Assembly (NCBI GenBank): GCA_034417895.1
Contig: DAOULT010000061.1
Location: 22,379 to 86,378, forward strand
Length of the DNA stretch: 64,000 nt
Source of the DNA: Anaerolineae bacterium
GTDB taxonomy: Bacteria; Chloroflexota; Anaerolineae; CAZYHC01
Direction of reading: 5' to 3'
Positions within the stretch are counted from its first letter, which is position 1. Each line of letters begins with the position of its first letter. The notes under the pieces are model-generated. The model saw only the letters and a list, made by a program, of their open reading frames with translations, had not been told where the DNA came from and made no database searches. Position numbers and translations under genes: made by a program. Below are positions 1 to 64,000 of this stretch, piece by piece.

Positions 1-1111
1 ACCAGGGACGGGCGGGCTCCTGAGCAATATTTTCCACCTGCCTTGCAAGCCCCAATAGCTCATCAATTTCTGCTTCTGTGCTCAATCGGCTCAGTCTTTT
101 AAAAAATAAATCAATTTGGAATGGCCACTGGAAGTGCTTCTCTAATTCCTCGTGCTTTTCACGTACCAGCTCAATCAATTTCTCTGGCACGCGACCTGAC
201 TCTACATCGCTACTGTATAAAGTCAGATGGTTTTCAAATACGGCGTGCATATCCTCAACGGCAGCGGACATTTTGCCCACCTGCAATTCAGCTAACTGTT
301 CGACTTGATATGTTGTCGTCAAAATCAAATAAGCGTTTTTTAGCTCGAGCGCAGTGTTGATTGCAGACAAATAAGGCGACGATGACAAATCAGCCGGGTC
401 AACACCGTTCTCAAAAGCGTCTTCAATAATATAAACAGTATTTTCAGCTAGGTCTGAATCTTGAGCGAATTCAATGAGTGAGCGGGTATCACCAGCTGTA
501 CGCTTATAAATGCTAAACCGATGTCCTGAGATTTGCCCTGCCTCGTGCAGATCAAGACCTAGATGCACGGCGCAGGTAAGTTTGCCCGCGTGTTCTGGGC
601 CATGAACGATGCAAACTCTTTCTCCATGAGTTCCAAACCCATGCTTTCGCATGTCCTCATAGCCCGGTGATGGGACAAATACCGCTTTCACTTTGCGCCA
701 TTCCTCTTTCAACTCGGCCAGTGGCAACTTATCCGTATCAGGGGCTTTTTCATCTGTCATTATAGTTTGAAAAATGTTAAGTATATCGCTTCTAACATCA
801 CTAAGTTTGACACTTGGCCCAGTTACTACGTCGCCACCCACATCGCGGCCTACGGATACGGCTCCTTCACCGGAAGCACTGACCTGCCGCCCGGCCTCTG
901 GAGCCTCAGGCGCTTCCGCTTGCTCATCGCCTGCTGGCGCTTCGGGCACGATCTCGGAAGGCTCCACTTGGGGAGTGGCCTCTAAAGCCTCAGGCGCTTC
1001 TTCTTGCTCGGCAGGCTGCCTTTCTTCCTGTTCGTCAAATTGACTGCCCAATGGCTCGTCCATTGTTTGCTCATCGGGTTGATTATTCAACGGTTCGTCC
1101 GTGATATTCAT
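1..1111 (-). CDS. Hypothetical P-loop NTPase-like protein; 5' end at 1111, 3' end beyond the window edge
   Basis: Hand translation of the minus strand gives an open frame from ATG at 1109-1111 to position 1. Because it has no stop inside the window it is absent from the ORF track. It has an acidic N-terminus (MNITDEPLNNQPDEQ...), a Gly/Val-rich segment GRQVSASGEGAVSVGRDVGGDVV, then a Walker-A-like GPEHAGKLT and a Walker-B-like VYIIEDAF. The gene is lower in GC than its surroundings. Confidence 0.45.
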   Translation of the reverse strand, partial: MNITDEPLNNQPDEQTMDEPLGSQFDEQEERQPAEQEEAPEALEATPQVEPSEIVPEAPAGDEQAEAPEAPEAGRQVSASGEGAVSVGRDVGGDVVTGPSVKLSDVRSDILNIFQTIMTDEKAPDTDKLPLAELKEEWRKVKAVFVPSPGYEDMRKHGFGTHGERVCIVHGPEHAGKLTCAVHLGLDLHEAGQISGHRFSIYKRTAGDTRSLIEFAQDSDLAENTVYIIEDAFENGVDPADLSSSPYLSAINTALELKNAYLILTTTYQVEQLAELQVGKMSAAVEDMHAVFENHLTLYSSDVESGRVPEKLIELVREKHEELEKHFQWPFQIDLFFKRLSRLSTEAEIDELLGLARQVENIAQEPARPW

Positions 1112-1213
1112 AGCTCGTTTCGCCTTTCGACTTCTGCTCTATTGTACCATAAACTGATCAATCACGAAGCAGCCTGCCTGCAATGTCCCCTCAAATGGAC
1201 ATCCGCTCTTATC

Positions 1214-1279
1214 ATTATACCACACAAAGGTTATAAACAGGTAAAGATCAGGTTAAGATTTGGTTAAAAATTTCAGAAC
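1214..1279 (-). promoter_or_regulatory. Promoter cassette copy A, read on the minus strand: four (A/T)nACC boxes at 11-bp phasing plus extended -10 GTGTGGTATAAT. It drives the minus-strand NTPase gene.
   Basis: The reverse complement reads GTTCTGAAATTTTTAACCaaatcTTAACCtgatcTTTACCtgtttaTAACCtttgtGTGGTATAAT. The geometry matches the copies at 1592-1657, 15640-15713 and 44772-44827. Confidence 0.4.
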
Positions 1280-1583
1280 ATTTGTGCTGCGCAAAAAGCG
1301 GTCTTCGGAAGCTTCTGCGTTTTGAGCGGCGACAAGACGATCTTTGGCGTGACGGGGTTGTTTTGCAAAGGTACATCACCTGCTTCACCTGGCCGGGAGC
1401 AAAGAGCCGGCCCACGCTCTTTCACTACACGTGTGGTAAAGGGCGAGCTATCGTGGTGTGTTAGTCAATGGCGAAAGGGCGTGATGTGGAAGGGGACGAA
1501 AGAAGGACAGGAAGTGAGCGGGCTGGAGCAGTGGAACTGTTGGGCAAGGCTAGGACACAAAGTCTATCACTCGAGGGCATTTA

Positions 1584-1657
1584 GAACCTACGTTCCGAAA
1601 TTTTTAACCGAATTTTAACCTGGGCTTTACCTGGTAGTAACCTTCTTGTGGTATAAT
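1584..1657 (+). promoter_or_regulatory. Promoter cassette copy A2: a GGAACgtagGTTC palindrome, four phased TTTTAACC/TTTACC/TAACC boxes at 11-bp spacing, and extended -10 GTGGTATAAT upstream of the NACHT gene
   Basis: Sequence GTTCCGAAATTTTTAACCgaaTTTTAACCtgggcTTTACCtggtagTAACCttcttGTGGTATAAT. The last ACC box ends 9 nt before TATAAT, as in the three other copies. Confidence 0.45.
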
Positions 1658-1770
1658 ATTTACGGATGGAGTAGAGCCTCCTGCGAAGATGCGGTCTCGG
1701 CCTGCTTTTGCTGTAGCGAATACCAGTTATGCCTGGGTTGCTAAGAAAGATAAAAGCCAATATAATAGGT

Positions 1771-1816
1771 ATATAAAAAACAAAGCCTCGCATGACCGCA
1801 AAACCAGCCGAGGCTT
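1771..1816 (-). terminator. Hairpin AAGCCTCG-N18-CGAGGCTT followed by a T-tract on the minus strand (intrinsic-terminator-like), inside the long 5' leader of the NACHT gene
   Basis: An 8-bp perfect stem. The minus strand reads ...CGAGGCTT TGTTTTTTATAT after the hairpin. The plus strand has no U-tract. Confidence 0.3.
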
Positions 1817-1966
1817 AGCCCAACCATGTAGCCGGAATGCGATGGAGAACCCGACTTTCTGAGGATATCATACCACAGGAGCCTGCCCCTCGCAAACCGG
1901 CGCAGGCTCTTTGTTATTTTGGCCCTTGCCGGTTTGGTGTTTCGTAGATTGTCTGGAGGGGAACTT

Positions 1967-4768
1967 ATGTCAAATAGAGAGCAGGAAATCGAGCACCTGG
2001 AGAAACTGCGGGCCAGGCATCAGGCGAACATCCGCAAGCTGGAAGAGATGCTGGCCGGGTATGGCATGGATCGTCCCTTGCCGCTGCTCAACAACCTGGA
2101 GTTCGAGCAGGAGCAGGTGCGGCAGGTAGAGGAGCAACTGGCGGCTCTCCGTGGAGAGAGGCCGGAGGAGGCTGCCGAAGAGCAGACCACTCCTGCCCCA
2201 ACAGGCGGGCGGCAGGTCACTGCTTCCGGCGAGAGGGCTGTGGCCGTAGGCGGCGACGTTAAAGGAAACGTGATAATTACACAAATGACCGCCGAAGCTT
2301 CCAGAGACTTCTGGCAGCGGTTTGCCGCTCGTCGTTTGTCAAAAGATGAGCTGCACCGGGCTACCAGCAGCTACCTGAAGCACCTGGTAGACCGCTACCG
2401 CTACCTGGACTTCAAAGGGATGGGCGTCTCTGACCGGGTGCCGCTGCGCCTGCCTCTTTTGGAGATGTACGTCCCGCTCAAGGCGCGCATTGAATTGCCC
2501 CAGGGGGAGACCTGGGCGCGCCAGTTGCAACTGGCGGGGCGCAAAGTCAGCGCCGAAGAAGCGGAAATGATGGGCCGGCGCCTGAGCGAGCCGCGCCCGG
2601 CGCTGGAGTTGCTCAGGGAAAACGACGGTCTCATCATCCTGGGCGACCCTGGCGCGGGCAAGACCACTTTCCTCAAGTACCTGGCCCTGCGCCTGGCGAT
2701 TGGGGAGGGAGAGGCTTTGGGCCTGGGAAAGCGGCTGCCCGTGCTGCTGCCCCTTTCGGCCTACGCCAACGTCCTGGCGGAGCGAGATGTGCCCCTGAAT
2801 CGCTTCATCGACGAGTATTACCAGGATCGGGGGGTCGATCTTCCCCTCGGCCCGATGCTGGACGAGGCTCTGGCGCAGGGGGGCGCGCTGCTCCTGCTGG
2901 ATGGACTGGACGAGGTCAGGGAGTTGAGCCAGCGGCACCTGGTGGTAGAGCGGGTGGTGGACTTCTTCACCTTCCAGCGGCAAAAAGGCAACAAGTGCAT
3001 TCTCACCAGCCGCATAGTAGGCTACCGGGAGGTGCGCCCCATAGCGGAGGGGCTAGCGGAATGCACCCTGGTGGATTTCGAGGAAGAGGAGATAGAGCAG
3101 TTTGTGGGGAAATGGACGGGCGCGCTGGAGCGGGCAGCGCGGGGCGAGACGCAGGTGGCCGAGTACGAAGCCGAACGGGAGCGGGAAGAGCTGCTGACCG
3201 CTATGCGTCGCAACCCTGGCGTCAGGCAACTGGCCTCCAATCCCCTGCTGCTCACCATCCTGGCCCTGATGAAGCGGCAGGGGGTCACGCTCCCTGAGAG
3301 GCGCGTGGAGTTGTACGAGCAATACGTGAGGACGCTGCTCAAAAACTGGAACCTGGCGCGTGGATTGGACCGTCCTCCCAGCCGCGATCTGGACGTGGTG
3401 GAGACCGTGCGGGTGCTGGCTCCGCTTGCTCTGTGGATGCACGAGACCAGTCCAGGGGTGGGGCTGGTGAAGCGGGAGGAGATGAGGCGCAGGCTGGAGC
3501 AGATTTACGCCGGGCGAGAGATGCCAGACCCGGAGGGAGCGGCCAGGCAATTGCTGGAAGACGTGCACGATTACGCCGGCCTGCTGCTGGAGCGGGGCCC
3601 TGGAGAGTACGGGTTCATCCACCTGACCTTCCAGGAGTACCTGGCAGCGGTGGCGATTGCCCAGCAGGGCCAGTTGGGAATTGAACCGGTGGTGGAAGCG
3701 TTGACGGCGCGCCTGGGGGACGACAACTGGCGCGAGGTGGCCCTGCTGACCATCGGATACGTGGGGATAGTGGAGCAGCGCGACAAAGCGGCTGGCGCAA
3801 CTCTGGCGAAGTTGATCGAGGCTGCGCCTGGAGAGCCTGGCCCGGCGGCGGTGCTGGCCGGGGAGGCGGTGGCGGATGCCTGGCCCGGCGGCGTGACTCC
3901 GGCTTGCAAAGAGAGAGTGGTGAGGGCGCTGGTAGAGACGTTAGGGGACGAAAAGGTGCAGGCTCCTCTGCGGGCCGAAAGTGGCCGTGTCCTGGCCCGC
4001 CTGGGCGACCCGCGTCCTGGAGTATGCACCCTGCCGCCGGAGTGGGTGGAGATACCTGGCGGAGAATTCGTTATGGGCGAGGGCAGGGAGCAACATAAAG
4101 TGAATCTGCCAGCTTTCTACATCAGCCGCTACCCGATAACCAACGCTCAGTATAAGCTCTTTGTCGAGGCCGGGGGCTATCGGGAGCGGAAATACTGGAC
4201 GGAGGCCGGATGGAAGTGGAAAAAGGACAGAGCAGAGCCGGAGCGATACGGCCCACCGTTCGACCTGCCCAACCATCCAGTGGTGGTTATCACCTGGTAC
4301 GAGGCGGTGGCCTTCTGCCGCTGGTTGAGCGAGGAGATAGGGCAGGAGGTACGCCTGCCGAGCGAAGCCGAATGGGAGAAGGCAGCGCGGGGTACAGACG
4401 GGCGGGAGTGGCCCTGGGGAAACGAGTTCGATGCGGCGCTGTGCAACGTGGGGGATACGAGGATTGGCACGACGAGCGCGGTGGGATGTTTTCCGGGCGG
4501 GGCGAGTCCGTATGGGGTGCTGGATATGGCCGGAAACGTCTGGGAATGGACGCGCAGTCTTTATAGTGAGTATCCTTATAGGGCTGACGATGGCCGTGAA
4601 GATGCGGAGGCTGGTGGCCGCCGGGTGTTGCGTGGCGGGTCGTGGTTCGATATTGAGTGGTTCGTCCGCTGTGCGTCCCGCGACTGGAGCGATCCGCTCT
4701 ACTACAACTTCAACTACGGTTTTCGGGTGGTGGCGTTGTCCCCGCTTTTTCCTACCTCTGGCCTCTGA
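1967..4768 (+). CDS. STAND NTPase of the NACHT family with an N-terminal coiled-coil, HEAT/PBS-lyase-like repeats and a C-terminal formylglycine-generating-enzyme (SUMF1/FGE-sulfatase) fold domain; NLR-like
   Basis: ORF 1919..4768. The likely start is ATG 1967, preceded by the ribosome-binding site GGAGGGG. It has a Walker A GDPGAGKTT, a Walker B LLLLDGLDEV and the NACHT ILTSR motif. The C-terminus carries FGE motifs: YPITNAQYKLFVEAGGY, LPSEAEWEKAARG, WPWGN and VLRGGSW. Confidence 0.85.
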   Translation: MSNREQEIEHLEKLRARHQANIRKLEEMLAGYGMDRPLPLLNNLEFEQEQVRQVEEQLAALRGERPEEAAEEQTTPAPTGGRQVTASGERAVAVGGDVKGNVIITQMTAEASRDFWQRFAARRLSKDELHRATSSYLKHLVDRYRYLDFKGMGVSDRVPLRLPLLEMYVPLKARIELPQGETWARQLQLAGRKVSAEEAEMMGRRLSEPRPALELLRENDGLIILGDPGAGKTTFLKYLALRLAIGEGEALGLGKRLPVLLPLSAYANVLAERDVPLNRFIDEYYQDRGVDLPLGPMLDEALAQGGALLLLDGLDEVRELSQRHLVVERVVDFFTFQRQKGNKCILTSRIVGYREVRPIAEGLAECTLVDFEEEEIEQFVGKWTGALERAARGETQVAEYEAEREREELLTAMRRNPGVRQLASNPLLLTILALMKRQGVTLPERRVELYEQYVRTLLKNWNLARGLDRPPSRDLDVVETVRVLAPLALWMHETSPGVGLVKREEMRRRLEQIYAGREMPDPEGAARQLLEDVHDYAGLLLERGPGEYGFIHLTFQEYLAAVAIAQQGQLGIEPVVEALTARLGDDNWREVALLTIGYVGIVEQRDKAAGATLAKLIEAAPGEPGPAAVLAGEAVADAWPGGVTPACKERVVRALVETLGDEKVQAPLRAESGRVLARLGDPRPGVCTLPPEWVEIPGGEFVMGEGREQHKVNLPAFYISRYPITNAQYKLFVEAGGYRERKYWTEAGWKWKKDRAEPERYGPPFDLPNHPVVVITWYEAVAFCRWLSEEIGQEVRLPSEAEWEKAARGTDGREWPWGNEFDAALCNVGDTRIGTTSAVGCFPGGASPYGVLDMAGNVWEWTRSLYSEYPYRADDGREDAEAGGRRVLRGGSWFDIEWFVRCASRDWSDPLYYNFNYGFRVVALSPLFPTSGL

Positions 4769-4967
4769 AGCTCTCTGGCCCTCTGAAACTCTGATCGCGC
4801 TCTGGTCTCTGGGGGTGGGGTTTGGGGAGAGGGCGCGCCCCCTCCCCAAAGTTTCAAACCGCCGCAGGCGATCGCGGGGGGCGAGATAGGGAGGTAGTGC
4901 TCGCCCTTGAGAGGACATTGATTTTGGCCTGGGGGCGATTGTCGTGCGAAATGGAAAGGGCCTGATA

Positions 4968-4996
4968 TTGACACACTCCTGGTTGTAGGCTATAAT
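4968..4996 (+). promoter_or_regulatory. Consensus sigma70-type promoter: TTGACA, 17-nt spacer, TATAAT
   Basis: TTGACAcactcctggttgtaggcTATAAT sits about 30 nt upstream of the ribosome-binding site AAGAGGAG and the GTG at 5030. Confidence 0.5.
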
Positions 4997-5029
4997 CAAT
5001 GCCAGCCTTAGCTCAAGAGGAGATTGAAC

Positions 5030-5284
5030 GTGATCGAAGGTAACGATAAGGACAACGAAGTGGTGAAGAGTAAGTGGGCCGGTCTGGGCTGTATAGTCCT
5101 GGGGGTGATCGGCATTATCTGGGGCGGCGCGGTGGGGGTGTTGGGGGTGATGACCATCCTGGGCGGCGATCCCTGGGACGCCTGGTTCGGCTACATCCTG
5201 ACCTGTCTGTTCATGATCGGGCTAGGCGTTTTGGCTATCGTGATGGGGCTGGCCGACCGTCGCCAGGGGCCAGAGGCGGGCTGA
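5030..5284 (+). CDS. Small hydrophobic membrane protein (two predicted transmembrane helices), hypothetical
   Basis: ORF 5024..5284. GTG at 5030 lies 8 nt after AAGAGGAG. The sequence is Gly/Ile/Leu-rich (GLGCIVLGVIGIIWGGAVGVLGV). Its 3' end overlaps ybeY convergently by about 50 nt. Confidence 0.5.
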   Translation: MIEGNDKDNEVVKSKWAGLGCIVLGVIGIIWGGAVGVLGVMTILGGDPWDAWFGYILTCLFMIGLGVLAIVMGLADRRQGPEAG

Positions 5285-5792
5285 CGTTATTCAACTGCCG
5301 CAGGATATCATCCTGTCTGGCCCACATCCTGGCCTGTTCTTCCTGGTCGGCGTGGTCGTAGCCCAGCAGGTGCAACACCCCGTGAACGATGAGCAGGCTT
5401 AGCTCCCGTTCGAGGGAGTGGCCGTGTTCTTGAGCCTGGAGGGCGGCCCGCGGGCAGGAGATCACCACATCGCCCAGGTAAGGCGTCGCAGCCCCGGCGG
5501 CCACGATGAAACCATCCCCTTCCCTCTCCAGGGAAAAGGCCAGAACGTCGGTGGGGGCATCCACGCCCCGGAAACGTTTGTTTAGCTCCCGAATGTTTTG
5601 GTCATCGGTGATGACCAGGCTCAGTTCAATCTCTCCGCTTTCCCCCTCACTGTGGAAGGTTTTGGCTACCACCTCGGCCAGCCACTCGTCGTCAAGGTCG
5701 AGGTCGATGGTGGACTGCACCCTGACCCGCAAGCCGTCTGACGTTTGAGGGGGGGAGCGGTCAGCGGACTCGCTCCGGGCTTCTTTGGGCAT
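5235..5792 (-). CDS. ybeY: Endoribonuclease YbeY (rRNA maturation factor)
   Basis: It carries the metal-binding motif HGVLHLLGYDHAD. The ORF overlaps the stop of the upstream 7TMR-HD gene by 32 nt. The true start may be the internal GTG near 5720. Confidence 0.85.
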   Translation of the reverse strand: MPKEARSESADRSPPQTSDGLRVRVQSTIDLDLDDEWLAEVVAKTFHSEGESGEIELSLVITDDQNIRELNKRFRGVDAPTDVLAFSLEREGDGFIVAAGAATPYLGDVVISCPRAALQAQEHGHSLERELSLLIVHGVLHLLGYDHADQEEQARMWARQDDILRQLNNVSPPLAPGDGRPAPSR

Positions 5793-7986
5793 TCTGTTCG
5801 ACCTCTTTCACTGCCGGTTTCGGGGCCTCCTGCTCGACCCTTCTAGCTGCCGGTTTCGGTTTCTCTTGTTCAACCTTTTTCACGGCCTGTTTCAGCGGCT
5901 CAGGATATTTCACCCTGGGGTGGAAAACGCCTTGCAGAGTTTTGACGAAAGCGGCCCTGATATTTTTCAGATCGTCCAGGGTGAGGTCGCTATCGTCCAG
6001 CTCCCCCTGGGAAAGTTTATCGTTAATGATCTTGTGCACCAGCCTGTCGATCTCCTCAGGGGAGTTGGGGCGGGCGCTACGCACGGCGGCCTCACAGCTA
6101 TCGGCCAGCATCACGATAGCCGTCTCCTTGCTCCGGGGTCTGGGGCCCGGATAACGAAAATGAGCTTCGTCCACGGCCTGCGGCATTTCGTTCTCCTGGC
6201 GAGCCTCTCGATAAAAATAGCTGACCAGACCGGTGCCTTGATGTTCGGTGATGAAATCACGTATCCTGGGAGGCAGGTCATATTTCTTAGCCAGGTCCAG
6301 GCCATCTTTGACGTGGCTGATGATGACCTGGGCGCTGGTGTGAGGATCGAGCCGGTCGTGAATGTTTGCGCCCTCCACCTGGTTATCGACGAAAAAGTAA
6401 GGCCGCACGGTTTTGCCAATGTCGTGATAGTAGGCTCCCACGCGGGCCAGGAGATCGTCGGCGCCGATACTTTCCGCCGCCTGCTCGGCCAGATTGCTGA
6501 CCAGGATGCTGTGATGATAGGTGCCCGGCGCTTTTAGAAGGAGTTGACGAAGCAGAGGGTGAGTGGGGCGAGCCAGCTCATGCAGTTGAAAGGAAGTGAG
6601 AACGCCGAAAATATTGCTCAACGGAACGAAGCCCGCCATAGTCAGACTGGCCGCCAGAGCGCCGTTGACCAGGCTGACCCCCATTAGAGTCAGCAAACCC
6701 AACGTATCGTAGTTATGGCCGGGCAGCCGAAAAGCGAGAACGACGGCCAGATTTACGGCGGCCACGTAAGCTCCCGACCGGAAAAGGATGTTCAGCCGTT
6801 CCACCCGGCCCAGAAGGAGGGAGGCCACCAACCCCCCACACAGAGAATAGGCCGTCAATTCCAGAGAACCGTCCGAGAGAAAACCGACCGTCACACTGAG
6901 CAGGATAGAGGTCATTACCGCCAATTGCGGATCGAACAGGATGGAAAGCAACATGGAGAGGGTAGCCAGGGGGAATAGATACGGCAAAATGGTGTGCCCC
7001 TCGACCATCACCTTGGCCACCAAGGCGAAGAAGATGAGCAACGAGGACAATCTCGACAGGTGGTGCAAATTTTTCCATAAATCCGGGCGGAAGCGGATAA
7101 TATACAGGGCCATAACAGACACGACGATGAGCGCGAACAGGATGGCGGCCACCACGTCCAACCATTCGATCTTGGGCTGACGCACTCCCAGGGCGTCGAG
7201 AGCTTCCACGTGCCGGGCGGTAACGATATCTCCGGCTCGCAGAATGATCTCCCCTCTTTCCACGCTCTGCGTGATCTGGGCCACCCTCTCACGAGCCTGC
7301 CGCTTGGCCTCCGTCGTCTTATCGGCGTTGTAGAAGCTATTAGGTCTGACCAGATTCTTTACCAGCTCGATGACGATGGCAGCCTGGTTTTCGGATAGAT
7401 CGAGGCTGATGTCGGTGGGCAGGGAACGTTTGGCCTCGGCCAACTGGTTTTCCTGAATTACGCGGCGCATGGCCCGGCCCAGCACCTCGCTGGTCTGCTC
7501 CACCGTCTTTTTCCATTCCTCAGCGCTGAGAACGAGAATGGCGTCAATGATTTCCGGCGAAAGGCTCAGGTCAGGGATAGCGGCGATCCATTGTCTTTTC
7601 TGCTCTAAAGTAGCGTAGGAATCGTGACGGATGGAATCGATGTAATCACATACCTGGCGCGCTTTGACTATTTGTCGGCGGGCAACCTGCGGATCGGGAG
7701 GATCGTAGACATCCCGCACCGCCGCTTCGGCCCGCGCCTTTTCCTGTTCGGTCAACACCTGGCTGACGTAGGTTTTCTGCACCGGGGCGCGAATGTCCCG
7801 CGGGCTGACATCCCCGACGTCGATAGTCACCTGGCCGATGGGCAAAATGGGGAACGCCAGGATCAAACTCATAATAATGGCAGAAAACAGTCCCAGGAAC
7901 AAGGCGCGAGCTTTTGTCTGCCAGATTATGGCCTGCTCCGTAGAAGGCACCCGTCGATTGAAATTGCCGTAGGTGTTCACCAACAT
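5761..7986 (-). CDS. 7TM-receptor domain fused to an HD/HDIG phosphohydrolase (PgpH/YqfF-like)
   Basis: It has multiple transmembrane helices and an HD motif (HHSILVSNLAEQ ... AYYHDIGK). It lies immediately upstream of ybeY, as in the conserved yqfF-ybeY operon. Confidence 0.85.
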   Translation of the reverse strand: MLVNTYGNFNRRVPSTEQAIIWQTKARALFLGLFSAIIMSLILAFPILPIGQVTIDVGDVSPRDIRAPVQKTYVSQVLTEQEKARAEAAVRDVYDPPDPQVARRQIVKARQVCDYIDSIRHDSYATLEQKRQWIAAIPDLSLSPEIIDAILVLSAEEWKKTVEQTSEVLGRAMRRVIQENQLAEAKRSLPTDISLDLSENQAAIVIELVKNLVRPNSFYNADKTTEAKRQARERVAQITQSVERGEIILRAGDIVTARHVEALDALGVRQPKIEWLDVVAAILFALIVVSVMALYIIRFRPDLWKNLHHLSRLSSLLIFFALVAKVMVEGHTILPYLFPLATLSMLLSILFDPQLAVMTSILLSVTVGFLSDGSLELTAYSLCGGLVASLLLGRVERLNILFRSGAYVAAVNLAVVLAFRLPGHNYDTLGLLTLMGVSLVNGALAASLTMAGFVPLSNIFGVLTSFQLHELARPTHPLLRQLLLKAPGTYHHSILVSNLAEQAAESIGADDLLARVGAYYHDIGKTVRPYFFVDNQVEGANIHDRLDPHTSAQVIISHVKDGLDLAKKYDLPPRIRDFITEHQGTGLVSYFYREARQENEMPQAVDEAHFRYPGPRPRSKETAIVMLADSCEAAVRSARPNSPEEIDRLVHKIINDKLSQGELDDSDLTLDDLKNIRAAFVKTLQGVFHPRVKYPEPLKQAVKKVEQEKPKPAARRVEQEAPKPAVKEVEQNAQRSPERVR

Positions 7987-8013
7987 CTGTTTTTAAAATT
8001 CTCCAACCACATA

Positions 8014-8040
8014 AGAAATAAAAGAGCGCCTCATGCGCTC
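8014..8040 (-). terminator. Intrinsic terminator downstream of yqeY
   Basis: The minus strand reads GAGCGC-atgag-GCGCTC followed by TTTTATTTC. Confidence 0.5.
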
Positions 8041-8080
8041 CCATTTCCACAGATTATTAAAAACAAGGCATAAAGTTCCC

Positions 8081-8533
8081 TTACGTTTCTGCGGCCAGAA
8101 TTTCTTTTACTACCTGGCTGACCAAACGTCCATCAGCCTTGCCTTTCAAGCCAGGCATCAGATAGCGCATGACCTGACCCATCTGAGCCGCACTGGTAGC
8201 CCCTACCTCCTGGATGGCCTGCCGGGCCACGGTTTCGATCTCCTCCCTGGACATCTGGGGGGGCAGATAGGCTAGAAGTAAGCCTAACTCGGCCTCTTCC
8301 TGCTCAATCAGATCCTGGCGACCGCCTGTGGCAAATTCAGTTATAGCTTCACGACGGCGCCTGACTTCTCTGGCTACGATCTCCAGAATCTCCTCATCGT
8401 TCAGCGGATGGCCTTGCTCGATTTCGGCATTTTTGATGGCGGCTTTCACCAGGCGAATGGTGTTTTTGCGTCGTTCGTCCTTCTGGCGTAAGGCTTCTTT
8501 CAGGTCTTGTGTCAGCCTATCTTGCAGACTCAT
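8081..8533 (-). CDS. yqeY: GatB/YqeY domain protein
   Basis: MSLQDRLTQDLKEALRQKDERRKNTIRLVKAAIKNAE is typical of YqeY. It sits directly downstream of rpsU, as in the conserved rpsU-yqeY pair. Confidence 0.85.
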   Translation of the reverse strand: MSLQDRLTQDLKEALRQKDERRKNTIRLVKAAIKNAEIEQGHPLNDEEILEIVAREVRRRREAITEFATGGRQDLIEQEEAELGLLLAYLPPQMSREEIETVARQAIQEVGATSAAQMGQVMRYLMPGLKGKADGRLVSQVVKEILAAET

Positions 8534-8572
8534 CCTCTCTCCTCAAATGACAATTGGGACTGTAGACCTCTA

Positions 8573-8773
8573 TCATCCCCGGTTGCTTTTGCGGGTTTGC
8601 CTTTGACTCTTACGCCGTTTGGCTGCTTTTTTCTTTTTGCGTTCCACGCTGGGTTTTTCGAAGAAACGACGGCGGCGCACTTCAGACAACACCCGATCCG
8701 CCTGCACCTTTCGGTTAAAGCGTTTCAAAGCACTTTCAAAAGGTTCGTCTTTTGCAACAATGATCTGCGTCAC
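8573..8773 (-). CDS. rpsU: 30S ribosomal protein S21
   Basis: The S21 core is EPFESALKRFNRKVQADRVLSEVRRRRFFEKPSVERKKKKAAKRRK. The start is GTG at 8773, with AAGGAGGGGAGG immediately upstream. The track ORF begins earlier, at 8833. Confidence 0.9.
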   Translation of the reverse strand: MTQIIVAKDEPFESALKRFNRKVQADRVLSEVRRRRFFEKPSVERKKKKAAKRRKSQRQTRKSNRG

Positions 8774-8804
8774 ATGCCTCCCCTCCTTACATTCTTTGAC
8801 TAAA

Positions 8805-8833
8805 ATTATAACCTCAGATGGCCTGAATGTCAA
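8805..8833 (-). promoter_or_regulatory. Consensus promoter for rpsU (TTGACA-17-TATAAT on the minus strand)
   Basis: The minus strand reads cTTGACAttcaggccatctgaggtTATAAT, then the 5'UTR carrying AAGGAGG. Confidence 0.5.
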
Positions 8834-8901
8834 GTAGCCCGCCTTTGAAATCCCTGGATAAGCATCCAGGGGCTGGAGGTTATCTACAGGGGCGGGCTTG
8901 T

Positions 8902-10530
8902 CTATTCCGGGATTGGGGTTTCCTCCTCTGTCACGGGTGTCTCGTCAGCAGGCTGTTCCTCTTCCGGTAGGGGCGTCTCTTCATAATAGATTTCCTCATA
9001 GGGTTCCTCTTCTGGAGGCAGAAGAAGCTCTCCGGTGGGGCAGAAGGCCAGATCGCCATCTACCAGACAGTAATAAGACAGATTACCCTGGGCTAACAAC
9101 TTCAGAGTGGCGGCCAGGCCCTCCTCGGTGGAGGCCAGAACGATCAGCGCGTGGCGGCCTCCTTTCTCCTCCAGGTAGAGAAGGGCCGTACCGTTCATCT
9201 CCAACGGGCCGATGCCTTTTATCTCTATCTTGCCCACCTTCTTTTCTTCCTCTTCCTCGGCAGCCCCTTCTGTTTCGGGAGAAGGAGTCAGAGAAGGGGT
9301 CTTGGGGCTTTTCTCTTTGGGTTGCGCGGTGGCCGTCGCCGTCGCCGTTGCGGTGGCGGTCGTCGTTCCTGTCTCCTCTTTCTTTTCCTCGGGCGGGATG
9401 AGAGTGATGTGGCGGCTTGCCAGATAGCTGTCTACTGCTTCTGTCTCGCTGTAGAGACCGATGAAAAGTGTATCATGGCGGCGATCTTCTTTCTCCCTCA
9501 CGATAAGCTGTCGGTCGGCCTTCTCAAAAGTTTGTTGCAAGATGCTGCCCTGCTCTATGGCCGCGCTGCTAATGGGTTCGGGGCCAGCATATACCAGGTC
9601 TACCTCCTGGGCGAAGAAATAAGGGAAATCCTCCAGCGGATAGCGTCGCTCCGGCTCGGTCAGGAAATCGGCGATGTTGGAGATCAGTTGGTTGTTATCG
9701 TGGACGGTGTTATAAGGCTCGGTCATGAAGGTCAGGTCGGAAAGGGCCAGCACGTGGCCTCCCCCTCCCAGGACCGTGGCGGCCAGGTCGCCTTGTTGTT
9801 CGCTCAAGGAAGAGCGGGTGTCGTCGTCGCTGACGATCAGCTTATCCTGCTGAGAAGAGATGGAGTGAGCGGCGTAAAAGACCACCTTGTTCAGACTGGC
9901 GGTAAGAGGATGCGCGGTGGGGAAATCTTGCAGGATGATATTTTGATAGTTGCCTTCATTGCTGACCATGTTATACAGATAATCGTCCCCGAAAACGATG
10001 CCAAACACAGCCGCCAGGCTGTTCATGCTTAAAGCGTCGCTCCTCAGGTCAACGGCAAAGCCGTAATCGTCGTAAATGTAGGTGAACCTGGTGGGGTCAG
10101 TGACGAGCAGGAGCTTACCACCTTTTTCCACGAATTCTTCGAGCTGTTGGGTTTCATCGTCGGTAAAACTTTGGGCGGGAGCAATGACGACCATGGCGTT
10201 CGCGTATCTGAGTTTAGCAGCCAGGTCGTCATCTGCCTCCAGGAGATCGGCGCGGTAACCACGAGCCGCCAGTCTGGAGAGAAGGGTGTTAAGCTCGGTG
10301 CTGGTGTAATTGTTGGCGTGAGCCTGGTCGAAAAGGATAGCGCCCCGCCCTTCTTCGTAGCGGTCCACAAAGCTGCTCTTGATAGCGGTCGGCACTTCGA
10401 TGCTCTGCCAATCCGGTTGGGAAACGGCGGGCGCGGTATAACGTCCAGGATACTTGAGGATCACCCAGCGGCCCACCACCGGCAGTCCGACCAACAATAA
10501 AGCCAAGATAATTTTCCCTGCTGTTTTCAC
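8902..10530 (-). CDS. Membrane-anchored hypothetical protein (possibly DUF4350/GldG-like) with a Thr-Ala linker and an acidic Pro/Glu-rich C-terminal tail
   Basis: It has an N-terminal transmembrane segment (KIILALLLVGLPVVG), a (TA)n linker and a C-terminal EEEPYEEIYYEETPLPEEE tail. It overlaps sppA by 4 nt (operon). The family assignment is weak. Confidence 0.55.
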   Translation of the reverse strand: MKTAGKIILALLLVGLPVVGRWVILKYPGRYTAPAVSQPDWQSIEVPTAIKSSFVDRYEEGRGAILFDQAHANNYTSTELNTLLSRLAARGYRADLLEADDDLAAKLRYANAMVVIAPAQSFTDDETQQLEEFVEKGGKLLLVTDPTRFTYIYDDYGFAVDLRSDALSMNSLAAVFGIVFGDDYLYNMVSNEGNYQNIILQDFPTAHPLTASLNKVVFYAAHSISSQQDKLIVSDDDTRSSLSEQQGDLAATVLGGGGHVLALSDLTFMTEPYNTVHDNNQLISNIADFLTEPERRYPLEDFPYFFAQEVDLVYAGPEPISSAAIEQGSILQQTFEKADRQLIVREKEDRRHDTLFIGLYSETEAVDSYLASRHITLIPPEEKKEETGTTTATATATATATAQPKEKSPKTPSLTPSPETEGAAEEEEEKKVGKIEIKGIGPLEMNGTALLYLEEKGGRHALIVLASTEEGLAATLKLLAQGNLSYYCLVDGDLAFCPTGELLLPPEEEPYEEIYYEETPLPEEEQPADETPVTEEETPIPE

Positions 10531-11384
10531 TTTATAACCCTTTCCTTGAGACCCAGATATAAGTAATAGATGCCCGGCGGCAACTCACTGTCCAGGCGTT
10601 GTCCTTTATTGCTCACGCCCGCATCCGGCCACAGGTCTATAGGGGAGACGCGACCGATCTCCACCACCTGGTAGGTGGTCAACCCGGCCTGGCTGGCCGC
10701 CTTCTCCACCGCATCGGAGATCGAGCCTAGAGAGTCGATCAGCCCCAGATCAAGGGCGCGCATCCCGATGTAAGCCTCTCCCTGGGATAGAGTCTGCCGA
10801 TCCACTTTCAACCGTTCTCCGCGACGGGTGGTGACCGCTTCCAGAAAGCCTTCTTTGGACATTTCCATCTGCCGGATATAGCTATCGCGAGAGGCCCCGA
10901 CAAACTTGAAAGGGCCAGTGAAGAGCAGATCCTCATCCGCGAAACTGGGCGAGGGCAGGAACGAAATCACCCCAATATTGCCCACCAGAGAAGAAGGTTT
11001 GGCATAGATGAAATCAGCAGCCACGGCCATGTAGTAAGCGCCACTGGCGGCCATGCCATCCACCGAAGCCACCACCGGTTTGGCCCCGCGCAGGTTGAGC
11101 ACCTCGTAATAAAGGCTTTCGCTGGCTGCCACCTCGCCGCCGGGACTGTCGATCTCCAGCACCACGGCTTTGATGGTATCGTCCTTTTTGGCTTTGGTCA
11201 GCAGGTTAATAGCGGTGTTCACATTCAAGCTCCATATCTCGTCCTGGATGCGGATGATCCCTATCTTGGGCTTCGGCACCACCACCAGAGAGAGAAGATA
11301 ACCAGCCGCCAGGGGCAACAAGACCCATAGAATGATGAACCCGACTGAAAGACGAAAAGAGCCACCCCGATCATTAGAGTTCAT
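10527..11384 (-). CDS. sppA: Signal peptide peptidase SppA (36K type)
   Basis: IDSPGGEVAASESLYYEV ... ASVDGMAASGAYYMAVAADFIYA, with the catalytic Ser region and an N-terminal transmembrane segment. Confidence 0.85.
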   Translation of the reverse strand: MNSNDRGGSFRLSVGFIILWVLLPLAAGYLLSLVVVPKPKIGIIRIQDEIWSLNVNTAINLLTKAKKDDTIKAVVLEIDSPGGEVAASESLYYEVLNLRGAKPVVASVDGMAASGAYYMAVAADFIYAKPSSLVGNIGVISFLPSPSFADEDLLFTGPFKFVGASRDSYIRQMEMSKEGFLEAVTTRRGERLKVDRQTLSQGEAYIGMRALDLGLIDSLGSISDAVEKAASQAGLTTYQVVEIGRVSPIDLWPDAGVSNKGQRLDSELPPGIYYLYLGLKERVIK

Positions 11385-11501
11385 TATTTTTCCAGCCTCC
11401 CACCTGAACTGAATTTCTCATTATTAGTATATCACAAGTGGTCAGGTTTATCAAATAGCAGGTTTTCATGGGGGACAGCTAAAAGCGCCAGGCCCCTGGT
11501 A

Positions 11502-11534
11502 CAAAAAAGGGCGAGGCTCTTGCGAACCTCGCCC
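11502..11534 (-). terminator. Intrinsic terminator after the M4 protease gene; a member of the conserved 3' element family
   Basis: The minus strand reads GCTGCTCCAAACATCCAACGGGCGAGG-ttcgcaaga-GCCTCGCCC TTTTTTGT. Confidence 0.55.
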
Positions 11535-11567
11535 GTTGGATGTTTGGAGCAGAGTTGTGTCCAGCTC

Positions 11568-14500
11568 TCACTTTCGGATAAGGGGCAGATTAACAGAGGG
11601 CTGCCGCACCGTAGTGGTGACCGGGCTGCCCATAGTAGGAGTCACTCCTACGACGTTTGTTATCACCGCCCCGTAGTCGTCGTTAGTGATGAGCGTCCCA
11701 GGGGCTGCATTTTTGTCCACCGTGATCGCGAAGGTCAGGGTGATGCTCTCGGTCGGGCTGATTTCCAGGCCCGACCAGGCCACTGTGTTTGTGGCACTGA
11801 TAAACGTACCACCCTGCCCGATGCTGGCGCAGCAGGTGCTGTTCGCTGGCACGGTATCGGTCACCTGGACGTTGTATTCAGGGATGGTAGGGATGGTGGG
11901 GACGGTTTGTTGCTCAGAAACCTGGCCCGGCCCCGCCCAGCCGTCTGCCAGTCCGCCCGTTGTAGCTCCGCTCGTGGCGGTGAGGACGATGGTGTAGTTG
12001 AGCACCCCGCCCGGAGCCACCGGGTCAGGAGAGTCGCTCTTGCTGATGTCCAGGGATAGGGGGGGCATGACCATAGTGGTCACCGCCGGCCCCCAGACTG
12101 GAGTGGGCACCTGCTCGCAGCATACGCCGCAGATAGTGTTGACGATGGCCTGGCCGCCGGCTAAACTGGAGATGGTCACTGTAAACACGCGATTGATGGA
12201 TGCTCCGCTGGGCAGGCTGGCTACGTTCCAGGTCACGATTCCGTCTGACTCTGTGCCTCCATCGCTGGCCGAGTCGAAGCTGGTGTTAGCGGGTACGGCG
12301 TCGGTGATGACCAGGTTCGAGGCCGGACTCGGGCCGGAGTTGGTGATGGTCAGGGTGTAGGTCAGCAGACTGCCGGCCAGAATCGGGCCCGGTTCCCCGG
12401 CCTTGTAGATGCACAGGCATGGCGGGGGAATGACCGTAGTGGTCACTGCCGTGCCCCAGGTTACAGTGGGCACCTGGTCGCAGCGCACGCCGTAGGTGGT
12501 GTTGGTGATGACCTGGCCGGCGGCTAAACTGGAGATGGTCACCGCAAATGTGCGAGTGATAGATGCCCCACCAGCCAGGCTGGACACCGTCCAGCTTACC
12601 ACATTGCCTGCTGCCAGCGTGCCTCCATCGCTGGCTGAGACGAAGCCTGTGTCAGCGGGCAAAGTGTCGGTGATGACCAGACTGGAGGCCGCGCCCGCGC
12701 CGGAGTTGGCGATGGTCAGGGTGTAGGTCAGCAGGCCACCGGCCTGGACCGGGTCCGGGTTATCGACCTTGGCGATGCTCAAGGATGGCGGGATCTCGCA
12801 AGTGCAGATGCGGAAATCGTCAATGAACCAGCCGTAAGCATCAGCCGAGCTGTCGGTGCCGATGCGGAAGCGGAAGCGCACGTTCTCCCCGGCCAGCATG
12901 CTCAGGTTAAGACGGCTGGAGATGTAGCCGTTGCTTTCCTGGCCAAAGGCCTGTCGCCCACCCAGCGGGTTGCCATAGCCAGTGTAGATGGTTCCCCTGT
13001 AGCCGTTGTGAGTGATCAACGACCCGGCGTCTTGCCACGAGGTGCCGCCATCGGTGCTGTACTCGATCACGCCGCCATCATACATGGTTGTTGCATAATC
13101 TTCGAAGGCGTAGGCGTGGTTGAAGTGCAGGTAGGGCGTGCTTCCGGCTGGCAGGGCCACGTCTGAGGTCATGGCTATGTAGTAGTCGGCGACACTGGGT
13201 TGGTTGTAGCCCCAGAGGTTGTAGACGCCGCTGGTGGCGTAGGTGGCATCGAAGCCGTAGGGATTGGCTGTCTGGGGATAGTACCACTCATCGACTCCGA
13301 CCAGCGCCGCATGAGCCCAGTTGCCGCTGGCTGTGTTCTCCATATCATCAAAGAACAGATTGTTGGGCGACTGTCCGATGGGGCAGATGGAAGACTCGGT
13401 CGCCTGGCATGATGACGGCTGTAGGTTCATCTCCGTGGCGTCCACCGCATCCTTTACCTCCTGGCAATCGGCGGCGGTGATGCCGCTGGTGCCGATCAGG
13501 TTGGTGCACGCCTGTTGCAGGCCGTTGTACAGATCGTTGTAGTCGGCGGCCGAGGTGAACATGTTGGCCTGCACTTCGTAGAAGATCTTGGCTGTTTTGT
13601 CAATGCCGATACCGGCGACGGTGTAGCCGTTGAAGATGTCGCCGTCCACCATCAGGTAGGCGGCTTTGCTGCCGACGCCCATGTTGGTATGCACGCCGCC
13701 GTTGTCCCCTTCGCCACAGTAGTAATAGGTGCTGCCCATTCTATCCGGGTCGCCATGGGCCGGTGGGTTGCTCATGTCGCGGATGGCGCCAATGGGCAGG
13801 TCCTCACCCATCTGCCAGCGGTCGGCCGGCATGTCACTGCCTGCCCCGTTGGTCAGGTCAACGAACTCGCCCCATATATCGGAGAAAGCTTCGTTGACAG
13901 CGCCAGACTGCATGTAGTAGAACAGATGCGAGGCATACTCGGTGACGCCGTGGGTCATCTCGTGGGCCACCACGTCGTCGGCCGCAGCGTAGCCCTCACC
14001 GTAGACCATTTGCTGGCCGTTCCAGAAGGCATTGGCGAAGGGGCAACTGCCTGCGTCCGGGCAGTAGCGCACAGTTTGAGTGAGGGTCATACCGGCGTTG
14101 TCGAGGCTATCCCGGTCATGCGTGTTGTAGTAGAAATCGTACGTGTCGCCGCCGTAATCGTAGGCGTCGTCCGCATCCGGTACACCGGTCGCTGGCCCTC
14201 CCTCGGTACGGACCGGGCCGGTACCAGGCAGACCTGCGGTCCAGTCGTTGTTATTGTCGTAGATCACGCGGTTTCTGGCCACGTCGATCTGGTTGAAGTG
14301 CAGAGCGACCGCCCCGGTGTGGGCATCTATCAGGACCAGTTCGCGGACGGGTTGTAGCTCCACCGGAGTCACTTCCATCCGCCAGACCAGGGCGCTCAGG
14401 TTGAAGCTCGGTCCGAGCAGGATCGGGCTGTAGATCCACAGTTCCGGCTGGCTCACCGTGAGGTCGCCGGCGTTGAGGTCATAGTATTTGGTCACCAGAC

Positions 14501-15041
14501 CACGCGCCAGTTCACGAGCGGTACTTGCCTCCAGCCGGGGGGTGGTGTTCACTTTCAGACCGGGCAGAATCTCCCCGCCGGCGGAGATGACGTTCTTTTC
14601 GGCATCCATCTGGACGATCAGTTCGCCGCCCACCACCGGGATACCCTGATAAACCTGCTGGAAACGGACAAAGGAACGGCCCCGGTCGGCCGATGTGACG
14701 CGCATTACCGTTAGCTCCTGAGCCTGGTCGGTCAGGCCGAAAAGCGGGCCGTAAGTTTCCAGAAACCGCCGGGCGGCCTGCTCTGGAGGGTCTCCCCCTT
14801 GAGGGATGGGGTGGGCCAGGTCGGTGCCGATGAACCGGACCCGGCCGGTTTGGGCGTGATAGGCAATGCTTGCCCGGCCGCCTGTTGCCCGCTGCAACTG
14901 GTCAATCAGGCTTGCGTCTGCGGGAGTTGGCGTTGGTGCCTGAGCAGGGGGGGCGGCTTGTGCGGTGACGAGAAAACCGGGAGAAAGGATCAACAAACTG
15001 AAGCAAACGACAATAGATAGAAAGCGCATTATCAATGACAT
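11568..15041 (-). CDS. Secreted M4 (thermolysin-family) zinc metalloprotease with a propeptide and C-terminal DUF11 repeat domains
   Basis: The ribosome-binding site AAGGAGGAGG precedes the ATG at 15041. It has a signal peptide, the HEXXH motif VVAHEMTHGV and the downstream GAVNEAFSD motif. There are at least three DUF11-type repeats (DNPDPVQAGGLLTYTLTI...). The C-terminus ends in PLIRK. Confidence 0.85.
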   Translation of the reverse strand: MSLIMRFLSIVVCFSLLILSPGFLVTAQAAPPAQAPTPTPADASLIDQLQRATGGRASIAYHAQTGRVRFIGTDLAHPIPQGGDPPEQAARRFLETYGPLFGLTDQAQELTVMRVTSADRGRSFVRFQQVYQGIPVVGGELIVQMDAEKNVISAGGEILPGLKVNTTPRLEASTARELARGLVTKYYDLNAGDLTVSQPELWIYSPILLGPSFNLSALVWRMEVTPVELQPVRELVLIDAHTGAVALHFNQIDVARNRVIYDNNNDWTAGLPGTGPVRTEGGPATGVPDADDAYDYGGDTYDFYYNTHDRDSLDNAGMTLTQTVRYCPDAGSCPFANAFWNGQQMVYGEGYAAADDVVAHEMTHGVTEYASHLFYYMQSGAVNEAFSDIWGEFVDLTNGAGSDMPADRWQMGEDLPIGAIRDMSNPPAHGDPDRMGSTYYYCGEGDNGGVHTNMGVGSKAAYLMVDGDIFNGYTVAGIGIDKTAKIFYEVQANMFTSAADYNDLYNGLQQACTNLIGTSGITAADCQEVKDAVDATEMNLQPSSCQATESSICPIGQSPNNLFFDDMENTASGNWAHAALVGVDEWYYPQTANPYGFDATYATSGVYNLWGYNQPSVADYYIAMTSDVALPAGSTPYLHFNHAYAFEDYATTMYDGGVIEYSTDGGTSWQDAGSLITHNGYRGTIYTGYGNPLGGRQAFGQESNGYISSRLNLSMLAGENVRFRFRIGTDSSADAYGWFIDDFRICTCEIPPSLSIAKVDNPDPVQAGGLLTYTLTIANSGAGAASSLVITDTLPADTGFVSASDGGTLAAGNVVSWTVSSLAGGASITRTFAVTISSLAAGQVITNTTYGVRCDQVPTVTWGTAVTTTVIPPPCLCIYKAGEPGPILAGSLLTYTLTITNSGPSPASNLVITDAVPANTSFDSASDGGTESDGIVTWNVASLPSGASINRVFTVTISSLAGGQAIVNTICGVCCEQVPTPVWGPAVTTMVMPPLSLDISKSDSPDPVAPGGVLNYTIVLTATSGATTGGLADGWAGPGQVSEQQTVPTIPTIPEYNVQVTDTVPANSTCCASIGQGGTFISATNTVAWSGLEISPTESITLTFAITVDKNAAPGTLITNDDYGAVITNVVGVTPTMGSPVTTTVRQPSVNLPLIRK

Positions 15042-15639
15042 GATGTTCCTCCTCCTTTTAATCTAAGGTAGATGATTTTCAAATTTAACTACGACCTGTA
15101 TTCTTATTATAAATCACCTCCTTATCCTGCATGGCAATGCCGTTAACTTGAGGGCCAAGGCGATGAAAACAACAGCCTGACCGCATCCGAAAATCCAAAT
15201 AGATAGCCGTGGAGACAGATTGCCTCTCCACATTCTCGTTGAATCTGGCGCAGCAAGCGAACAGGCGAGACGATATTGTCACCTGGTCTTTAGGCCAATT
15301 CTTAAATTAATGAGATCATATTATCGTCGATGTTCTTTGGGAGATTAGAAGATATTTTGTGGAGTAATTGTAAGACAGAGGAGGTATAATGTGCATTGAG
15401 GTTATGATGTGGCAGAACACAGAGTAGAACGGACAACAAAGCTCTATGCTCGATATAGCTCAAGTGATGGGTACTAGAACAACAGGTCTTCAGAGCCTTT
15501 TAGTACCGCGAAGTTACCAGCGTCGAAAAGAGAGTTTAGCAAATTCCTTTCGTTAGCTTGTTACTAAAATTATAAACCGTCCCCCCTTCAAAGTCAAGAG
15601 CTACAACCTTAAAATTTTGCCTAATTGCCCATTATTAAT

Positions 15640-15713
15640 ATTATACCACAAAAAGGTTATTTTTGGGTAAAGATCAGGTTAAAATTTGGTAAAAAATTTC
15701 AGAACGTATGTTC
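15640..15713 (-). promoter_or_regulatory. Promoter cassette copy B (minus strand) with the GAACgtatGTTC palindrome, located about 600 nt upstream of the protease start
   Basis: The reverse complement reads GTTCTGAAATTTTTTACCaaatTTTAACCtgatcTTTACCcaaaaaTAACCtttttGTGGTATAAT. It is about 85% identical to the copy at 1214-1295. Confidence 0.4.
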
Positions 15714-15728
15714 TAAACATGCTCAATG

Positions 15729-15768
15729 CGCAAACAAACAAAAAGCCCCCGGCCTTAACCGGAGGCTT
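15729..15768 (-). terminator. Intrinsic terminator of the alpha-2-macroglobulin gene
   Basis: The minus strand reads AAGCCTCCGG-ttaagg-CCGGGGGCTT followed by TTTTGTTTGTTTG. Confidence 0.5.
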
Positions 15769-15798
15769 CGTTTGCGCAACAGAACTATTCAAATGGTG

Positions 15799-18700
15799 CT
15801 ATTCGGAGATGGTGAACAGCCGCCCGTCGGAGCGGCCAAACACCTCCGGGAAATACATCTCGTTGGCGAAGGTGGGGATCACCCGGTATTCGCCCGGCAG
15901 GGTGGCGCGGAAGGTGTAGACGTATTCGTAGCTGCCGGCCGGCAGGTAATCGGCGAAGAGCACCATCTTCTCGTCGCGCATCTCGTAGCGGCTGTACCAG
16001 CGCCACCACCACCAGTAGAACTCCCGCCACCGCTCGTTCTGGGATTGGCGGTAGAGGTGAGGATCCCGCTCCAGCAGGCTGGTGGTCGCCAGGCTGGGGT
16101 CGATGGCCTCCGCCCCGGCCGGCAGCGGATCCTCGACGACCACGTAATACAGGTCGTGAGGAGCCACGATGGTCAGCTTGACCTGGATCACGTCGTCGAC
16201 TTTGGCACTGTCCACCTCTTCGCACTCCTTCCCCACGGCGCAGTCGGCCCTGGTGTACTGGCGGTAGACGATGATGCCCCGGTTGATGGGTTCGATGTCC
16301 TCCACGGGCAGGTAGATTTTCAGGTGAGCGGTGTAGTACAGGCGGCCCGGCCCTTCGTAGCGGCCAATGTCCAGTCGGTTGCCCTGGTCACGCAGCAGCT
16401 CGGCCACCGCCACCCGCAGCTTTATGCTCTGGTCCACGTTTTCGGCGTTCACCGCGCCAGAGGCCAGCTCTTCATCGTTGAGGGCGGCGAAGTACTCGTA
16501 CTGGCCCTGAAGCTCGCCGGTTACCACCATCCAGTCGGTCAGGGCGATCAGCGCCCAGGCCGTCTCCTGCGTGGTCTCCCAGATGCCATCCCGCCGGGCG
16601 ACCATCAGCCAGCGCACCACGTTGGGGATCAGGTCGTTGTCCGGATCCAGTTTAGCCAGGGCGTCCAGGATGATGGCCGTAGAACGGGTATCGGTGTTCA
16701 TGGCCCACCAGTCGTAGTGGGCTTCTTCCCAGTGGGCGCCGGTGGCGCTCAGGATGGCGGCGTTGTTGAGGTCGCTCAGGAGGGTGGGGAGGCGGTCATC
16801 GTTGGGGTTAATCAGGTCCAGGGTCATAGCCAGCAAAGCTCGACCGTAGTGAGATAGCTTCTCGCGATTCTCTAACAGGTCGCCGGTGTACTCACTGGCC
16901 CAGGCCGCATTTCCAGCCTCGGCCATAACGTAGAGGATGAACGCCTGACGGTTGGCCTGGCGATAGCCTTTCAGTTCGCGGCTGGTGACCAGTTGACCGA
17001 ACAGGTATTCCAGCCCCCTGGTGATGACCTCTTCCCTCACCTCGAAGCCGGCCTCGCGGGCTTTGTCCATCCCCAGGATTACGTAAGCGGTCAGGTGCGG
17101 GTTGCTGCTGGTGCTTCTGTACCACCACCCCCAGCCGCCATCGTCGTGCTGCATGAGATAGAGCTTGTTCAAGGCCGTCTCCACCAGGTCGGGCAGTATC
17201 TCCTCCAGGTCAGGCCGTTCGATGCCCAACTCACGCAGGGCGCGGTAGGTGAGCACGTTGGGCAGGAACCTGGACACCACCTGCTCGGAACATTCGTAGG
17301 GGAAGTGTTCCAGGTATTTCAGCCCGTCCTGCATCCCCGCGGCCAGAGAGGGATCGAGTTGGATCGTCAACTGACCCTGGCGTTCGTCGTAGCGGGGCGG
17401 CAGGGCTATCACTTCGGTGCGGGTGCCCTGCTCCACCAATTGTCCGCCGGTGCCGACCACCTCCGGGGCAGAGTAGCGATAGACCAGGAGCGTGCCCTCC
17501 GGGCCGGTGGTCAGCCGCGGACGGGCGGCGTCGCTGTATTCCCCGCACACGGCGCTGAAGATCAACTCAGCTTCCTCCACGTCGAGGACGGTCACGTCCC
17601 AGGTCACTTTAGCCTCCCCACCAGCCGGGATGTTGACGGTCTGTTCGGCGTCGCTGTGCAGCTTCAGGCCGCTGGAGCTGAGGGCCACCACGACGTCAAG
17701 GGCCTGGTCGGCGTTGTTGTTGACCAGGGCTGCCAGTTCGGCCCGGTCGTCTACCACGAAGAAGCGAGGGGTGACGGGGCGAACCAGCAGCGGCTTGGTG
17801 ACCAGAATCTCAGAAGTGGCCTCCCCGACCTGGGTGTTGGCGGTGACGGCCACGCCCCGGCATACCCAGGTGGTCAGGTTATCGGGCAGCGGGATCTCGA
17901 CGCTGGCCTGGCCGCTCCGGTCGGTGACTACGGTGGCGTTCCAGTAGGCGGTGTCGGCGAACTCTTCGCGCAGCTCCACTCCCGGCGGAGGCGCGGCCTG
18001 CTTCTCCTCAGCGAATTCCTCGTCTGCCGCCATCCCAGGCGTCATGGTAGCCGCTGGCGCAGGAGGAACCTCCCCCAGCATCATCCCTTCTTCTGCCCCT
18101 CTGGCGTGTTTGTCATACTCTTCGCCCCGCTCTTTGAGTTGTTCCAGCACCAGGCGGTTTATGGAGATAGCCAGGCCGCTGGAAGTGCTTACCCCCAGGC
18201 CCCGCTGGCCGTAGAAAGTGTTGACGATGGCCTCTGGCGGGCGGGGCGAAAGAGTCAGGATAGCTTTATCGACCAGGTCGAGGGAGAAGGCCGCCGCCAC
18301 CGGCTCTCCGGTATGATCGGTGGCCCGCACCTGGTAAGTCACGGTGTCGCCTGGCCCGGCCTTCTCCACGCTGGGGGTCAGGGTGATGGTCAGCTTTTGC
18401 GGCTCAGGATCGACGCTAAAGGCGGCGTAACCGACTTTGTAGTTAGCCACCGGGTTGTCTTCGTCCTGGCCCTTGACGATGACGGCTGAGACGTAGACGT
18501 TGGGCACGTGATCGAGGGTGATGGGCAGCTCGTAGACCTGGCTGTTGCTTTCCAGTTGGAGCACTTCACGATGGATGATGTTGCCCCGCTCGACAGTGAT
18601 CAGAGCATAGTGCTCGCCCTGGAAGGGAGAGGGGATCAGGATTTCAGCCGTCTCTCCCACGGTATAGCTGCCCTTGTCGGCGATGAGGTTGATGCGGTCG

Positions 18701-21700
18701 TTGTTCTCGCGTCGCCAGGAAACGTACTCGCGCCCGCTGACCCACACAAAGATGCTGCTCTGCACCAGGCGCTCGGTGGTGTCGCGCCCGTTGACCACGA
18801 TGCGGTACGATCCGCCTTTGGGCGGGATGAAGGTGGTAACCGCCTCGGCGTTTTGGTCGGTGGTGATGGTCTCCTCAAAGACCAGTTCGTTCACCGTCTC
18901 CCATTTCCAGCGGCCTCCGCCGGCTTCGTCCTCGACGAAGGTGTTGACCCACTCCCGACGGTAAACCTCCACTTTTAGCTTCTGGTTGGGGAACCGCTCT
19001 CCGGCCCAATCGACGGTCACGACGTCCACGGACATCTCTTTTTCGGCCCGCCCGATGTATTGGCGCGGAGCCAGGCCGACGTAAAATTCGCCCTGGTGGA
19101 CGACGATATCCTTCCGACCGGAGATGACCTGGTTGTCTGCGCCGGTAGCGGTGGCTTCCACGATCAGGCGACGGCTGCCCACCGGCCCTTCGCGGTCTGG
19201 AGCGACGGTCAACTGAGCGATGTTGCCCGGCAGCTCGACGATCAGTTGGCCGTTTTTATCGGTGCGCCCCGCCCCGCTGAGCACTACCTGGGGCGGTTCG
19301 GGATACCACCACCAGCAATCAAAGCAAATCCAGGGATCGTTGGTGTCGGTGAATCTGTAGCGACCGAATTGCGGCGGTTTGAAGCGATAGGTTTCGGCCA
19401 TCACGTTCCACTGGACGGGCACGTCTACCACCGGGCCGCCGAAGAAATATTTCACCTCGACGGTGGCCTTAGTAGGCTCTCCGGCCACGACCTCTTCCTG
19501 GTCGGGGGTGACGACCACCTCGAACTCCGGGGGACGATAGGCCGCCACCTGGAAACTGCCGGGGAAGTTAGAGCCTGCGAAGTTAGCCCGAATCTGGTAG
19601 TGGCCCAGAGACGCGCCCCCGGCCAGAGCCAGCTCCCCGTGGAAAGCGCCGAACTCGTCCAACTCCAGTTCCTCGTTATATACCTCCTCCCCGGCGGCGT
19701 CACGAATGGTAACGTACACTGGCTCCAGGTCGGGCAGGCCATAGTGAACGTCGTCTTCGGCGCGGATGATGCCCCGGAAGTACACCGTCTGTCCGGCGCG
19801 ATAGATGGGCCGCTCGGTGTAGACGTGGGCGCGGAAGTCACGCTTATACTCCTGGTTAAAGCCGAAGTCCCAGGACGTGACGCCGGGGTTCCACCCTTCG
19901 CCGCCCATAGTGAAGGGGGCTTCGCTGAGGACGAATATAGTGTTAGAGCGCCCGGAGCCTGTATCGAAGTGAGCCAGCCCATCGGCGTCGGTGGTGGCTG
20001 CGCCCAGCTTGTCTCCGTCCCGGTCGAGGGCCTTGAGTTCCAGGCCCGCCACCGGCCGGCCGGTAGGCAGGTCGGTGGCCCAGGCCAGCATCTCGTCGTC
20101 GGCGATCTTGAGGGTCAGGTTGGTCTCGGACACCACCAGCAGATGACGATGCCACCAGCGTTCGTAGGTCACATCCGGCGAATCGATATCCAAGAGATAG
20201 ATGCCGGACGGCAGCCTTCCCCCGCCTTCGACCAGATCGACGGGCAGGTATTGCTCTTCGTTCAGCGGCGCTTCGACCCACACCGACCAGGCCCGCATCA
20301 GGTCTCTACCAGGCGGGATGAAGTCATACCCCTCTCTCTGGGCCTGGAGGAAGTCATCCACGTCGAGGCCATAGAGCATCAAATCCAGGCGGCTGGTGTT
20401 GAGGTAGGCCACGAACAGGCGAGCCGGGTCGGCGGCGTTGTAGGTGCCCACCAAGCCGGGAACGTGCAGGCGGACCATCGGCTCCAGGGCCGCGGTGGTG
20501 AAGCGCACGGTCATCTCCTGGCCGGTGGTGTTGCCGTAGGGGTCGGCGATGTGGGGGCCGATGTGCACCTGGTAGTCGGTCGAGGGTTGGGGATTGAAGT
20601 AGAGCACAAAACTGTTATCCCAGGTGTCGAAGTAGGTGTAGACCTGGGTAGGCGAGAGCGGCGGGGTCATGGTCAGGTTGCCCATCACCGTGTCGGGGTC
20701 GATGGGGGCGTTAAAATGGATCCTGAAATCGGTGTAGGGATAGGCGTCCTTCGTCCCATCAGGGGGGGAAGTGCCGATGATGCGCGGCAGGGGCGCGGTG
20801 GTGAATCGCCACTCATAGTCAGCGCGCATCCCCTCCCCGCCGGACAGGCTGGTCACCCCGCGGGCGATGCGCACCTCATACGTCTGGTCAAAATCCAGCA
20901 TTTCCTCCGGCTGGAAAACTAAAGTGTTGGTGTAATACTCGAAGTCGCCGATCACCCGGCGGCCATCTGCGGTTTTGAGGCTGAAAGCTTCCTTGAAGGA
21001 TGAGAGGTCTATCGGCTGATTGAACTGCACCTCGATTTTGGTCACAGGGGCCACCAGGGTTTGATCGGTTGAGGGCGTAGTCCAGGTCACTTCGGGCGGC
21101 TGGGTGCTGAAGGTCCAGTCGTAATCTTCTTCCAGGAGGCCGCCGGTAGTGTCGCTGAGGCCGGCCACGACGCGGGCCGTGTAAGTGACGCCTCCGGCCA
21201 GGGGCTTATCCGGGGTGAAGATGTACATGGAGGTGTTCAGCCACTCGCCGCGGCCCGTGACTTGCGGCTCGAAGGTCAGCGGTTGGGGCAGGTCGGCCTG
21301 CTCGTCCAGGGTGGTCAGAGGCACGACGGGGCGGTTGAACATCACCGTCAGGCTGCCATCGGTCTCCACGTCGTAGCTCTCGGGGGCGGGGATGACCTGC
21401 GATACCTCCAGGTAGCCGACGGTGGTGAAGCGGAACGCATAAGTCTCTGCCAGAGAAACGCCGTCAGCGGCTTTGGCTTCCATTCCCAGGCTGACCTTAT
21501 AGGTCGTGGAGCGGGCCAGCGGCTCGGCGGGATAGAAGCGGACTGTCCTCTCGTCGGGCCACTCGAAGCGGCCTGCAACTTCAGGAGCGATGCGGAAAGC
21601 GTTTTCCACCGCAGCCTGATCCATGGCCCGGTCGAAGACCAATTCGACGGGGCCCTCCAGAGGCAACTCCTGGCCGCGCTCAGGCGTGCGCTGGATGACG

Positions 21701-21813
21701 ATGGGGGCCGGAACAGGGCCAGGGGACGCAGAGGTCTTCCTGGGCCGGCCAATGGCCCCCAAAAGCAGGCTGGTCACCACGACCAGCGTTAAAGCGATGT
21801 ACAGGTGTTTCAT
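15799..21813 (-). CDS. Bacterial alpha-2-macroglobulin family protein (about 2000 aa) with N-terminal Big_5/SbsA-type Ig domains and a CxEQ thioester motif
   Basis: The start is ATG 21813 with AGGAGGGAAG upstream and a signal peptide MKHLYIALTLVVVTSLLLGA. The thioester region is LEHFPYECSEQVVSRF. Its size and repeat architecture are typical of bacterial A2M. Confidence 0.85.
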   Translation of the reverse strand: MKHLYIALTLVVVTSLLLGAIGRPRKTSASPGPVPAPIVIQRTPERGQELPLEGPVELVFDRAMDQAAVENAFRIAPEVAGRFEWPDERTVRFYPAEPLARSTTYKVSLGMEAKAADGVSLAETYAFRFTTVGYLEVSQVIPAPESYDVETDGSLTVMFNRPVVPLTTLDEQADLPQPLTFEPQVTGRGEWLNTSMYIFTPDKPLAGGVTYTARVVAGLSDTTGGLLEEDYDWTFSTQPPEVTWTTPSTDQTLVAPVTKIEVQFNQPIDLSSFKEAFSLKTADGRRVIGDFEYYTNTLVFQPEEMLDFDQTYEVRIARGVTSLSGGEGMRADYEWRFTTAPLPRIIGTSPPDGTKDAYPYTDFRIHFNAPIDPDTVMGNLTMTPPLSPTQVYTYFDTWDNSFVLYFNPQPSTDYQVHIGPHIADPYGNTTGQEMTVRFTTAALEPMVRLHVPGLVGTYNAADPARLFVAYLNTSRLDLMLYGLDVDDFLQAQREGYDFIPPGRDLMRAWSVWVEAPLNEEQYLPVDLVEGGGRLPSGIYLLDIDSPDVTYERWWHRHLLVVSETNLTLKIADDEMLAWATDLPTGRPVAGLELKALDRDGDKLGAATTDADGLAHFDTGSGRSNTIFVLSEAPFTMGGEGWNPGVTSWDFGFNQEYKRDFRAHVYTERPIYRAGQTVYFRGIIRAEDDVHYGLPDLEPVYVTIRDAAGEEVYNEELELDEFGAFHGELALAGGASLGHYQIRANFAGSNFPGSFQVAAYRPPEFEVVVTPDQEEVVAGEPTKATVEVKYFFGGPVVDVPVQWNVMAETYRFKPPQFGRYRFTDTNDPWICFDCWWWYPEPPQVVLSGAGRTDKNGQLIVELPGNIAQLTVAPDREGPVGSRRLIVEATATGADNQVISGRKDIVVHQGEFYVGLAPRQYIGRAEKEMSVDVVTVDWAGERFPNQKLKVEVYRREWVNTFVEDEAGGGRWKWETVNELVFEETITTDQNAEAVTTFIPPKGGSYRIVVNGRDTTERLVQSSIFVWVSGREYVSWRRENNDRINLIADKGSYTVGETAEILIPSPFQGEHYALITVERGNIIHREVLQLESNSQVYELPITLDHVPNVYVSAVIVKGQDEDNPVANYKVGYAAFSVDPEPQKLTITLTPSVEKAGPGDTVTYQVRATDHTGEPVAAAFSLDLVDKAILTLSPRPPEAIVNTFYGQRGLGVSTSSGLAISINRLVLEQLKERGEEYDKHARGAEEGMMLGEVPPAPAATMTPGMAADEEFAEEKQAAPPPGVELREEFADTAYWNATVVTDRSGQASVEIPLPDNLTTWVCRGVAVTANTQVGEATSEILVTKPLLVRPVTPRFFVVDDRAELAALVNNNADQALDVVVALSSSGLKLHSDAEQTVNIPAGGEAKVTWDVTVLDVEEAELIFSAVCGEYSDAARPRLTTGPEGTLLVYRYSAPEVVGTGGQLVEQGTRTEVIALPPRYDERQGQLTIQLDPSLAAGMQDGLKYLEHFPYECSEQVVSRFLPNVLTYRALRELGIERPDLEEILPDLVETALNKLYLMQHDDGGWGWWYRSTSSNPHLTAYVILGMDKAREAGFEVREEVITRGLEYLFGQLVTSRELKGYRQANRQAFILYVMAEAGNAAWASEYTGDLLENREKLSHYGRALLAMTLDLINPNDDRLPTLLSDLNNAAILSATGAHWEEAHYDWWAMNTDTRSTAIILDALAKLDPDNDLIPNVVRWLMVARRDGIWETTQETAWALIALTDWMVVTGELQGQYEYFAALNDEELASGAVNAENVDQSIKLRVAVAELLRDQGNRLDIGRYEGPGRLYYTAHLKIYLPVEDIEPINRGIIVYRQYTRADCAVGKECEEVDSAKVDDVIQVKLTIVAPHDLYYVVVEDPLPAGAEAIDPSLATTSLLERDPHLYRQSQNERWREFYWWWWRWYSRYEMRDEKMVLFADYLPAGSYEYVYTFRATLPGEYRVIPTFANEMYFPEVFGRSDGRLFTISE

Positions 21814-21837
21814 TTTCTTCCCTCCTGATCTCAGGTG

Positions 21838-21856
21838 ATCGTGGACGTACCACGAT
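21838..21856. promoter_or_regulatory. Inverted repeat ATCGTGG-acgta-CCACGAT, about 25-45 nt upstream of the A2M start; operator-like
   Basis: It has perfect 7-bp arms and an adjacent GCCATGGC palindrome. Confidence 0.25.
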
Positions 21857-22182
21857 GGCCATGGCGCTAAATCTACCTTAGAGACGTTGGAGCTGGCGAG
21901 AAAGTTCCCCCACGTTGCTGCTGATGGGTGCATTGTACCACAGCCTCTTCAGGGGGTCAAAGAGGACAGCAGGGGCCTGGCACGACGAACGTTCGCTGTT
22001 GAAGTGCCAGGCGGCTGAAAATTGGAAAGTCGGAAAAACGCGAAGAATATGGTATAATGTCAGGCGTGGAGCGGCCATTGACCGGCTCATTCGCAGGGGG
22101 CTGACGGCGAGGTGACACCGCTAGACGAAGGTTTCAATTTCGCATTGTGTTTATCTCCGAAGAGGAGAAAGGAGAAAATAAC

Positions 22183-23892
22183 ATGTACAAACTCATCACC
22201 AAGGGACTGCGTCTACTTTTCATCGTGGCCCTGGCTGCCGGGCTGGCTCTGGGCGCGGCGCCCGTGCCGGTGGCTCACGCCGCTACGATCAATGTCAACA
22301 GCACCACCGATAACACGACCGCTGGCGACGGCACCTGTACCCTGCGCGAAGCTATCAATAACGCCAACGCCGACGCCGATACTACCGGAGGCGACTGTGC
22401 TGCCGGCAGCGGCGCTGACACCATCAGCCTTCTTGCCGGCACCTACACCCTGACGATAGTTTCCACAGACGAAGACGCCAACGCCGACGGCGACCTGGAC
22501 ATCACAGGAGGAAGCGACCTGACCATCCAGGGCGCAGGCGCAGCCACCACCATCATCGACGGCAACGGCAGCGTGACGAATGGCCGTGTGCTCCACATCA
22601 CCATAAGCGACATCACCGTCAGCATAGACGGGGTGACCATTCAGAACGGCAACATGGGAGACTGGGGAGGGGGCATCTACAACCACGGCAGCCATTTGAA
22701 CGTCGCCAACAGCATCATCTCCGGCAACCAGGCAAGCCACCACGGCGGCGGCATCTTCAACTTCGGCGGCACGGCGACCATCTCTAACAGCACCATCTCC
22801 GGCAACCAGACAATACACTACGGCGGCGGCATCGACAACAGCGGCGCGGTGACCATCACCAACAGCACCATCTCCGGCAACCAGGCAAACTGGGGCGGCG
22901 GTGGCATCCGCAACAGCGGCGGCACGTTGAACGTCGCCAACAGCACCCTCTCCGGCAACCAGGCAGACTCTGACGGCGGCGGCATCTACAACGGGAGCGG
23001 CACGACCACCCTGGACAACGTGACGATTAGCGGCAACACCGCCAGCGGCGACGGCGGGGGGGTCACCGGGGACCCCCAATATGGCGGTATAGTCAATCTC
23101 AGAAACACCATCATCGCCGGGAACACCGACACGGGCGGAGAAGCGCCCGATGGTAGCGGGACGCTTACCTCCCTGGACTACAACCTGGTAGGGAACAGCA
23201 CGGGCTGCACCATCACCCTGCAAGCGAACGACCAGATAGGCACCGGCGGCAGTCCCATTGACCCCATGCTGGGACCCCTGGCCGACAACGGCGGCGCGAC
23301 GCACACACACGCCCTGCTCATCGGCAGCCCGGCCATTGATAAGGGCCATTGCACCGACAGCGGCGGCAACCCTGTCACCACCGACCAGCGCGGCGTGGCC
23401 CGGCCACAAGGCGCTACCTGCGACGTCGGGGCATACGAGAAAGCCATTGCGCCTGGCGTGCCAGATTTGTCCATCGGCAAGAGCGCCATCCCTGATCCGG
23501 TGATTGCTGGCGGCCTGTTGACCTACACCATCAACGTGGCCGAAAGGGGCGGCCTGGTAGACGCTACCGGGGTGCAGATGACCGACACCATACCCGCCGA
23601 CACCGTTTTCGCCTGGGCCGACAACGGCGGCTCTCTGGTGGGCGGCGACGTGCTATGGTCGGGCCTGACCATCAGCGCCAGCCAGAGCATCAGCATCGCC
23701 TTTGTAGTGACGGCCAGCTATAGACCCCATGCCACCACGCTCCGCTGGTTCCTCCACAACGATCACTACCAGGCGGTCATCGCTACCACCGCAGGGATAA
23801 GCGTGGTGACAGGCAGCGCCGTGACCACCACGGTACGGGCCATTGGAGCCTATCTGCCCACCATCCAGAGGAACAACGTCATCACGCCGTAA
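22183..23892 (+). CDS. Secreted CSLREA-domain protein with right-handed beta-helix repeats (NSTISGNQA rungs) and a C-terminal DUF11 domain
   Basis: The ribosome-binding site AGGAGAAAGGAG precedes the ATG at 22183. It has a signal peptide, a GDGTCTLREAINNANAD motif, about eight NxTISGNQ(A/T) repeats and a DUF11 motif (PDPVIAGGLLTYTINV). Confidence 0.75.
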   Translation: MYKLITKGLRLLFIVALAAGLALGAAPVPVAHAATINVNSTTDNTTAGDGTCTLREAINNANADADTTGGDCAAGSGADTISLLAGTYTLTIVSTDEDANADGDLDITGGSDLTIQGAGAATTIIDGNGSVTNGRVLHITISDITVSIDGVTIQNGNMGDWGGGIYNHGSHLNVANSIISGNQASHHGGGIFNFGGTATISNSTISGNQTIHYGGGIDNSGAVTITNSTISGNQANWGGGGIRNSGGTLNVANSTLSGNQADSDGGGIYNGSGTTTLDNVTISGNTASGDGGGVTGDPQYGGIVNLRNTIIAGNTDTGGEAPDGSGTLTSLDYNLVGNSTGCTITLQANDQIGTGGSPIDPMLGPLADNGGATHTHALLIGSPAIDKGHCTDSGGNPVTTDQRGVARPQGATCDVGAYEKAIAPGVPDLSIGKSAIPDPVIAGGLLTYTINVAERGGLVDATGVQMTDTIPADTVFAWADNGGSLVGGDVLWSGLTISASQSISIAFVVTASYRPHATTLRWFLHNDHYQAVIATTAGISVVTGSAVTTTVRAIGAYLPTIQRNNVITP

Positions 23893-23924
23893 GGGGTCGG
23901 GCGGGGCTGCTCCACACGTCCAAC

Positions 23925-23954
23925 GGGCGAGGTTGTAGAAGCCTCGCCCGTTTT
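23925..23954 (+). terminator. Intrinsic terminator after the CSLREA gene; a conserved 3' element family member
   Basis: GCTGCTCCACACGTCCAACGGGCGAGG-ttgtagaag-CCTCGCCC GTTTTGT. Confidence 0.55.
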
Positions 23955-24137
23955 GTATCAGCAGAGCAGACACGGATTAGGATCACGGATTTCACGGATT
24001 GGAGTCGCGGATTCCACAAAGAATCGGTGAAGAAAATCCGTGTTGGCTGCGGCGGGCAATCGTCCTTGTCAGAAAGGGAAAAATATGGTATCCTCTGATT
24101 GGAGGAGAGATCAAAAGCGAGAACGAAGGAGTATGCA

Positions 24138-25355
24138 ATGTCAACCAAAGACTTTCCGGGCAGGGGCAAAGTAGCCATCCTCAAAACCCATCCTGACACC
24201 GTGCTGGAGGACTACCGCCGCCTGATGCACCTAGCCGGCTATCAGGAAGCCCTGCCCCAAGATAAAGAGACGATCCTCAGGATCAACATCTCCTGGCAAC
24301 AGTGGTATCCGGCCTGTTCCACCGTCCCCTGGCAATTGGAAGGGGTCATCAAGACCATGCTGGCCGACGGCTACCAGGGTTTAATCGCCGCCCAAAACCG
24401 TACCGTGGTGGTGGACGCCTACGTCGCGGAGCGCAACAACAAGCACAAGCTGGTGGTCGAAAAATACGGTTTGCGCAACGTCCATCTCTACGAGCCGCAG
24501 GTGGAATGGGTGCACTACGAACCTGAAGAGCCCTTCCTGGCGCTGCACGACGTCTATCCCGAAGGGCTTAAAATCCCCAAGATGTTCATCGGGCGCAACG
24601 TGATCCAGTTCCCTACGGTCAAGACCCACGTGTTCACCACCATCACCGGGGCGATGAAAAATGCCTTTGGCGGGTTGCTCTCGAACAGGCGGCACTGGAC
24701 ACACGGCGTCATCCACGAAACCCTGGTCGATCTGTTGAGCATCCAGCAGGATATCCACCCCGGCATTTTTGCCGTCATGGATGGTACCTTTGTGGGCGAC
24801 GGGCCCGGCCCGCGCGCCATGCGCGTCTTTGAGAAGAACATCATCCTGGCTTCGGCCGACCAGGTAGCCATCGACGCCCTCTCGGCCTATATTCAGGGCT
24901 TCGATCCCCTGAACATAGGCTTCATCCGCCTGGCCCACGAACGAGGGTTGGGAGTGGGCGACATGCGCGATATCGAGGTGGTGGGAGACGTGGACATCGA
25001 GAAGATTCGCTGGCAGGCCGAGACGGGCGATACCTTCGCCAGCCGGGGACAGAAGCTCATTTACTACGGCCCCCTGAAGCCCTTCGAGAACTTCCTGTTA
25101 CGCACTCCGCTGGTACCCTGGTCGTATCTGGCTTCGCGGGGCTATTTCGATGGTTTCTGGTATCCCTGGGTCGGTAACAGGCGGGTACAGGCGGCCCTGA
25201 ACACCAAATGGGGGCGATACTTTGCCCGGTACGGCGACGTTCCAGCGATCACCGAGCCCCTTTACCAGCCCTGGATGATGGGCCTGATTGCGCTGGGGGC
25301 CGGGCTTATGACCTTAGGCTGGTTGCGGTTGCGGGGGCGGAAGAGGAAAGGATAA
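24138..25355 (+). CDS. DUF362-family protein with a C-terminal transmembrane helix
   Basis: GAAGGAG precedes the ATG at 24138. The DUF362 assignment rests on overall similarity and is uncertain. The tail LIALGAGLMTLGWL is hydrophobic. Confidence 0.55.
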   Translation: MSTKDFPGRGKVAILKTHPDTVLEDYRRLMHLAGYQEALPQDKETILRINISWQQWYPACSTVPWQLEGVIKTMLADGYQGLIAAQNRTVVVDAYVAERNNKHKLVVEKYGLRNVHLYEPQVEWVHYEPEEPFLALHDVYPEGLKIPKMFIGRNVIQFPTVKTHVFTTITGAMKNAFGGLLSNRRHWTHGVIHETLVDLLSIQQDIHPGIFAVMDGTFVGDGPGPRAMRVFEKNIILASADQVAIDALSAYIQGFDPLNIGFIRLAHERGLGVGDMRDIEVVGDVDIEKIRWQAETGDTFASRGQKLIYYGPLKPFENFLLRTPLVPWSYLASRGYFDGFWYPWVGNRRVQAALNTKWGRYFARYGDVPAITEPLYQPWMMGLIALGAGLMTLGWLRLRGRKRKG

Positions 25356-25544
25356 TTGCGTCCCCGATGGTCTGATCGAGCGTGTGATTTCAAGATGCCG
25401 CCGCCATCTTTGCAGGCCCAATCGGAGTAATGAGCCATACCATATATAGGCTCAAAACGCTGAGCGAGCCAACATCTAGTGGTTTCTCTCGCGGCCAAAG
25501 GGCTGATGAAGACCAGGCAAGCAAAAGCAAGCGAAAATCAGCTA

Positions 25545-25573
25545 TTGACATGGGACGCATTTCGTGGTATACT
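25545..25573 (+). promoter_or_regulatory. Sigma70-like promoter TTGACA-17-TATACT, leaving a leader of about 350 nt before the small DUF11 gene
   Basis: TTGACAtgggacgcatttcgtggTATACT. Confidence 0.4.
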
Positions 25574-25888
25574 AAAGTCAACTTTCAGCAATAAACTGTG
25601 CATTTGTATCCTTACGGCTTTGCGGAGCGGAGCGGCTACGCCCCTTGTTGTCTTTTCATAAATTGATCTGGCTCTGGCTTACTCCACCTGCCTGAGGGGA
25701 GGAGAGCAGCGATGACATATGTTGTCGTCATGACCGGGGCCAGCGAAGACAGTGGGGGTGTAAAGCTTTGGTAATCTCTGAGAAAGATAAATGAAAGGAG
25801 GGAAAGAAAAGGTTACTTACACCGGTTTATTGTTAAGGAGGTAAAGAAAAGGTACAACAGGCGACTGTCAAGAAAGACCAGACGAGAT

Positions 25889-25906
25889 AGAACAGTTGAC
25901 TGTTCT
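25889..25906. promoter_or_regulatory. Inverted repeat AGAACAG-ttga-CTGTTCT next to the CTTGTACAAG palindrome, immediately upstream of the ribosome-binding site of the small DUF11 gene
   Basis: It has perfect 7-bp arms. A 10-bp perfect palindrome follows 1 nt later. Confidence 0.3.
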
Positions 25907-25927
25907 TGTACAAGAAGGAGGAAAGTT

Positions 25928-26554
25928 ATGCGTAAAACAAAAGACAATGCTAAATTCCCCTCAGGTTTATCTATTCTAATCGTCGTGGGCCTGGCCCTGG
26001 TTATGCTGCTTGCGGCCAGACCTACCGTCTGGGCTACGGGAGAGCAACAGACTATACCTACTATACCTACTATACCGACCATACCCTCTCCACTGACCAT
26101 CACCAAGACCGACTGTCCTGATCCGGTGGAGCCAGGCGCTATTCTCAACTACACCATCGTGGTCGCTGCCGTGGCCCCTGTCGTACCGGACGGGCCAGCA
26201 GACGAGTGGGCGGGGGCAGGGCAGGTTAGCTCTCGGCAGACCCTCCCTTACGGCATAGTGGTGACCGACGTCGTGCCGGCTAACACCACTTTCTCCAGCG
26301 CCGATAGCGGCGGCACGTACATCAGCGCCACAAACATGGTGGTCTGGTCGGGCCTGTCAATCACCGCCGGCGAGAAGATCACTGTACAGCTCAATGTCCG
26401 GGTCGCCCAAGGTCTATCCGTGGGAACGGTTCTCGAGAACGCCTACTACGGGGCGATGGTAACAAACACCGCGGGAGTGAGTGCTACGGTGGGTGTCCCG
26501 GTCACCACTACGGTGGCGTGGAACCCTCTGAGGCTGCCTCTCATTCGGAAGTAA
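25928..26554 (+). CDS. Small secreted DUF11-domain protein, a paralog of the protease C-terminal domain
   Basis: The ribosome-binding site AAGGAGG is present. It has a signal peptide, a TIPTIPTIPTIP repeat and PDPVEPGAILNYTIVV. The C-terminal 100 aa align with the C-terminus of the 11568..15041 protein, and both end in LPLIRK. Confidence 0.7.
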   Translation: MRKTKDNAKFPSGLSILIVVGLALVMLLAARPTVWATGEQQTIPTIPTIPTIPSPLTITKTDCPDPVEPGAILNYTIVVAAVAPVVPDGPADEWAGAGQVSSRQTLPYGIVVTDVVPANTTFSSADSGGTYISATNMVVWSGLSITAGEKITVQLNVRVAQGLSVGTVLENAYYGAMVTNTAGVSATVGVPVTTTVAWNPLRLPLIRK

Positions 26555-26591
26555 GAGCCGAGTATAGCTGTAGCTGCTCCAAACATCTGGC

Positions 26592-26627
26592 GGGCGAGGT
26601 TTCAGGACCTCGCCCGTTTTTGTTGTT
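26592..26627 (+). terminator. Intrinsic terminator; a conserved 3' element family member
   Basis: GCTGCTCCAAACATCTGGCGGGCGAGG-tttcaggac-CTCGCCC GTTTTTGTTGTT. Confidence 0.6.
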
Positions 26628-26762
26628 GGGGAGGTCTTTTTCCTGCTTTCACACAAACCACCTCCCGGGTATCTTGTCCAACGTTTCCTGGCAAGAAGTC
26701 CGCCAGGAAAGCCCTTGCTCCTGGCTTCGGCAATGACGGCGACGACAACGACGCAAGCGAAT

Positions 26763-26791
26763 TTGTCAATTTGGCCGAATGTGTGTATAAT
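26763..26791 (+). promoter_or_regulatory. Promoter TTGTCA-17-TATAAT with an extended -10 (TGTGTATAAT)
   Basis: TTGTCAatttggccgaatgtgtgTATAAT lies about 120 nt upstream of the DksA/TraR-like gene. Confidence 0.4.
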
Positions 26792-26914
26792 TCAGGGCAC
26801 GTCGGATTGGGCACACCCTGTTTTAGTCTCAAAGAGACAGATAATGGTACATTATATGGCCTGGAGTCTAGATAGGGAAATTAGCCCCGGCAACATGCAA
26901 GGGGGGTGATAAGG

Positions 26915-27295
26915 ATGAGAGCCAGAAACAAGCCGACCGGGCGAGAGCGGGAGAAGTTGGAGAGAGAACGTGAAGAAACCCAGCGCAAGCTCGAACGGAT
27001 GCGAGAGTATTTGAAGTACGAGATAGATGCCAGCGCTGACGAAGGCGATCCCGATATCTACGAGCGAGAGAAAAATCTGGCTCTGGTTCAAAGTCTGGAG
27101 CGTAAATTGGATTCCATTACCCACGCCCTCCGCCTGTTTGAGGCCGGTATGTATGGCATCTGCGAGAGGTGCGGGGAGACGATAGACCCGGCTCGTCTGG
27201 AGGCGCTGCCGGACGCTACTCTGTGCCTCAAGTGCAAGACTGAGGTGGAGAGGTTGGCTAAAAAAAGAAGAATGGTAGGATCAGGGCCTTTTTGA
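26915..27295 (+). CDS. DksA/TraR-family C4-type zinc-finger protein
   Basis: The C-terminus is CERCGETIDPARLEALPDATLCLKCK. The N-terminus is a coiled coil. Confidence 0.75.
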   Translation: MRARNKPTGREREKLEREREETQRKLERMREYLKYEIDASADEGDPDIYEREKNLALVQSLERKLDSITHALRLFEAGMYGICERCGETIDPARLEALPDATLCLKCKTEVERLAKKRRMVGSGPF

Positions 27296-27320
27296 CAACC
27301 GGCTCGATTTCTGCTAAAAT
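27292..27320 (+). promoter_or_regulatory. Promoter TTGACA-17-TAAAAT for the oxidoreductase operon
   Basis: TTGACAaccggctcgatttctgcTAAAAT overlaps the stop codon of the DksA-like gene. Confidence 0.45.
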
Positions 27321-27402
27321 ACACCAGTGATGTCCAAGGTATGCTTCAGAGAGCAAATTTTTCCCCAGGGGAAGAGTTTGCCCCTGAGAGCGTATGGTCG
27401 GT

Positions 27403-27440
27403 GGGTTAGATCCGTCCCGGGGACAATCTAACCCTATTTT
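27403..27440 (+). terminator. Terminator-like hairpin plus T5 inside the 150-nt leader of porG (candidate attenuator)
   Basis: GGGTTAGA-tcc-GTCCCgGGGAC-aa-TCTAACCC then TATTTTT. A second hairpin CAGGGG-aagagtttg-CCCCTG lies about 15 nt upstream. Confidence 0.35.
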
Positions 27441-27473
27441 TGCGCTCTACAATTCTCTATGAGGAGGGTTATA

Positions 27474-28046
27474 ATGAGTAAATGTACCGAAATCCGCTGG
27501 CATGGGCGGGGCGGACAAGGGGTGGTCACCGCCGGAAAACTTTTGGCCGATACCGCGCTGGGGACCGGCCAGTATTTCCAGGCTTTTCCTGACTACGGGC
27601 CGGAACGGATGGGCGCGCCTATTCGGGCCTACACCCGTCTCAGCCCGGAACCTATTGACCTGCATTGCCAGATCGAGGACCCGGATATTGTCCTGGTCCT
27701 GGACCCCACCCTGCTGGGCACAGTCCACGTGGCCGAAGGCCTCAAGGAGGATGGCATTTTGCTGGTCAACACCAACCAAACCCCGGCCCAAGTACGCGAG
27801 ACTCTGGGTTTCACTACTGGCCGGGTTTGCACCGTGAACGCCAGCCAGATCGCCATCGATATTCTGGGGCGGGAGATCACCAACACCCCCATGCTGGGCG
27901 CCTTCGCCAAGGTCACGGGCCTGTTCAGTCTCGATGAAATCATCGAGCAGACCCGCCACCGCTTTGGCAAGAAGTTGCGGGCCGAAATCGTCGAAGCTAA
28001 CGTGGAGGCCATCAAGCGGGCGGCCAACGAGGTGCAGACAGAATGA
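27474..28046 (+). CDS. porG: 2-oxoacid:ferredoxin oxidoreductase gamma subunit
   Basis: GAGGAGGG precedes the ATG at 27474. MSKCTEIRWHGRGGQGVVTAGKLLA is characteristic of the POR/KOR gamma subunit. The substrate is not determinable from the sequence. Confidence 0.85.
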   Translation: MSKCTEIRWHGRGGQGVVTAGKLLADTALGTGQYFQAFPDYGPERMGAPIRAYTRLSPEPIDLHCQIEDPDIVLVLDPTLLGTVHVAEGLKEDGILLVNTNQTPAQVRETLGFTTGRVCTVNASQIAIDILGREITNTPMLGAFAKVTGLFSLDEIIEQTRHRFGKKLRAEIVEANVEAIKRAANEVQTE

Positions 28047-28094
28047 CACCAGGTCAGGACTCAAAAAAATCCAAAATTTCAAGGAGGTAAAGTC

Positions 28095-28394
28095 GTGAGC
28101 GACCTTAAAGGGTGGAAAGACATCCCTATCGGGGGGGTAGTCCTGGAGGCCGGCAGCACTGTCGAGTACAAAACCGGCACCTGGCGAGCCTTCCGGCCTA
28201 TCAGGGATGTGGAAAAATGCACCAATTGTTTGCTCTGCTGGGTTTATTGCCCGGATTCGAGCATTCTGGTTGAAGATGAAAAGATGACTGGCTTCGACCT
28301 GGATCACTGCAAGGGGTGCGGCGTCTGCGCCAGTGTATGCCCGGTTAGTTGCATTGAGATGGTCGAAGAATGGAAATTTCAGGAAGAGAAATAA
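28095..28394 (+). CDS. porD: 2-oxoacid:ferredoxin oxidoreductase delta subunit (2x[4Fe-4S] ferredoxin)
   Basis: AAGGAGG is followed by a GTG start. It has two CxxCxxCxxxCP motifs (CTNCLLCWVYCP and CKGCGVCASVCP). Confidence 0.85.
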   Translation: MSDLKGWKDIPIGGVVLEAGSTVEYKTGTWRAFRPIRDVEKCTNCLLCWVYCPDSSILVEDEKMTGFDLDHCKGCGVCASVCPVSCIEMVEEWKFQEEK

Positions 28395-28433
28395 GGGCTT
28401 CTGATCCCCTACTTTGAGGAGGAACACATAATT

Positions 28434-29624
28434 ATGAGCGAATTCATGGCTTTGGACGGCAACTCGGCTGTGGCCGAGGCCATGCGCCAGATCAATCCTG
28501 ATGTGGTGGCCGCCTATCCCATTACTCCGCAGACTTCTACGGTACAGACCTTTTCCCAGTTTGTAGCCGATGGGAAGGTGGACACCGAGTTCGTCACCGT
28601 AGAGAGCGAGCACAGCGCCATGAGCGCCTGTGTGGGGGCCTCGGCCGCCGGGGCGCGGGTGATGACCGCTACGGCGGCCAACGGGTTGGCCCTGATGTGG
28701 GAGATCGTCTACATCGCTTCCTCCACCCGCCTGCCCATCGTCATGCTGGTGGTCAACCGCGCCCTGTCGGGTCCCATCAACATTCACTGCGACCATTCCG
28801 ACAGTATGGGAGCACGAGATGCGGGCTGGATTCAGATCTTCTCCGAGAACCCCCAGGAATCCTACGACAACATCATCCAGGCGATCCGCATCGCCGAACA
28901 TCCCGACGTCCTTTTGCCGGTGATGGTCATGCACGATGGGTTCATCACCAGCCACGGCCTGGAGCGGGTGGAAATCTATGATGACGATAAGGTCAAAAAA
29001 TTTATAGGCACCTACACCCCCCAACTGCCCACCATGCTGGACATCGATCATCCCGCCACTTACGGCCCCTTCGACTTCTACGACTACTACTTCGAGCACA
29101 AGCGTCAGCAGGTGGAGGGTATGTCCCACGCCAAAGACGTTATCCTTCAGGTGGGCCAGGAGTTTGGTGAGCAGTTTGGCCGTCAGTACGGCCTGTTCGA
29201 GACCTACCAGTTGGACGACGCCGAGGTGGCCGTGGTGGTTCTGTCTTCTGCGGCGGGCACCACCAGGTCGGTGGTCGATAACCTGCGGGCGCAGGGACTC
29301 AAGGTCGGGATGCTGAAACCACGCGTTTTCCGTCCTTTCCTGGCCCAGGAATTGGTCGATGCCCTGCGACACGTCAAGGTCGTGGGCGTGATGGACCGCT
29401 CCATCTCTTTCGGAGCGATGCACGATAGCGGGCCACTGTTCCTGGAACTGTGCGCCGCCCTCAAGATATACGATAGCCAGACGCCGATAGTCGATTACAT
29501 TTTCGGCCTGGGGGGGCGGGACATCGTTCCTTCCCAGATCGAAAGCGTCTTCCGTGACCTGCTGAAAATCGCCGACACGGGGGAAGTGGAGAATCTGGTC
29601 ACTTATCTGGGTGTTCGAGAATAA
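28434..29624 (+). CDS. porA: 2-oxoacid:ferredoxin oxidoreductase alpha subunit
   Basis: The assignment rests on operon context and sequence character. The gene follows porD, and GAGGAGG lies upstream. Confidence 0.85.
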   Translation: MSEFMALDGNSAVAEAMRQINPDVVAAYPITPQTSTVQTFSQFVADGKVDTEFVTVESEHSAMSACVGASAAGARVMTATAANGLALMWEIVYIASSTRLPIVMLVVNRALSGPINIHCDHSDSMGARDAGWIQIFSENPQESYDNIIQAIRIAEHPDVLLPVMVMHDGFITSHGLERVEIYDDDKVKKFIGTYTPQLPTMLDIDHPATYGPFDFYDYYFEHKRQQVEGMSHAKDVILQVGQEFGEQFGRQYGLFETYQLDDAEVAVVVLSSAAGTTRSVVDNLRAQGLKVGMLKPRVFRPFLAQELVDALRHVKVVGVMDRSISFGAMHDSGPLFLELCAALKIYDSQTPIVDYIFGLGGRDIVPSQIESVFRDLLKIADTGEVENLVTYLGVRE

Positions 29625-29642
29625 AGATGAGGAGTATATACA

Positions 29643-30578
29643 ATGGCCACTAAACTCAATTTGAAAGAGTTATCCAAAAAAGAGGATCGGCTGGCTCCAG
29701 GACACCGTCTGTGTGCCGGGTGCGGCGCTCCTATTATCATGCGCCAGATTCTATTGGCTATCGACGAGCCGGTGGTGCTCACCAACGCCACCGGCTGTCT
29801 GGAGGTGAGCAGCACCTATTATCCTTCCACGGCCTGGCGTGTGCCCTGGATGCACAATGCCTTTGAGAACTCAGCGGCCACCGCCAGCGGCATCGAGGCG
29901 GCCTATCGTTCGCTGGTCAGGCAGGGCAAAATCGAGGACCGGGACGTCAAGTTCATCGCCATCGGGGGCGATGGCGGCACCTATGACATCGGCCTCCAGT
30001 CCCTTTCCGGGATGCTGGAGCGCGGCCACAGGGTGATGTACGTCTGTTACGACAACCAGGCCTACATGAATACCGGCATCCAACGGTCGGGAGCAACCCC
30101 CTATGGAGCGCACACCACCACCTCCCCGGCCGGTTCGGTCGTCCCCGGCAAGAGACAGTTTCACAAGGACCTGACGGCCATCGCCGTGGCCCACAACGTC
30201 CCCTACGTGGCCCAGGCTTCGCCCCATCGCTGGAAAGACCTGATGCAAAAAGCTCGCAAAGGGGTGGCCGCCGATGGTCCGGCTTTCCTGAACGTGATTG
30301 CCTCCTGCAACCGGGGCTGGCGACACGACACCGGCGAGACCATCGAGCTAAGCAAGCTGGCAGTGGACACCTGTTTCTGGCCCCTGTTCGAGGTGGAGAA
30401 CGGGGAGTGGAAGCTGAACTACAAGCCCAAGAAAAAGTTGCCCATCGCCAGTTGGCTCGAACGTCAGGGACGATTCCGACACCTCTTCCGCCCCGAAAAC
30501 GAGCACATCATCGGCGAACTCCAGGCCGAGGTGGACCGCCGCTGGGAGCGACTGTTACGCCTGTGCGGCGAGGCTTAA
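29643..30578 (+). CDS. porB: 2-oxoacid:ferredoxin oxidoreductase beta subunit (TPP-binding)
   Basis: It has a Cys cluster (CAGCGAPII) and a TPP-binding region (GGDGGTYDIG). Confidence 0.85.
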   Translation: MATKLNLKELSKKEDRLAPGHRLCAGCGAPIIMRQILLAIDEPVVLTNATGCLEVSSTYYPSTAWRVPWMHNAFENSAATASGIEAAYRSLVRQGKIEDRDVKFIAIGGDGGTYDIGLQSLSGMLERGHRVMYVCYDNQAYMNTGIQRSGATPYGAHTTTSPAGSVVPGKRQFHKDLTAIAVAHNVPYVAQASPHRWKDLMQKARKGVAADGPAFLNVIASCNRGWRHDTGETIELSKLAVDTCFWPLFEVENGEWKLNYKPKKKLPIASWLERQGRFRHLFRPENEHIIGELQAEVDRRWERLLRLCGEA

Positions 30579-30604
30579 ATCACACACCTGGGCATTCAAA
30601 ATTT

Positions 30605-30670
30605 AGCCACAGAGAGCACAGAGTGCGCAGAGGTTTCTCTGAGTTCTCCGTGTCCTCTGTGGCTTTTTAA
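30605..30670 (+). terminator. Intrinsic terminator of the por operon (nested hairpins plus T5)
   Basis: An outer stem AGCCACAGAG ... CTCTGTGGCT is followed by TTTTT. An inner stem is CAGAG-gtttc-TCTG. Confidence 0.5.
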
Positions 30671-30700
30671 TCGTAACAGTATTTTTCAATTCCCTTAGAG

Positions 30701-30729
30701 TTGACCTATGAGATGTTTTGTTTTATAAT
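30701..30729 (+). promoter_or_regulatory. Promoter TTGACC-17-TATAAT for the DUF433/DUF5615 pair
   Basis: TTGACCtatgagatgttttgtttTATAAT. Confidence 0.45.
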
Positions 30730-30777
30730 TATTTGCAGGGAACAAGGGATATTATAGCACCGTAGGAGGTGTTCATA

Positions 30778-31002
30778 ATGACTTTTCAACGCATTACCGT
30801 AAACCCTGAAATTTGCAGCGGTAAACCTTGTATTCGAGGTTTACGCTTCCCTGTTTCGCGCCTGCTTGGCCTGCTGGCTGCTGGTGAAACTCCAGAGTCA
30901 ATCTTAACATCATATCCCTACCTGGAGCCGGAAGATATTCAAGAAGCGCTGCATTACGCTGCTTTTTTAGCTGATGAGCAAGTCGTAGAGTTTGCTCAAT
31001 GA
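30778..31002 (+). CDS. DUF433-family small protein (putative antitoxin-like partner)
   Basis: GGAGGTG precedes the ATG at 30778. Its length and sequence character (MTFQRITVNPEICSGKPCIRGLRFPVSRLLGLLAAGETPESIL) match DUF433 members. A 4-nt ATGA overlap joins it to the next gene. Confidence 0.7.
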   Translation: MTFQRITVNPEICSGKPCIRGLRFPVSRLLGLLAAGETPESILTSYPYLEPEDIQEALHYAAFLADEQVVEFAQ

Positions 31003-31373
31003 AAGCTCTCCTCGATATGCCAGTTTCCTCCCTGCTACTTGACGTGCTCCACGCCCACGGACATGAGGGTGTCCATGCTCATCAAATCGGCAAAGACCGG
31101 GCCTCAGATAGCGAGCTATTGGAGATAGCTCGTCGTGAAGACCGCGTGGTTATCACAGCAGATTTGGATTTCCCCCGGCTGTTAGTGCTCAGTTCGGCGG
31201 AGGGGCCAGGCGTAATTTTATTTCGAGGCGGCAATTACTCCGATAGTGAGATGTGCCATTTGCTGGAACGAGTGTTAAAAGAAGCGCCACCAGAAATTCT
31301 GAAAAGTTCCATTTGCGTTGTGGACAAAAAACGCATCCGCCTCACTCAACTACCGCTAAATCGCAGACCTTAA
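30999..31373 (+). CDS. DUF5615-family protein (PIN-like/Mut7-C-like putative RNase), paired with DUF433
   Basis: The start codon overlaps the preceding gene. Acidic residues in ITADLDFPRLLVLSSAEGPGVILFRGGNY are consistent with a PIN-like fold. Confidence 0.65.
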   Translation: MKALLDMPVSSLLLDVLHAHGHEGVHAHQIGKDRASDSELLEIARREDRVVITADLDFPRLLVLSSAEGPGVILFRGGNYSDSEMCHLLERVLKEAPPEILKSSICVVDKKRIRLTQLPLNRRP

Positions 31374-31417
31374 AGGGCAGCGGTTTAAGAGTTCCTATGC
31401 GCAGCGCATACCAGCGG

Positions 31418-31735
31418 CTAGCCTCTCAGCCCTTCCCTGACCTTTTGTAGAGTGGCGTCCCAAAGATAGCCCGTAAAAATAGCGGTGGGCCAATCCTTGA
31501 TGGCGCCGCCGGTATATTTGACGTAAAGCCAGGTCAGGAAGCCCACTATCACAGAAGCCAGAGCCACACTGACGTAAGGTCTGGCAAGCTCCCACAATAT
31601 TTGCCCCCAGCTCTTTTCTGCGGCGATGCTGATCTCCTCTGGACTTTTGGGCCTCAATATGCTCACGGCAATGGGCACCAGCGCGCTCAAAAGGACGCCA
31701 ACTATTATACCGATCAACGACTCCCAATCCGACAT
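31418..31735 (-). CDS. Small hypothetical membrane protein (2 transmembrane helices)
   Basis: The only support is the ORF and two hydrophobic helices. Confidence 0.4.
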   Translation of the reverse strand: MSDWESLIGIIVGVLLSALVPIAVSILRPKSPEEISIAAEKSWGQILWELARPYVSVALASVIVGFLTWLYVKYTGGAIKDWPTAIFTGYLWDATLQKVREGLRG

Positions 31736-31847
31736 GATAGATCCCCTCCTTTGATCTTGCTATTTGCTGATAGGTTCATTATATTGGAGCTTTAGATTTT
31801 TGTCAAAGGGAACTAAAATGGTGCGTCCTTGACGCTCACCACCGTTT

Positions 31848-31970
31848 GTGGTATCATTTCATTGTTCTCTCTATCATCGGTTGGCCGAACGAGCCAGACA
31901 AGAAACCCTCAGTCTCAACCAGTTCGTGGCTACCGCTCTGGCCCAGATCGCAAACCGAGAGTAAGATAAG
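31848..31970 (+). pseudogene. Short remnant resembling the C-terminal ribbon-helix-helix part of a HicB-family antitoxin
   Basis: Hand translation gives ...HRLAERARQETLSLNQFVATALAQIANRE*. Only about 40 codons are open, with a GTG at 31848 as a possible start. It lies immediately upstream of a DUF2283 gene. Confidence 0.3.
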
Positions 31971-31981
31971 GATGAAGGCCC

Positions 31982-32206
31982 ATGATCTTTCAATATCATC
32001 CAGACACGGATATGCTTTACATCAAACTTGCTGATGGGGCAAGTATGGAATCTGAAGAAGTTGCGCCTGGCATCGTGCTCGACTTTAACGAGCATAACCA
32101 GGTTATCGGGATAGAGATTGAGGACGCCAGTATGTTCATTGATCTATCACGAGTGGAAGTGCTAGCCTTACCTGTTGCTCACTTGAGCTTCAGTGAGAAA
32201 GGGTAA
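31982..32206 (+). CDS. DUF2283-family small protein (copy 1)
   Basis: MIFQYHPDTDMLYIKLADG ... VIGIEIEDAS fits the DUF2283 pattern. Confidence 0.65.
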   Translation: MIFQYHPDTDMLYIKLADGASMESEEVAPGIVLDFNEHNQVIGIEIEDASMFIDLSRVEVLALPVAHLSFSEKG

Positions 32207-32211
32207 TAACA

Positions 32212-35061
32212 TTACTCACCTATCCATATCTCTCCCAACACCACCCTGTCCCCCATAGCCTCTCCCCCGGCCTCGAAGGCCGGGAGGCGCGCCCCGCTGG
32301 CCTCCTCGTACATCCCAATCTCGACCACGTACCGGCCCGGCGGCGCATCGGCCCGCACCGGGAGACGGTAGGTGTCGCTCAGATATTCTCCCGGCTGCCA
32401 GCCGCTGGTAGGCGGGTCGGGGAACTTATCCTGCTGGCCCCAAATGTGGCCCGCCTGGTCTACCAGGTGGGTGAAGACCTTGTAACTTTTATCCATAGAA
32501 TGCAAAGCCTGCCAGTAAAGGGTCAGGGAGAGCGTCTGGCCGGGCGAGAGATGATCGGCGCTTAAGTCGTAGCCCACCAGCCCCACCCCCTGGCCCAGAC
32601 GCGCTTCCAGGGGATGCTGGATGTTCTGGGGCCGCTCGAAGAGAGCCGGACGGCCCTGAACGGCCACCGTCGCCAGGGTGAAATAATCCTCCCCGCAGAA
32701 AAACCATAGTCCCGATCTTCGCCTCAGCCGCGAGCGGTCGGCGGCGCGGTATAAGCCCACGACGAGACGATATCGCCCGGCCGGCGCGCCAGCCGGAAGC
32801 AGCAGGTCGTGAGGGTCGCGCACGATCTCTTCTCGCCTCCAGCCAGAGGTCGGGTAGCGGCCTGCTACTGGCCCAGACTCCTCCGCCGCCTGCCAGACTC
32901 CCTCGTCGTCCAGCAGCTCTATAAAAACGACGTAGTCTGCCAGATTGTCGGCCAGCGCTCGCCAGAAAAGATCGACGGTCAACTGACCGCCTGGCTCGAC
33001 GGTCAGGGCCGACAGGTCGTAGCCCATAAGCTCCACCTGGTGGGCGAAGTTGGCCCTGGCCGCATAGGTCATGGCTGGCGCTCCCCTGGCAGTCGGGGGG
33101 CAGCTGATTTCTACAGAACCTATCCCGATCCAGGGACCCTGGTCGCGCGCCTCCAACGCCTTCCCCGTGTGCGGATCGTACATCCCCACTTTCAACTCGT
33201 ACCGGCCAGGCGGCGTACCGGGGGGCACGGTCAGACGCAAGGGATGGCGGACGACCTGCCCCACGGCCCAACGCGCAGGGCCGTAGAGCGGGCCTGAAGG
33301 CACCTCGTCCACCTGGGCCCACAGACGACCCTGCGGCCCGAAAAGGCCACAAACGACGTGATAATCCCGCTTTGGGGCCAGCCGAGGCTCCCAATACAGG
33401 GCCAGGTCGAGGGCCTCGCCTGCCGCCACAGAGTTTAGCGCTGCTTCGTAGCCTGCCAGGGTCAGCTCGTCGTCCAGGCTGAGGTCGAGGGTGTGGGTGG
33501 GGGACGATTGGCGATTGGTGAGATAGCCCTGCGCCCTGACGTTGCTCTCCCCGCTGAAAACCCGATCGTCGAATTTCAGGCCGTGCTCGTCGAGCCAGGC
33601 GCGGACGAAGCCGTCCACATCGACTACGGTGTCGTAAGCGCGCAGCACCCACAGGCGAGGGTGGGCGGCAAAGACTCGCTCCAGGGCGTGGGCCGTCTCC
33701 TGTTCGCTGGTAGCGTAGAAATCCGAAGCCGCATCGCCCCACCCCAGGCCGGGGTCGCCGCCAATGGAGCCTGTTTGCAAGACCACCAGGCCCTCTCTGT
33801 CCGTCGCCACGTAATCCACCAGCCGCCCCCGCCAGGCGATGTCGTCATCTCCCCGGTAATAATAGAGAAAAGTGGGGTAAACGTACCCGGCGTTGACGAG
33901 CACGGCGTCGCCAAGCCGGTAGCCCTGGACGATGTGGCTCACTGCGGCGCGGTAATCGTCGCTGGCGTATTGGCTATCGAAGTGAAAGCGGTAGAAAGAA
34001 TAGCCCAAAGCAGCCACCACGATGGCCGCCCCCAGGAGGGCTATGGGCCGGGAGCGTCCGGCCAGCCAGGCCAGTCCCGCCGCCAACAGTACGTAGAAGG
34101 CCGGCGAGTAAGTGAAAACGTAGCGGATGTGGAAAAGCGGCGTCCAGAAGGAAGCCAGATAAATGAGGGCCAGCGGCCCAAAAGTGTGGCCCAAAAGCAG
34201 CAGGCCAGAGCCCGGTGAGCGGCGAAGGAAACCCAGAATGTAAATGGCCGCTATAATTAGCAATACCGGCCAGACCGCCCCCGGCGACACAGATTGCCCC
34301 AGAGCCAGAGCTGACCACGACTCGACGACCACCGTCCAGACAGAGGTGAAGGCCCGCCAGGGAGGGACGGGCGGATCAAGGGCCTGGCGCAAAGCGATGG
34401 GCAGCCAGGGCAGGTAGAGTACCACGACGGCCAGTTGGGCCAGGCTCCATTTCCGAATCCACTTCCAGGGCCGCCGCCGAGCGACGATCCAGCAGCCCAC
34501 GTAGAGATTGATGAAAATGAGCAGAAAGGCGAAATAATAAAGGACGTAGAGACCCAGCACGGCGCTCAAAACGTATCCGAGCCAGGGGCCTAAGCTCGTA
34601 CCATGCCGCAGTTGGAGCAGATAGTGGAGGGTCAGCAGGCCCAGGCAGGCCCCCAGGGTATACATCCGTATCTCCTGGGAGTACCATACATTGTAGGGGG
34701 AGAGAGCTACCGCCCCGGCGGCCAGCAACCCCACCACAGGATCGTAGAGACGCCGCCCCAGGCGATAAACCAGAGGGACAAGCAACACCCCAAAAATGAG
34801 GGACAGGAAGGCCGCCGCGAACTCGCTGGAGCCTGCCGCTCTGATCCAGAAATGCAGCAGGTAATAGTAGAGAGGAGGATGGATGTCGCCGGCCGTGTGA
34901 GCGGTCAGGGCTGGCAGACTCCTGGCTGCCAGGTGGAGACTGACCGCTTCGTCGTACCAGATGCTCTGATAGCCGAGCCTGTAGAGGCGCAAGGCGCAGC
35001 CCCCCAGAATGATGCCGAGCAATATTGCCCGCCGCCTCCCACCGAGATGGTTTTTGTCCAC
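32212..35061 (-). CDS. Polytopic membrane protein with an N-terminal GT-C fold (glycosyltransferase family 39 / ArnT-PMT-like) and three C-terminal LYW repeats
   Basis: It has the N-terminal WYDEAVS motif followed by more than 10 transmembrane helices. Three repeats of about 120 aa contain GYDL...L.LYW.AL ... PTSGW ... APGRY..VG.Y. Confidence 0.8.
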   Translation of the reverse strand: MDKNHLGGRRRAILLGIILGGCALRLYRLGYQSIWYDEAVSLHLAARSLPALTAHTAGDIHPPLYYYLLHFWIRAAGSSEFAAAFLSLIFGVLLVPLVYRLGRRLYDPVVGLLAAGAVALSPYNVWYSQEIRMYTLGACLGLLTLHYLLQLRHGTSLGPWLGYVLSAVLGLYVLYYFAFLLIFINLYVGCWIVARRRPWKWIRKWSLAQLAVVVLYLPWLPIALRQALDPPVPPWRAFTSVWTVVVESWSALALGQSVSPGAVWPVLLIIAAIYILGFLRRSPGSGLLLLGHTFGPLALIYLASFWTPLFHIRYVFTYSPAFYVLLAAGLAWLAGRSRPIALLGAAIVVAALGYSFYRFHFDSQYASDDYRAAVSHIVQGYRLGDAVLVNAGYVYPTFLYYYRGDDDIAWRGRLVDYVATDREGLVVLQTGSIGGDPGLGWGDAASDFYATSEQETAHALERVFAAHPRLWVLRAYDTVVDVDGFVRAWLDEHGLKFDDRVFSGESNVRAQGYLTNRQSSPTHTLDLSLDDELTLAGYEAALNSVAAGEALDLALYWEPRLAPKRDYHVVCGLFGPQGRLWAQVDEVPSGPLYGPARWAVGQVVRHPLRLTVPPGTPPGRYELKVGMYDPHTGKALEARDQGPWIGIGSVEISCPPTARGAPAMTYAARANFAHQVELMGYDLSALTVEPGGQLTVDLFWRALADNLADYVVFIELLDDEGVWQAAEESGPVAGRYPTSGWRREEIVRDPHDLLLPAGAPAGRYRLVVGLYRAADRSRLRRRSGLWFFCGEDYFTLATVAVQGRPALFERPQNIQHPLEARLGQGVGLVGYDLSADHLSPGQTLSLTLYWQALHSMDKSYKVFTHLVDQAGHIWGQQDKFPDPPTSGWQPGEYLSDTYRLPVRADAPPGRYVVEIGMYEEASGARLPAFEAGGEAMGDRVVLGEIWIGE

Positions 35062-35125
35062 CGCTCTTTTATCCTTCCAGACTGCTGGTGTTTTATCTTA
35101 GCACACTCCGTGCATTCCGGCAACC

Positions 35126-35153
35126 TTGACAACGCCCTCCAAAATGCTATAAT
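35126..35153 (+). promoter_or_regulatory. Promoter TTGACA-16-TATAAT upstream of dtd
   Basis: TTGACAacgccctccaaaatgcTATAAT. Confidence 0.4.
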
Positions 35154-35244
35154 GACACGACACAATTTGAAGACAAAGTGATCCAGGAGACCTTACGAGA
35201 CCATTTTGACCTGACAGAGAATGGTGATTAAGGAGGAGTAGACC

Positions 35245-35694
35245 ATGCGCGCCGTGATTCAGCGTGTCCGCAGGGCGAGCGTGGCCGTCGAGGGCGAGGT
35301 GGTGGGCGCTATCGGGCCGGGCCTGGTCATCCTGCTCGGCGTGGGCCAGGCTGATACCAGGGCCGAAGCCGACAAACTGGCCCACAAGATAGCTCACCTG
35401 CGCATCTTCGCCGACGCACAGGGTAAGACCAACCTTTCAGCCCTGGATGTAGAGGCCGAGGCCCTGGTCATTTCCCAGTTCACGCTGTACGCCAACTGCC
35501 GCAAGGGGCGCCGACCGAGCTTCACCGAGGCCGCTCCGCCTGAGCTGGCCGAACCGCTGGTGGAGCATTTTGTGATCAGGCTCCAGGAAGAGGGCATTAA
35601 GCGGATGGAGACGGGCGTTTTCGGGGCCTTGATGCTGGTGGAAATTCACAACGACGGGCCAGTGACTATCATCCTGGATACAGACAGCCTGTGA
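35245..35694 (+). CDS. dtd: D-aminoacyl-tRNA deacylase
   Basis: [33 protein letters not shown] ... SQFTLYAN ... GRRPSF. Confidence 0.9.
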
Positions 35695-35709
35695 GTTTGG
35701 AGGTATTAC

Positions 35710-36630
35710 ATGAAGACTCGTCCCTATCCCGGTGAGAGGGCTTTTGCGGGAGTGATCCCGGCTCTTTTGACTCCGCTCCTGGAGGGCGGACAGGGCGTGG
35801 ACGAAAAAGCTCTGGAGCAGGTGTGCGCCTTCCTGATAGAACGAGGAGCGCATGGACTTATGCCCTGCGGCACGACCGGCGAAGGGCCACTTTTGAGCCT
35901 GGAGGAACGGAAACGGGTGACTGAAGTGGTGTTAGAGGTCGCCAGGGGGCGGGCGTTTGTGATCGCCCACGTAGGAGCGGCCACCACTCAGGAGACCGTA
36001 GAGTTAGCCCGACACGCCCACGACAGAGGAGCAGATGCCTGTTCTATCGTCACCCCTTATTATTATCGCCTGGAAGAAGAGGCCCTGATCGCTCACTTCT
36101 CCAGGGTGGCCGACAGCCTGCCAGATTTCCCCATCTTTCTATACAACATCCCTCAAAACACCGGCAACAACCTCTCGCCCCAGGCGGTACGGACTCTGGC
36201 CGAAAGGTGCGCCAACGTGGTCGGCATTAAGGATAGCAGCGGGGACATGGGCCAACTCCTCAGCTACCTGGAGGTGCGGGGCGGGGCGTTCAACGTGATC
36301 GTAGGGAGCGACGGCTTGATCTTCCCGGCCCTGAGCATGGGAGTCCGCGCCTCGGTCTCAGGCAACGCCAACGTCTTCCCAGAGGTGTTTGTGGCCCTGT
36401 TCGCAGCCTTCCAGAAAGGCGATTATGCCGCCTGCCAAACCCTTCAGAAAAAGATCAACGCCATAGCCAGACTGATGGGCTATGGCCGAGACCTGTCCCT
36501 TTTCAAAAAGATGCTGGAGCGGCGAGGGGTTCGGGGCGGAGATGTGCGAGCGCCTTTGCCGCAAGCGACTCCAGACCAGGTGGAAGCCTGCGCCAGAGCC
36601 TTGCGCCAGTTGGGTATTGACTTGGCGTAG
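35710..36630 (+). CDS. Dihydrodipicolinate synthase / N-acetylneuraminate lyase family (DapA-family) class I aldolase
   Basis: GVIPALLTPLLEGGQGVDEKALEQVCAFLIERGAHGLMPCGTTGEG. The exact substrate is not determinable. Confidence 0.8.
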   Translation: MKTRPYPGERAFAGVIPALLTPLLEGGQGVDEKALEQVCAFLIERGAHGLMPCGTTGEGPLLSLEERKRVTEVVLEVARGRAFVIAHVGAATTQETVELARHAHDRGADACSIVTPYYYRLEEEALIAHFSRVADSLPDFPIFLYNIPQNTGNNLSPQAVRTLAERCANVVGIKDSSGDMGQLLSYLEVRGGAFNVIVGSDGLIFPALSMGVRASVSGNANVFPEVFVALFAAFQKGDYAACQTLQKKINAIARLMGYGRDLSLFKKMLERRGVRGGDVRAPLPQATPDQVEACARALRQLGIDLA

Positions 36631-36814
36631 CTATGGGGGTATAATTAAATTAGCCTACAATGTCATGGAGTGCCTGAAAGAAAAGAAGCTGGAAGCAAAC
36701 TGCGACCTGTCTCTTGATAAGGAGGTGATGTCTATCAGTTGTACTGTTGATAAGTGAAATGGTTTGTAAACCACCTGTTCACAAATCTTTCGAGGAGGAA
36801 GGAGGATTTAGAAA

Positions 36815-38155
36815 ATGCTGGATGGTAAAATCAAGCGCAGAGATTTCTTGAAACTGAGCGCGGCCACTATGGCCACCATGACCCTGGGCCGCTCATTGGC
36901 TTTTGCTCAGCCGCTCTCGCTCTGGATGAACACCCTGTTTCATGGCGGTGACGCCCAGGCCATGGAAAGGATCATCCAAAAGTTCAACGAGGAGCAGAAG
37001 GAGCAGGCGTTCATCTCCCTGACGCAGGGCCAGTGGGAGGTGTACTACAGCCAGTTGTTCAACTCCGTGGTGGCTGGTAATCCGCCCCAGATTGGCATCT
37101 GCCATACCACCAACCTGCCTGAGGTGGATGCCGCTTTGACCCACCTGGAGGAATCCCCGGCGGGCAATCTTCTGGAGGTAGCGGGGATCGAAGCCGACAA
37201 TTATCTCCCCGCGCTGTGGGAGGGCGGGGTGTACAACGGGGTGCGCTACCTGATCCCGCTGGACAGCCACATGTGGGGGACGTGGTACAACAGGAGCCTG
37301 TTCGAAGAAGCAGGGCTGGACCCGGATAACCCTCCCGATAACATGGAGGATTTCGAGGCGGCCTGCAACGCCATCATGGAGACGGGCAAACGCGCCTTCT
37401 TCGCCGCCGACCTGGGGGCCCCCAGACACATCCGCCGCGCCTGGTGCATCTTCCTGTGGCAGATGGGCGGCGAACTGTTCGACGAAGGTTACACCAAAGC
37501 CACCTTCAACGACGACATCGGAGTGGCCGCCCTGGATTTCCTGGTCAGCACGGTCACGCCCACCGATGGCAAGGTGATGGGCACCGACACGCCGGGCAAG
37601 GGCTGGAACGAGCCAGGCTCCGACGGCAACAAGCAGTTTACAGCCGGCGAACTGGGGATGCTCTGGGTCGGCAACTGGTTCTACTGGACGGCTAAGGAAA
37701 GCGGCGTCGATTTCGACTTCCACTACATCCCCAAATTGTTCGATAAACGGGTGACGTGGGGCAACAGCCACAACCTGGTCATCCCCTTGCAGGCCAGCGG
37801 CGTCTCGGACGAGGTATACGTCGCTGCCATCAAGGCCATCAAGTGGATCAACGAGAACTCCGATATCTGGGGCATCTACGGCGGACACATCCCCGCTTAC
37901 AAGCCCGTGTTCGAGAGCGCAGAGCTACAGGCGTCCGACACCTGGAAGACGTGCCTCAAGAAGTTCGTCGATATGGCCGCCGCCGAAGAGGATGGCGGCC
38001 TGGACGCCTTCCGCTACGACGTCTTCCACCCCAAGATTTCCAAGATTCTGGCCGCCATGGACCCGCTCATCGAAGAAGCTTTCAACGGCACGATGTCCCC
38101 GCCGGACGCTTTAGCCCAAGCCGAAGAGAACGTGAACGCGGTGCTGGCCGAATAA
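36815..38155 (+). CDS. Sugar ABC transporter substrate-binding protein (family 1) with a Tat/Sec signal
   Basis: The N-terminal signal is RRDFLKLSAATMATMTLGRSLAFAQ. It is followed downstream by two permease genes. Confidence 0.85.
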   Translation: MLDGKIKRRDFLKLSAATMATMTLGRSLAFAQPLSLWMNTLFHGGDAQAMERIIQKFNEEQKEQAFISLTQGQWEVYYSQLFNSVVAGNPPQIGICHTTNLPEVDAALTHLEESPAGNLLEVAGIEADNYLPALWEGGVYNGVRYLIPLDSHMWGTWYNRSLFEEAGLDPDNPPDNMEDFEAACNAIMETGKRAFFAADLGAPRHIRRAWCIFLWQMGGELFDEGYTKATFNDDIGVAALDFLVSTVTPTDGKVMGTDTPGKGWNEPGSDGNKQFTAGELGMLWVGNWFYWTAKESGVDFDFHYIPKLFDKRVTWGNSHNLVIPLQASGVSDEVYVAAIKAIKWINENSDIWGIYGGHIPAYKPVFESAELQASDTWKTCLKKFVDMAAAEEDGGLDAFRYDVFHPKISKILAAMDPLIEEAFNGTMSPPDALAQAEENVNAVLAE

Positions 38156-38175
38156 TCCAGACAGGACGAAACGGA

Positions 38176-38207
38176 GAGGCCCGGCCATCTAATATTGGCC
38201 GGGCCTC
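38176..38207 (+). terminator. Strong 12-bp hairpin after the binding-protein gene (attenuator/terminator-like; weak U-tract)
   Basis: GAGGCCCGGCCA-tctaatat-TGGCCGGGCCTC then CTTAAAGGCAGATTT. Confidence 0.4.
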
Positions 38208-38224
38208 CTTAAAGGCAGATTTCA

Positions 38225-38452
38225 ATGAAAATAGACGAGCTTGTGGAATTCTTCGATACCCACGATATGGGCGAGTATTGGGATCAAATGCCTGAAGCTC
38301 ATTTCGATATTGACATCAGGAGCAGAAGGCATATCTTCACCATTGACGCAGAGATCGCCGATAAATTGACCGAGATCGCTAGGTCGAAGCAGATACCTTC
38401 CGAGGCGCTCATCAATGAATGGTTGAGAGAGAAAATCATGGGAGAGGTCTGA
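38225..38452 (+). CDS. BrnA/CopG-like antitoxin-family small protein (orphan)
   Basis: ELVEFFDTHDMGEYWDQMPEAHFDIDIRSRRHIFTIDAEIADKLTEIARSKQIPSEALINEWL matches the BrnA-type antitoxin pattern (EFWDTHD ... ribbon-helix-helix). No RelE/BrnT-like partner is adjacent. Confidence 0.5.
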   Translation: MKIDELVEFFDTHDMGEYWDQMPEAHFDIDIRSRRHIFTIDAEIADKLTEIARSKQIPSEALINEWLREKIMGEV

Positions 38453-38458
38453 AGAGCG

Positions 38459-38668
38459 ATGGAGCAGGTGAAAGTATTCTACGACCGGGCAGGCAACACA
38501 CTCACGGTCTGGTTTGGCGATCCTGAAGATGAATACGTCTGCGAAGAAACCGGCGATGAGGTAATCTTGATGAAGGATCGGACAGGGCGGGTGATCGGCT
38601 TCGAGAAGCTCAACTTTTCTCTGCCCACCTCGGAAAAATTACGGATTGCATTTGAGGCCGTCGGTTGA
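38459..38668 (+). CDS. DUF2283-family small protein (copy 2)
   Basis: MEQVKVFYDRAGNTLTVWFGDPEDEYVCEETGDEVILMKDRTGRVIGFE. Confidence 0.6.
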   Translation: MEQVKVFYDRAGNTLTVWFGDPEDEYVCEETGDEVILMKDRTGRVIGFEKLNFSLPTSEKLRIAFEAVG

Positions 38669-38683
38669 TAGTGGAAGGGGGAT

Positions 38684-38938
38684 ATGGCTTCCAACCTGAT
38701 TTGTTCGTTGCGGGGGCATGACTGGAGTGAATGGACTGAACAGTCTCCAAACTCGTGTGATTGGGTCAGGATTTGTCGTCGCTGCGGCGCTGAGGAGAGA
38801 CAGCAGCACGACTGGAGTGAATGGCAGTATCGTGGTTTTGTGAGAGTTGGCGATTGGGAGCACGAGTTGCCGACCGAAGCGTTCAGGACCTGTCGTCGCT
38901 GTGGGGCTGAGGAAAGTCGTCAGATGTCTTTCTGGTAG
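38684..38938 (+). CDS. Small Cys-rich protein with an internal duplication (HDWSEW ... CRRCGAEE, twice); putative zinc ribbon
   Basis: Two repeats of about 40 aa each end in a CRRCGAEE CxxC motif. No family is recognised. Confidence 0.4.
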   Translation: MASNLICSLRGHDWSEWTEQSPNSCDWVRICRRCGAEERQQHDWSEWQYRGFVRVGDWEHELPTEAFRTCRRCGAEESRQMSFW

Positions 38939-38952
38939 TTATATCGTGGTGA

Positions 38953-39774
38953 GTGAGGTTCATCCGTATGGAAAGTGAGCAAACCGTGAAGCAACTTGAC
39001 AACCTTCTATCGCCGAACCAACGGCAGGCTTTGGCCGAGGTGCGTCGCAGGCTGTTGGGCGATCCCGATATCGAAGTCGAGGAAATCGTGCTGTATGGCT
39101 CCGTCGCCCGCGGGGAGGCGGATGAGGAATCCGATCTCGATCTGCTGGTGGTGACGGCCAGGCCACTCAGCCGGACTGAAAGTCACGAGAAGATAACCCA
39201 CGTTGTGTTCGAGGTGAATCTACGTTTCGACACAAACGTCAGCACCCTGGTAGTTGATCGCCACGAGTGGGAGACTGGTCTTATAGCGGTTCTGCCCATT
39301 CGAGAAGAAATCCTGCGCGATGGTGTACCATATTTCAGGCGAAATCCTTCGAGACGGAGTATCAGTATGAACACTGATGAACAGCGCGCCGAAGCAGTGC
39401 GCCGCTTTTGGGCCATGGCCCAGGAAAGCCTGGCCTCTGCCAGGCTCGTACTCGAAGCTGGTCATTATACATCCGCCCTCAACCGCATTTACTACGCTGC
39501 ATTTTATGGAGTGAGTGCTGTGCTTCTTGAGCGTCGGTTGTCTTTCAAAAAGCATTCTGGAGTTCGCACCGCGCTTCATCGAGATCTTATCCAGCCTGGA
39601 TTACTTGATTCAAAGTGGGGCAAGTTTTACGACGATCTTTTCCGGGATCGTCATGCAGGGGATTACAATGCGTTCGCTTCATTCGACCGCGAGTACATAG
39701 AGTCTCACCTTGCCCGCTGCACCCGGTTCCTGGCCGAACTTCGTCCCCTGATCACCTCGTTACCGCAGGAGTGA
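38953..39774 (+). CDS. Fused minimal nucleotidyltransferase (MNT) plus HEPN domain protein
   Basis: The N-terminal nucleotidyltransferase motif is LYGSVARGEADEESDLDLLVV. The C-terminal HEPN domain is LESARLVLEAGHYTSALNRIYYAAFYGVSAVLL ... RDRHAGDY. Confidence 0.75.
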   Translation: MRFIRMESEQTVKQLDNLLSPNQRQALAEVRRRLLGDPDIEVEEIVLYGSVARGEADEESDLDLLVVTARPLSRTESHEKITHVVFEVNLRFDTNVSTLVVDRHEWETGLIAVLPIREEILRDGVPYFRRNPSRRSISMNTDEQRAEAVRRFWAMAQESLASARLVLEAGHYTSALNRIYYAAFYGVSAVLLERRLSFKKHSGVRTALHRDLIQPGLLDSKWGKFYDDLFRDRHAGDYNAFASFDREYIESHLARCTRFLAELRPLITSLPQE

Positions 39775-39779
39775 CATTA

Positions 39780-40685
39780 GTGTTCAACAAGGTATCATCC
39801 TTCCTGAAAAGAACAGGCATCGCCGCCGAGGTGGAGGGAATTTTGTTCATCCTCCCTTACGCCGTGTTCTGGCTGCTTTTCCTGGTCTGGCCTCTCATTT
39901 ATGGCTTTTACATCAGCCTGTTCAAGTGGGACCCTTTGCGTGGCTCGAAGTTCCTGGGCTTCGGCAACTACGCGGCTCTCTTCCGCGACCCCAGGTTTTG
40001 GAACGCTTTTTTCAACACCTTCGAGTTTGCCCTCATTGCCATTCCTTTGATCGTCGTCCTGGGGCTGGCCTTCGCTCTGCTGATGAAAGGGGCCAAGGTT
40101 ATAGGCAGCCAGTTTGTAGAGGCCAGTTTTTTCTTCCCCTACCTGCTGACCGTCTCCATCGTAGCCATAGTATGGGAGTGGCTTTTCGACCCCGACTTTG
40201 GCCTGATCCTGGAATATCTGTCCGGTTTGGGGCTGAACCCGCCGGTCTTTTTGAACGATAAGCTGTGGGTCATACCGGCCATCGCCTTTACCACGGCCTG
40301 GTGGCTGGCGGGCTACAGGATGGTCATCTTCAGGGCCGCCCTGGAGGACATACCACAGGAATTATACGAAGTGGCCGAGCTGGACGGGGCCACCTGGCTG
40401 CAAAAACTGTGGTGCATCACCCTGCCGCTACTGAAACCGGCCATCTTATTTGCCGTGGTCCTGACTGCCATCTCCGGGTTCAGGGTCTTCGGCCAGGTGT
40501 TGATGATGACCGATGGCGGGCCGGGCACGGCTTCTGAGGTATTGGCCCTCTACCTGTACCGCTACGGCTTCACTTTCCTGGAGATGGGCCAGGCAGCGGC
40601 CACCGGCTTCGTTTTGCTTTTGATCGTGCTGGCCGTAACTTTGATCAGCTTCAGGCTACTGGGCTTTGAATCAGAATTGAGGTGA
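39780..40685 (+). CDS. Sugar ABC transporter permease (MalF-like)
   Basis: The ORF track starts at 39615, overlapping the previous gene. The likely start is GTG 39780, which follows the stop of the MNT-HEPN gene. It has 6 transmembrane helices. Confidence 0.8.
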   Translation: MFNKVSSFLKRTGIAAEVEGILFILPYAVFWLLFLVWPLIYGFYISLFKWDPLRGSKFLGFGNYAALFRDPRFWNAFFNTFEFALIAIPLIVVLGLAFALLMKGAKVIGSQFVEASFFFPYLLTVSIVAIVWEWLFDPDFGLILEYLSGLGLNPPVFLNDKLWVIPAIAFTTAWWLAGYRMVIFRAALEDIPQELYEVAELDGATWLQKLWCITLPLLKPAILFAVVLTAISGFRVFGQVLMMTDGGPGTASEVLALYLYRYGFTFLEMGQAAATGFVLLLIVLAVTLISFRLLGFESELR

Positions 40686-40695
40686 GAGACAGGCA

Positions 40696-41523
40696 ATGAA
40701 GGAAGGGGTGGCAAAGAAGGTCCTCAAACACCTGTTTTACTATGCCCTGGCGCTCTTATGGCTCGTTCCTATACTATGGATGGCAGATACGGCTTTTAAG
40801 CCTTCGCCGGAGATATTTGTCCACCCGCCCAGGTGGCTCCCTTCTTACCTTACCCTGAAGCACGTGCGCGGCATCCTGACCGACTGGCCTTTTGTCGAAT
40901 GGGTGATAAACAGCTTCGTGGTAGCCAGCAGCGCCACCCTGATATCCCTGGTAGTCTCGGTCTTGGCCGGGTTTTCCTTTGCCCGGCTGCGCTGGCGGGG
41001 ACGGGACATCATATTTGTGATCTTTCTAAGCTCCATGCTGATACCCTGGGAGGTCGAGGTGGTGCCCCTGTATTTCATAATGAACAAATTTCGCCTGCTC
41101 AACACCCGGCCTGGGGTTTTTCTTCCCTTCGTGGCTATGCCCATCGGCATTTTCCTGCTCAGGCAGTTTTTCATCAACATCCCCGTAGAGCTGGAGGATG
41201 CGGCCCGGATAGACGGCTGCGGCAGCCTGGGAGTGCTGTGGCACGTCACTTTGCCGGTGTCCAAACCGGCGCTGGTGGCTTTAGGCATCTACATGTTTAT
41301 CTTCTCCTGGAACGAGTTCTTGTGGTCCCTGATTTCTTTGCAAAGCCCGCAGATGTTGACCCTGCCCATTGGCCTGAAGCTCATTCGTGGGGTGCACGAT
41401 ATGGAATATGGTCTGTTTATGGCCGGCTCCTTCCTGGCCTCCTTACCGGCTTTGCTGATATTCCTGGTGCTTCAAAGGAGGATCATCAAAGGGATAGCCA
41501 TGACCGGCGGCATCAGAGGGTAG
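40696..41523 (+). CDS. Sugar ABC transporter permease (MalG-like)
   Basis: The EAA loop is EDAARIDGCGSLGVLWHVTLPVSKPAL. Confidence 0.85.
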   Translation: MKEGVAKKVLKHLFYYALALLWLVPILWMADTAFKPSPEIFVHPPRWLPSYLTLKHVRGILTDWPFVEWVINSFVVASSATLISLVVSVLAGFSFARLRWRGRDIIFVIFLSSMLIPWEVEVVPLYFIMNKFRLLNTRPGVFLPFVAMPIGIFLLRQFFINIPVELEDAARIDGCGSLGVLWHVTLPVSKPALVALGIYMFIFSWNEFLWSLISLQSPQMLTLPIGLKLIRGVHDMEYGLFMAGSFLASLPALLIFLVLQRRIIKGIAMTGGIRG

Positions 41524-43204
41524 GATAAGGCCCGTCAACAAACCTGGACCTCAATTGCCCATCTATCAACTGAAAGACGAATTTGCCGTTGAAGGCGGGA
41601 TCGAGAAAAGGGAAATCCAGCCGGGAGTGGCCTCCCCGACTTTCTTTACGCAAACTGGCGGCCCTGACAATGACCTCTCCTACAGTGACCATATTTTTCA
41701 ACGAGAGAGCCATCTGAAGCTGGCCGGGGCTGGAGAGATAGATGTCACTCAGCCTGTCCTTTACGGCCTTCAATTCCTCCAGAGCTTCCTGCAAGGAAGC
41801 CGCGCTGCGGGCCACCAGCACCTTCTCCCACATCGCCTGCTGAATGCGTCGGTGGGCTTCTTCGGCGCAGAAGCCAGAGTCTCGCTTCCGCACCGCCTCA
41901 ACCTCTTTTTGGGTCTGGGCCAAAAGGGAGGAAAAGTGGTGTTTCTTTTGGGGATGCGAAGCGGCTATGGCCGCCGCCGCCCGTCCGGCTCGCGCTCCAA
42001 ATACCTGGCAGGCGGCGTGCATGTTGCCTCCCAGCCGGTCGGCGCCATGCGGGCCGGCGGCGATCTCTCCGGCGGCGAAGAGACGGGGCACGGTCGTCCG
42101 GCCCTCATCGTCGATGCGCAGCCCGCCGTTGAAGGCGTGGGCGCAGAGGGTGATCTCCAGCAGGGAAGCCTGCGGATCGAACCCGGCAGAAAGCAGCCAC
42201 TCGTACCAGATGCGGGCCAGGGGCGTCCCGATCAGCTCTTCCCTGGGCACATTCCGCAGGTCCACAAAAACGCCCCTCTCGCCCGCCAGCAACCTTTGAT
42301 AAATGGCGTAATCCACGTACCTGGACACGTAGCGAGTGGTGAAAGGGTAATGATAGCCCCGGATGCGCAGACAGTCAGAGGGCTTGAGGCGGGCAGGCGT
42401 CTGTGCGGACAGGAACTCCTGACCGGCCCGGTCGGACAGCGGGGGGTTAAAGACGAAAATCCGGTCCAGAAACAGGCCCCTGTGCAGGGGCGATACCAGG
42501 CCCATCCCAATCTGGAAGAATTCCATGTTCTCTACTTCCGCCCCCGCTTCCAGGGCCAGGGCCTGCCCGTCGGCGGTGATGTCGGGGGTGTTCAGGTTGT
42601 GTCGGAAGAGCTGTCCCGCGCCGCCGGTAGCCAGAATGGTGGCTTTGGCCGGGAGGAGAGAAGCTTTCCCCTCTCTATCGACGGCCACCGCGCCCAGGCA
42701 TTCGCCGTCTTCCTGGATGAGCTTCACCGCCATGCTACATTCGAGGATGGGAATCTGCCGTCGCTCCACCTGGGCGCGCAGAGCCTGGCCGATAGCTTCC
42801 ACCCCACTGACCTGGAAAGCTCGTTTGCGGCTGCTGAAACAACCTCTTATCCTGACGTAAGAGCCATCGGCCTTCTTTTCAAAGGGAAGCCCCCAACGCT
42901 GCAAGTCCTGTACGCGGTCGGGCGCGTCCGCCACCAGCACGCGGGCCAGATGTGGGCTGCACACCCCCTGGGCGGCTTCCAGGATGTCAGCCAGGTGTAC
43001 GTCGGGGCTATCGTTCTCCTCTTCCTCCGTAGAAAAAGCCTGAATGCCCCAGCCCGGACTGAGCGGATAAAAAGAAGAACCGCTGCGCCCCAACAGGCCC
43101 TTATTCAGCAGGAGGACGTTGGCTCCTTCGTCTTTAGCGGCGATGGCGGCCCTTATGCCGGCCGCTCCTCCACCTATGACCAGAACGTCAACTGTTTTTT
43201 CCAT
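41513..43204 (-). CDS. FAD-dependent oxidoreductase of the succinate dehydrogenase/fumarate reductase/L-aspartate oxidase flavoprotein family
   Basis: The N-terminal dinucleotide fold is VDVLVIGGGAAGIRAAIAA. The C-terminus has ESRGGHSR. Confidence 0.75.
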   Translation of the reverse strand: MEKTVDVLVIGGGAAGIRAAIAAKDEGANVLLLNKGLLGRSGSSFYPLSPGWGIQAFSTEEEENDSPDVHLADILEAAQGVCSPHLARVLVADAPDRVQDLQRWGLPFEKKADGSYVRIRGCFSSRKRAFQVSGVEAIGQALRAQVERRQIPILECSMAVKLIQEDGECLGAVAVDREGKASLLPAKATILATGGAGQLFRHNLNTPDITADGQALALEAGAEVENMEFFQIGMGLVSPLHRGLFLDRIFVFNPPLSDRAGQEFLSAQTPARLKPSDCLRIRGYHYPFTTRYVSRYVDYAIYQRLLAGERGVFVDLRNVPREELIGTPLARIWYEWLLSAGFDPQASLLEITLCAHAFNGGLRIDDEGRTTVPRLFAAGEIAAGPHGADRLGGNMHAACQVFGARAGRAAAAIAASHPQKKHHFSSLLAQTQKEVEAVRKRDSGFCAEEAHRRIQQAMWEKVLVARSAASLQEALEELKAVKDRLSDIYLSSPGQLQMALSLKNMVTVGEVIVRAASLRKESRGGHSRLDFPFLDPAFNGKFVFQLIDGQLRSRFVDGPYPTL

Positions 43205-43465
43205 GCTCTCACCTCTCTGGCAATGTTTGATTGTCCCAGGCGCCTTTTAATTATAGCCGCTGTAGGGCGGATTGCCAAATGGGGCAAAAAGTGATAGAAT
43301 TAATGTAGATAGCAGCCCCTGATAGGAGCGGTTTTATCTCAAAGGAGAAGCCTGTCGTGGTCGATAAGGCCCTGGACAGCAGTTTCTTTACCTTCGGGCC
43401 AGGCATATCTGTCGCAGGATTTCCGTTCAGAAAGTTGTGTAATGCGCCAAACGGGTAGATAATAT

Positions 43466-44707
43466 ATGACAGATGAGAACCTACCACAAAATTCAGAAGT
43501 TGACAGCGTGGCTAGAAATCAGGTAGCGGCCCTGAAGACCCTTCAGAGCGTAGCCCAAACCCTGGCCTCCGAGTTGGATCTGGGAAAGTTGCTCAGAGAG
43601 ATCATCCATGCCTCCGTCGAGATTTTGAATGCCACTACCGGCTCTCTGCTCATCTGGGACCGCAACGACGACACCCTGGTCTTCGCTGTGACGGAGGGAG
43701 CCGAGGGCAGGAAGCTCGAAAATCGCCGCATCTCCACCCGTGAAGGTCTCGCGGGCTGGATTTTCACCTTCCGTCAGCCGGTCATCGTCGATGACGTGAG
43801 CAAGGATGGCCGATTCTTCAGCGCCATCGACGAGAGCGTGGGCCACCATACCACGTCGTTGATCGGCATCCCCCTTATGACCAAGGGAGAGATGATAGGG
43901 GTCATCGAGGTTCTGAACAAAAAATCGGGAGAAAAGTTCCACGAGCACGATCTGGAGATGCTGAGCGCCCTGGCTAACCATGCGGCCATTGCTATCAAAA
44001 ACGCCCGTCTCTACCGTGCTCTCCGCGAGGAGAGGGATCGCCTCATCGACGTGGAGGAAGAAGTGCGCAAGAAACTGGCCCGCGATCTTCACGATGGTCC
44101 GGCCCAAACTCTGGCCTCCATACTGATGAGTATCGATTTTATCCGGCAGGCCCTGGAGAAAGACCCCTCCCAGGCAGAAGCAGAACTGGAGAGCCTCGAA
44201 CAGGCAGCCAGGAAGACCCTGCATCAGGTGCGCAATATGCTTTTCGAGCTTCGCCCCGTCGTCCTGGAAGCGGAGGGCCTGGAAGCCGCGTTACGGGCCT
44301 ACGTAGAACGCCTGCGCGAAGTCGATGACATGACTATCCATCTCAGTCTGAAGGGACTCGAAGAACGAGTGCCGCCCAAAGTCGAGGAGGTCAGTTTCGC
44401 CATCGTCCAGGAGGCTCTTAGCAACGCCAGAAAACACGCCCAGGCCCGCAACGTCTGGCTGACGGTCAATCGCAGCGAAGAAACGCTCAAGGTGGTCATC
44501 AAGGACGACGGAATCGGCTTCGATATGCATAAGATAGGGCAAAAATATGCCGAAAAAGGAAGCCTGGGACTACTCAATATCCGGGAACGGTCCGAGATGT
44601 TAGGGGGGCAGGTTTCCATCAAGTCGAGGCCGGGCAAGGGCACTTCAGTCACCCTGGTCGTTCCCTTATATCAAAAAGGTTCTGATCACAAGTCATCAAC
44701 GAATTAG
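43466..44707 (+). CDS. GAF-domain sensor histidine kinase (HisKA_3 / NarL-type partner class)
   Basis: It has a GAF region, an H-box LHDGPAQTL and a C-terminal HATPase region (GIGFD ... GLLNIRER). Confidence 0.85.
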   Translation: MTDENLPQNSEVDSVARNQVAALKTLQSVAQTLASELDLGKLLREIIHASVEILNATTGSLLIWDRNDDTLVFAVTEGAEGRKLENRRISTREGLAGWIFTFRQPVIVDDVSKDGRFFSAIDESVGHHTTSLIGIPLMTKGEMIGVIEVLNKKSGEKFHEHDLEMLSALANHAAIAIKNARLYRALREERDRLIDVEEEVRKKLARDLHDGPAQTLASILMSIDFIRQALEKDPSQAEAELESLEQAARKTLHQVRNMLFELRPVVLEAEGLEAALRAYVERLREVDDMTIHLSLKGLEERVPPKVEEVSFAIVQEALSNARKHAQARNVWLTVNRSEETLKVVIKDDGIGFDMHKIGQKYAEKGSLGLLNIRERSEMLGGQVSIKSRPGKGTSVTLVVPLYQKGSDHKSSTN

Positions 44708-44771
44708 CGAAGAGGGCTAATCCAGGAATTGGCAAAAAAGAGCGCAGGTCTTGCTCTCAGAGCAAGTCCTT

Positions 44772-44827
44772 TTTTAACCAGATTTTAACCTTATTTTAAC
44801 CAGATAATAACCATAACGTGGTATAAT
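44772..44827 (+). promoter_or_regulatory. Promoter cassette copy D: four phased TTTTAACC/TAACC boxes at 11-bp spacing plus extended -10 GTGGTATAAT, upstream of the receiver gene
   Basis: TTTTTAACCagaTTTTAACCttaTTTTAACCagataaTAACCataacGTGGTATAAT. Confidence 0.45.
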
Positions 44828-44883
44828 GGAAGTGAGGCTTGACCGAAGAGCCGGACAATAACTTTCTGGAGCGGGGGAGAAAG

Positions 44884-45249
44884 ATGAAAAAGAAGGCCAG
44901 AATCATGGTGGTGGACGATAACGAAGCCATGAGGGAAAGCTTCCGGCTGATACTCTCGGCCGAGGGTTATGAGGTGGTCACGGTGGAGCGTGGCCTGCAA
45001 GCCCTGGCCAGGTTGGGGGAAAACTCTTTCGACCTGGTTCTGACCGACCTGGCAATGCCCGGTATGAGCGGTCTGGAATTGTTGGGCAACATCAGAGCCA
45101 TAGCTCCTCAAACAGCAGTGGTGGTCGTTACCGGCCAGACATCGTTGCCCTCGGCCCTGATGGCCCTGCAAAGGGGAGCCAGCGATTACCTCGATAAAAC
45201 TATGAGCGCTGAAGAGATGTTGAGCGTGATCCGAAAAACTCTAAGGTAA
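44884..45249 (+). CDS. Single-domain response regulator (CheY-like receiver only)
   Basis: ARIMVVDDNEAMRESF ... DLVLTDLAMPGMSGLELL. There is no output domain. Confidence 0.85.
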   Translation: MKKKARIMVVDDNEAMRESFRLILSAEGYEVVTVERGLQALARLGENSFDLVLTDLAMPGMSGLELLGNIRAIAPQTAVVVVTGQTSLPSALMALQRGASDYLDKTMSAEEMLSVIRKTLR

Positions 45250-45428
45250 TTGTGCGTCCTCTGTGACTGCTGGCGGTGACTGGTTTTGGGGTTTCATGGT
45301 CGGGCCAGGCACCTACCAAAAATCTGGACGCACCCACACTGAAATTGAAATGTTGACACCTGGCGACTGGTTGTGATATAATGAACGGGTCAAACTCTGA
45401 CAGCGAGAATTTACGAGGAGGTAATGGT

Positions 45429-45620
45429 ATGGAGGTTTTGACTTATCAGTGTCCCGAGTGCGGCAAGACGAGCCAGTTTGAAAATTGGGAAAACTCGCCT
45501 TACAAGGCCGAAGACCAGCCCATCTCTATGACCTGTGGCCGCTGCGCCATGTGGAAAAACTACGAAGTCACCGACGGGAGACCCAAGGGCCTGATCTTCG
45601 TGGTGACTCAGCAGTATTGA
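45429..45620 (+). CDS. Small zinc-ribbon protein
   Basis: GAGGAGG is present 9 nt upstream of the ATG. MEVLTYQCPECGKTSQF ... MTCGRCAMW has two CxxC pairs. Confidence 0.5.
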   Translation: MEVLTYQCPECGKTSQFENWENSPYKAEDQPISMTCGRCAMWKNYEVTDGRPKGLIFVVTQQY

Positions 45621-45642
45621 TCTGCTTGATCGATCTAACTAA

Positions 45643-48390
45643 ATGTACCAACGTTTGCGAAAGGGGGTAGCCAAAATCGATCCCGGCCTGGTGGTGATCT
45701 TTTTGGCTACCCTTTTCGTTATTTTTCCTTTCCTGCGGCCCGGTCTGCCCGGCACCGCCGATGCTCCCATCCACCTTTTTCGCGCCGCTGAATGGGGGCG
45801 TTGCTGGACGGAGGGGGTCTATTATCCTCGTTGGGCCCCTGACCTGGCTTTTGGCTACGGCTACCCTCTTTTCATTTTTGCTCCCCCCCTGCCTTACGTC
45901 ATCATCCAACTGTTTCACCTCCTGGGGGCCAGCCTGGAGACGGCCACCAGGCTGCTGCCCATCCTCTGTTTTCTCCTGGCCGGAGGGGGCATGTATCTTT
46001 TCGTCAGAGAGGTCATGGGGAGCAGAGGGGCAGTGCTGGCCGCAGTAGCCTACATCTATGCTCCCTTTCAGCTTCGGGAAGCCCTGATCTACGGCGGAAA
46101 CTATCCTCAACTCCTGGCGGTGGCCTTTTTCCCTTTCATCTTGTGGGCCATTCACCGGCTGGTGATTACGGGCCGCGCTCGGTACATGGTGATGGGCGCG
46201 GTCCTGTATGGCGGCCTGATCCTCAGCCACAATTTCCACGCTCTGGTCTTCAGCCCTCTCCTGCTGGCATACGCTTTGCTCCTTTTGCTTCTACACGGCA
46301 AGGGAAGAAGATTTCTGGACGTGGGCCTGACCGTTATTCTGGGCCTGGGCCTGACGGCGATCTTCTGGCTGCCCGCCCTCTACGAGCGGCGCTGGTGCAT
46401 GGCCCAGGAAGCTTTTTACCTGGAGCGCAGCGATTTACATCTGCGTTTTCTGGACTGGGGGGAACTGCTGGCTCCGCCGGTGCCCCTGGATTCCGCCGCC
46501 GCCAACCCGTACATGCCTTTCAGCCTGGGGCTGGCCGCTCTTTTGCTGGCATTGGTGGCCCTGCTCGTTTTCGCCCTGAAACGCTCCTTAGAAGGATTAC
46601 AGGCGGCTTTTTTTCTCCTGGTGCTGCTGGCTGCGGTCTTTCTGATGCTGCCCCTTTCCGCCCCCATCTGGGAGAGGATGCCCTTTCTGGCTACCGCCGA
46701 GTTCCCCTGGCGCTTTATGGGTCTGGCCAGTGTGGCGGTCGCTTTTCTGGCCGGGGCCAGCCTGCATCTGTTGGAGGGTGGAAGGGTGGAAGGGTGGAAG
46801 AAAACGCTTGCTCTCGCTGGTTGTTTACTTTTCGTGTGGCTGACCTCGGCTGTCTACCTTTATCCGCCCAGGCCCTTTGTCCTTTACGGCACCCCCTCCC
46901 TGGCCGATGCTGTGCGGTTCGAGGTGGCGACCCAGACCATCGGCACCACCACCCTGGGCGAATATAACCCGCGCTGGGTCGAGGCGGTGCCTTCTACCTC
47001 TCCTCTGGTGGAGGATTATCTGGCCGGACGCCCCCTCGATAAGCTGGACCGTGAGGCCCTGCCCGACGGTGTGCGGGCCGATAAGCTGGAACACACGGCC
47101 ATTTCCGACCGCTACCATTTCCAGAGCGCAGAGCCATTTGTGGCCCGCTTCCACACCTTCTACTTTCCTGGCTGGCGAGCTTACCTGGACGGCCAGCCCG
47201 TAGAGATCGAGATCACCAAACCCGAGGGTCTAGTGGCCGTGACCGTGCCCGCCGGAGAGCACAAGCTCCTGCTCCGCTTCGAGAGCACGCCCGACCGCGC
47301 CATTGGCGGCCTACTCTCTCTGGCCTCGGTTCTGGGGCTGGGGGCGGTGGCCGTCTTCCGCGGCGGACAGGCATCCGAACGCTCTCCCAAACGAGTCCTG
47401 CCCACGAGACAGGCCCTGGGCCTATCCTGTCTCGTGCTGGCCCTCTTCCTGGTCAAAGTGGCAATCATCGACCCTTACACCACCCTGTTCCGGCGGCGCT
47501 CTCCAGCGGGCCAGGTCATAGGGGTTGAACATCCAGCCCACGTCAACCTGGACGACAAAGTTCTCTTCCTGGGCTACGACCTGGCAAGCGACACGGTGCG
47601 CCAGGGCGAGGCTCTGCATCTGCGACTATACTGGCAGGCCCTACACCCCCTGGAAAAAAATTACAGTTCTTTCGTGCACCTGGACGCCCGGCCCGATCTT
47701 ACCACTCACGCCGGGTCCGATAACCCCCATCCGGGCGACGCCAGGGCGCAGATAGATATCCCGACGACCACCTGGAGCACTGACACTTACGTCCGAGACG
47801 AACACCACCTGGCAGTAGCGGCCCAAATCCTGCCCGTGGAGTACATCCTGCGCGTGGGGCTTTACGATCAGAAGACGAACGAGAGGCTGGCCGTGCTGAA
47901 CGACCAGGGAGAGGCGGTGGACGAGGCCATCACCTTGCAGCCCATCCAGGTATTATGGGCCAGGCCGCCGAAGCCGTCTTATCAGGAGCAGTTTGTCCTG
48001 GGTGGCAAAATCGAGTTTCCAGGCTACGATCTGAGCGGCACGGCGCTCCAGGCCGGCGATACTCTGGAAGTCAGGTTGTATTGGCGGGCAACAGCAAAAG
48101 TGGAGAGGGATTATACCGTTTTCGTGCACCTTCTGGACGAAGGGGGCCAGATGCGAGGGCAAAAAGATGGCCCGCCCGCCGAAGGCATGTATCCCACCAC
48201 CTCGTGGCGGACGGGTCTGGTGGTCGAAGACCGGCACCTGATCCCTCTAACGGTCGCCCCTGGCCGCTACCGACTGGCGGCAGGCATGTACGATTTGAAA
48301 ACACTGGAAAGGCTGGCAACCGTGGACGCCGCCGGGGAACGCCTGCCGGACGATCAGATCATCCTCGGCCAGGAGATAATCGTCAGGTAA
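45643..48390 (+). CDS. Polytopic membrane protein (putative GT-C-like glycosyltransferase) with two C-terminal LYW repeats, paralogous to the C-terminus of 32212..35061
   Basis: About 12 transmembrane helices precede repeats of LFLGYDLASDTVRQGEALHLRLYWQAL ... and EFPGYDLSGTALQAGDTLEVRLYWRA ... TTSWRTG ... APGRYRLAAGMYD. Confidence 0.75.
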   Translation: MYQRLRKGVAKIDPGLVVIFLATLFVIFPFLRPGLPGTADAPIHLFRAAEWGRCWTEGVYYPRWAPDLAFGYGYPLFIFAPPLPYVIIQLFHLLGASLETATRLLPILCFLLAGGGMYLFVREVMGSRGAVLAAVAYIYAPFQLREALIYGGNYPQLLAVAFFPFILWAIHRLVITGRARYMVMGAVLYGGLILSHNFHALVFSPLLLAYALLLLLLHGKGRRFLDVGLTVILGLGLTAIFWLPALYERRWCMAQEAFYLERSDLHLRFLDWGELLAPPVPLDSAAANPYMPFSLGLAALLLALVALLVFALKRSLEGLQAAFFLLVLLAAVFLMLPLSAPIWERMPFLATAEFPWRFMGLASVAVAFLAGASLHLLEGGRVEGWKKTLALAGCLLFVWLTSAVYLYPPRPFVLYGTPSLADAVRFEVATQTIGTTTLGEYNPRWVEAVPSTSPLVEDYLAGRPLDKLDREALPDGVRADKLEHTAISDRYHFQSAEPFVARFHTFYFPGWRAYLDGQPVEIEITKPEGLVAVTVPAGEHKLLLRFESTPDRAIGGLLSLASVLGLGAVAVFRGGQASERSPKRVLPTRQALGLSCLVLALFLVKVAIIDPYTTLFRRRSPAGQVIGVEHPAHVNLDDKVLFLGYDLASDTVRQGEALHLRLYWQALHPLEKNYSSFVHLDARPDLTTHAGSDNPHPGDARAQIDIPTTTWSTDTYVRDEHHLAVAAQILPVEYILRVGLYDQKTNERLAVLNDQGEAVDEAITLQPIQVLWARPPKPSYQEQFVLGGKIEFPGYDLSGTALQAGDTLEVRLYWRATAKVERDYTVFVHLLDEGGQMRGQKDGPPAEGMYPTTSWRTGLVVEDRHLIPLTVAPGRYRLAAGMYDLKTLERLATVDAAGERLPDDQIILGQEIIVR
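46776..46799 (+). repeat. Perfect tandem repeat (GGGTGGAA)x3 inside the CDS
   Basis: It is directly visible in the sequence. It encodes EGGRVEGWKK. The 8-nt unit is not a multiple of 3. Confidence 0.6.
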
Positions 48391-48435
48391 GAAGGGACAG
48401 GTGACGAATAACCACCTGCCCCCACTCCCCACTCC

Positions 48436-48963
48436 CTACTTTTTCGGCTCCAGGTTATAAGTCAGGCCGGTGATCTTCCAGCGCCCTTCTTCCTTTTCGA
48501 AGGTCCACTCATCTCCGCCTGGGGAGACCTCCTTGCCGATGGTGGTGGTGGAAACGGCGGTGGCTGCCGCGCCTTCGATGGTGATCTCAGCCTCGGTGGT
48601 GGCCGCCTCGTCGGGGGCCGAGGGGAAGACCAGGGTCACGTACCGCTCGCGGATGGCGTCGTGGCCTTCCCACTGACTGTCATCACTGGGGTCGTCCGGG
48701 GTGTGGTTGGCGTCGGTGATCACCCCCTCCTCGTCCCAGATGTCCAGCAGGCGGTCGATGTCCTGCTGCAAGATGCCTTCCTTCTCGGCGTTCAATAGTT
48801 GCCAGATAGCCTCCTCGTCGGTGGCGGGCACGGGCGTCGGGGTAGGCGGCTCCCTGGTGGGCATGGCGATGGGGGTGGGTGGAGGCGCGGGCGCCGCCCG
48901 ACCGCCACAGCCCCCCAAGACGATAATGACCACAATCAGACAGACAAATAAACCTTTTTTCAT
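48436..48963 (-). CDS. Lipoprotein with an NTF2-like/SnoaL-like fold (hypothetical)
   Basis: It has a signal peptide plus lipobox (VLGGCGG). The C-terminus shows an NTF2-like pattern. Confidence 0.55.
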   Translation of the reverse strand: MKKGLFVCLIVVIIVLGGCGGRAAPAPPPTPIAMPTREPPTPTPVPATDEEAIWQLLNAEKEGILQQDIDRLLDIWDEEGVITDANHTPDDPSDDSQWEGHDAIRERYVTLVFPSAPDEAATTEAEITIEGAAATAVSTTTIGKEVSPGGDEWTFEKEEGRWKITGLTYNLEPKK

Positions 48964-49080
48964 CCCTGTATAATCCCTCCTTACGAGGCCATATCATACC
49001 ACAACTATAGAAATTCAGCAAGCTTGACTGGAGGGACGGATTTCAAAACGCAGCCCCTGTGAAAGCAACGCCAACCTGAG

Positions 49081-49109
49081 TTGATAAACTTCCATACGTA
49101 TGATATAAT
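49081..49109 (+). promoter_or_regulatory. Promoter TTGATA-17-TATAAT
   Basis: TTGATAaacttccatacgtatgaTATAAT. The track ORF that starts here is spurious at its 5' end. Confidence 0.4.
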
Positions 49110-49146
49110 AATTCCAGTTCTAAGAGGCAAAATGGGGAGGTTCACT

Positions 49147-51540
49147 ATGAGTCGCAGATTTCAAATTCGCTTGTTCTGGACTATCTTCAGCAGCTTACTA
49201 TTTATCCCCATCCTGGGCCTGTTACTCCCCATGTCGGTCATCCCGACAAAAGCCCAAACCAGCAGCATCTACGGTTTTGTCACCGAGCCTGACGGAGTGA
49301 CGCCCGTGCTGAATTGCGACGTTGAGCTTTGGCCGATGCGCGCCAGCGCGCCTATAGCCTGGGATACTACCCTCATCGACGGCTCTTTCGTCTTTGCTAC
49401 CGAATCATTGTCCCCCGGCCAGTACCAGGTTATAGCCCGTCAACCCGGCGGCGCATTCGGGGCTTCTGTCCCCCATACCATTTATCTGGGGAACAACGTC
49501 ACCGATGTCAAGGTGGACCTCATCCGTCTCACCTATCCCCAGCTTGAGGGGGTGGTGGTAGGCCCGGAGGGCACCACTCCCCCAGAGGCCATAGAGGTCA
49601 ACCTGGTAAGCGCCGATGGCAAAATCTCCCAGTGGGATTCCAGCACCCCCACCAGGCACTTCAGATTTGGTGGTCTGCCGCCCGGCGCCTATACCCTTGG
49701 GGTCGAAGTGCCGGACGGCGCTCCCTTCTGGGCCCCAGGCTCGATGCCGATCACCATTGAAGAAAAAGATATCTATCAGCCCTCCAGCACCCAGTTTGTA
49801 ACCATCAAGCTGACCTATCCCCAGATTGTGGGCGCGGTCATGCAACCGGACGGCGTCACCCGTTACGAGGGAGGAGACGTCAACCTGCGCAGCGCAGACG
49901 GCACGGTCTCGCTGTGGGACAGCAGCGGCCCCGATAAAGACTTTACGTTTGGACAGGTGGAGCCAGGCTCGTACACCGTCCAGGCCATGGTGCCGGATGA
50001 CTCGCCTTACTGGCCTGCCGCGCCGGTAGAGATCATCGTCACGGAGGACGCCCAGGTGGCCGGTCCTGAGTTTGTGACCATCACCCTGAGCTATCCCCAG
50101 GTGGCAGGCGTGGTGGTGGAACCGGAAACCAACCAGCGGGTCTCCACCCCGAACGTCAACCTGTACAAAGCCGACCATTCCATTTCGGAGTGGGGTTCGA
50201 CCACCATCACCGCCCCCTTCCGCTTTGGGGGTTTGCCTGTCGGGGATTACTTCCTGGAAGCCAGTGCGGAGGGAGAAGAAACGCCCCTCCTGTCCACAGA
50301 GCCGCTGGCCGTGGCCCTGAAGGAGCCGGGCGAGTATCGGGAGAGCGGCCCCCAGACTGTGACCCTGACCCTGACTTACGTTCAGGTCAAGGGGGTGGTG
50401 GTGGAGCCGGACGGCGTCACCCGAGCCGCGGTGGAGGGAGTGAACCTGCGAAACGCGAACGCGACCATCACCCGCTGGTCCCGGACCACTATCACCAGTC
50501 CTTTTACTTTCGGCGGGTTGCCTGCCGGCGAATACGTTCTGGAGGCCAGCCTGGAGGAGACCTCGCCCTACTGGTCAACGGAGCCGCTATATGTGGCCGT
50601 CAGCGCAGAGAGCAAGTACCAGGCAGAGGCGGTCCAGTTCGTTACCCTGACGCTTTACTATCCCCAGGTGGCAGGCATCGTTGTGGAGCCGGACGGCGTC
50701 ACCCCGGCCTCGACGGGCGACGTAAACATGAAGACTCCCGATGGCGCTATCTCGCTGTGGGATACCGTCGCCGCTGGCAAATTCCGCTTTGGAGGAGTGC
50801 GAGCCGGCACCTATAACCTGGAAGCTCTGGCTTCTGAAAACTCGCCCTTCTGGAATTCGCGGGGCATATCCCTCACCATTGCCGAGGGCGAACGCTATCC
50901 CAAACAGCCACCCAGGGCTATCGTCCTGACTCTGACCTATCCTCAGATTGTGGGCCGGGTGGTAGAGCCGGATGGCGTCACCCAGCTCGGCGGCGTGGAA
51001 GCATATCTGAAGAGCGTCGATGGCACCACTGAGCAGTGGAGTACCAGCACCAGCACTACTCCTTTCCGCTTCAGCGGACTGAAAGCGGGCCACTATATCC
51101 TGGAGGTTCATTTGCCGGCCGGCGTACCTTTCTGGCCGCCAGCCTCCACGACCATCAACGTGGAGGAGAGCATCCAGGATCGCCCCCCCGAGGTCATCAC
51201 CCTGATGGCAGGATATCCTGACGTGGTGGGCAGAGTCATTTACGAGGGCCAGCCCGTGCCTGGAGCTTACCTGGGAGCTTATACCCTGGATGGTTCGATC
51301 TCTAACTGGACGTTCAGCGACGACCAGGGATATTTTGCCATCGGCGGGCTGCTCCCCGACAGGTACATCCTGGATATAACAGGCCCTGTGCCCGAAGAGG
51401 CCAGGTATTGGATCGGTCCGCCCGCCCAGATCGCCTTCGAAGTGGCGGCTGCGGAGGATGAAGGGCACACGCCTCTAGACCTGGGCGTCATCGAGTTAGT
51501 AAAATGGCCTTCGCTGGTAGACAGCCGTCTGAGTCAGTAG
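49147..51540 (+). CDS. Secreted protein made of about 8 tandem carboxypeptidase-regulatory-like (prealbumin-fold) repeats
   Basis: GGGGAGG precedes the ATG at 49147. It has a signal peptide. Repeats of about 95 aa begin LTYPQ(I/V)(V/A)G.V.EPDGVT and contain FRFGGLP.G.Y.LEA. Confidence 0.75.
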   Translation: MSRRFQIRLFWTIFSSLLFIPILGLLLPMSVIPTKAQTSSIYGFVTEPDGVTPVLNCDVELWPMRASAPIAWDTTLIDGSFVFATESLSPGQYQVIARQPGGAFGASVPHTIYLGNNVTDVKVDLIRLTYPQLEGVVVGPEGTTPPEAIEVNLVSADGKISQWDSSTPTRHFRFGGLPPGAYTLGVEVPDGAPFWAPGSMPITIEEKDIYQPSSTQFVTIKLTYPQIVGAVMQPDGVTRYEGGDVNLRSADGTVSLWDSSGPDKDFTFGQVEPGSYTVQAMVPDDSPYWPAAPVEIIVTEDAQVAGPEFVTITLSYPQVAGVVVEPETNQRVSTPNVNLYKADHSISEWGSTTITAPFRFGGLPVGDYFLEASAEGEETPLLSTEPLAVALKEPGEYRESGPQTVTLTLTYVQVKGVVVEPDGVTRAAVEGVNLRNANATITRWSRTTITSPFTFGGLPAGEYVLEASLEETSPYWSTEPLYVAVSAESKYQAEAVQFVTLTLYYPQVAGIVVEPDGVTPASTGDVNMKTPDGAISLWDTVAAGKFRFGGVRAGTYNLEALASENSPFWNSRGISLTIAEGERYPKQPPRAIVLTLTYPQIVGRVVEPDGVTQLGGVEAYLKSVDGTTEQWSTSTSTTPFRFSGLKAGHYILEVHLPAGVPFWPPASTTINVEESIQDRPPEVITLMAGYPDVVGRVIYEGQPVPGAYLGAYTLDGSISNWTFSDDQGYFAIGGLLPDRYILDITGPVPEEARYWIGPPAQIAFEVAAAEDEGHTPLDLGVIELVKWPSLVDSRLSQ

Positions 51541-51600
51541 AAGCTACGTAACAGGGGCCTGGCGCTTTAGAAGCGCCAGGCGATTGGAGAGGAAGCAACC

Positions 51601-52419
51601 ATGAAACGTATAGCGCTATTCGCAGCCCTGATTATAGTTTTGATCGCCGCCTGGGGAGGGGCGGACTTGACCTCGGGGGCCGCCCCCTTACCGGCGAGCA
51701 CCCCGCCCCCTGGGGCCGGTCAGGTTTTTTGGCACGCCCGCATCGTGCAACAATACGGGGCCCCTATGGGCGCCACCCTGATCGTGCAGACGATAGGAGC
51801 GCCTGGTATGCCCATAGAGGTCATTGCCGAGGGCGTAAATTTGCAGAACTTCACCGGCACCAAGCCGGAGTATGAATCTGCCTGCGAGTTCGTTGGACTC
51901 AAGCCGGGCACTTATCTGGTCTTCGCCCGCGACCTGCACATGGGCCTCTACGTCGATCTCAGGCGAGGTGGGTTCGCCCTGGTGGAGTTCAGGCCCTACA
52001 CCGGCTTCCCGCCGGGCGCTCCGGCCCCAAGGTGTATATTGCGGGTGGTCAATAATGTTACTCAAGCGGTGCGCCTGACCATCGAGAACTACGAATACGA
52101 CATCCAACCCAAAATACCCCAAACCATAAGCATCGATCCAGGAATTCATTCCTACACTATCTCCTCCGTCGATTACGGCTCGATCACCGCGGAGATGGAC
52201 TTCCAGGTGGGCTACTGGACGTGGAACATCGACGCCTGGGGCGACTTCGGCCCTACCCCCACCCCTATGCCAGACACAGGCACATTTGTGCAGGGCCACT
52301 ATTATTACGGCGCACTTACGCCTACACCTGCACCTACGCCCACTCCAGGAGTCACCCCAGAGGTCACAGGGGAGGTGGTGTCCTCTCCCGAAGATATGCC
52401 CGAAACGGGCGTGCCCTAG
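51601..52419 (+). CDS. Secreted hypothetical protein with a Thr/Pro-rich C-terminal tail
   Basis: It has a signal peptide and a TPTPMPDTG ... TPTPAPTPTPG tail. Confidence 0.5.
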   Translation: MKRIALFAALIIVLIAAWGGADLTSGAAPLPASTPPPGAGQVFWHARIVQQYGAPMGATLIVQTIGAPGMPIEVIAEGVNLQNFTGTKPEYESACEFVGLKPGTYLVFARDLHMGLYVDLRRGGFALVEFRPYTGFPPGAPAPRCILRVVNNVTQAVRLTIENYEYDIQPKIPQTISIDPGIHSYTISSVDYGSITAEMDFQVGYWTWNIDAWGDFGPTPTPMPDTGTFVQGHYYYGALTPTPAPTPTPGVTPEVTGEVVSSPEDMPETGVP

Positions 52420-52494
52420 TCGCCTGTTGTTGGCCGGGTGGTTATCAGGTGACTGAGCGGGTTGTTCGTGCATTATGGCAGATATAGATGACAA

Positions 52495-52872
52495 ATGAAA
52501 CGCGTTGCTCTACTCGTCGTGATCCTGGGAGCTTTGTTCCCTTTTGGGTGGCTGACCCTTTACTCTGCGCCGTATCGTTCGGTTTTCAGGTACGCCTTTG
52601 CCAGCCCATTGACCCACTTGCTGATGCACGCGGCCATCTTCTTGAGCCTGGGCTATTTGCTGGCAGTGTGCTTTTCGGGCCGGGAGCTGACGAACCGGCG
52701 CCTGTTGATTCTGATTGCAGTCGTCGTTATGGTTGCTATCTTGCAGGAGACCTTTCAATTGATGTATAAGTCACGGCTTCCTGGGGAAGCCGAATGGTTT
52801 GATCTGGGCACCGACATGGTTGGAGGCGCGGTGGGGATTATCTTGTATGGCCTCACAAAAAAGGTCTCTTAA
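52495..52872 (+). CDS. Small membrane protein, possibly VanZ-like
   Basis: It has four predicted transmembrane helices. The family assignment is weak. Confidence 0.4.
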   Translation: MKRVALLVVILGALFPFGWLTLYSAPYRSVFRYAFASPLTHLLMHAAIFLSLGYLLAVCFSGRELTNRRLLILIAVVVMVAILQETFQLMYKSRLPGEAEWFDLGTDMVGGAVGIILYGLTKKVS

Positions 52873-52893
52873 AAAGATGCCTGGGAAACAAAA

Positions 52894-52926
52894 AGCCACT
52901 CCCTGGCAAGATAGGAGTGGCTTTTA
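52894..52926. terminator. Bidirectional intrinsic terminator between convergent genes
   Basis: AAGCCACTCC-ctggcaagat-GGAGTGGCTT is flanked by A5 and T4, so U-tracts are present on both strands. Confidence 0.5.
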
Positions 52927-52936
52927 CCTGGCAACC

Positions 52937-54412
52937 TCACCACATGATCAGGCCCACGTTTATCAGGGCCTTGATCATGATCCCCAGGCCCAGAACGATG
53001 CCTGCCATCCCGCTGATCAGGGGTAAACTTTGGGCCAGGCGGTCAAGGCCGCTCATCTTTGCCAGGAAAGATTTGGAGGTGACAGTCAGGACGCTGACAG
53101 CGATCACGATGGCTCCCAGGCCGAAGCTGAAAGCCACGATCAGGGCCAGCCCGAGCAGTATCTTTTTCAGGTCTATCGCCACCAGCATGATAGCCATTTC
53201 GGTGGGGCAGGGCACCAGACTACCCGAAATAGCCAGGATAAAGATGTCTCGCAGAGGCACACGGCCTTGATCGCCACGATGATCATGATGACCATGACCG
53301 CAGCCGTGATGTCTGCCCTCGAAGTGCTCAGCCAGGTGGTTCAGGCACAGGATCATCAGCAAAAGAGCGGCGGCAATCTTTACGTAGGGGACGATGTTTT
53401 GAGGCACAAAGTAACGGGCCGCCACCATCATCACCAGGCTCAGGACGGTGGCGTTAATGGTATGGGCCAGGGTCACCACCCCACCCAGCAGGGCCGCGTG
53501 TCCTAACGTCCCCCTGGAGCCCACCAGATAGGCGGCTACAAAAGCCTGGCTGTGGCCGGGTGTCAGGGAGTGGAAAACGCCCAATACGACCGCTACAGTC
53601 AGAGCCACGATCACAAAACTCAGGCTAGAATCCGACTCCTGAAGGATGCTCCCCAGCTTCTTTTGGGCCAGGCTTTGTAACTGGCTGGGGGCCTGTTGCT
53701 GAGGGGTGACTTTCTCCGCCGGGCCGGGGGGCAACACGCAGGGCAGGTTCCGACCCTGGTAAGCGCCGCTTATGGAGGAAGAAAAGTCCTCCTCAGAGCT
53801 TTTCCCTCCGGCAGAACATCTCTTCTCCAGCCAGGCCCTCGTCTCTTCAGAGACCTCTCCCCGGCCATAGACCGCCAGGAAGCAGTTGGCCTGTTCGTTA
53901 TTGCATTGACCCAGGATATCGATCCCGCTGGATTGATCAGATTGAATCTCGTACCAGTATGAGTTCTGCCAGTCGGAATAGGTGTGGTTGGCGTATTCCA
54001 GCCGATGGACCCCTTGTATGGGACCTGTCTGCACGCGAAGACGGAGGGCGACAGGCTCCAGACCTATCGTAAACTTATCACGTTCGGGGATAACGACTTC
54101 TTCGAGCTTCCAGGCGACGGCCTCGTCGTCTATCTTTATAAGGAGGGCTTCCATCATCCGTTGCGCCCAGCCCTCCATCTCTGCCTCTGTCACCTGCATG
54201 TCGCCGCTCAAGTCTGCTTCGGCCAGAAGCTTGTGGGCGGCCAGAGTGTTAGCCCTGATCTCCAGGTTCAGGCTGATCCCCTCGGCATCGATCATCAGAT
54301 AGGACCACTGATGGGCGTGGGGATTAAGGGGATGGGCCGCCGCAGGAGAAGCGAGGAGCAGAAAGAAACTCCCTGCCAGAAACAGTGGTAGGATTCTCCA
54401 AATGATTTTCAT
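52937..54412 (-). CDS. Putative nickel/cobalt transporter (RcnA/NicO-like membrane domain with a His-rich loop) fused to a 290-aa N-terminal extracytoplasmic domain
   Basis: HSLTPGHSQ and LVPCPTEM resemble RcnA motifs. The loop HFEGRHHGCGHGHHDHRGD is His-rich. It has an N-terminal signal peptide. Confidence 0.55.
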   Translation of the reverse strand: MKIIWRILPLFLAGSFFLLLASPAAAHPLNPHAHQWSYLMIDAEGISLNLEIRANTLAAHKLLAEADLSGDMQVTEAEMEGWAQRMMEALLIKIDDEAVAWKLEEVVIPERDKFTIGLEPVALRLRVQTGPIQGVHRLEYANHTYSDWQNSYWYEIQSDQSSGIDILGQCNNEQANCFLAVYGRGEVSEETRAWLEKRCSAGGKSSEEDFSSSISGAYQGRNLPCVLPPGPAEKVTPQQQAPSQLQSLAQKKLGSILQESDSSLSFVIVALTVAVVLGVFHSLTPGHSQAFVAAYLVGSRGTLGHAALLGGVVTLAHTINATVLSLVMMVAARYFVPQNIVPYVKIAAALLLMILCLNHLAEHFEGRHHGCGHGHHDHRGDQGRVPLRDIFILAISGSLVPCPTEMAIMLVAIDLKKILLGLALIVAFSFGLGAIVIAVSVLTVTSKSFLAKMSGLDRLAQSLPLISGMAGIVLGLGIMIKALINVGLIMW

Positions 54413-54472
54413 AGGCTCTACCTGGGCTATCAGCCCCGGAAAATCTCGTGACCCGGGTAACCTACCACCTGA

Positions 54473-55558
54473 CTACGGCGACCACAGGGGCCTTATATCG
54501 TCAGCCGGGTCGTCAGTCAGCCTCCTCTGGTTGGAGCCGTCGCTATTCATAACGTAGATGTTCCAGTTGCCGTCGCGCTCGGATTGGAAGACGAGGTGCT
54601 GGCTATCGGGCGACCAGGCAGGCGCCACATCGCTCCCCTGAGCGTCGGTCAGCCTGGTCAGGTTCAAGCCGTCGCTGTCTACGACGAAGATATCGGACTC
54701 GCCCTCCGAGACCACGGCCACGAACGCGATCCTGGTCCCATCCGGCGACCAGGCGGGGGAATGGCAATCGTGAGCAGACTCCAGCAGCCGGGTCAGGTTT
54801 GTGCCATCGCGGTCGATGAGGTACAACTGGTTCAGTTCGGGGTCAGCGCGCCGCGAGGCAAAAACGAGGCGCTGATTATCCGGCGACCAGGCCGGGTAGC
54901 CATCCCGGAATTCGTCACGGGTCAGGTTAAGGCCGCGCGAGCCGTCCGCCTCAGAAGCGAAGAGGTCGGTGCTGCCCCCGAAGGTGCGGGCAAAGGCCAG
55001 GCTGCTGCCATCGGCCGACCAAGTGAAATCGTAGCCATCTTCTGGCAGGCGCTCCAGGGTAACCTGGTCCGAGCCGTCGCTGTTCATGGCTACAAAAATG
55101 GGCCCCATAGGCCCGGCGGTGGAAAAGACCAGCCGGTCGTGGCCTATCCAGGACACGGCCCAGTCTTCGCCTCTCTCTGTCGTCAGCCGGGTGAGGTTGG
55201 AGCCATCGCTGTCCATGACGTACACCTCCAGGTTGCCGTCCCGTTCGGAGGTAAAGGCGATCTTATCCCCGGATGCTCGTGGCGTGGGAGTAGCCGTCGG
55301 ATTCCTTTGCAGACTTCCCGGTATGGCCTCGCTGCCTCCCGGGCCGGGCGTGGCCGTGGGTCCCGAGGGAGTAACGGTAGGCTCAATTAACACCTCCTCC
55401 GCTTCGGGCATTTCGACCGGTTCCTGGCTGCCCACGTCCCCTTTGAGGCCGGCCCGCATTCGGAAAACGGCCCACCCAAAGAAGCATGGTATCAGTATGA
55501 GCATCGCAATTATTATAGAAGTGTTTCTGCCTCCACGCATGATACCTCCGTGCTCCAA
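54473..55558 (-). CDS. TolB-like WD40/PD40 beta-propeller repeat protein, secreted or anchored
   Basis: It has repeated DGS..L..T ... D..P.WSPDG units and an N-terminal transmembrane/signal segment. Confidence 0.7.
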   Translation of the reverse strand: MEHGGIMRGGRNTSIIIAMLILIPCFFGWAVFRMRAGLKGDVGSQEPVEMPEAEEVLIEPTVTPSGPTATPGPGGSEAIPGSLQRNPTATPTPRASGDKIAFTSERDGNLEVYVMDSDGSNLTRLTTERGEDWAVSWIGHDRLVFSTAGPMGPIFVAMNSDGSDQVTLERLPEDGYDFTWSADGSSLAFARTFGGSTDLFASEADGSRGLNLTRDEFRDGYPAWSPDNQRLVFASRRADPELNQLYLIDRDGTNLTRLLESAHDCHSPAWSPDGTRIAFVAVVSEGESDIFVVDSDGLNLTRLTDAQGSDVAPAWSPDSQHLVFQSERDGNWNIYVMNSDGSNQRRLTDDPADDIRPLWSP

Positions 55559-55563
55559 TCACT

Positions 55564-57429
55564 TTAAGAACCGCTGGCCGGGGGAAGCAGCCTGAGACGC
55601 GCTTCTTCACTCATGCCTTTCAGAATGTATAGATTGTAGCCCTCTCCTTCATAGCAATGTACCAACTGGGCGTTGACCAGGTTAGCCAGGTCTACCCGTC
55701 GACCGTCGTTGACCCTGACCTGGAAGTGCAGAGGATGCCCCTCGAAGCGGACGGTGATCTCGTCCGGCTGGCTGAAATCGTAGGTGGCTTTGGTCGGCAT
55801 GTAATCCTGCAACTCCCAATAAGCCTCCTCAGTGGTCATGTAACGCAGCCAGGGGTAGTGCTCCTCGACGAAGGATAACAGGGCCTCAAGCCCGTAGTAC
55901 ATCCCGTTCTTTTCCCCGCTGTGATCGCCCCGCCAGGGAAGCTCGTGGGGGTTGCGGGTTTCAGCCGGGTCGTCGTAGGGGTAGTTGGTGGGCGTGTTTA
56001 TCACGTCATCCGGGTGGATGAAGTGGGTCCAGACCCCGAAGGTGCCCATCTCGGACAGGAGCACGATCTTGGTCGCGCCGTCGGCAGCGTAGCCATCAGT
56101 CCAGCGCGGGATGGCGTAAAAGGCTTCGTTCCAGGGCTCCGGCCCGAACTCACGGTCGCCCCCTTCGTTAAAATCGCCGAAGGCCATGCCCCCTATGACC
56201 TTTATGGAAGGAAACGCTTCGTGCAGGGCCTCCAGACCGGCTGCGTCGTACAGGTTGTTGGGGGCGATGTAGGAGAAGGGCAGAGGGCCAAAACCATCGT
56301 AAGGCCAGCGTTCCAGCGCCTGGTTCAGAGAGTCCACCATGTTTTCGGGGCCGTCGATGCGCCACCAATCCAGGCGCAGGGATTGATGGTTGTAGCCGTG
56401 CAGGGCCATCTCGTGACCCTGGGCGCACAACTGAGAGATGTAAGGACAGAAGGGAACGATCTGGTCATTAATCTCCACCCTGGAATCCACCCACTCGGCG
56501 AAGTCCCAGGGAGGCAGGATTTTGCCGTTGTAGTTGAAGGGGATGATCCAGGTGTACTTCAGGTCGTATTTGCCTGCCAGGCGCATCATATCCGGGTACC
56601 ACACCTGGCGGTAGAATTCGGCCATGCTCAGGTCGAACTCGGACTTGATGGGCTCCAGCCTGGCGTTGGAGGACGGGGCGGGAAAATCGTCCACGTGGAA
56701 GGTGGCAAAGTTCGCCAATGAGGAGGCCGCCACCTTGGGCACGCTCAACACGGACTGCACGATGAACCCTCTGAACTCTTTGACCGACAGCCAGTCGCTA
56801 TTCCAGTAGATGACCCGGCCCTTGCCATAGGTATTTTGCCAGGCTATGGGCTTACCCCCCGCGGTTTCAATCAGCACCTTGACGCCGTCCAGGAGGATAA
56901 CGTCGAAGGCGCTCCAGTCAGCAATAAAGGCTTCCTTCAGTTCCAGACCTTGCTGGCCGGGGAAAAGATCGCCCTGGAAACGGGCGCTGTCTGCCATCAT
57001 CGCGAACGCAGGTTCGCGCGGGTTGTAGATGCCAAACACCTCGTGCAAAACCCGGTTCCAGCCCCGGTAGAGCACCGCCAATCCCCCACCGTTCTTCACG
57101 AACTCCTTGATCTGCAATACCTCCGGCCCGAGAAGGTCGTAGATGTTCTCTGTGATTATGACCAGGGCGGCGTAGTCCTCCAGGTTGCCCAGGTCGGTGG
57201 TTTTGGAAAGGTCCACAAGGTCGTAGGCGATCTTGGCGTGGTCCAGGGCCGGCTCCATCTGTTCGTAGACCCTTTCACTGCCCTCCCCGCTGCTGTCGTG
57301 GAGGACCAGAAACTTCTGATTAGTCCCACCGGTCTGAGCCGACTGGGACTGAACGGAGATTATCTGAGAGCCAGCCACCATTAATAATACGATCAACACG
57401 AAAATGCAAAGGATTTTTTTCACGTTCAT
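55564..57429 (-). CDS. DUF2194-like protein: an N-terminal GATase1-like (ThuA-like) region plus a polysaccharide-deacetylase-like region (paralog 1)
   Basis: It has a signal/anchor sequence and the motifs GGGLAVLYRGWN, GRVIYWNSDWL and HGYNHQSL. It is paralogous to the adjacent gene. The family name is from memory and uncertain. Confidence 0.6.
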   Translation of the reverse strand: MNVKKILCIFVLIVLLMVAGSQIISVQSQSAQTGGTNQKFLVLHDSSGEGSERVYEQMEPALDHAKIAYDLVDLSKTTDLGNLEDYAALVIITENIYDLLGPEVLQIKEFVKNGGGLAVLYRGWNRVLHEVFGIYNPREPAFAMMADSARFQGDLFPGQQGLELKEAFIADWSAFDVILLDGVKVLIETAGGKPIAWQNTYGKGRVIYWNSDWLSVKEFRGFIVQSVLSVPKVAASSLANFATFHVDDFPAPSSNARLEPIKSEFDLSMAEFYRQVWYPDMMRLAGKYDLKYTWIIPFNYNGKILPPWDFAEWVDSRVEINDQIVPFCPYISQLCAQGHEMALHGYNHQSLRLDWWRIDGPENMVDSLNQALERWPYDGFGPLPFSYIAPNNLYDAAGLEALHEAFPSIKVIGGMAFGDFNEGGDREFGPEPWNEAFYAIPRWTDGYAADGATKIVLLSEMGTFGVWTHFIHPDDVINTPTNYPYDDPAETRNPHELPWRGDHSGEKNGMYYGLEALLSFVEEHYPWLRYMTTEEAYWELQDYMPTKATYDFSQPDEITVRFEGHPLHFQVRVNDGRRVDLANLVNAQLVHCYEGEGYNLYILKGMSEEARLRLLPPASGS

Positions 57430-57510
57430 TCTCCTCCCAGGGGCCTGGCACTTCCAAAGGGCCAGTCACCTGAGTCAAATAGACGCGCCTTCTTCCATCA
57501 TGGGTTAAAC

Positions 57511-59400
57511 TTAAAGCTCGATAGAGGGGAGTAACACCTCGAAGCTTAGCTCCTGGCCCAAGGCCCGGATGATGTAAAGGTTGTAATCGTCCCCGTTGTA
57601 AAAGTACAAGAGTTGAGCGGATTTGACGGTGGAGATATCCAGGCGTCGATCATCGTTGAACCTGATCAGAATGCAACTGGGAGCGCCAGAGAAGGCAACG
57701 GTCATCCTGTAGGGTTTGCTGACACTGTAAATCACCTCGCCGCCGGACAGCAGGTAGGTTCCCAGACGTTGGTAAGCTCCCTCGGTGGTCATGTGGTCTA
57801 ACCAGGGATAATTGTCGTGGACGAAGGTTAGCAGAGCCTCGAACCTGTCGCCCAGCCCGTCGTTTGGATCGTCCTCGTCGCCTCGCCAGGGCAGGGTCGG
57901 CGGGCCGAGAAGGTCATCAGGACGGAGGGAATGGGTCCAGACGCCAAACAGGCCCAGTTCCGAGAGGATACGCAGCCGGGTGGGGCCGTCGAGCACGTAT
58001 CCTTCGCTCCAGCCTGGCAGGTCAAATAAAGCCTCGTTCCAGGGCTCCGGGCCGAATTCCCGGTCTCCGCCCTGGTCAAAAGAGCCAAAGCCTGTCCCGG
58101 CCACCACTTTCATGGATGGGAAGACCTGAAGCAGAGCTTGCAGACCAGTCTCGTCGTAGGCGTCGCCGGGAGGAATGTAGCTGACGGGCAGGCTCCCCAG
58201 ACTATCCGTCTTCCAGCGCTGCCTGGCTGCTTCCAGGGCGGCCACCATGTTGTTGACCTCTCCCCACTGCTCCTGGCGAAGAGGCTGGTAGTTGTAACCG
58301 GCCAGGGCCATTTCGTCCCTTCTCTGGGAGGCCAGGCGGGAGATATAGGGGCTAAAGGGCACCATCTGAGCATTGAGTTCTATTTCAGGTTTCATCCAGT
58401 CGGAGAAGTCGTCAAAAGGGGACGTGATCCGCTCGTTGGAGTTGAAGGCCACCGCCCAGGTGTAATGTATGTTGTGTCTTTTGCTCAGCGCGACCATATC
58501 CGGGTACCAGACCTGGTTGTAGAACTCGGCAGGGCTTAGATCGTATTCGCGGGCCACAGGCTCTATTTTCTGCCCGGCGGCAGGGGGCGGAAAACCTTCG
58601 ATCTGGAAAGTAGCCACGTTAGCCAGGGAAGCCACGGCCACTTCCTGGACGCTCAACACCGATTGCACGATGAAGCCCCTGAAGACCTTGTTAGCCAGCC
58701 AGTCGGTGTTCCAGAAAAGAACCCGGCCCTTGCCGTATTTGCGCTCCCAGACGAGTGGCCGGGCCTGGTTATCAGTCGAAACGGCCACGACCTGCGCTTC
58801 TCCTTCTTTGAGCGAGATAGGAGCCAGGCTGCTGAACTCGCCCAACTCGCCTTCTTCCAGTTCCAGACCCTTCACGCCGGGGAAAAGGTCCCTCTCAAAA
58901 CGCACCCCCGCCGCGCTCTGGACGACCTGCGGTTCGCCGGCATTGAGGATGCCCATAGTCTCTTGTAAGAAACCGTTCCAGGCCCGATAGAGCACGGCCA
59001 ACCCGCCGCCCTTTTCCACGTATCTCTGAATATCAAGGCTCTCCTGTTCGGCCAGGTGCCTGATATTCTCTGTGACGAAAAGGAGGCCGGTATATTCTTG
59101 CAGGCAGGTATCTTCCTGGCGTTGCTCTGGCTGGCAGAACACCCTGGTCTCGCTCAGATCCAGCGGATCGTAGGTCAGCCTGGCATAGTCCAGAGCCTTG
59201 AGCGTTTGCCTGTAAACCTGCTCACCACCCTGGTCGGAGCTATCGTGGACGATGAGCACCTTCTGTGGGGGGCCGCCGGTATAGACAAATTCCGGCTGGA
59301 AGACCACCTTCGTGGCTACGACGTAGAAGCCCGCGGCCCCTAGCAAGACGAGAACCAATATGGAAAAGATTGTCAGAACTATTTTGATCATGGCACTCAC
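57511..59400 (-). CDS. DUF2194-like protein (paralog 2)
   Basis: It shares GGGLAVLYRAWN, GRVLFWNTDWL and the overall layout with 55564..57429. Confidence 0.6.
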   Translation of the reverse strand: MSAMIKIVLTIFSILVLVLLGAAGFYVVATKVVFQPEFVYTGGPPQKVLIVHDSSDQGGEQVYRQTLKALDYARLTYDPLDLSETRVFCQPEQRQEDTCLQEYTGLLFVTENIRHLAEQESLDIQRYVEKGGGLAVLYRAWNGFLQETMGILNAGEPQVVQSAAGVRFERDLFPGVKGLELEEGELGEFSSLAPISLKEGEAQVVAVSTDNQARPLVWERKYGKGRVLFWNTDWLANKVFRGFIVQSVLSVQEVAVASLANVATFQIEGFPPPAAGQKIEPVAREYDLSPAEFYNQVWYPDMVALSKRHNIHYTWAVAFNSNERITSPFDDFSDWMKPEIELNAQMVPFSPYISRLASQRRDEMALAGYNYQPLRQEQWGEVNNMVAALEAARQRWKTDSLGSLPVSYIPPGDAYDETGLQALLQVFPSMKVVAGTGFGSFDQGGDREFGPEPWNEALFDLPGWSEGYVLDGPTRLRILSELGLFGVWTHSLRPDDLLGPPTLPWRGDEDDPNDGLGDRFEALLTFVHDNYPWLDHMTTEGAYQRLGTYLLSGGEVIYSVSKPYRMTVAFSGAPSCILIRFNDDRRLDISTVKSAQLLYFYNGDDYNLYIIRALGQELSFEVLLPSIEL

Positions 59401-59430
59401 CTGTCGCCATTCCTTGACTGATGGGGAAAA

Positions 59431-61467
59431 TCACGCACTGCTGGCCTCTTCCTTTTCAGGCTCAGGATGATAGATGTGGTAAACTACGACGCGCCCGTCT
59501 TCATAATAGACGGTTATGCTGGCTTCACTGGCGGTGTTCTCGTTTAATTGCTGGTAGCGCCTGCACCAGGCCCATAAATCCTGTCCGATCTTATCCCTCA
59601 AGGCCACCGTTTTGGCCGTAGCCGGGGCGGCAAAGACCTGTTTCTCGACGAAGATGAAAACGTGATCGGTGGGAATCCCCAACTCGGGTTTTTTGAGGTC
59701 ACGGCGGTAGGTATCGGGCGAGAAGTTTTGCAGGAAGTATTCGCTGTTCATATACCAGCCACTATCCAGAATCTGGGGCAGGTCCTCGGCTGAAGAAACC
59801 ACCGTCCATTTATAGGCCAGATAATCGCTCTTGATAGAGTACAGCACCTTGACGAAGGCGTCGTATTGTCCCAGAGGCGGCCCGGCGATGAACAGAGAGG
59901 GACTCAGGACAAGCATGGCGATCAAGACCAGCACCGTCAGCCCCAGACCAATCGCCGAGAAGGGCGGAGATGAACCTGCCAGGGATGCAGGCGTCGGGCG
60001 CAATCTCCGGCCCAGGGCGTTTACCCAGGAAACCACCTGAGTCAACTCCAGGCCCAGGACAACGCACACCAGAGGCGAAAGGATAGCTCCCCAGGCCACC
60101 GGCGAGAACAATTCGGGCAGCCCGAAACGCACCGCCTCCAGGGGCAGCGCCAAAAGCAACAGGCAGAAGCCGAACAAAATCCGGCCCGCCCGGGCTGGTC
60201 GGTCGTCCTCTCCCCGAGGCAAGACCAGCAAAGGCAAGGCCAGCAAAGCCAGGTAATAGAGGGTTGTGCTTCCCATGTATTGCTGGAGAGCGAACTCCTT
60301 TTCCGTGAAAAGGCTCCCCAGGAAGCGCCTGGTTATGTCGAGGGGGCCATTGTGCCACCACAGGCCGGCCAGGAGGCCGATGGAATAGAAAATGTTCCCC
60401 ACCACCACGGCGGTCAGAGAAGCCAGGAAAAGGCGTCTCGGATTTCCTATCCGCCAAAATCTGGCGAATAGAGCAGCGGGAAAGCCCGCCACCAGGGCCG
60501 CCAGAGCCACGAAACCCACCAGCGGATGGATCAGAAATACGGAGGCCAACCCCTGAAAGAAGAGAAGCAGCGAGGCGTTCTTTCCTTCGGCCAGGTAATC
60601 GGCCAGGAAGCCAATGGTTACAGGCAGAAGGGCGATAGCCAGCTCCAGGGGGATGATCCGACCCGGGCTTAAAGGATAGATAAGCAGCCACCCGGCAAAA
60701 GAGAAAATACTGTACAGAGCAGCGACGAGAACGGCTGGCCCCCGGTTTTTGGTGAAGCGCCGCACGGTCGCATAGATGACCGCCGCCACCAAAACACCGA
60801 TCAGTCCCTCCGTGGCTCTCAGGAGCAGTCCCTCGTCCACCATAGCAAACTGGTTCAAAGCGCTCAACAGGGCGTAAGAGCCGTAAGGATAGAGACCGCC
60901 GCTGTAAACCTCGTCCCGGCCCAGACCCTTGAGCCAGTCCAGGTGGAGATACAAAGAAGGCGTCGGAGCGGCGTTGGTGAGGGGTTCGTAAAGACGCAGA
61001 TAAGCCCCGCACCCCAGCACCCAAAGCAGCACCAGAAACCAGAGCACCTGTCCTGCGGTCGGGAGCCGCTCAGGGAGGCTCTCTCTAAAAGCTTTTTTCC
61101 GCTGTTGGTACACTGCTCTTAAATCGCTCCGTCCTTCCAGAAAATCCATCGAGGTGAGCATCGCGCCTGTAGCCGCATTTTTCAGCTCTGTCAGAGACCC
61201 GCCCTCCGCTCGCAAAAACGGCAAGCCGAAGTAGAGTAAAACGTAGCTGCCCACCAGGGAAAAGAAATCGTAAAGGCCCATAAAAGCCAGGACGTGGACG
61301 ATGATGATGGTGGCGAACGTCATGCGCACCACATCTTCCCCCCAGTGTCGCTCCCCATCCTCCGGGGCAGTAGCAAATAGCTGCCTGGGAACAAGAACGA
61401 AGAGCACCACAAACCAAAAGATGACTCTGATAGCCGAGACCACCAGCCCAAGTTCGTATTTTCCCAT
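59431..61467 (-). CDS. Large polytopic integral membrane protein, hypothetical (possibly polysaccharide-related)
   Basis: It has more than 12 transmembrane helices. No family is recognised. Confidence 0.55.
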   Translation of the reverse strand: MGKYELGLVVSAIRVIFWFVVLFVLVPRQLFATAPEDGERHWGEDVVRMTFATIIIVHVLAFMGLYDFFSLVGSYVLLYFGLPFLRAEGGSLTELKNAATGAMLTSMDFLEGRSDLRAVYQQRKKAFRESLPERLPTAGQVLWFLVLLWVLGCGAYLRLYEPLTNAAPTPSLYLHLDWLKGLGRDEVYSGGLYPYGSYALLSALNQFAMVDEGLLLRATEGLIGVLVAAVIYATVRRFTKNRGPAVLVAALYSIFSFAGWLLIYPLSPGRIIPLELAIALLPVTIGFLADYLAEGKNASLLLFFQGLASVFLIHPLVGFVALAALVAGFPAALFARFWRIGNPRRLFLASLTAVVVGNIFYSIGLLAGLWWHNGPLDITRRFLGSLFTEKEFALQQYMGSTTLYYLALLALPLLVLPRGEDDRPARAGRILFGFCLLLLALPLEAVRFGLPELFSPVAWGAILSPLVCVVLGLELTQVVSWVNALGRRLRPTPASLAGSSPPFSAIGLGLTVLVLIAMLVLSPSLFIAGPPLGQYDAFVKVLYSIKSDYLAYKWTVVSSAEDLPQILDSGWYMNSEYFLQNFSPDTYRRDLKKPELGIPTDHVFIFVEKQVFAAPATAKTVALRDKIGQDLWAWCRRYQQLNENTASEASITVYYEDGRVVVYHIYHPEPEKEEASSA

Positions 61468-61508
61468 AATTACCTCGGTTGTTATAGCCAGTAAGTATCT
61501 GCCCTCGC

Positions 61509-63152
61509 TTAATAGGCCGAATAGTAATAATAATCCAACGAATTCAGCACGCGTATAAGATACCAGGTCGAAACGGCCCCAAAGACGAAAGCTCCAACAA
61601 CCAGACCAATAATGCTATACTCGTAGCTGATCACCCGGCTGAGGAAGAACCCCACTATTATGTTAACGAGGCAGGCCAGCCCCAGAGCGCGCAGGATCAA
61701 ACCAGGCCGGGAGAGGGACAGGAAGAAAACGGCGTTCAGAAGCCCCCAGGCCAGGAGAGCGTACCCCACCATCCCCCAATTGAAGACGAAGGGCGTTATT
61801 CTGTCATCGCCCACAGAGACGTCAGGTAATGTTCTGAGCCAGTTTACCACCATGTGAGTGAAGAAGATGCTGACCACGGCCACGATCAGCAGCAGGATCA
61901 GTTGCCTGAAGTAAAAAGCCTTGAAGGTCCTGTTGTGTTCCGGTACGTCCAGCATGGCGTCGAGTTTTTCCTGAGTGGGAATGATCGTGGTGGCGAACTC
62001 GTTGATGGTGTACTCCAGCATGGCGATGGTCAGGATCAGAGAGATGAGAGCCAGGTCGATGCCCACCTCGTAGGGGGTTCTGAACCAGATGATGTAGGGC
62101 GACTTCCACCCGCCATAAGAAGCCGACCAGCCAATCAGCCGATCCAAAAAGAGGAATCCGAAGTAAAATATGCCGTATACAAAATAGGGACTCACCAGAT
62201 AAGCAGTGATGGAGTCGCGGGGCAACTGGGCCAGCTTTTGGGCGCCGGCCACATCTTTGGACTTACGGGCCAGCACCTGATAACCCCACAAAAAGGCCAG
62301 GATGTTGGCCGCCAGCATCCCAAACAGGTGGGCGATGTAGATGCCCCAGGGAGTGAAGTTCATCACCACCCAGACCAGAAGCCCACCGAGCACAGTAGCG
62401 ATCAGAATCGCCAGCCACGATTCCAGGGTATAGAGGATGGAAGCGTTCAACCACAGACAGGACAGGAGCACAAAATACATCAGGCAGACGATGATCATGT
62501 CCTGCTCGAAGAAGGGCACGATCAGGTTGAAGATGTACCACAGCACGGCCACCACCACCACCAGGATCAGCCCCACCGTAAAGAAGCGATAGCAAATGCG
62601 TTTGGCTAACAGGTAACTGTCCTGTTTCCAATAGAACATGCCCCGGCGGCTGATGATCTGGGTGAACCCGCCGGTCACGATGTAACTGGCGATGGTGCCG
62701 ATGGCAATAACGGTGGCCTGGCGCTCGCTGAAGAAAAGGTAAGCCCATAGCGAAGAACTGAGCAGGAAGAGCACAATGATCTGGGCTGTCATGGGCATGG
62801 CAAACAGGCTGCCTTTGGCGTACATCAAGATGAAACGCCCTATGCGGCGGAGGGGGTTCAGCCTCTTGACTTCCCGCGGCCCGGCCTGCTGGCCTTTAAC
62901 CCGCTGGTGGAGCCTGACGTACAATTCCTCGGCCAGCTCGAACAGGTTTTCTTCGCCAAAGTCCGCTTGAGCGTCGATGGGGCGTAATCCCCTGCTTTCC
63001 AGGGTGGCGGCCACCGCCCGGGTATCCACCGGCATACCGCAGGTTTCCAGGATGAAGTCCTCCAGTTCCCTTTTGCGCCTCTCGATGGCATCGGCGGACG
63101 GTTGTTCCAGACCCATCTGGCTTATCGCTCCTTCAGCAATGCTCATCTTCAT
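61509..63152 (-). CDS. Polytopic membrane protein with a 120-aa N-terminal cytoplasmic region, hypothetical
   Basis: It has about 10 transmembrane helices. No family is recognised. Confidence 0.55.
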   Translation of the reverse strand: MKMSIAEGAISQMGLEQPSADAIERRKRELEDFILETCGMPVDTRAVAATLESRGLRPIDAQADFGEENLFELAEELYVRLHQRVKGQQAGPREVKRLNPLRRIGRFILMYAKGSLFAMPMTAQIIVLFLLSSSLWAYLFFSERQATVIAIGTIASYIVTGGFTQIISRRGMFYWKQDSYLLAKRICYRFFTVGLILVVVVAVLWYIFNLIVPFFEQDMIIVCLMYFVLLSCLWLNASILYTLESWLAILIATVLGGLLVWVVMNFTPWGIYIAHLFGMLAANILAFLWGYQVLARKSKDVAGAQKLAQLPRDSITAYLVSPYFVYGIFYFGFLFLDRLIGWSASYGGWKSPYIIWFRTPYEVGIDLALISLILTIAMLEYTINEFATTIIPTQEKLDAMLDVPEHNRTFKAFYFRQLILLLIVAVVSIFFTHMVVNWLRTLPDVSVGDDRITPFVFNWGMVGYALLAWGLLNAVFFLSLSRPGLILRALGLACLVNIIVGFFLSRVISYEYSIIGLVVGAFVFGAVSTWYLIRVLNSLDYYYYSAY

Positions 63153-63331
63153 TTTCCTCTTTCTGTCATAAGTGCCAGGCGCATGGCGCGCCGGTCATAA
63201 TAACGTTCGCCACAGTTGTTGCAAACGAGAACCTCGACCGGAATCAAAATCACGTCGTTGCCCATCCAGAAGGATTCGTTAACTGCTTTTTTTCCAATCT
63301 CAGGACCGTGACACACGACACACTTCATCAT
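63149..63331 (-). CDS. YgiT-type (MqsA-N-like) zinc-finger protein
   Basis: AGGAGAAG precedes the start ATG at 63331 (written ATGATG in the sequence). MMKCVVCHG ... CNNCGE has two CxxC pairs. Confidence 0.5.
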   Translation of the reverse strand: MMKCVVCHGPEIGKKAVNESFWMGNDVILIPVEVLVCNNCGERYYDRRAMRLALMTERGK

Positions 63332-63423
63332 CTTCTCCTGCCAGCTCACCCTCTTGACGAAATGGGTCTTTGGCAGTATACTTTTTATATCAGCACCCTT
63401 CACCCAAAGCGAGGTGACAATCC

Positions 63424-63837
63424 ATGAAAAGACAAACACTCAGGGCTCTGCCCATCGAAGAAGAAGCGCTGGGCCAGGAGCCCGTCATCCTGGAACGAGA
63501 CGGGCAAGCAGTAGCAGCCATCATCCCTATCGCCGACTACGAAGCCTTCTGCGTCTGGCGCGAGAGCCAGGAACGTGAACGCCACTGGCGCGAGAACCAG
63601 GAAGCCTTCGAGCGTGAGCGCCGGGCTTACGACCGTCTGGAAAAGAGTCTGTTGGAAAAGTACAAAGGGCTTTACGTTGCCATCCGGGACGGCCAGGTCG
63701 TTGACAGCGATGCGGATGAGATGACCCTTGTACAGCGAGTCTACGAGCGATTCGGCTATGGACCAATGTACGTCCGCCAGGTCGGTGCTCCTTTGCCTGC
63801 GCGCCGTATATTCTCACCGAAAGTCGTCCGTCAATGA
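63424..63837 (+). CDS. Phd/YefM-like N-terminal region fused to a DUF5678-like C-terminal domain
   Basis: The N-terminus (PVILERDGQAVAAIIPIADYEAF) is antitoxin-like. The C-terminus is GLYVAIRDGQVVDSDADEMTLVQRVYERFGYGPMYVRQV. Confidence 0.5.
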   Translation: MKRQTLRALPIEEEALGQEPVILERDGQAVAAIIPIADYEAFCVWRESQERERHWRENQEAFERERRAYDRLEKSLLEKYKGLYVAIRDGQVVDSDADEMTLVQRVYERFGYGPMYVRQVGAPLPARRIFSPKVVRQ

Positions 63838-64000
63838 TACCTTACAATCAAACTTTCGAGCCACCGGCTCCTCTGCTCAACATCACCATCTTTGCCCCAA
63901 CAAATACCCACATAAGGGCAAATGTCCAGGCTCTATTGGATACGGGAGCAGAGATATCCGTCATTCCAGATGTTATCATCCGTCATCTGGCTCTGACTCC
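63834..64000 (+). CDS. Retropepsin-like (clan AA) aspartyl protease, 5' part only (continues beyond the window)
   Basis: The ATGA overlap with the previous stop places the start at 63834. It has the catalytic motif LLDTGAEISVIP. Confidence 0.5.
   Translation, partial: MIPYNQTFEPPAPLLNITIFAPTNTHIRANVQALLDTGAEISVIPDVIIRHLALT

Follow-up and report, generated by a model that had tools for sequence, protein, structure and literature searches.

A probable Pel-like exopolysaccharide export and modification locus with a GT-C-fold protein and a predicted pseudo-deacetylase in an uncultured Anaerolineales bacterium

Introduction

Pel is among the most widespread biofilm polysaccharides and, to our knowledge, the membrane machinery behind it has been worked out only in the form of a PelD-E-F-G assembly controlled by c-di-GMP. 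The described systems closest to the locus reported here are those of Bacillus cereus ATCC 10987 (pelDEA_DAFG) and Pseudomonas aeruginosa (pelABCDEFG). In B. cereus, the DUF2194 protein PelA_DA is the characterized Gram-positive Pel de-N-acetylase, a CE26 enzyme joined to a CBM114 module and the founding member of both families (PDB 9ZAU; PMC13254593). Its catalytic and Zn residues were defined by experiment; mutants of the catalytic motifs showed no activity where tested in vitro, and in vivo no Pel was obtained from mutants of the MT1/MT2 catalytic residues, R458, N407 or D490 (PMC13254593). In the published B. cereus model PelA_DA docks on PelG through its transmembrane (TM) helix (PMC13254593). 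In P. aeruginosa, PelA is periplasmic and has several domains, among them a deacetylase domain that belongs to CE21, not to DUF2194/CE26 (PMC13254593).

Here we describe a locus in a 64,000-nucleotide stretch of DNA (the window) from an uncultured Anaerolineales (Chloroflexota) bacterium. A preliminary description, made from the letters of the window, had proposed a possible exopolysaccharide modification/export locus, and this was borne out by the identity of DUF2194 as PelA_DA, by a PelG-like protein and by two PelF genes. Two findings had been named as counting against it, a lack of DUF2194 or CE4 similarity and a match of the membrane proteins to unrelated transporter families; DUF2194 similarity is present and no such transporter match was obtained.

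Results

Gene layout and setting

Four long co-oriented open reading frames (ORFs) were confirmed on the minus strand between positions 63152 and 55564, with gaps of 30-81 bp. They are transcribed in the order PelG-like exporter, a membrane protein of an uncharacterized family that we call X, DUF2194 paralog B and DUF2194 paralog A, so that the two membrane proteins come first, not after the paralogs as had been described. As all four genes have homologs, and dN/dS values of 0.21-0.26 relative to a relative with 80-87% identity, they are not chance ORFs. The features of the region are as follows.

63424..63837, plus strand: DUF5678-like gene, 137 aa, first gene of a two-gene insert (Pfam DUF5678, 26 bits)
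63197..63225, minus strand: sigma-70-like promoter match (TTTGCA-17-TATTAT) 5' of the PelG-like start, weak evidence
61509..63152, minus strand: PelG-like polytopic exporter, 547 aa (Pfam PF16933 PelG)
59431..61467, minus strand: X, polytopic membrane protein of an uncharacterized family, 678 aa (GT-C fold)
57511..59400, minus strand: paralog B, membrane-anchored PelA_DA-like protein, 629 aa (CBM114-like plus degenerate CE26; DUF2194, 197 bits)
55564..57429, minus strand: paralog A, membrane-anchored PelA_DA, 621 aa (CBM114 plus CE26; DUF2194, 285 bits)
54473..55558, minus strand: PD40 beta-propeller, 361 aa, membrane-anchored, with a Pro/Thr-rich linker (PD40, 143 bits)
52937..54412, minus strand: RcnA-like Ni/Co efflux-like protein, 491 aa (NCBIfam NF007454, 92 bits, under the cutoff)

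The promoter match agrees at 9 of 12 positions, and the region as a whole has six such sites against 3.9 ± 2.1 in shuffled sequence. The second gene of the insert, a clan AA aspartic protease (NCBIfam clan_AA_DTGF match), is cut by the window end. Just past that end, upstream of the operon, lie two PelF-family GT4 genes, which we read in the 22-kb locus L002; they score 344 and 186 bits on the NCBIfam equivalog NF038011 (cutoff 100) and consist of DUF3492 plus Glycos_transf_1 in Pfam. In this lineage the opposite-strand insert parts the PelF genes from PelG (L002 and L003), and it is absent from the related loci L001, L007 and L012, where PelF abuts PelG.

Also beyond the window end is a partner-switching module made up of a GAF-PP2C phosphatase, a GAF-HD(-GYP-like) protein, two STAS proteins and an RsbW-like kinase. 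A search of the flanks for glycosyltransferases or a c-di-GMP receptor, as had been suggested, yielded the former, the two PelF genes, but not the latter: neither a gene for PelD, the membrane c-di-GMP receptor built of GAF and a degenerate GGDEF domain, nor any GGDEF gene was found among the called genes of L001, L002 (22 kb) and L003 or the scanned cassette genes of L026 and L034. No c-di-GMP or other riboswitch was matched in an Rfam scan of the 22-kb locus. Nor did the Chloroflexota loci L001-L003 contain a TPR-like (PelE-type) gene, PelE being a small membrane protein with TPR-like repeats that is poorly conserved and was looked for without a model.

Downstream of the paralogs, and on the same strand, are the propeller and Ni/Co-like genes, whose presence had been correctly noted but which had been placed upstream. 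The propeller gene starts 5 bp past paralog A, is found in the corresponding place in L003/L004, L005 and L012, and is the last conserved operon gene in Chloroflexota. We rejected it as a true TolB: it scores 186 bits on TIGR02800 against an equivalog cutoff of 343, and has only its five PD40 repeats and a TM anchor with a Pro/Thr linker. In the Ni/Co-like protein an extracytoplasmic N-terminal domain is joined to an RcnA-like membrane domain that contains a His-rich loop; the protein was likewise rejected as RcnA proper (a partial NF007454 match in two stretches, cutoff 195). Its gene is present in L002 and absent at that position in the 82%-identical relative L003; it is co-oriented yet outside the conserved cassette, a lineage-specific add-on. 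We considered a functional tie to the metal-dependent deacetylase and, as the gene is missing in the closest relative, treated it as unrelated.

The DUF2194 paralogs

Both paralogs belong to DUF2194, as had been supposed, with scores (given above) far over the Pfam cutoff of 30.4. The lengths, anchoring, GGGLAVLYRxWN motif and ThuA-like N-terminal region given for them earlier all stand, with a single N-terminal hydrophobic anchor and a weak ThuA-like match in each, but they are 45% identical over their full length, not about 35%, and the HGYNHQ motif assigned to each is present in paralog A and reads AGYNYQ in paralog B. On sequence comparison the GATase1/ThuA-like region of both is the CBM114 carbohydrate-binding module, although in pairwise alignment the B. 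cereus sugar-binding residues E115, W147 and D231 have no clean mapping onto either paralog, and D231 (aligned with 9ZAU) is conserved in neither.

Paralog A aligns with 9ZAU over residues 31-581 (E = 4.6e-51). Taking the catalytic set in B. cereus numbering as D262, D263, H350, H354, R458, H488 and D491, we found it complete in paralog A (D247, D248, H344, H348, R442, H472 and D475), within the motifs FHVDDFP, HGYNHQ, IPRW and THFIHPDD. Paralog A is accordingly predicted to be an intact PelA_DA, a polysaccharide de-N-acetylase. Paralog B has E, G, A, Y, D, G and R at the equivalents of D262, D263, H350, H354, N407, R458 and H488, and only the D491 equivalent of the catalytic set is still D; seven of the nine residues named in the B. 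cereus study are lost, including all three Zn ligands, and the fold-defining motifs are kept. We predict that paralog B is a pseudo-deacetylase, a member of the family by descent and not an enzyme.

Is paralog B simply decaying? Its dN/dS is 0.26, like that of neighboring genes, which indicates purifying selection. The dead-then-live pair recurs in other Chloroflexota, with the degenerate copy in the same position in L001, L003, L006, L007, L012 and L015, and 11 of 66 metagenome homologs of paralog B are likewise degenerate. By comparison, about 60 single-copy relatives across phyla all keep the heptad D-D-H-H-R-H-D(/E) apart from L027, which reads DDRHRHD; degeneracy is confined to the DUF2194 copy that adjoins X. 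The degenerate copies have other features in common: Arg repeatedly replaces the catalytic His, a segment of about 16 aa after MT5 is lost, and the TM and linker region is conserved at 46% between distant lineages, against 13-18% in other comparisons. A neighbor-joining tree of DUF2194 proteins did not separate one from two origins of the dead paralogs, and we used the shared indel and TM-linker conservation in its place. The shared post-MT5 loss, the conserved TM and linker and the dN/dS of 0.26 together lead to the conclusion that the degenerate copy is maintained.

The membrane proteins

The two polytopic proteins had been described as having more than 10 TM helices each and no recognizable family. 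Hydropathy gave about 10-13 hydrophobic spans in each, but the 547-aa protein does have a family, PelG, of which it would be a divergent member: PF16933 is its sole Pfam match, scoring 31 bits (cutoff 29) over residues 121-544 and positions 35-452 of the 452-position model (counted as its full length). No match was obtained in an NCBIfam scan of the protein. Nine of 16 orthologs also match PelG and no other family, and only these nine reach E<=0.01. The protein carries a cytosolic N-terminal extension of about 110 aa, the motif of which is kept across phyla, and the C-terminal motif LDYYYYSAY. The 12-TM MOP-superfamily protein that a Pel system requires would thereby be present, by a marginal assignment.

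Structure prediction, which had been proposed for the membrane proteins, gave X a GT-C fold followed by a C-terminal alpha/beta domain of about 145 aa. A 38-sequence alignment was needed: an AF2 model built from four close homologs only had a pLDDT of 42 and was discarded. The closest fold matches are the oligosaccharyltransferases AglB, STT3 and PglB, and also ArnT and AftA, relative to which X has three extra N-terminal TM helices. In Pfam X has no match, to a GT-C family or otherwise, and one of its 38 relatives matches PMT_2 (E = 0.0095); hhalign aligns X with the window's PMT_2/YfhO-like protein at a probability of 67% over 94 columns. Searching a 5.8-billion-protein index again with the X family alignment returned the same four proteins only; the family, which is unnamed, comprises 666 cluster representatives.

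At the putative catalytic position of the first outer loop, 31 of the 38 members have an acid (Asp or Glu); the window protein has Ser there and its clade has T, R or A, and no acid in the outer loops is universally conserved among the 38. A WWDxG-type motif is lacking in X. An invariant acidic position is found in a cytosolic helical hairpin (E111 in the window protein; D/E in 38/38).

The preliminary description had not recognized the predicted catalytic death of one paralog, the CBM114 identity of the ThuA-like region, the GT-C fold of X or the lineage-specific nature of the Ni/Co-like gene.

Related cassettes

A genome scan found PelF-PelG-X-DUF2194 cassettes in Chloroflexota, Kryptonia, KSB1, Caldithrix, Bacteroidota/Rubrivirga and Gemmatimonadales, a set of loci biased towards DUF2194 carriers because the scan was seeded with a DUF2194 alignment. 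X always adjoins PelG in related cassettes, in at least six phyla, and the two genes often overlap by 4 bp. In Caldilineae relatives a single protein combines X with an HlyD-like periplasmic adaptor, which is consistent with a role for X in the export conduit. Diderm cassettes add a GH114 hydrolase (PelA_H-like) and a TPR protein (PelB-like) and hold GAF-SpoIIE and GAF-HD-STAS genes inside. Neither a gene for lipid-linked-donor synthesis nor a priming phosphoglycosyltransferase was found in the cassettes examined (L001-L003, L026 and L034). Some carriers, for example Rubrivirga sp. and Zeaxanthinibacter enoshimensis, are culturable.

Discussion

We consider it probable that the locus encodes one half of a Pel-like synthase-dependent exopolysaccharide system, the half responsible for export and surface modification. 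In the mechanism we propose, the PelF paralogs would polymerize an N-acetylhexosamine polymer, probably rich in GalNAc, at the inner face of the membrane, and the polymer would cross the membrane via the PelG-like protein in complex with X. The anchored live deacetylase would then partly de-N-acetylate the emerging chain, making it cationic and adhesive. The predicted dead paralog, which keeps its anchor, CBM-like module and groove, could serve as a non-catalytic polymer-binding or docking subunit that keeps either the chain or the live enzyme attached to the PelG/X machine, and activity may be switched by phosphorylation-based partner switching, not by PelD. That the product is of the Pel type (partly de-N-acetylated alpha-1,4-GalNAc) is suggested indirectly, by the CE26 enzyme and by the GH114-type hydrolase of diderm relatives; the two or three PelF paralogs mean that the polymer may not be Pel. 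The machine is not a canonical Pel machine either, since no PelD was detected in the loci scanned, though a PelE may be present.

The weakest step of this mechanism is X, which might act as a scaffold or conduit or else as a transferase of the outer face. Its first outer loop has no universal acid, and X may be catalytic or purely structural. The donors of GT-C enzymes are as a rule lipid-linked. If X were a decorating glycosyltransferase of the outer face (ArnT-, GtrC- or Emb/Aft-like), it would move a side sugar from a polyprenyl-phosphate sugar onto a Pel-like chain, and the dead paralog would recognize the decorated polymer. This we regard as unlikely: the cassette has no donor-synthesis gene, the window protein's own clade does not keep the putative catalytic acid, and the fusions found in some relatives join X to a periplasmic adaptor, not to an enzyme domain.

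Alternatively, the pathway could be a lipid-linked, Wzx/Wzy-like one in which PelF-like GT4 proteins build a repeat on a polyprenyl carrier, the PelG-like MOP protein flips it, X polymerizes or ligates it outside and the DUF2194 enzyme deacetylates it. X does share its fold with users of polyprenyl-(di)phosphate-linked donors (AglB, STT3, PglB, ArnT and AftA), the frequent PelG/X gene overlap suggests a stoichiometric pair, and PelG is in the same exporter superfamily as the Wzx flippases (PMC13254593). However, every cassette examined lacks a priming phosphoglycosyltransferase, a chain-length regulator and a polyprenyl-phosphate glycosyltransferase, both GT4 proteins score above the PelF equivalog cutoff, and the Ser of the window protein again shows that the first-outer-loop acid is not invariant, all of which makes such a pathway distinctly doubtful. 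That both paralogs are active with differing specificity, the upstream copy having another mechanism or another ester/amide target, is very improbable: it is full length, conserved, under purifying selection and intact in its fold-defining motifs, and the recurrent Arg for catalytic His could mark a new site and not decay, but it has lost both MT1 Asp, both MT2 His, N407, R458 and H488 with every Zn ligand, and catalytic-motif mutants of B. cereus PelA_DA are inactive in vitro or Pel-negative in vivo.

Returning to a Pel-like synthase-dependent system, we suggest, tentatively and as a possibility we would not bet on, that PelF-PelG-X-PelA_DA is a distinct and widespread branch of synthase-dependent secretion (Chloroflexota, Bacteroidota/Rhodothermia, Kryptonia, KSB1, Calditrichota and Gemmatimonadota). 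Here a new GT-C-fold family would replace PelD/PelE as the obligate membrane partner of PelG, perhaps linking export with anchoring or with a lipid-linked step, partner switching would take over control from a c-di-GMP receptor, and in Anaerolineae a pseudo-deacetylase subunit would hold the polymer at the machine. The locus and its related cassettes offer a handle on how PelG-type exporters are partnered and gated. The conserved, apparently dead CE26/CBM114 copy is a natural separation-of-function variant which could show whether the non-catalytic parts of PelA_DA act in polymer binding, PelG docking or synthase feedback.

Comparison with known systems

Partner-switching control of the Syp exopolysaccharide of Vibrio fischeri reportedly involves SypA and SypE. 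The module described here resembles it in combining a STAS antagonist with an RsbW-type kinase and a PP2C phosphatase alongside polysaccharide genes, and differs in its GAF sensor domains, its HD(-GYP-like) protein and its position outside the window. Unlike the GT-C glycosyltransferases (AglB/STT3/PglB, ArnT, AftA and the PMTs), X has as genomic partners a cytoplasmic GT4 synthase and a PelG-like protein, not enzymes of lipid-linked donors. With P. aeruginosa pelABCDEFG the locus shares the PelF/PelG core and the requirement for a polymer deacetylase, and the GH114 and TPR proteins of diderm relatives recall PelA_H and PelB, whereas here the PelB/PelC outer-membrane export is absent and the PelD/PelE inner-membrane partners are undetected.

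The closest likeness is to pelDEA_DAFG of B. cereus ATCC 10987, which has a PelF GT4 synthase, a PelG exporter and a DUF2194 deacetylase anchored at its N-terminus; this deacetylase agrees with paralog A in its three-domain layout and in its catalytic and Zn residues. Relative to that system, PelD is undetected and PelE unrecognizable in our locus, there are two PelF paralogs, PelG carries the conserved N-terminal extension of about 110 aa, and control appears to be by partner switching instead of by a c-di-GMP-binding PelD; the locus further adds the GT-C-fold protein, the conserved PelA_DA copy predicted to be dead and the PD40 propeller. What sets it apart from textbook Pel is that conserved degenerate deacetylase copy, together with a GT-C-fold protein in the place usually taken by PelD and PelE.

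Gene layout of the operon

Six closely spaced ORFs occupy the minus strand from 52.9 to 63.2 kb, with intergenic gaps, in order from the PelG-like to the RcnA-like gene, of 41, 30, 81, 5 and 60 bp.

Features of the operon and its upstream flank (window positions)
63424..63837, plus strand, DUF5678-like protein, 137 aa, first gene of an opposite-strand pair
63225..63197, minus strand, weak sigma-70-like match just upstream of the PelG-like gene
63152..61509, minus strand, PelG-like protein, 547 aa
61467..59431, minus strand, X, polytopic membrane protein, 678 aa
59400..57511, minus strand, paralog B (DUF2194), 629 aa
57429..55564, minus strand, paralog A (DUF2194), 621 aa
55558..54473, minus strand, PD40 propeller, 361 aa
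54412..52937, minus strand, RcnA-like protein, 491 aa

The span proposed in the preliminary description does cover the four genes from the PelG-like gene to paralog A, but its gene order has to be reversed: the membrane proteins are transcribed first, and the propeller and Ni/Co-like genes last. The latter (52937-54412, minus strand, 491 aa) encodes a protein in which an N-terminal extracytoplasmic domain of ~230 aa is joined to an RcnA-like Ni/Co efflux membrane domain containing a His-rich loop. It is co-oriented with the operon, yet it is missing from the closest relative.

Several other genes in the window deserve mention. A 949-aa protein (1919-4768, plus strand) unusually pairs a NACHT/STAND NTPase with an FGE-sulfatase (formylglycine-generating-enzyme-like) domain at its C-terminus, and a 2044-aa bacterial alpha-2-macroglobulin (15799-21933, minus strand) carries four N-terminal Big_5 Ig-like domains. 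DUF11 repeats are found in a secreted thermolysin-family (M4) metallopeptidase of 1157 aa (11568-15041, minus strand), and further DUF11-containing proteins lie at 22147-23892 and 25928-26554. An 819-aa protein (49081-51540, plus strand) consists of about eight similar beta-sandwich repeats of ~95 residues (CarboxypepD_reg/SdrD_B-like) and is followed by a Pro/Thr-rich protein of 272 aa that belongs to no family. Finally, within an ABC sugar-transporter operon, one ORF (38953-39774, plus strand, 273 aa) joins a minimal nucleotidyltransferase (NTP_transf_2) to HEPN, domains that usually form a two-gene toxin-antitoxin pair.

The PelG-like protein and its partner X

The only Pfam match of the 547-aa protein is PelG (31 bits, cutoff 29; residues 121-544 aligned to model positions 35-452), and it has no NCBIfam match. 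Nine of 16 orthologues in related cassettes match PelG and nothing else, and the subfamily shares a conserved cytosolic N-terminal motif of ~60 residues and a C-terminal LDYYYYSAY. By sequence, its assignment as a divergent PelG is marginal.

No Pfam or NCBIfam family matches X. A word-indexed search of 5.8 billion proteins returned three sequences besides X itself, and a full HMMER search yielded 666 cluster representatives at E<=1e-3 (169 at E<=1e-30), nearly all of 630-730 aa among the 150 matches listed; no Pfam family covers these relatives. An AF2 model built from a 38-sequence alignment (pLDDT 87.1, pTM 0.89; a 4-sequence model was unusable) gave 13 significant Foldseek matches, every one of them GT-C, and we regard X as having a predicted GT-C fold. 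Whether it is a catalytic GT-C protein is another matter, and the residues of the family do not support it: the 38 aligned members share no acidic residue across the first outer loop, and the best candidate column, Asp/Glu in 31 of 38, is Ser in the window's X, while its clade has T, R or A. Around that loop R158, Y173, K180 and G196 are nearly invariant, as are I545, W554, G570, F578, E608 and W634 of the C-terminal domain. The position of E111 is Asp/Glu in all 38 members, and its loop, with nine K+R in 56 residues, is assigned to the cytosolic side from charge.

Two further large membrane proteins of the window (32212-35061, minus strand, 949 aa; 45643-48390, plus strand, 915 aa) belong to the PMT_2/YfhO/PTPS_related group of GT-C proteins, and the window therefore holds three GT-C-fold proteins. 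An hhalign comparison of X with the window's PMT_2/YfhO-like protein gave a probability of only 67%. Caldilineae relatives carry X fused to an HlyD-type periplasmic adaptor, and this would fit a place for X in the export conduit. Proteins with this C-terminal HlyD-type membrane-fusion domain, of 1264-1379 aa, include L016 620-4759 (Caldilineaceae), P0011 and P0013.

Genomic context and distribution of the cassette

Flanking genes were read around X from contig CAZHQI010000007.1 (GCA_964534025.1), which carries the window's own locus (L002 in our genome scan). Upstream of the PelG-like gene lie two GT4 genes scoring above the threshold of the NCBIfam PelF equivalog (344 and 186 bits, cutoff 100), an RsbW-like kinase, two STAS anti-sigma antagonists, a GAF-HD protein with HD-GYP-like similarity and a GAF-GAF-SpoIIE (PP2C) phosphatase, an order that is the same in the 82% relative, L003. 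In the 43% relative, L001, three GT4 genes, two of which carry a PelF-type DUF3492 region, precede the PelG-like gene, X and two DUF2194 genes. Among the called genes of these three loci, no GGDEF protein, member of the PelD family or TPR protein was detected.

Immediately upstream of the PelG-like gene of L002 is an opposite-strand pair encoding the DUF5678-like protein and a clan AA aspartic protease (137 aa and 126 aa; window 63424-64000, plus strand; L002 7254-8044), located between the PelF genes and PelG. The 82% relative also has the pair. In L001 and less closely related cassettes it is absent, and PelF directly adjoins PelG there. The pair resembles a small module, mobile or toxin-antitoxin-like, that has split the operon.

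We mapped local HMMs for PelF, PelG, X and DUF2194 onto 72 loci. The PelF-PelG-X-DUF2194 cassette occurs in Thermoflexia, Caldilineae, Kryptonia, KSB1, Caldithrix, Cytophagia, Rubrivirga/Rubricoccaceae, Flavobacteriaceae and Gemmatimonadales, frequently with a 4-bp overlap of PelG and X. In KSB1, Cytophagia and Caldithrix, GAF-SpoIIE and GAF-HD-STAS genes lie within the cassette, and the gene after DUF2194 encodes a TPR protein; the Rubrivirga version has, after DUF2194, both a TPR protein and a hydrolase of the GH114 type. The extra genes recall PelB and the hydrolase of PelA in Pel systems, which strengthens the analogy with Pel. In Chloroflexota an anchored PD40 propeller takes this position instead (L003/L004, L005, L012). 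Alphaproteobacterial DUF2194 loci are without PelG and X, which points to a second, different polysaccharide system using a CE26-type deacetylase. At L020, L021, L023, L025, L045, L046 and other such loci a catalytically intact DUF2194 gene neighbors a divergent, oppositely oriented GT4 gene.

Could X act in some other pathway? It might be a side-chain transferase, which we consider unlikely, or, less likely still, the polymerase or ligase of a lipid-linked Wzx/Wzy-like pathway. Both would be expected to bring donor-synthesis and priming genes, but these are missing from every cassette examined.

An intact and a degenerate deacetylase

Both paralogs match Pfam DUF2194 (285 and 197 bits, cutoff 30.4), each has one N-terminal hydrophobic anchor, and they are 45% identical over their full length rather than the ~35% first estimated. 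Residues 31-581 of paralog A match PDB 9ZAU (E = 4.6e-51), the Bacillus cereus PelA_DA described in May 2026, a Zn-binding polysaccharide de-N-acetylase acting on alpha-1,4-GalNAc (PMC13254593). The N-terminal region initially read as GATase1/ThuA-like does give weak ThuA-like matches in both paralogs, but because of the match to PelA_DA it is better taken as the CBM114 module.

In PelA_DA the base is D262, activated by R458, the Zn ligands are D263, H350 and H354, and the acid is H488, activated by D491; those catalytic-motif mutants that were assayed in vitro were inactive, and MT1/MT2 catalytic-residue, R458, N407 and D490 mutants made no Pel in vivo (PMC13254593). Paralog A keeps all the named residues (FHVDDFP, HGYNHQ, APNN, IPRW, THFIHPDD). 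In paralog B (FQIEGFP, AGYNYQ, PPGD, LPGW, THSLRPDD) seven of nine are replaced, all three Zn ligands among them, and this contradicts the proposal that both paralogs are active deacetylases, which we consider highly improbable.

Is the dead copy simply a decaying gene? We scanned genomes, one per species, with a DUF2194 alignment. Of ~60 single-copy proteins, ranging from Chloroflexota to Alphaproteobacteria, all but L027 (DDRHRHD) have an intact heptad D-D-H-H-R-H-D(/E), and so does the downstream member of tandem pairs. Degeneration is confined to the upstream member, adjoining X, at L001, L002, L003/L004, L006, L007, L012 and L015, all Chloroflexota; at L016 (Caldilineaceae) both copies are catalytically intact. 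Among metagenome homologues of B, 11 of 66 are degenerate, with Arg usual at the catalytic His position. All degenerate copies also lack a segment of ~16 residues after motif 5 ("nyp...rnp") that is present in the intact proteins of the subfamily. Against L003 (80-87% identical), dN/dS of B is 0.26, near the values of its neighbors (PelG 0.22, X 0.24, A 0.23, PD40 0.21), and B is therefore kept by purifying selection. To judge from these sequences, the dead copy is a conserved feature rather than decay.

Between B and the upstream copy of the distant L001, the TM-plus-linker shows 46% identity, compared with 13-18% in other comparisons, which argues for orthology of the two and for a conserved membrane contact. 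An NJ tree did not resolve whether the dead copy arose once or twice. In a published AF model the TM helix of PelA_DA docks on PelG (PMC13254593). From this docking and the conserved TM-plus-linker we infer that B may be a subunit specialized for docking or polymer holding, leaving the chemistry to A.

Proposed working and comparison with known Pel systems

We propose that the PelF paralogs synthesize an N-acetylhexosamine polymer that would be exported by a PelG-like/X complex. Paralog A would partially de-N-acetylate it at the membrane surface, where B would bind or dock without catalysis, and the PD40 propeller may help the polymer through the envelope or help to retain it there. The PP2C/STAS/kinase module, the GAF sensors and the HD-GYP-like protein would switch the machine, replacing PelD.

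In the literature searched, Pel loci are described from Proteobacteria, Firmicutes, Actinobacteria, Thermotogae and others, PelD being a key part in every case, and no paper pairs PelF/PelG with Chloroflexi or GT-C with PelG. The DUF2194 assignment is already known (2026). New here are the PelD-less cassette and its GT-C-fold partner family, together with the embedded genes predicted to act in partner switching and the conserved, putative pseudo-deacetylase.
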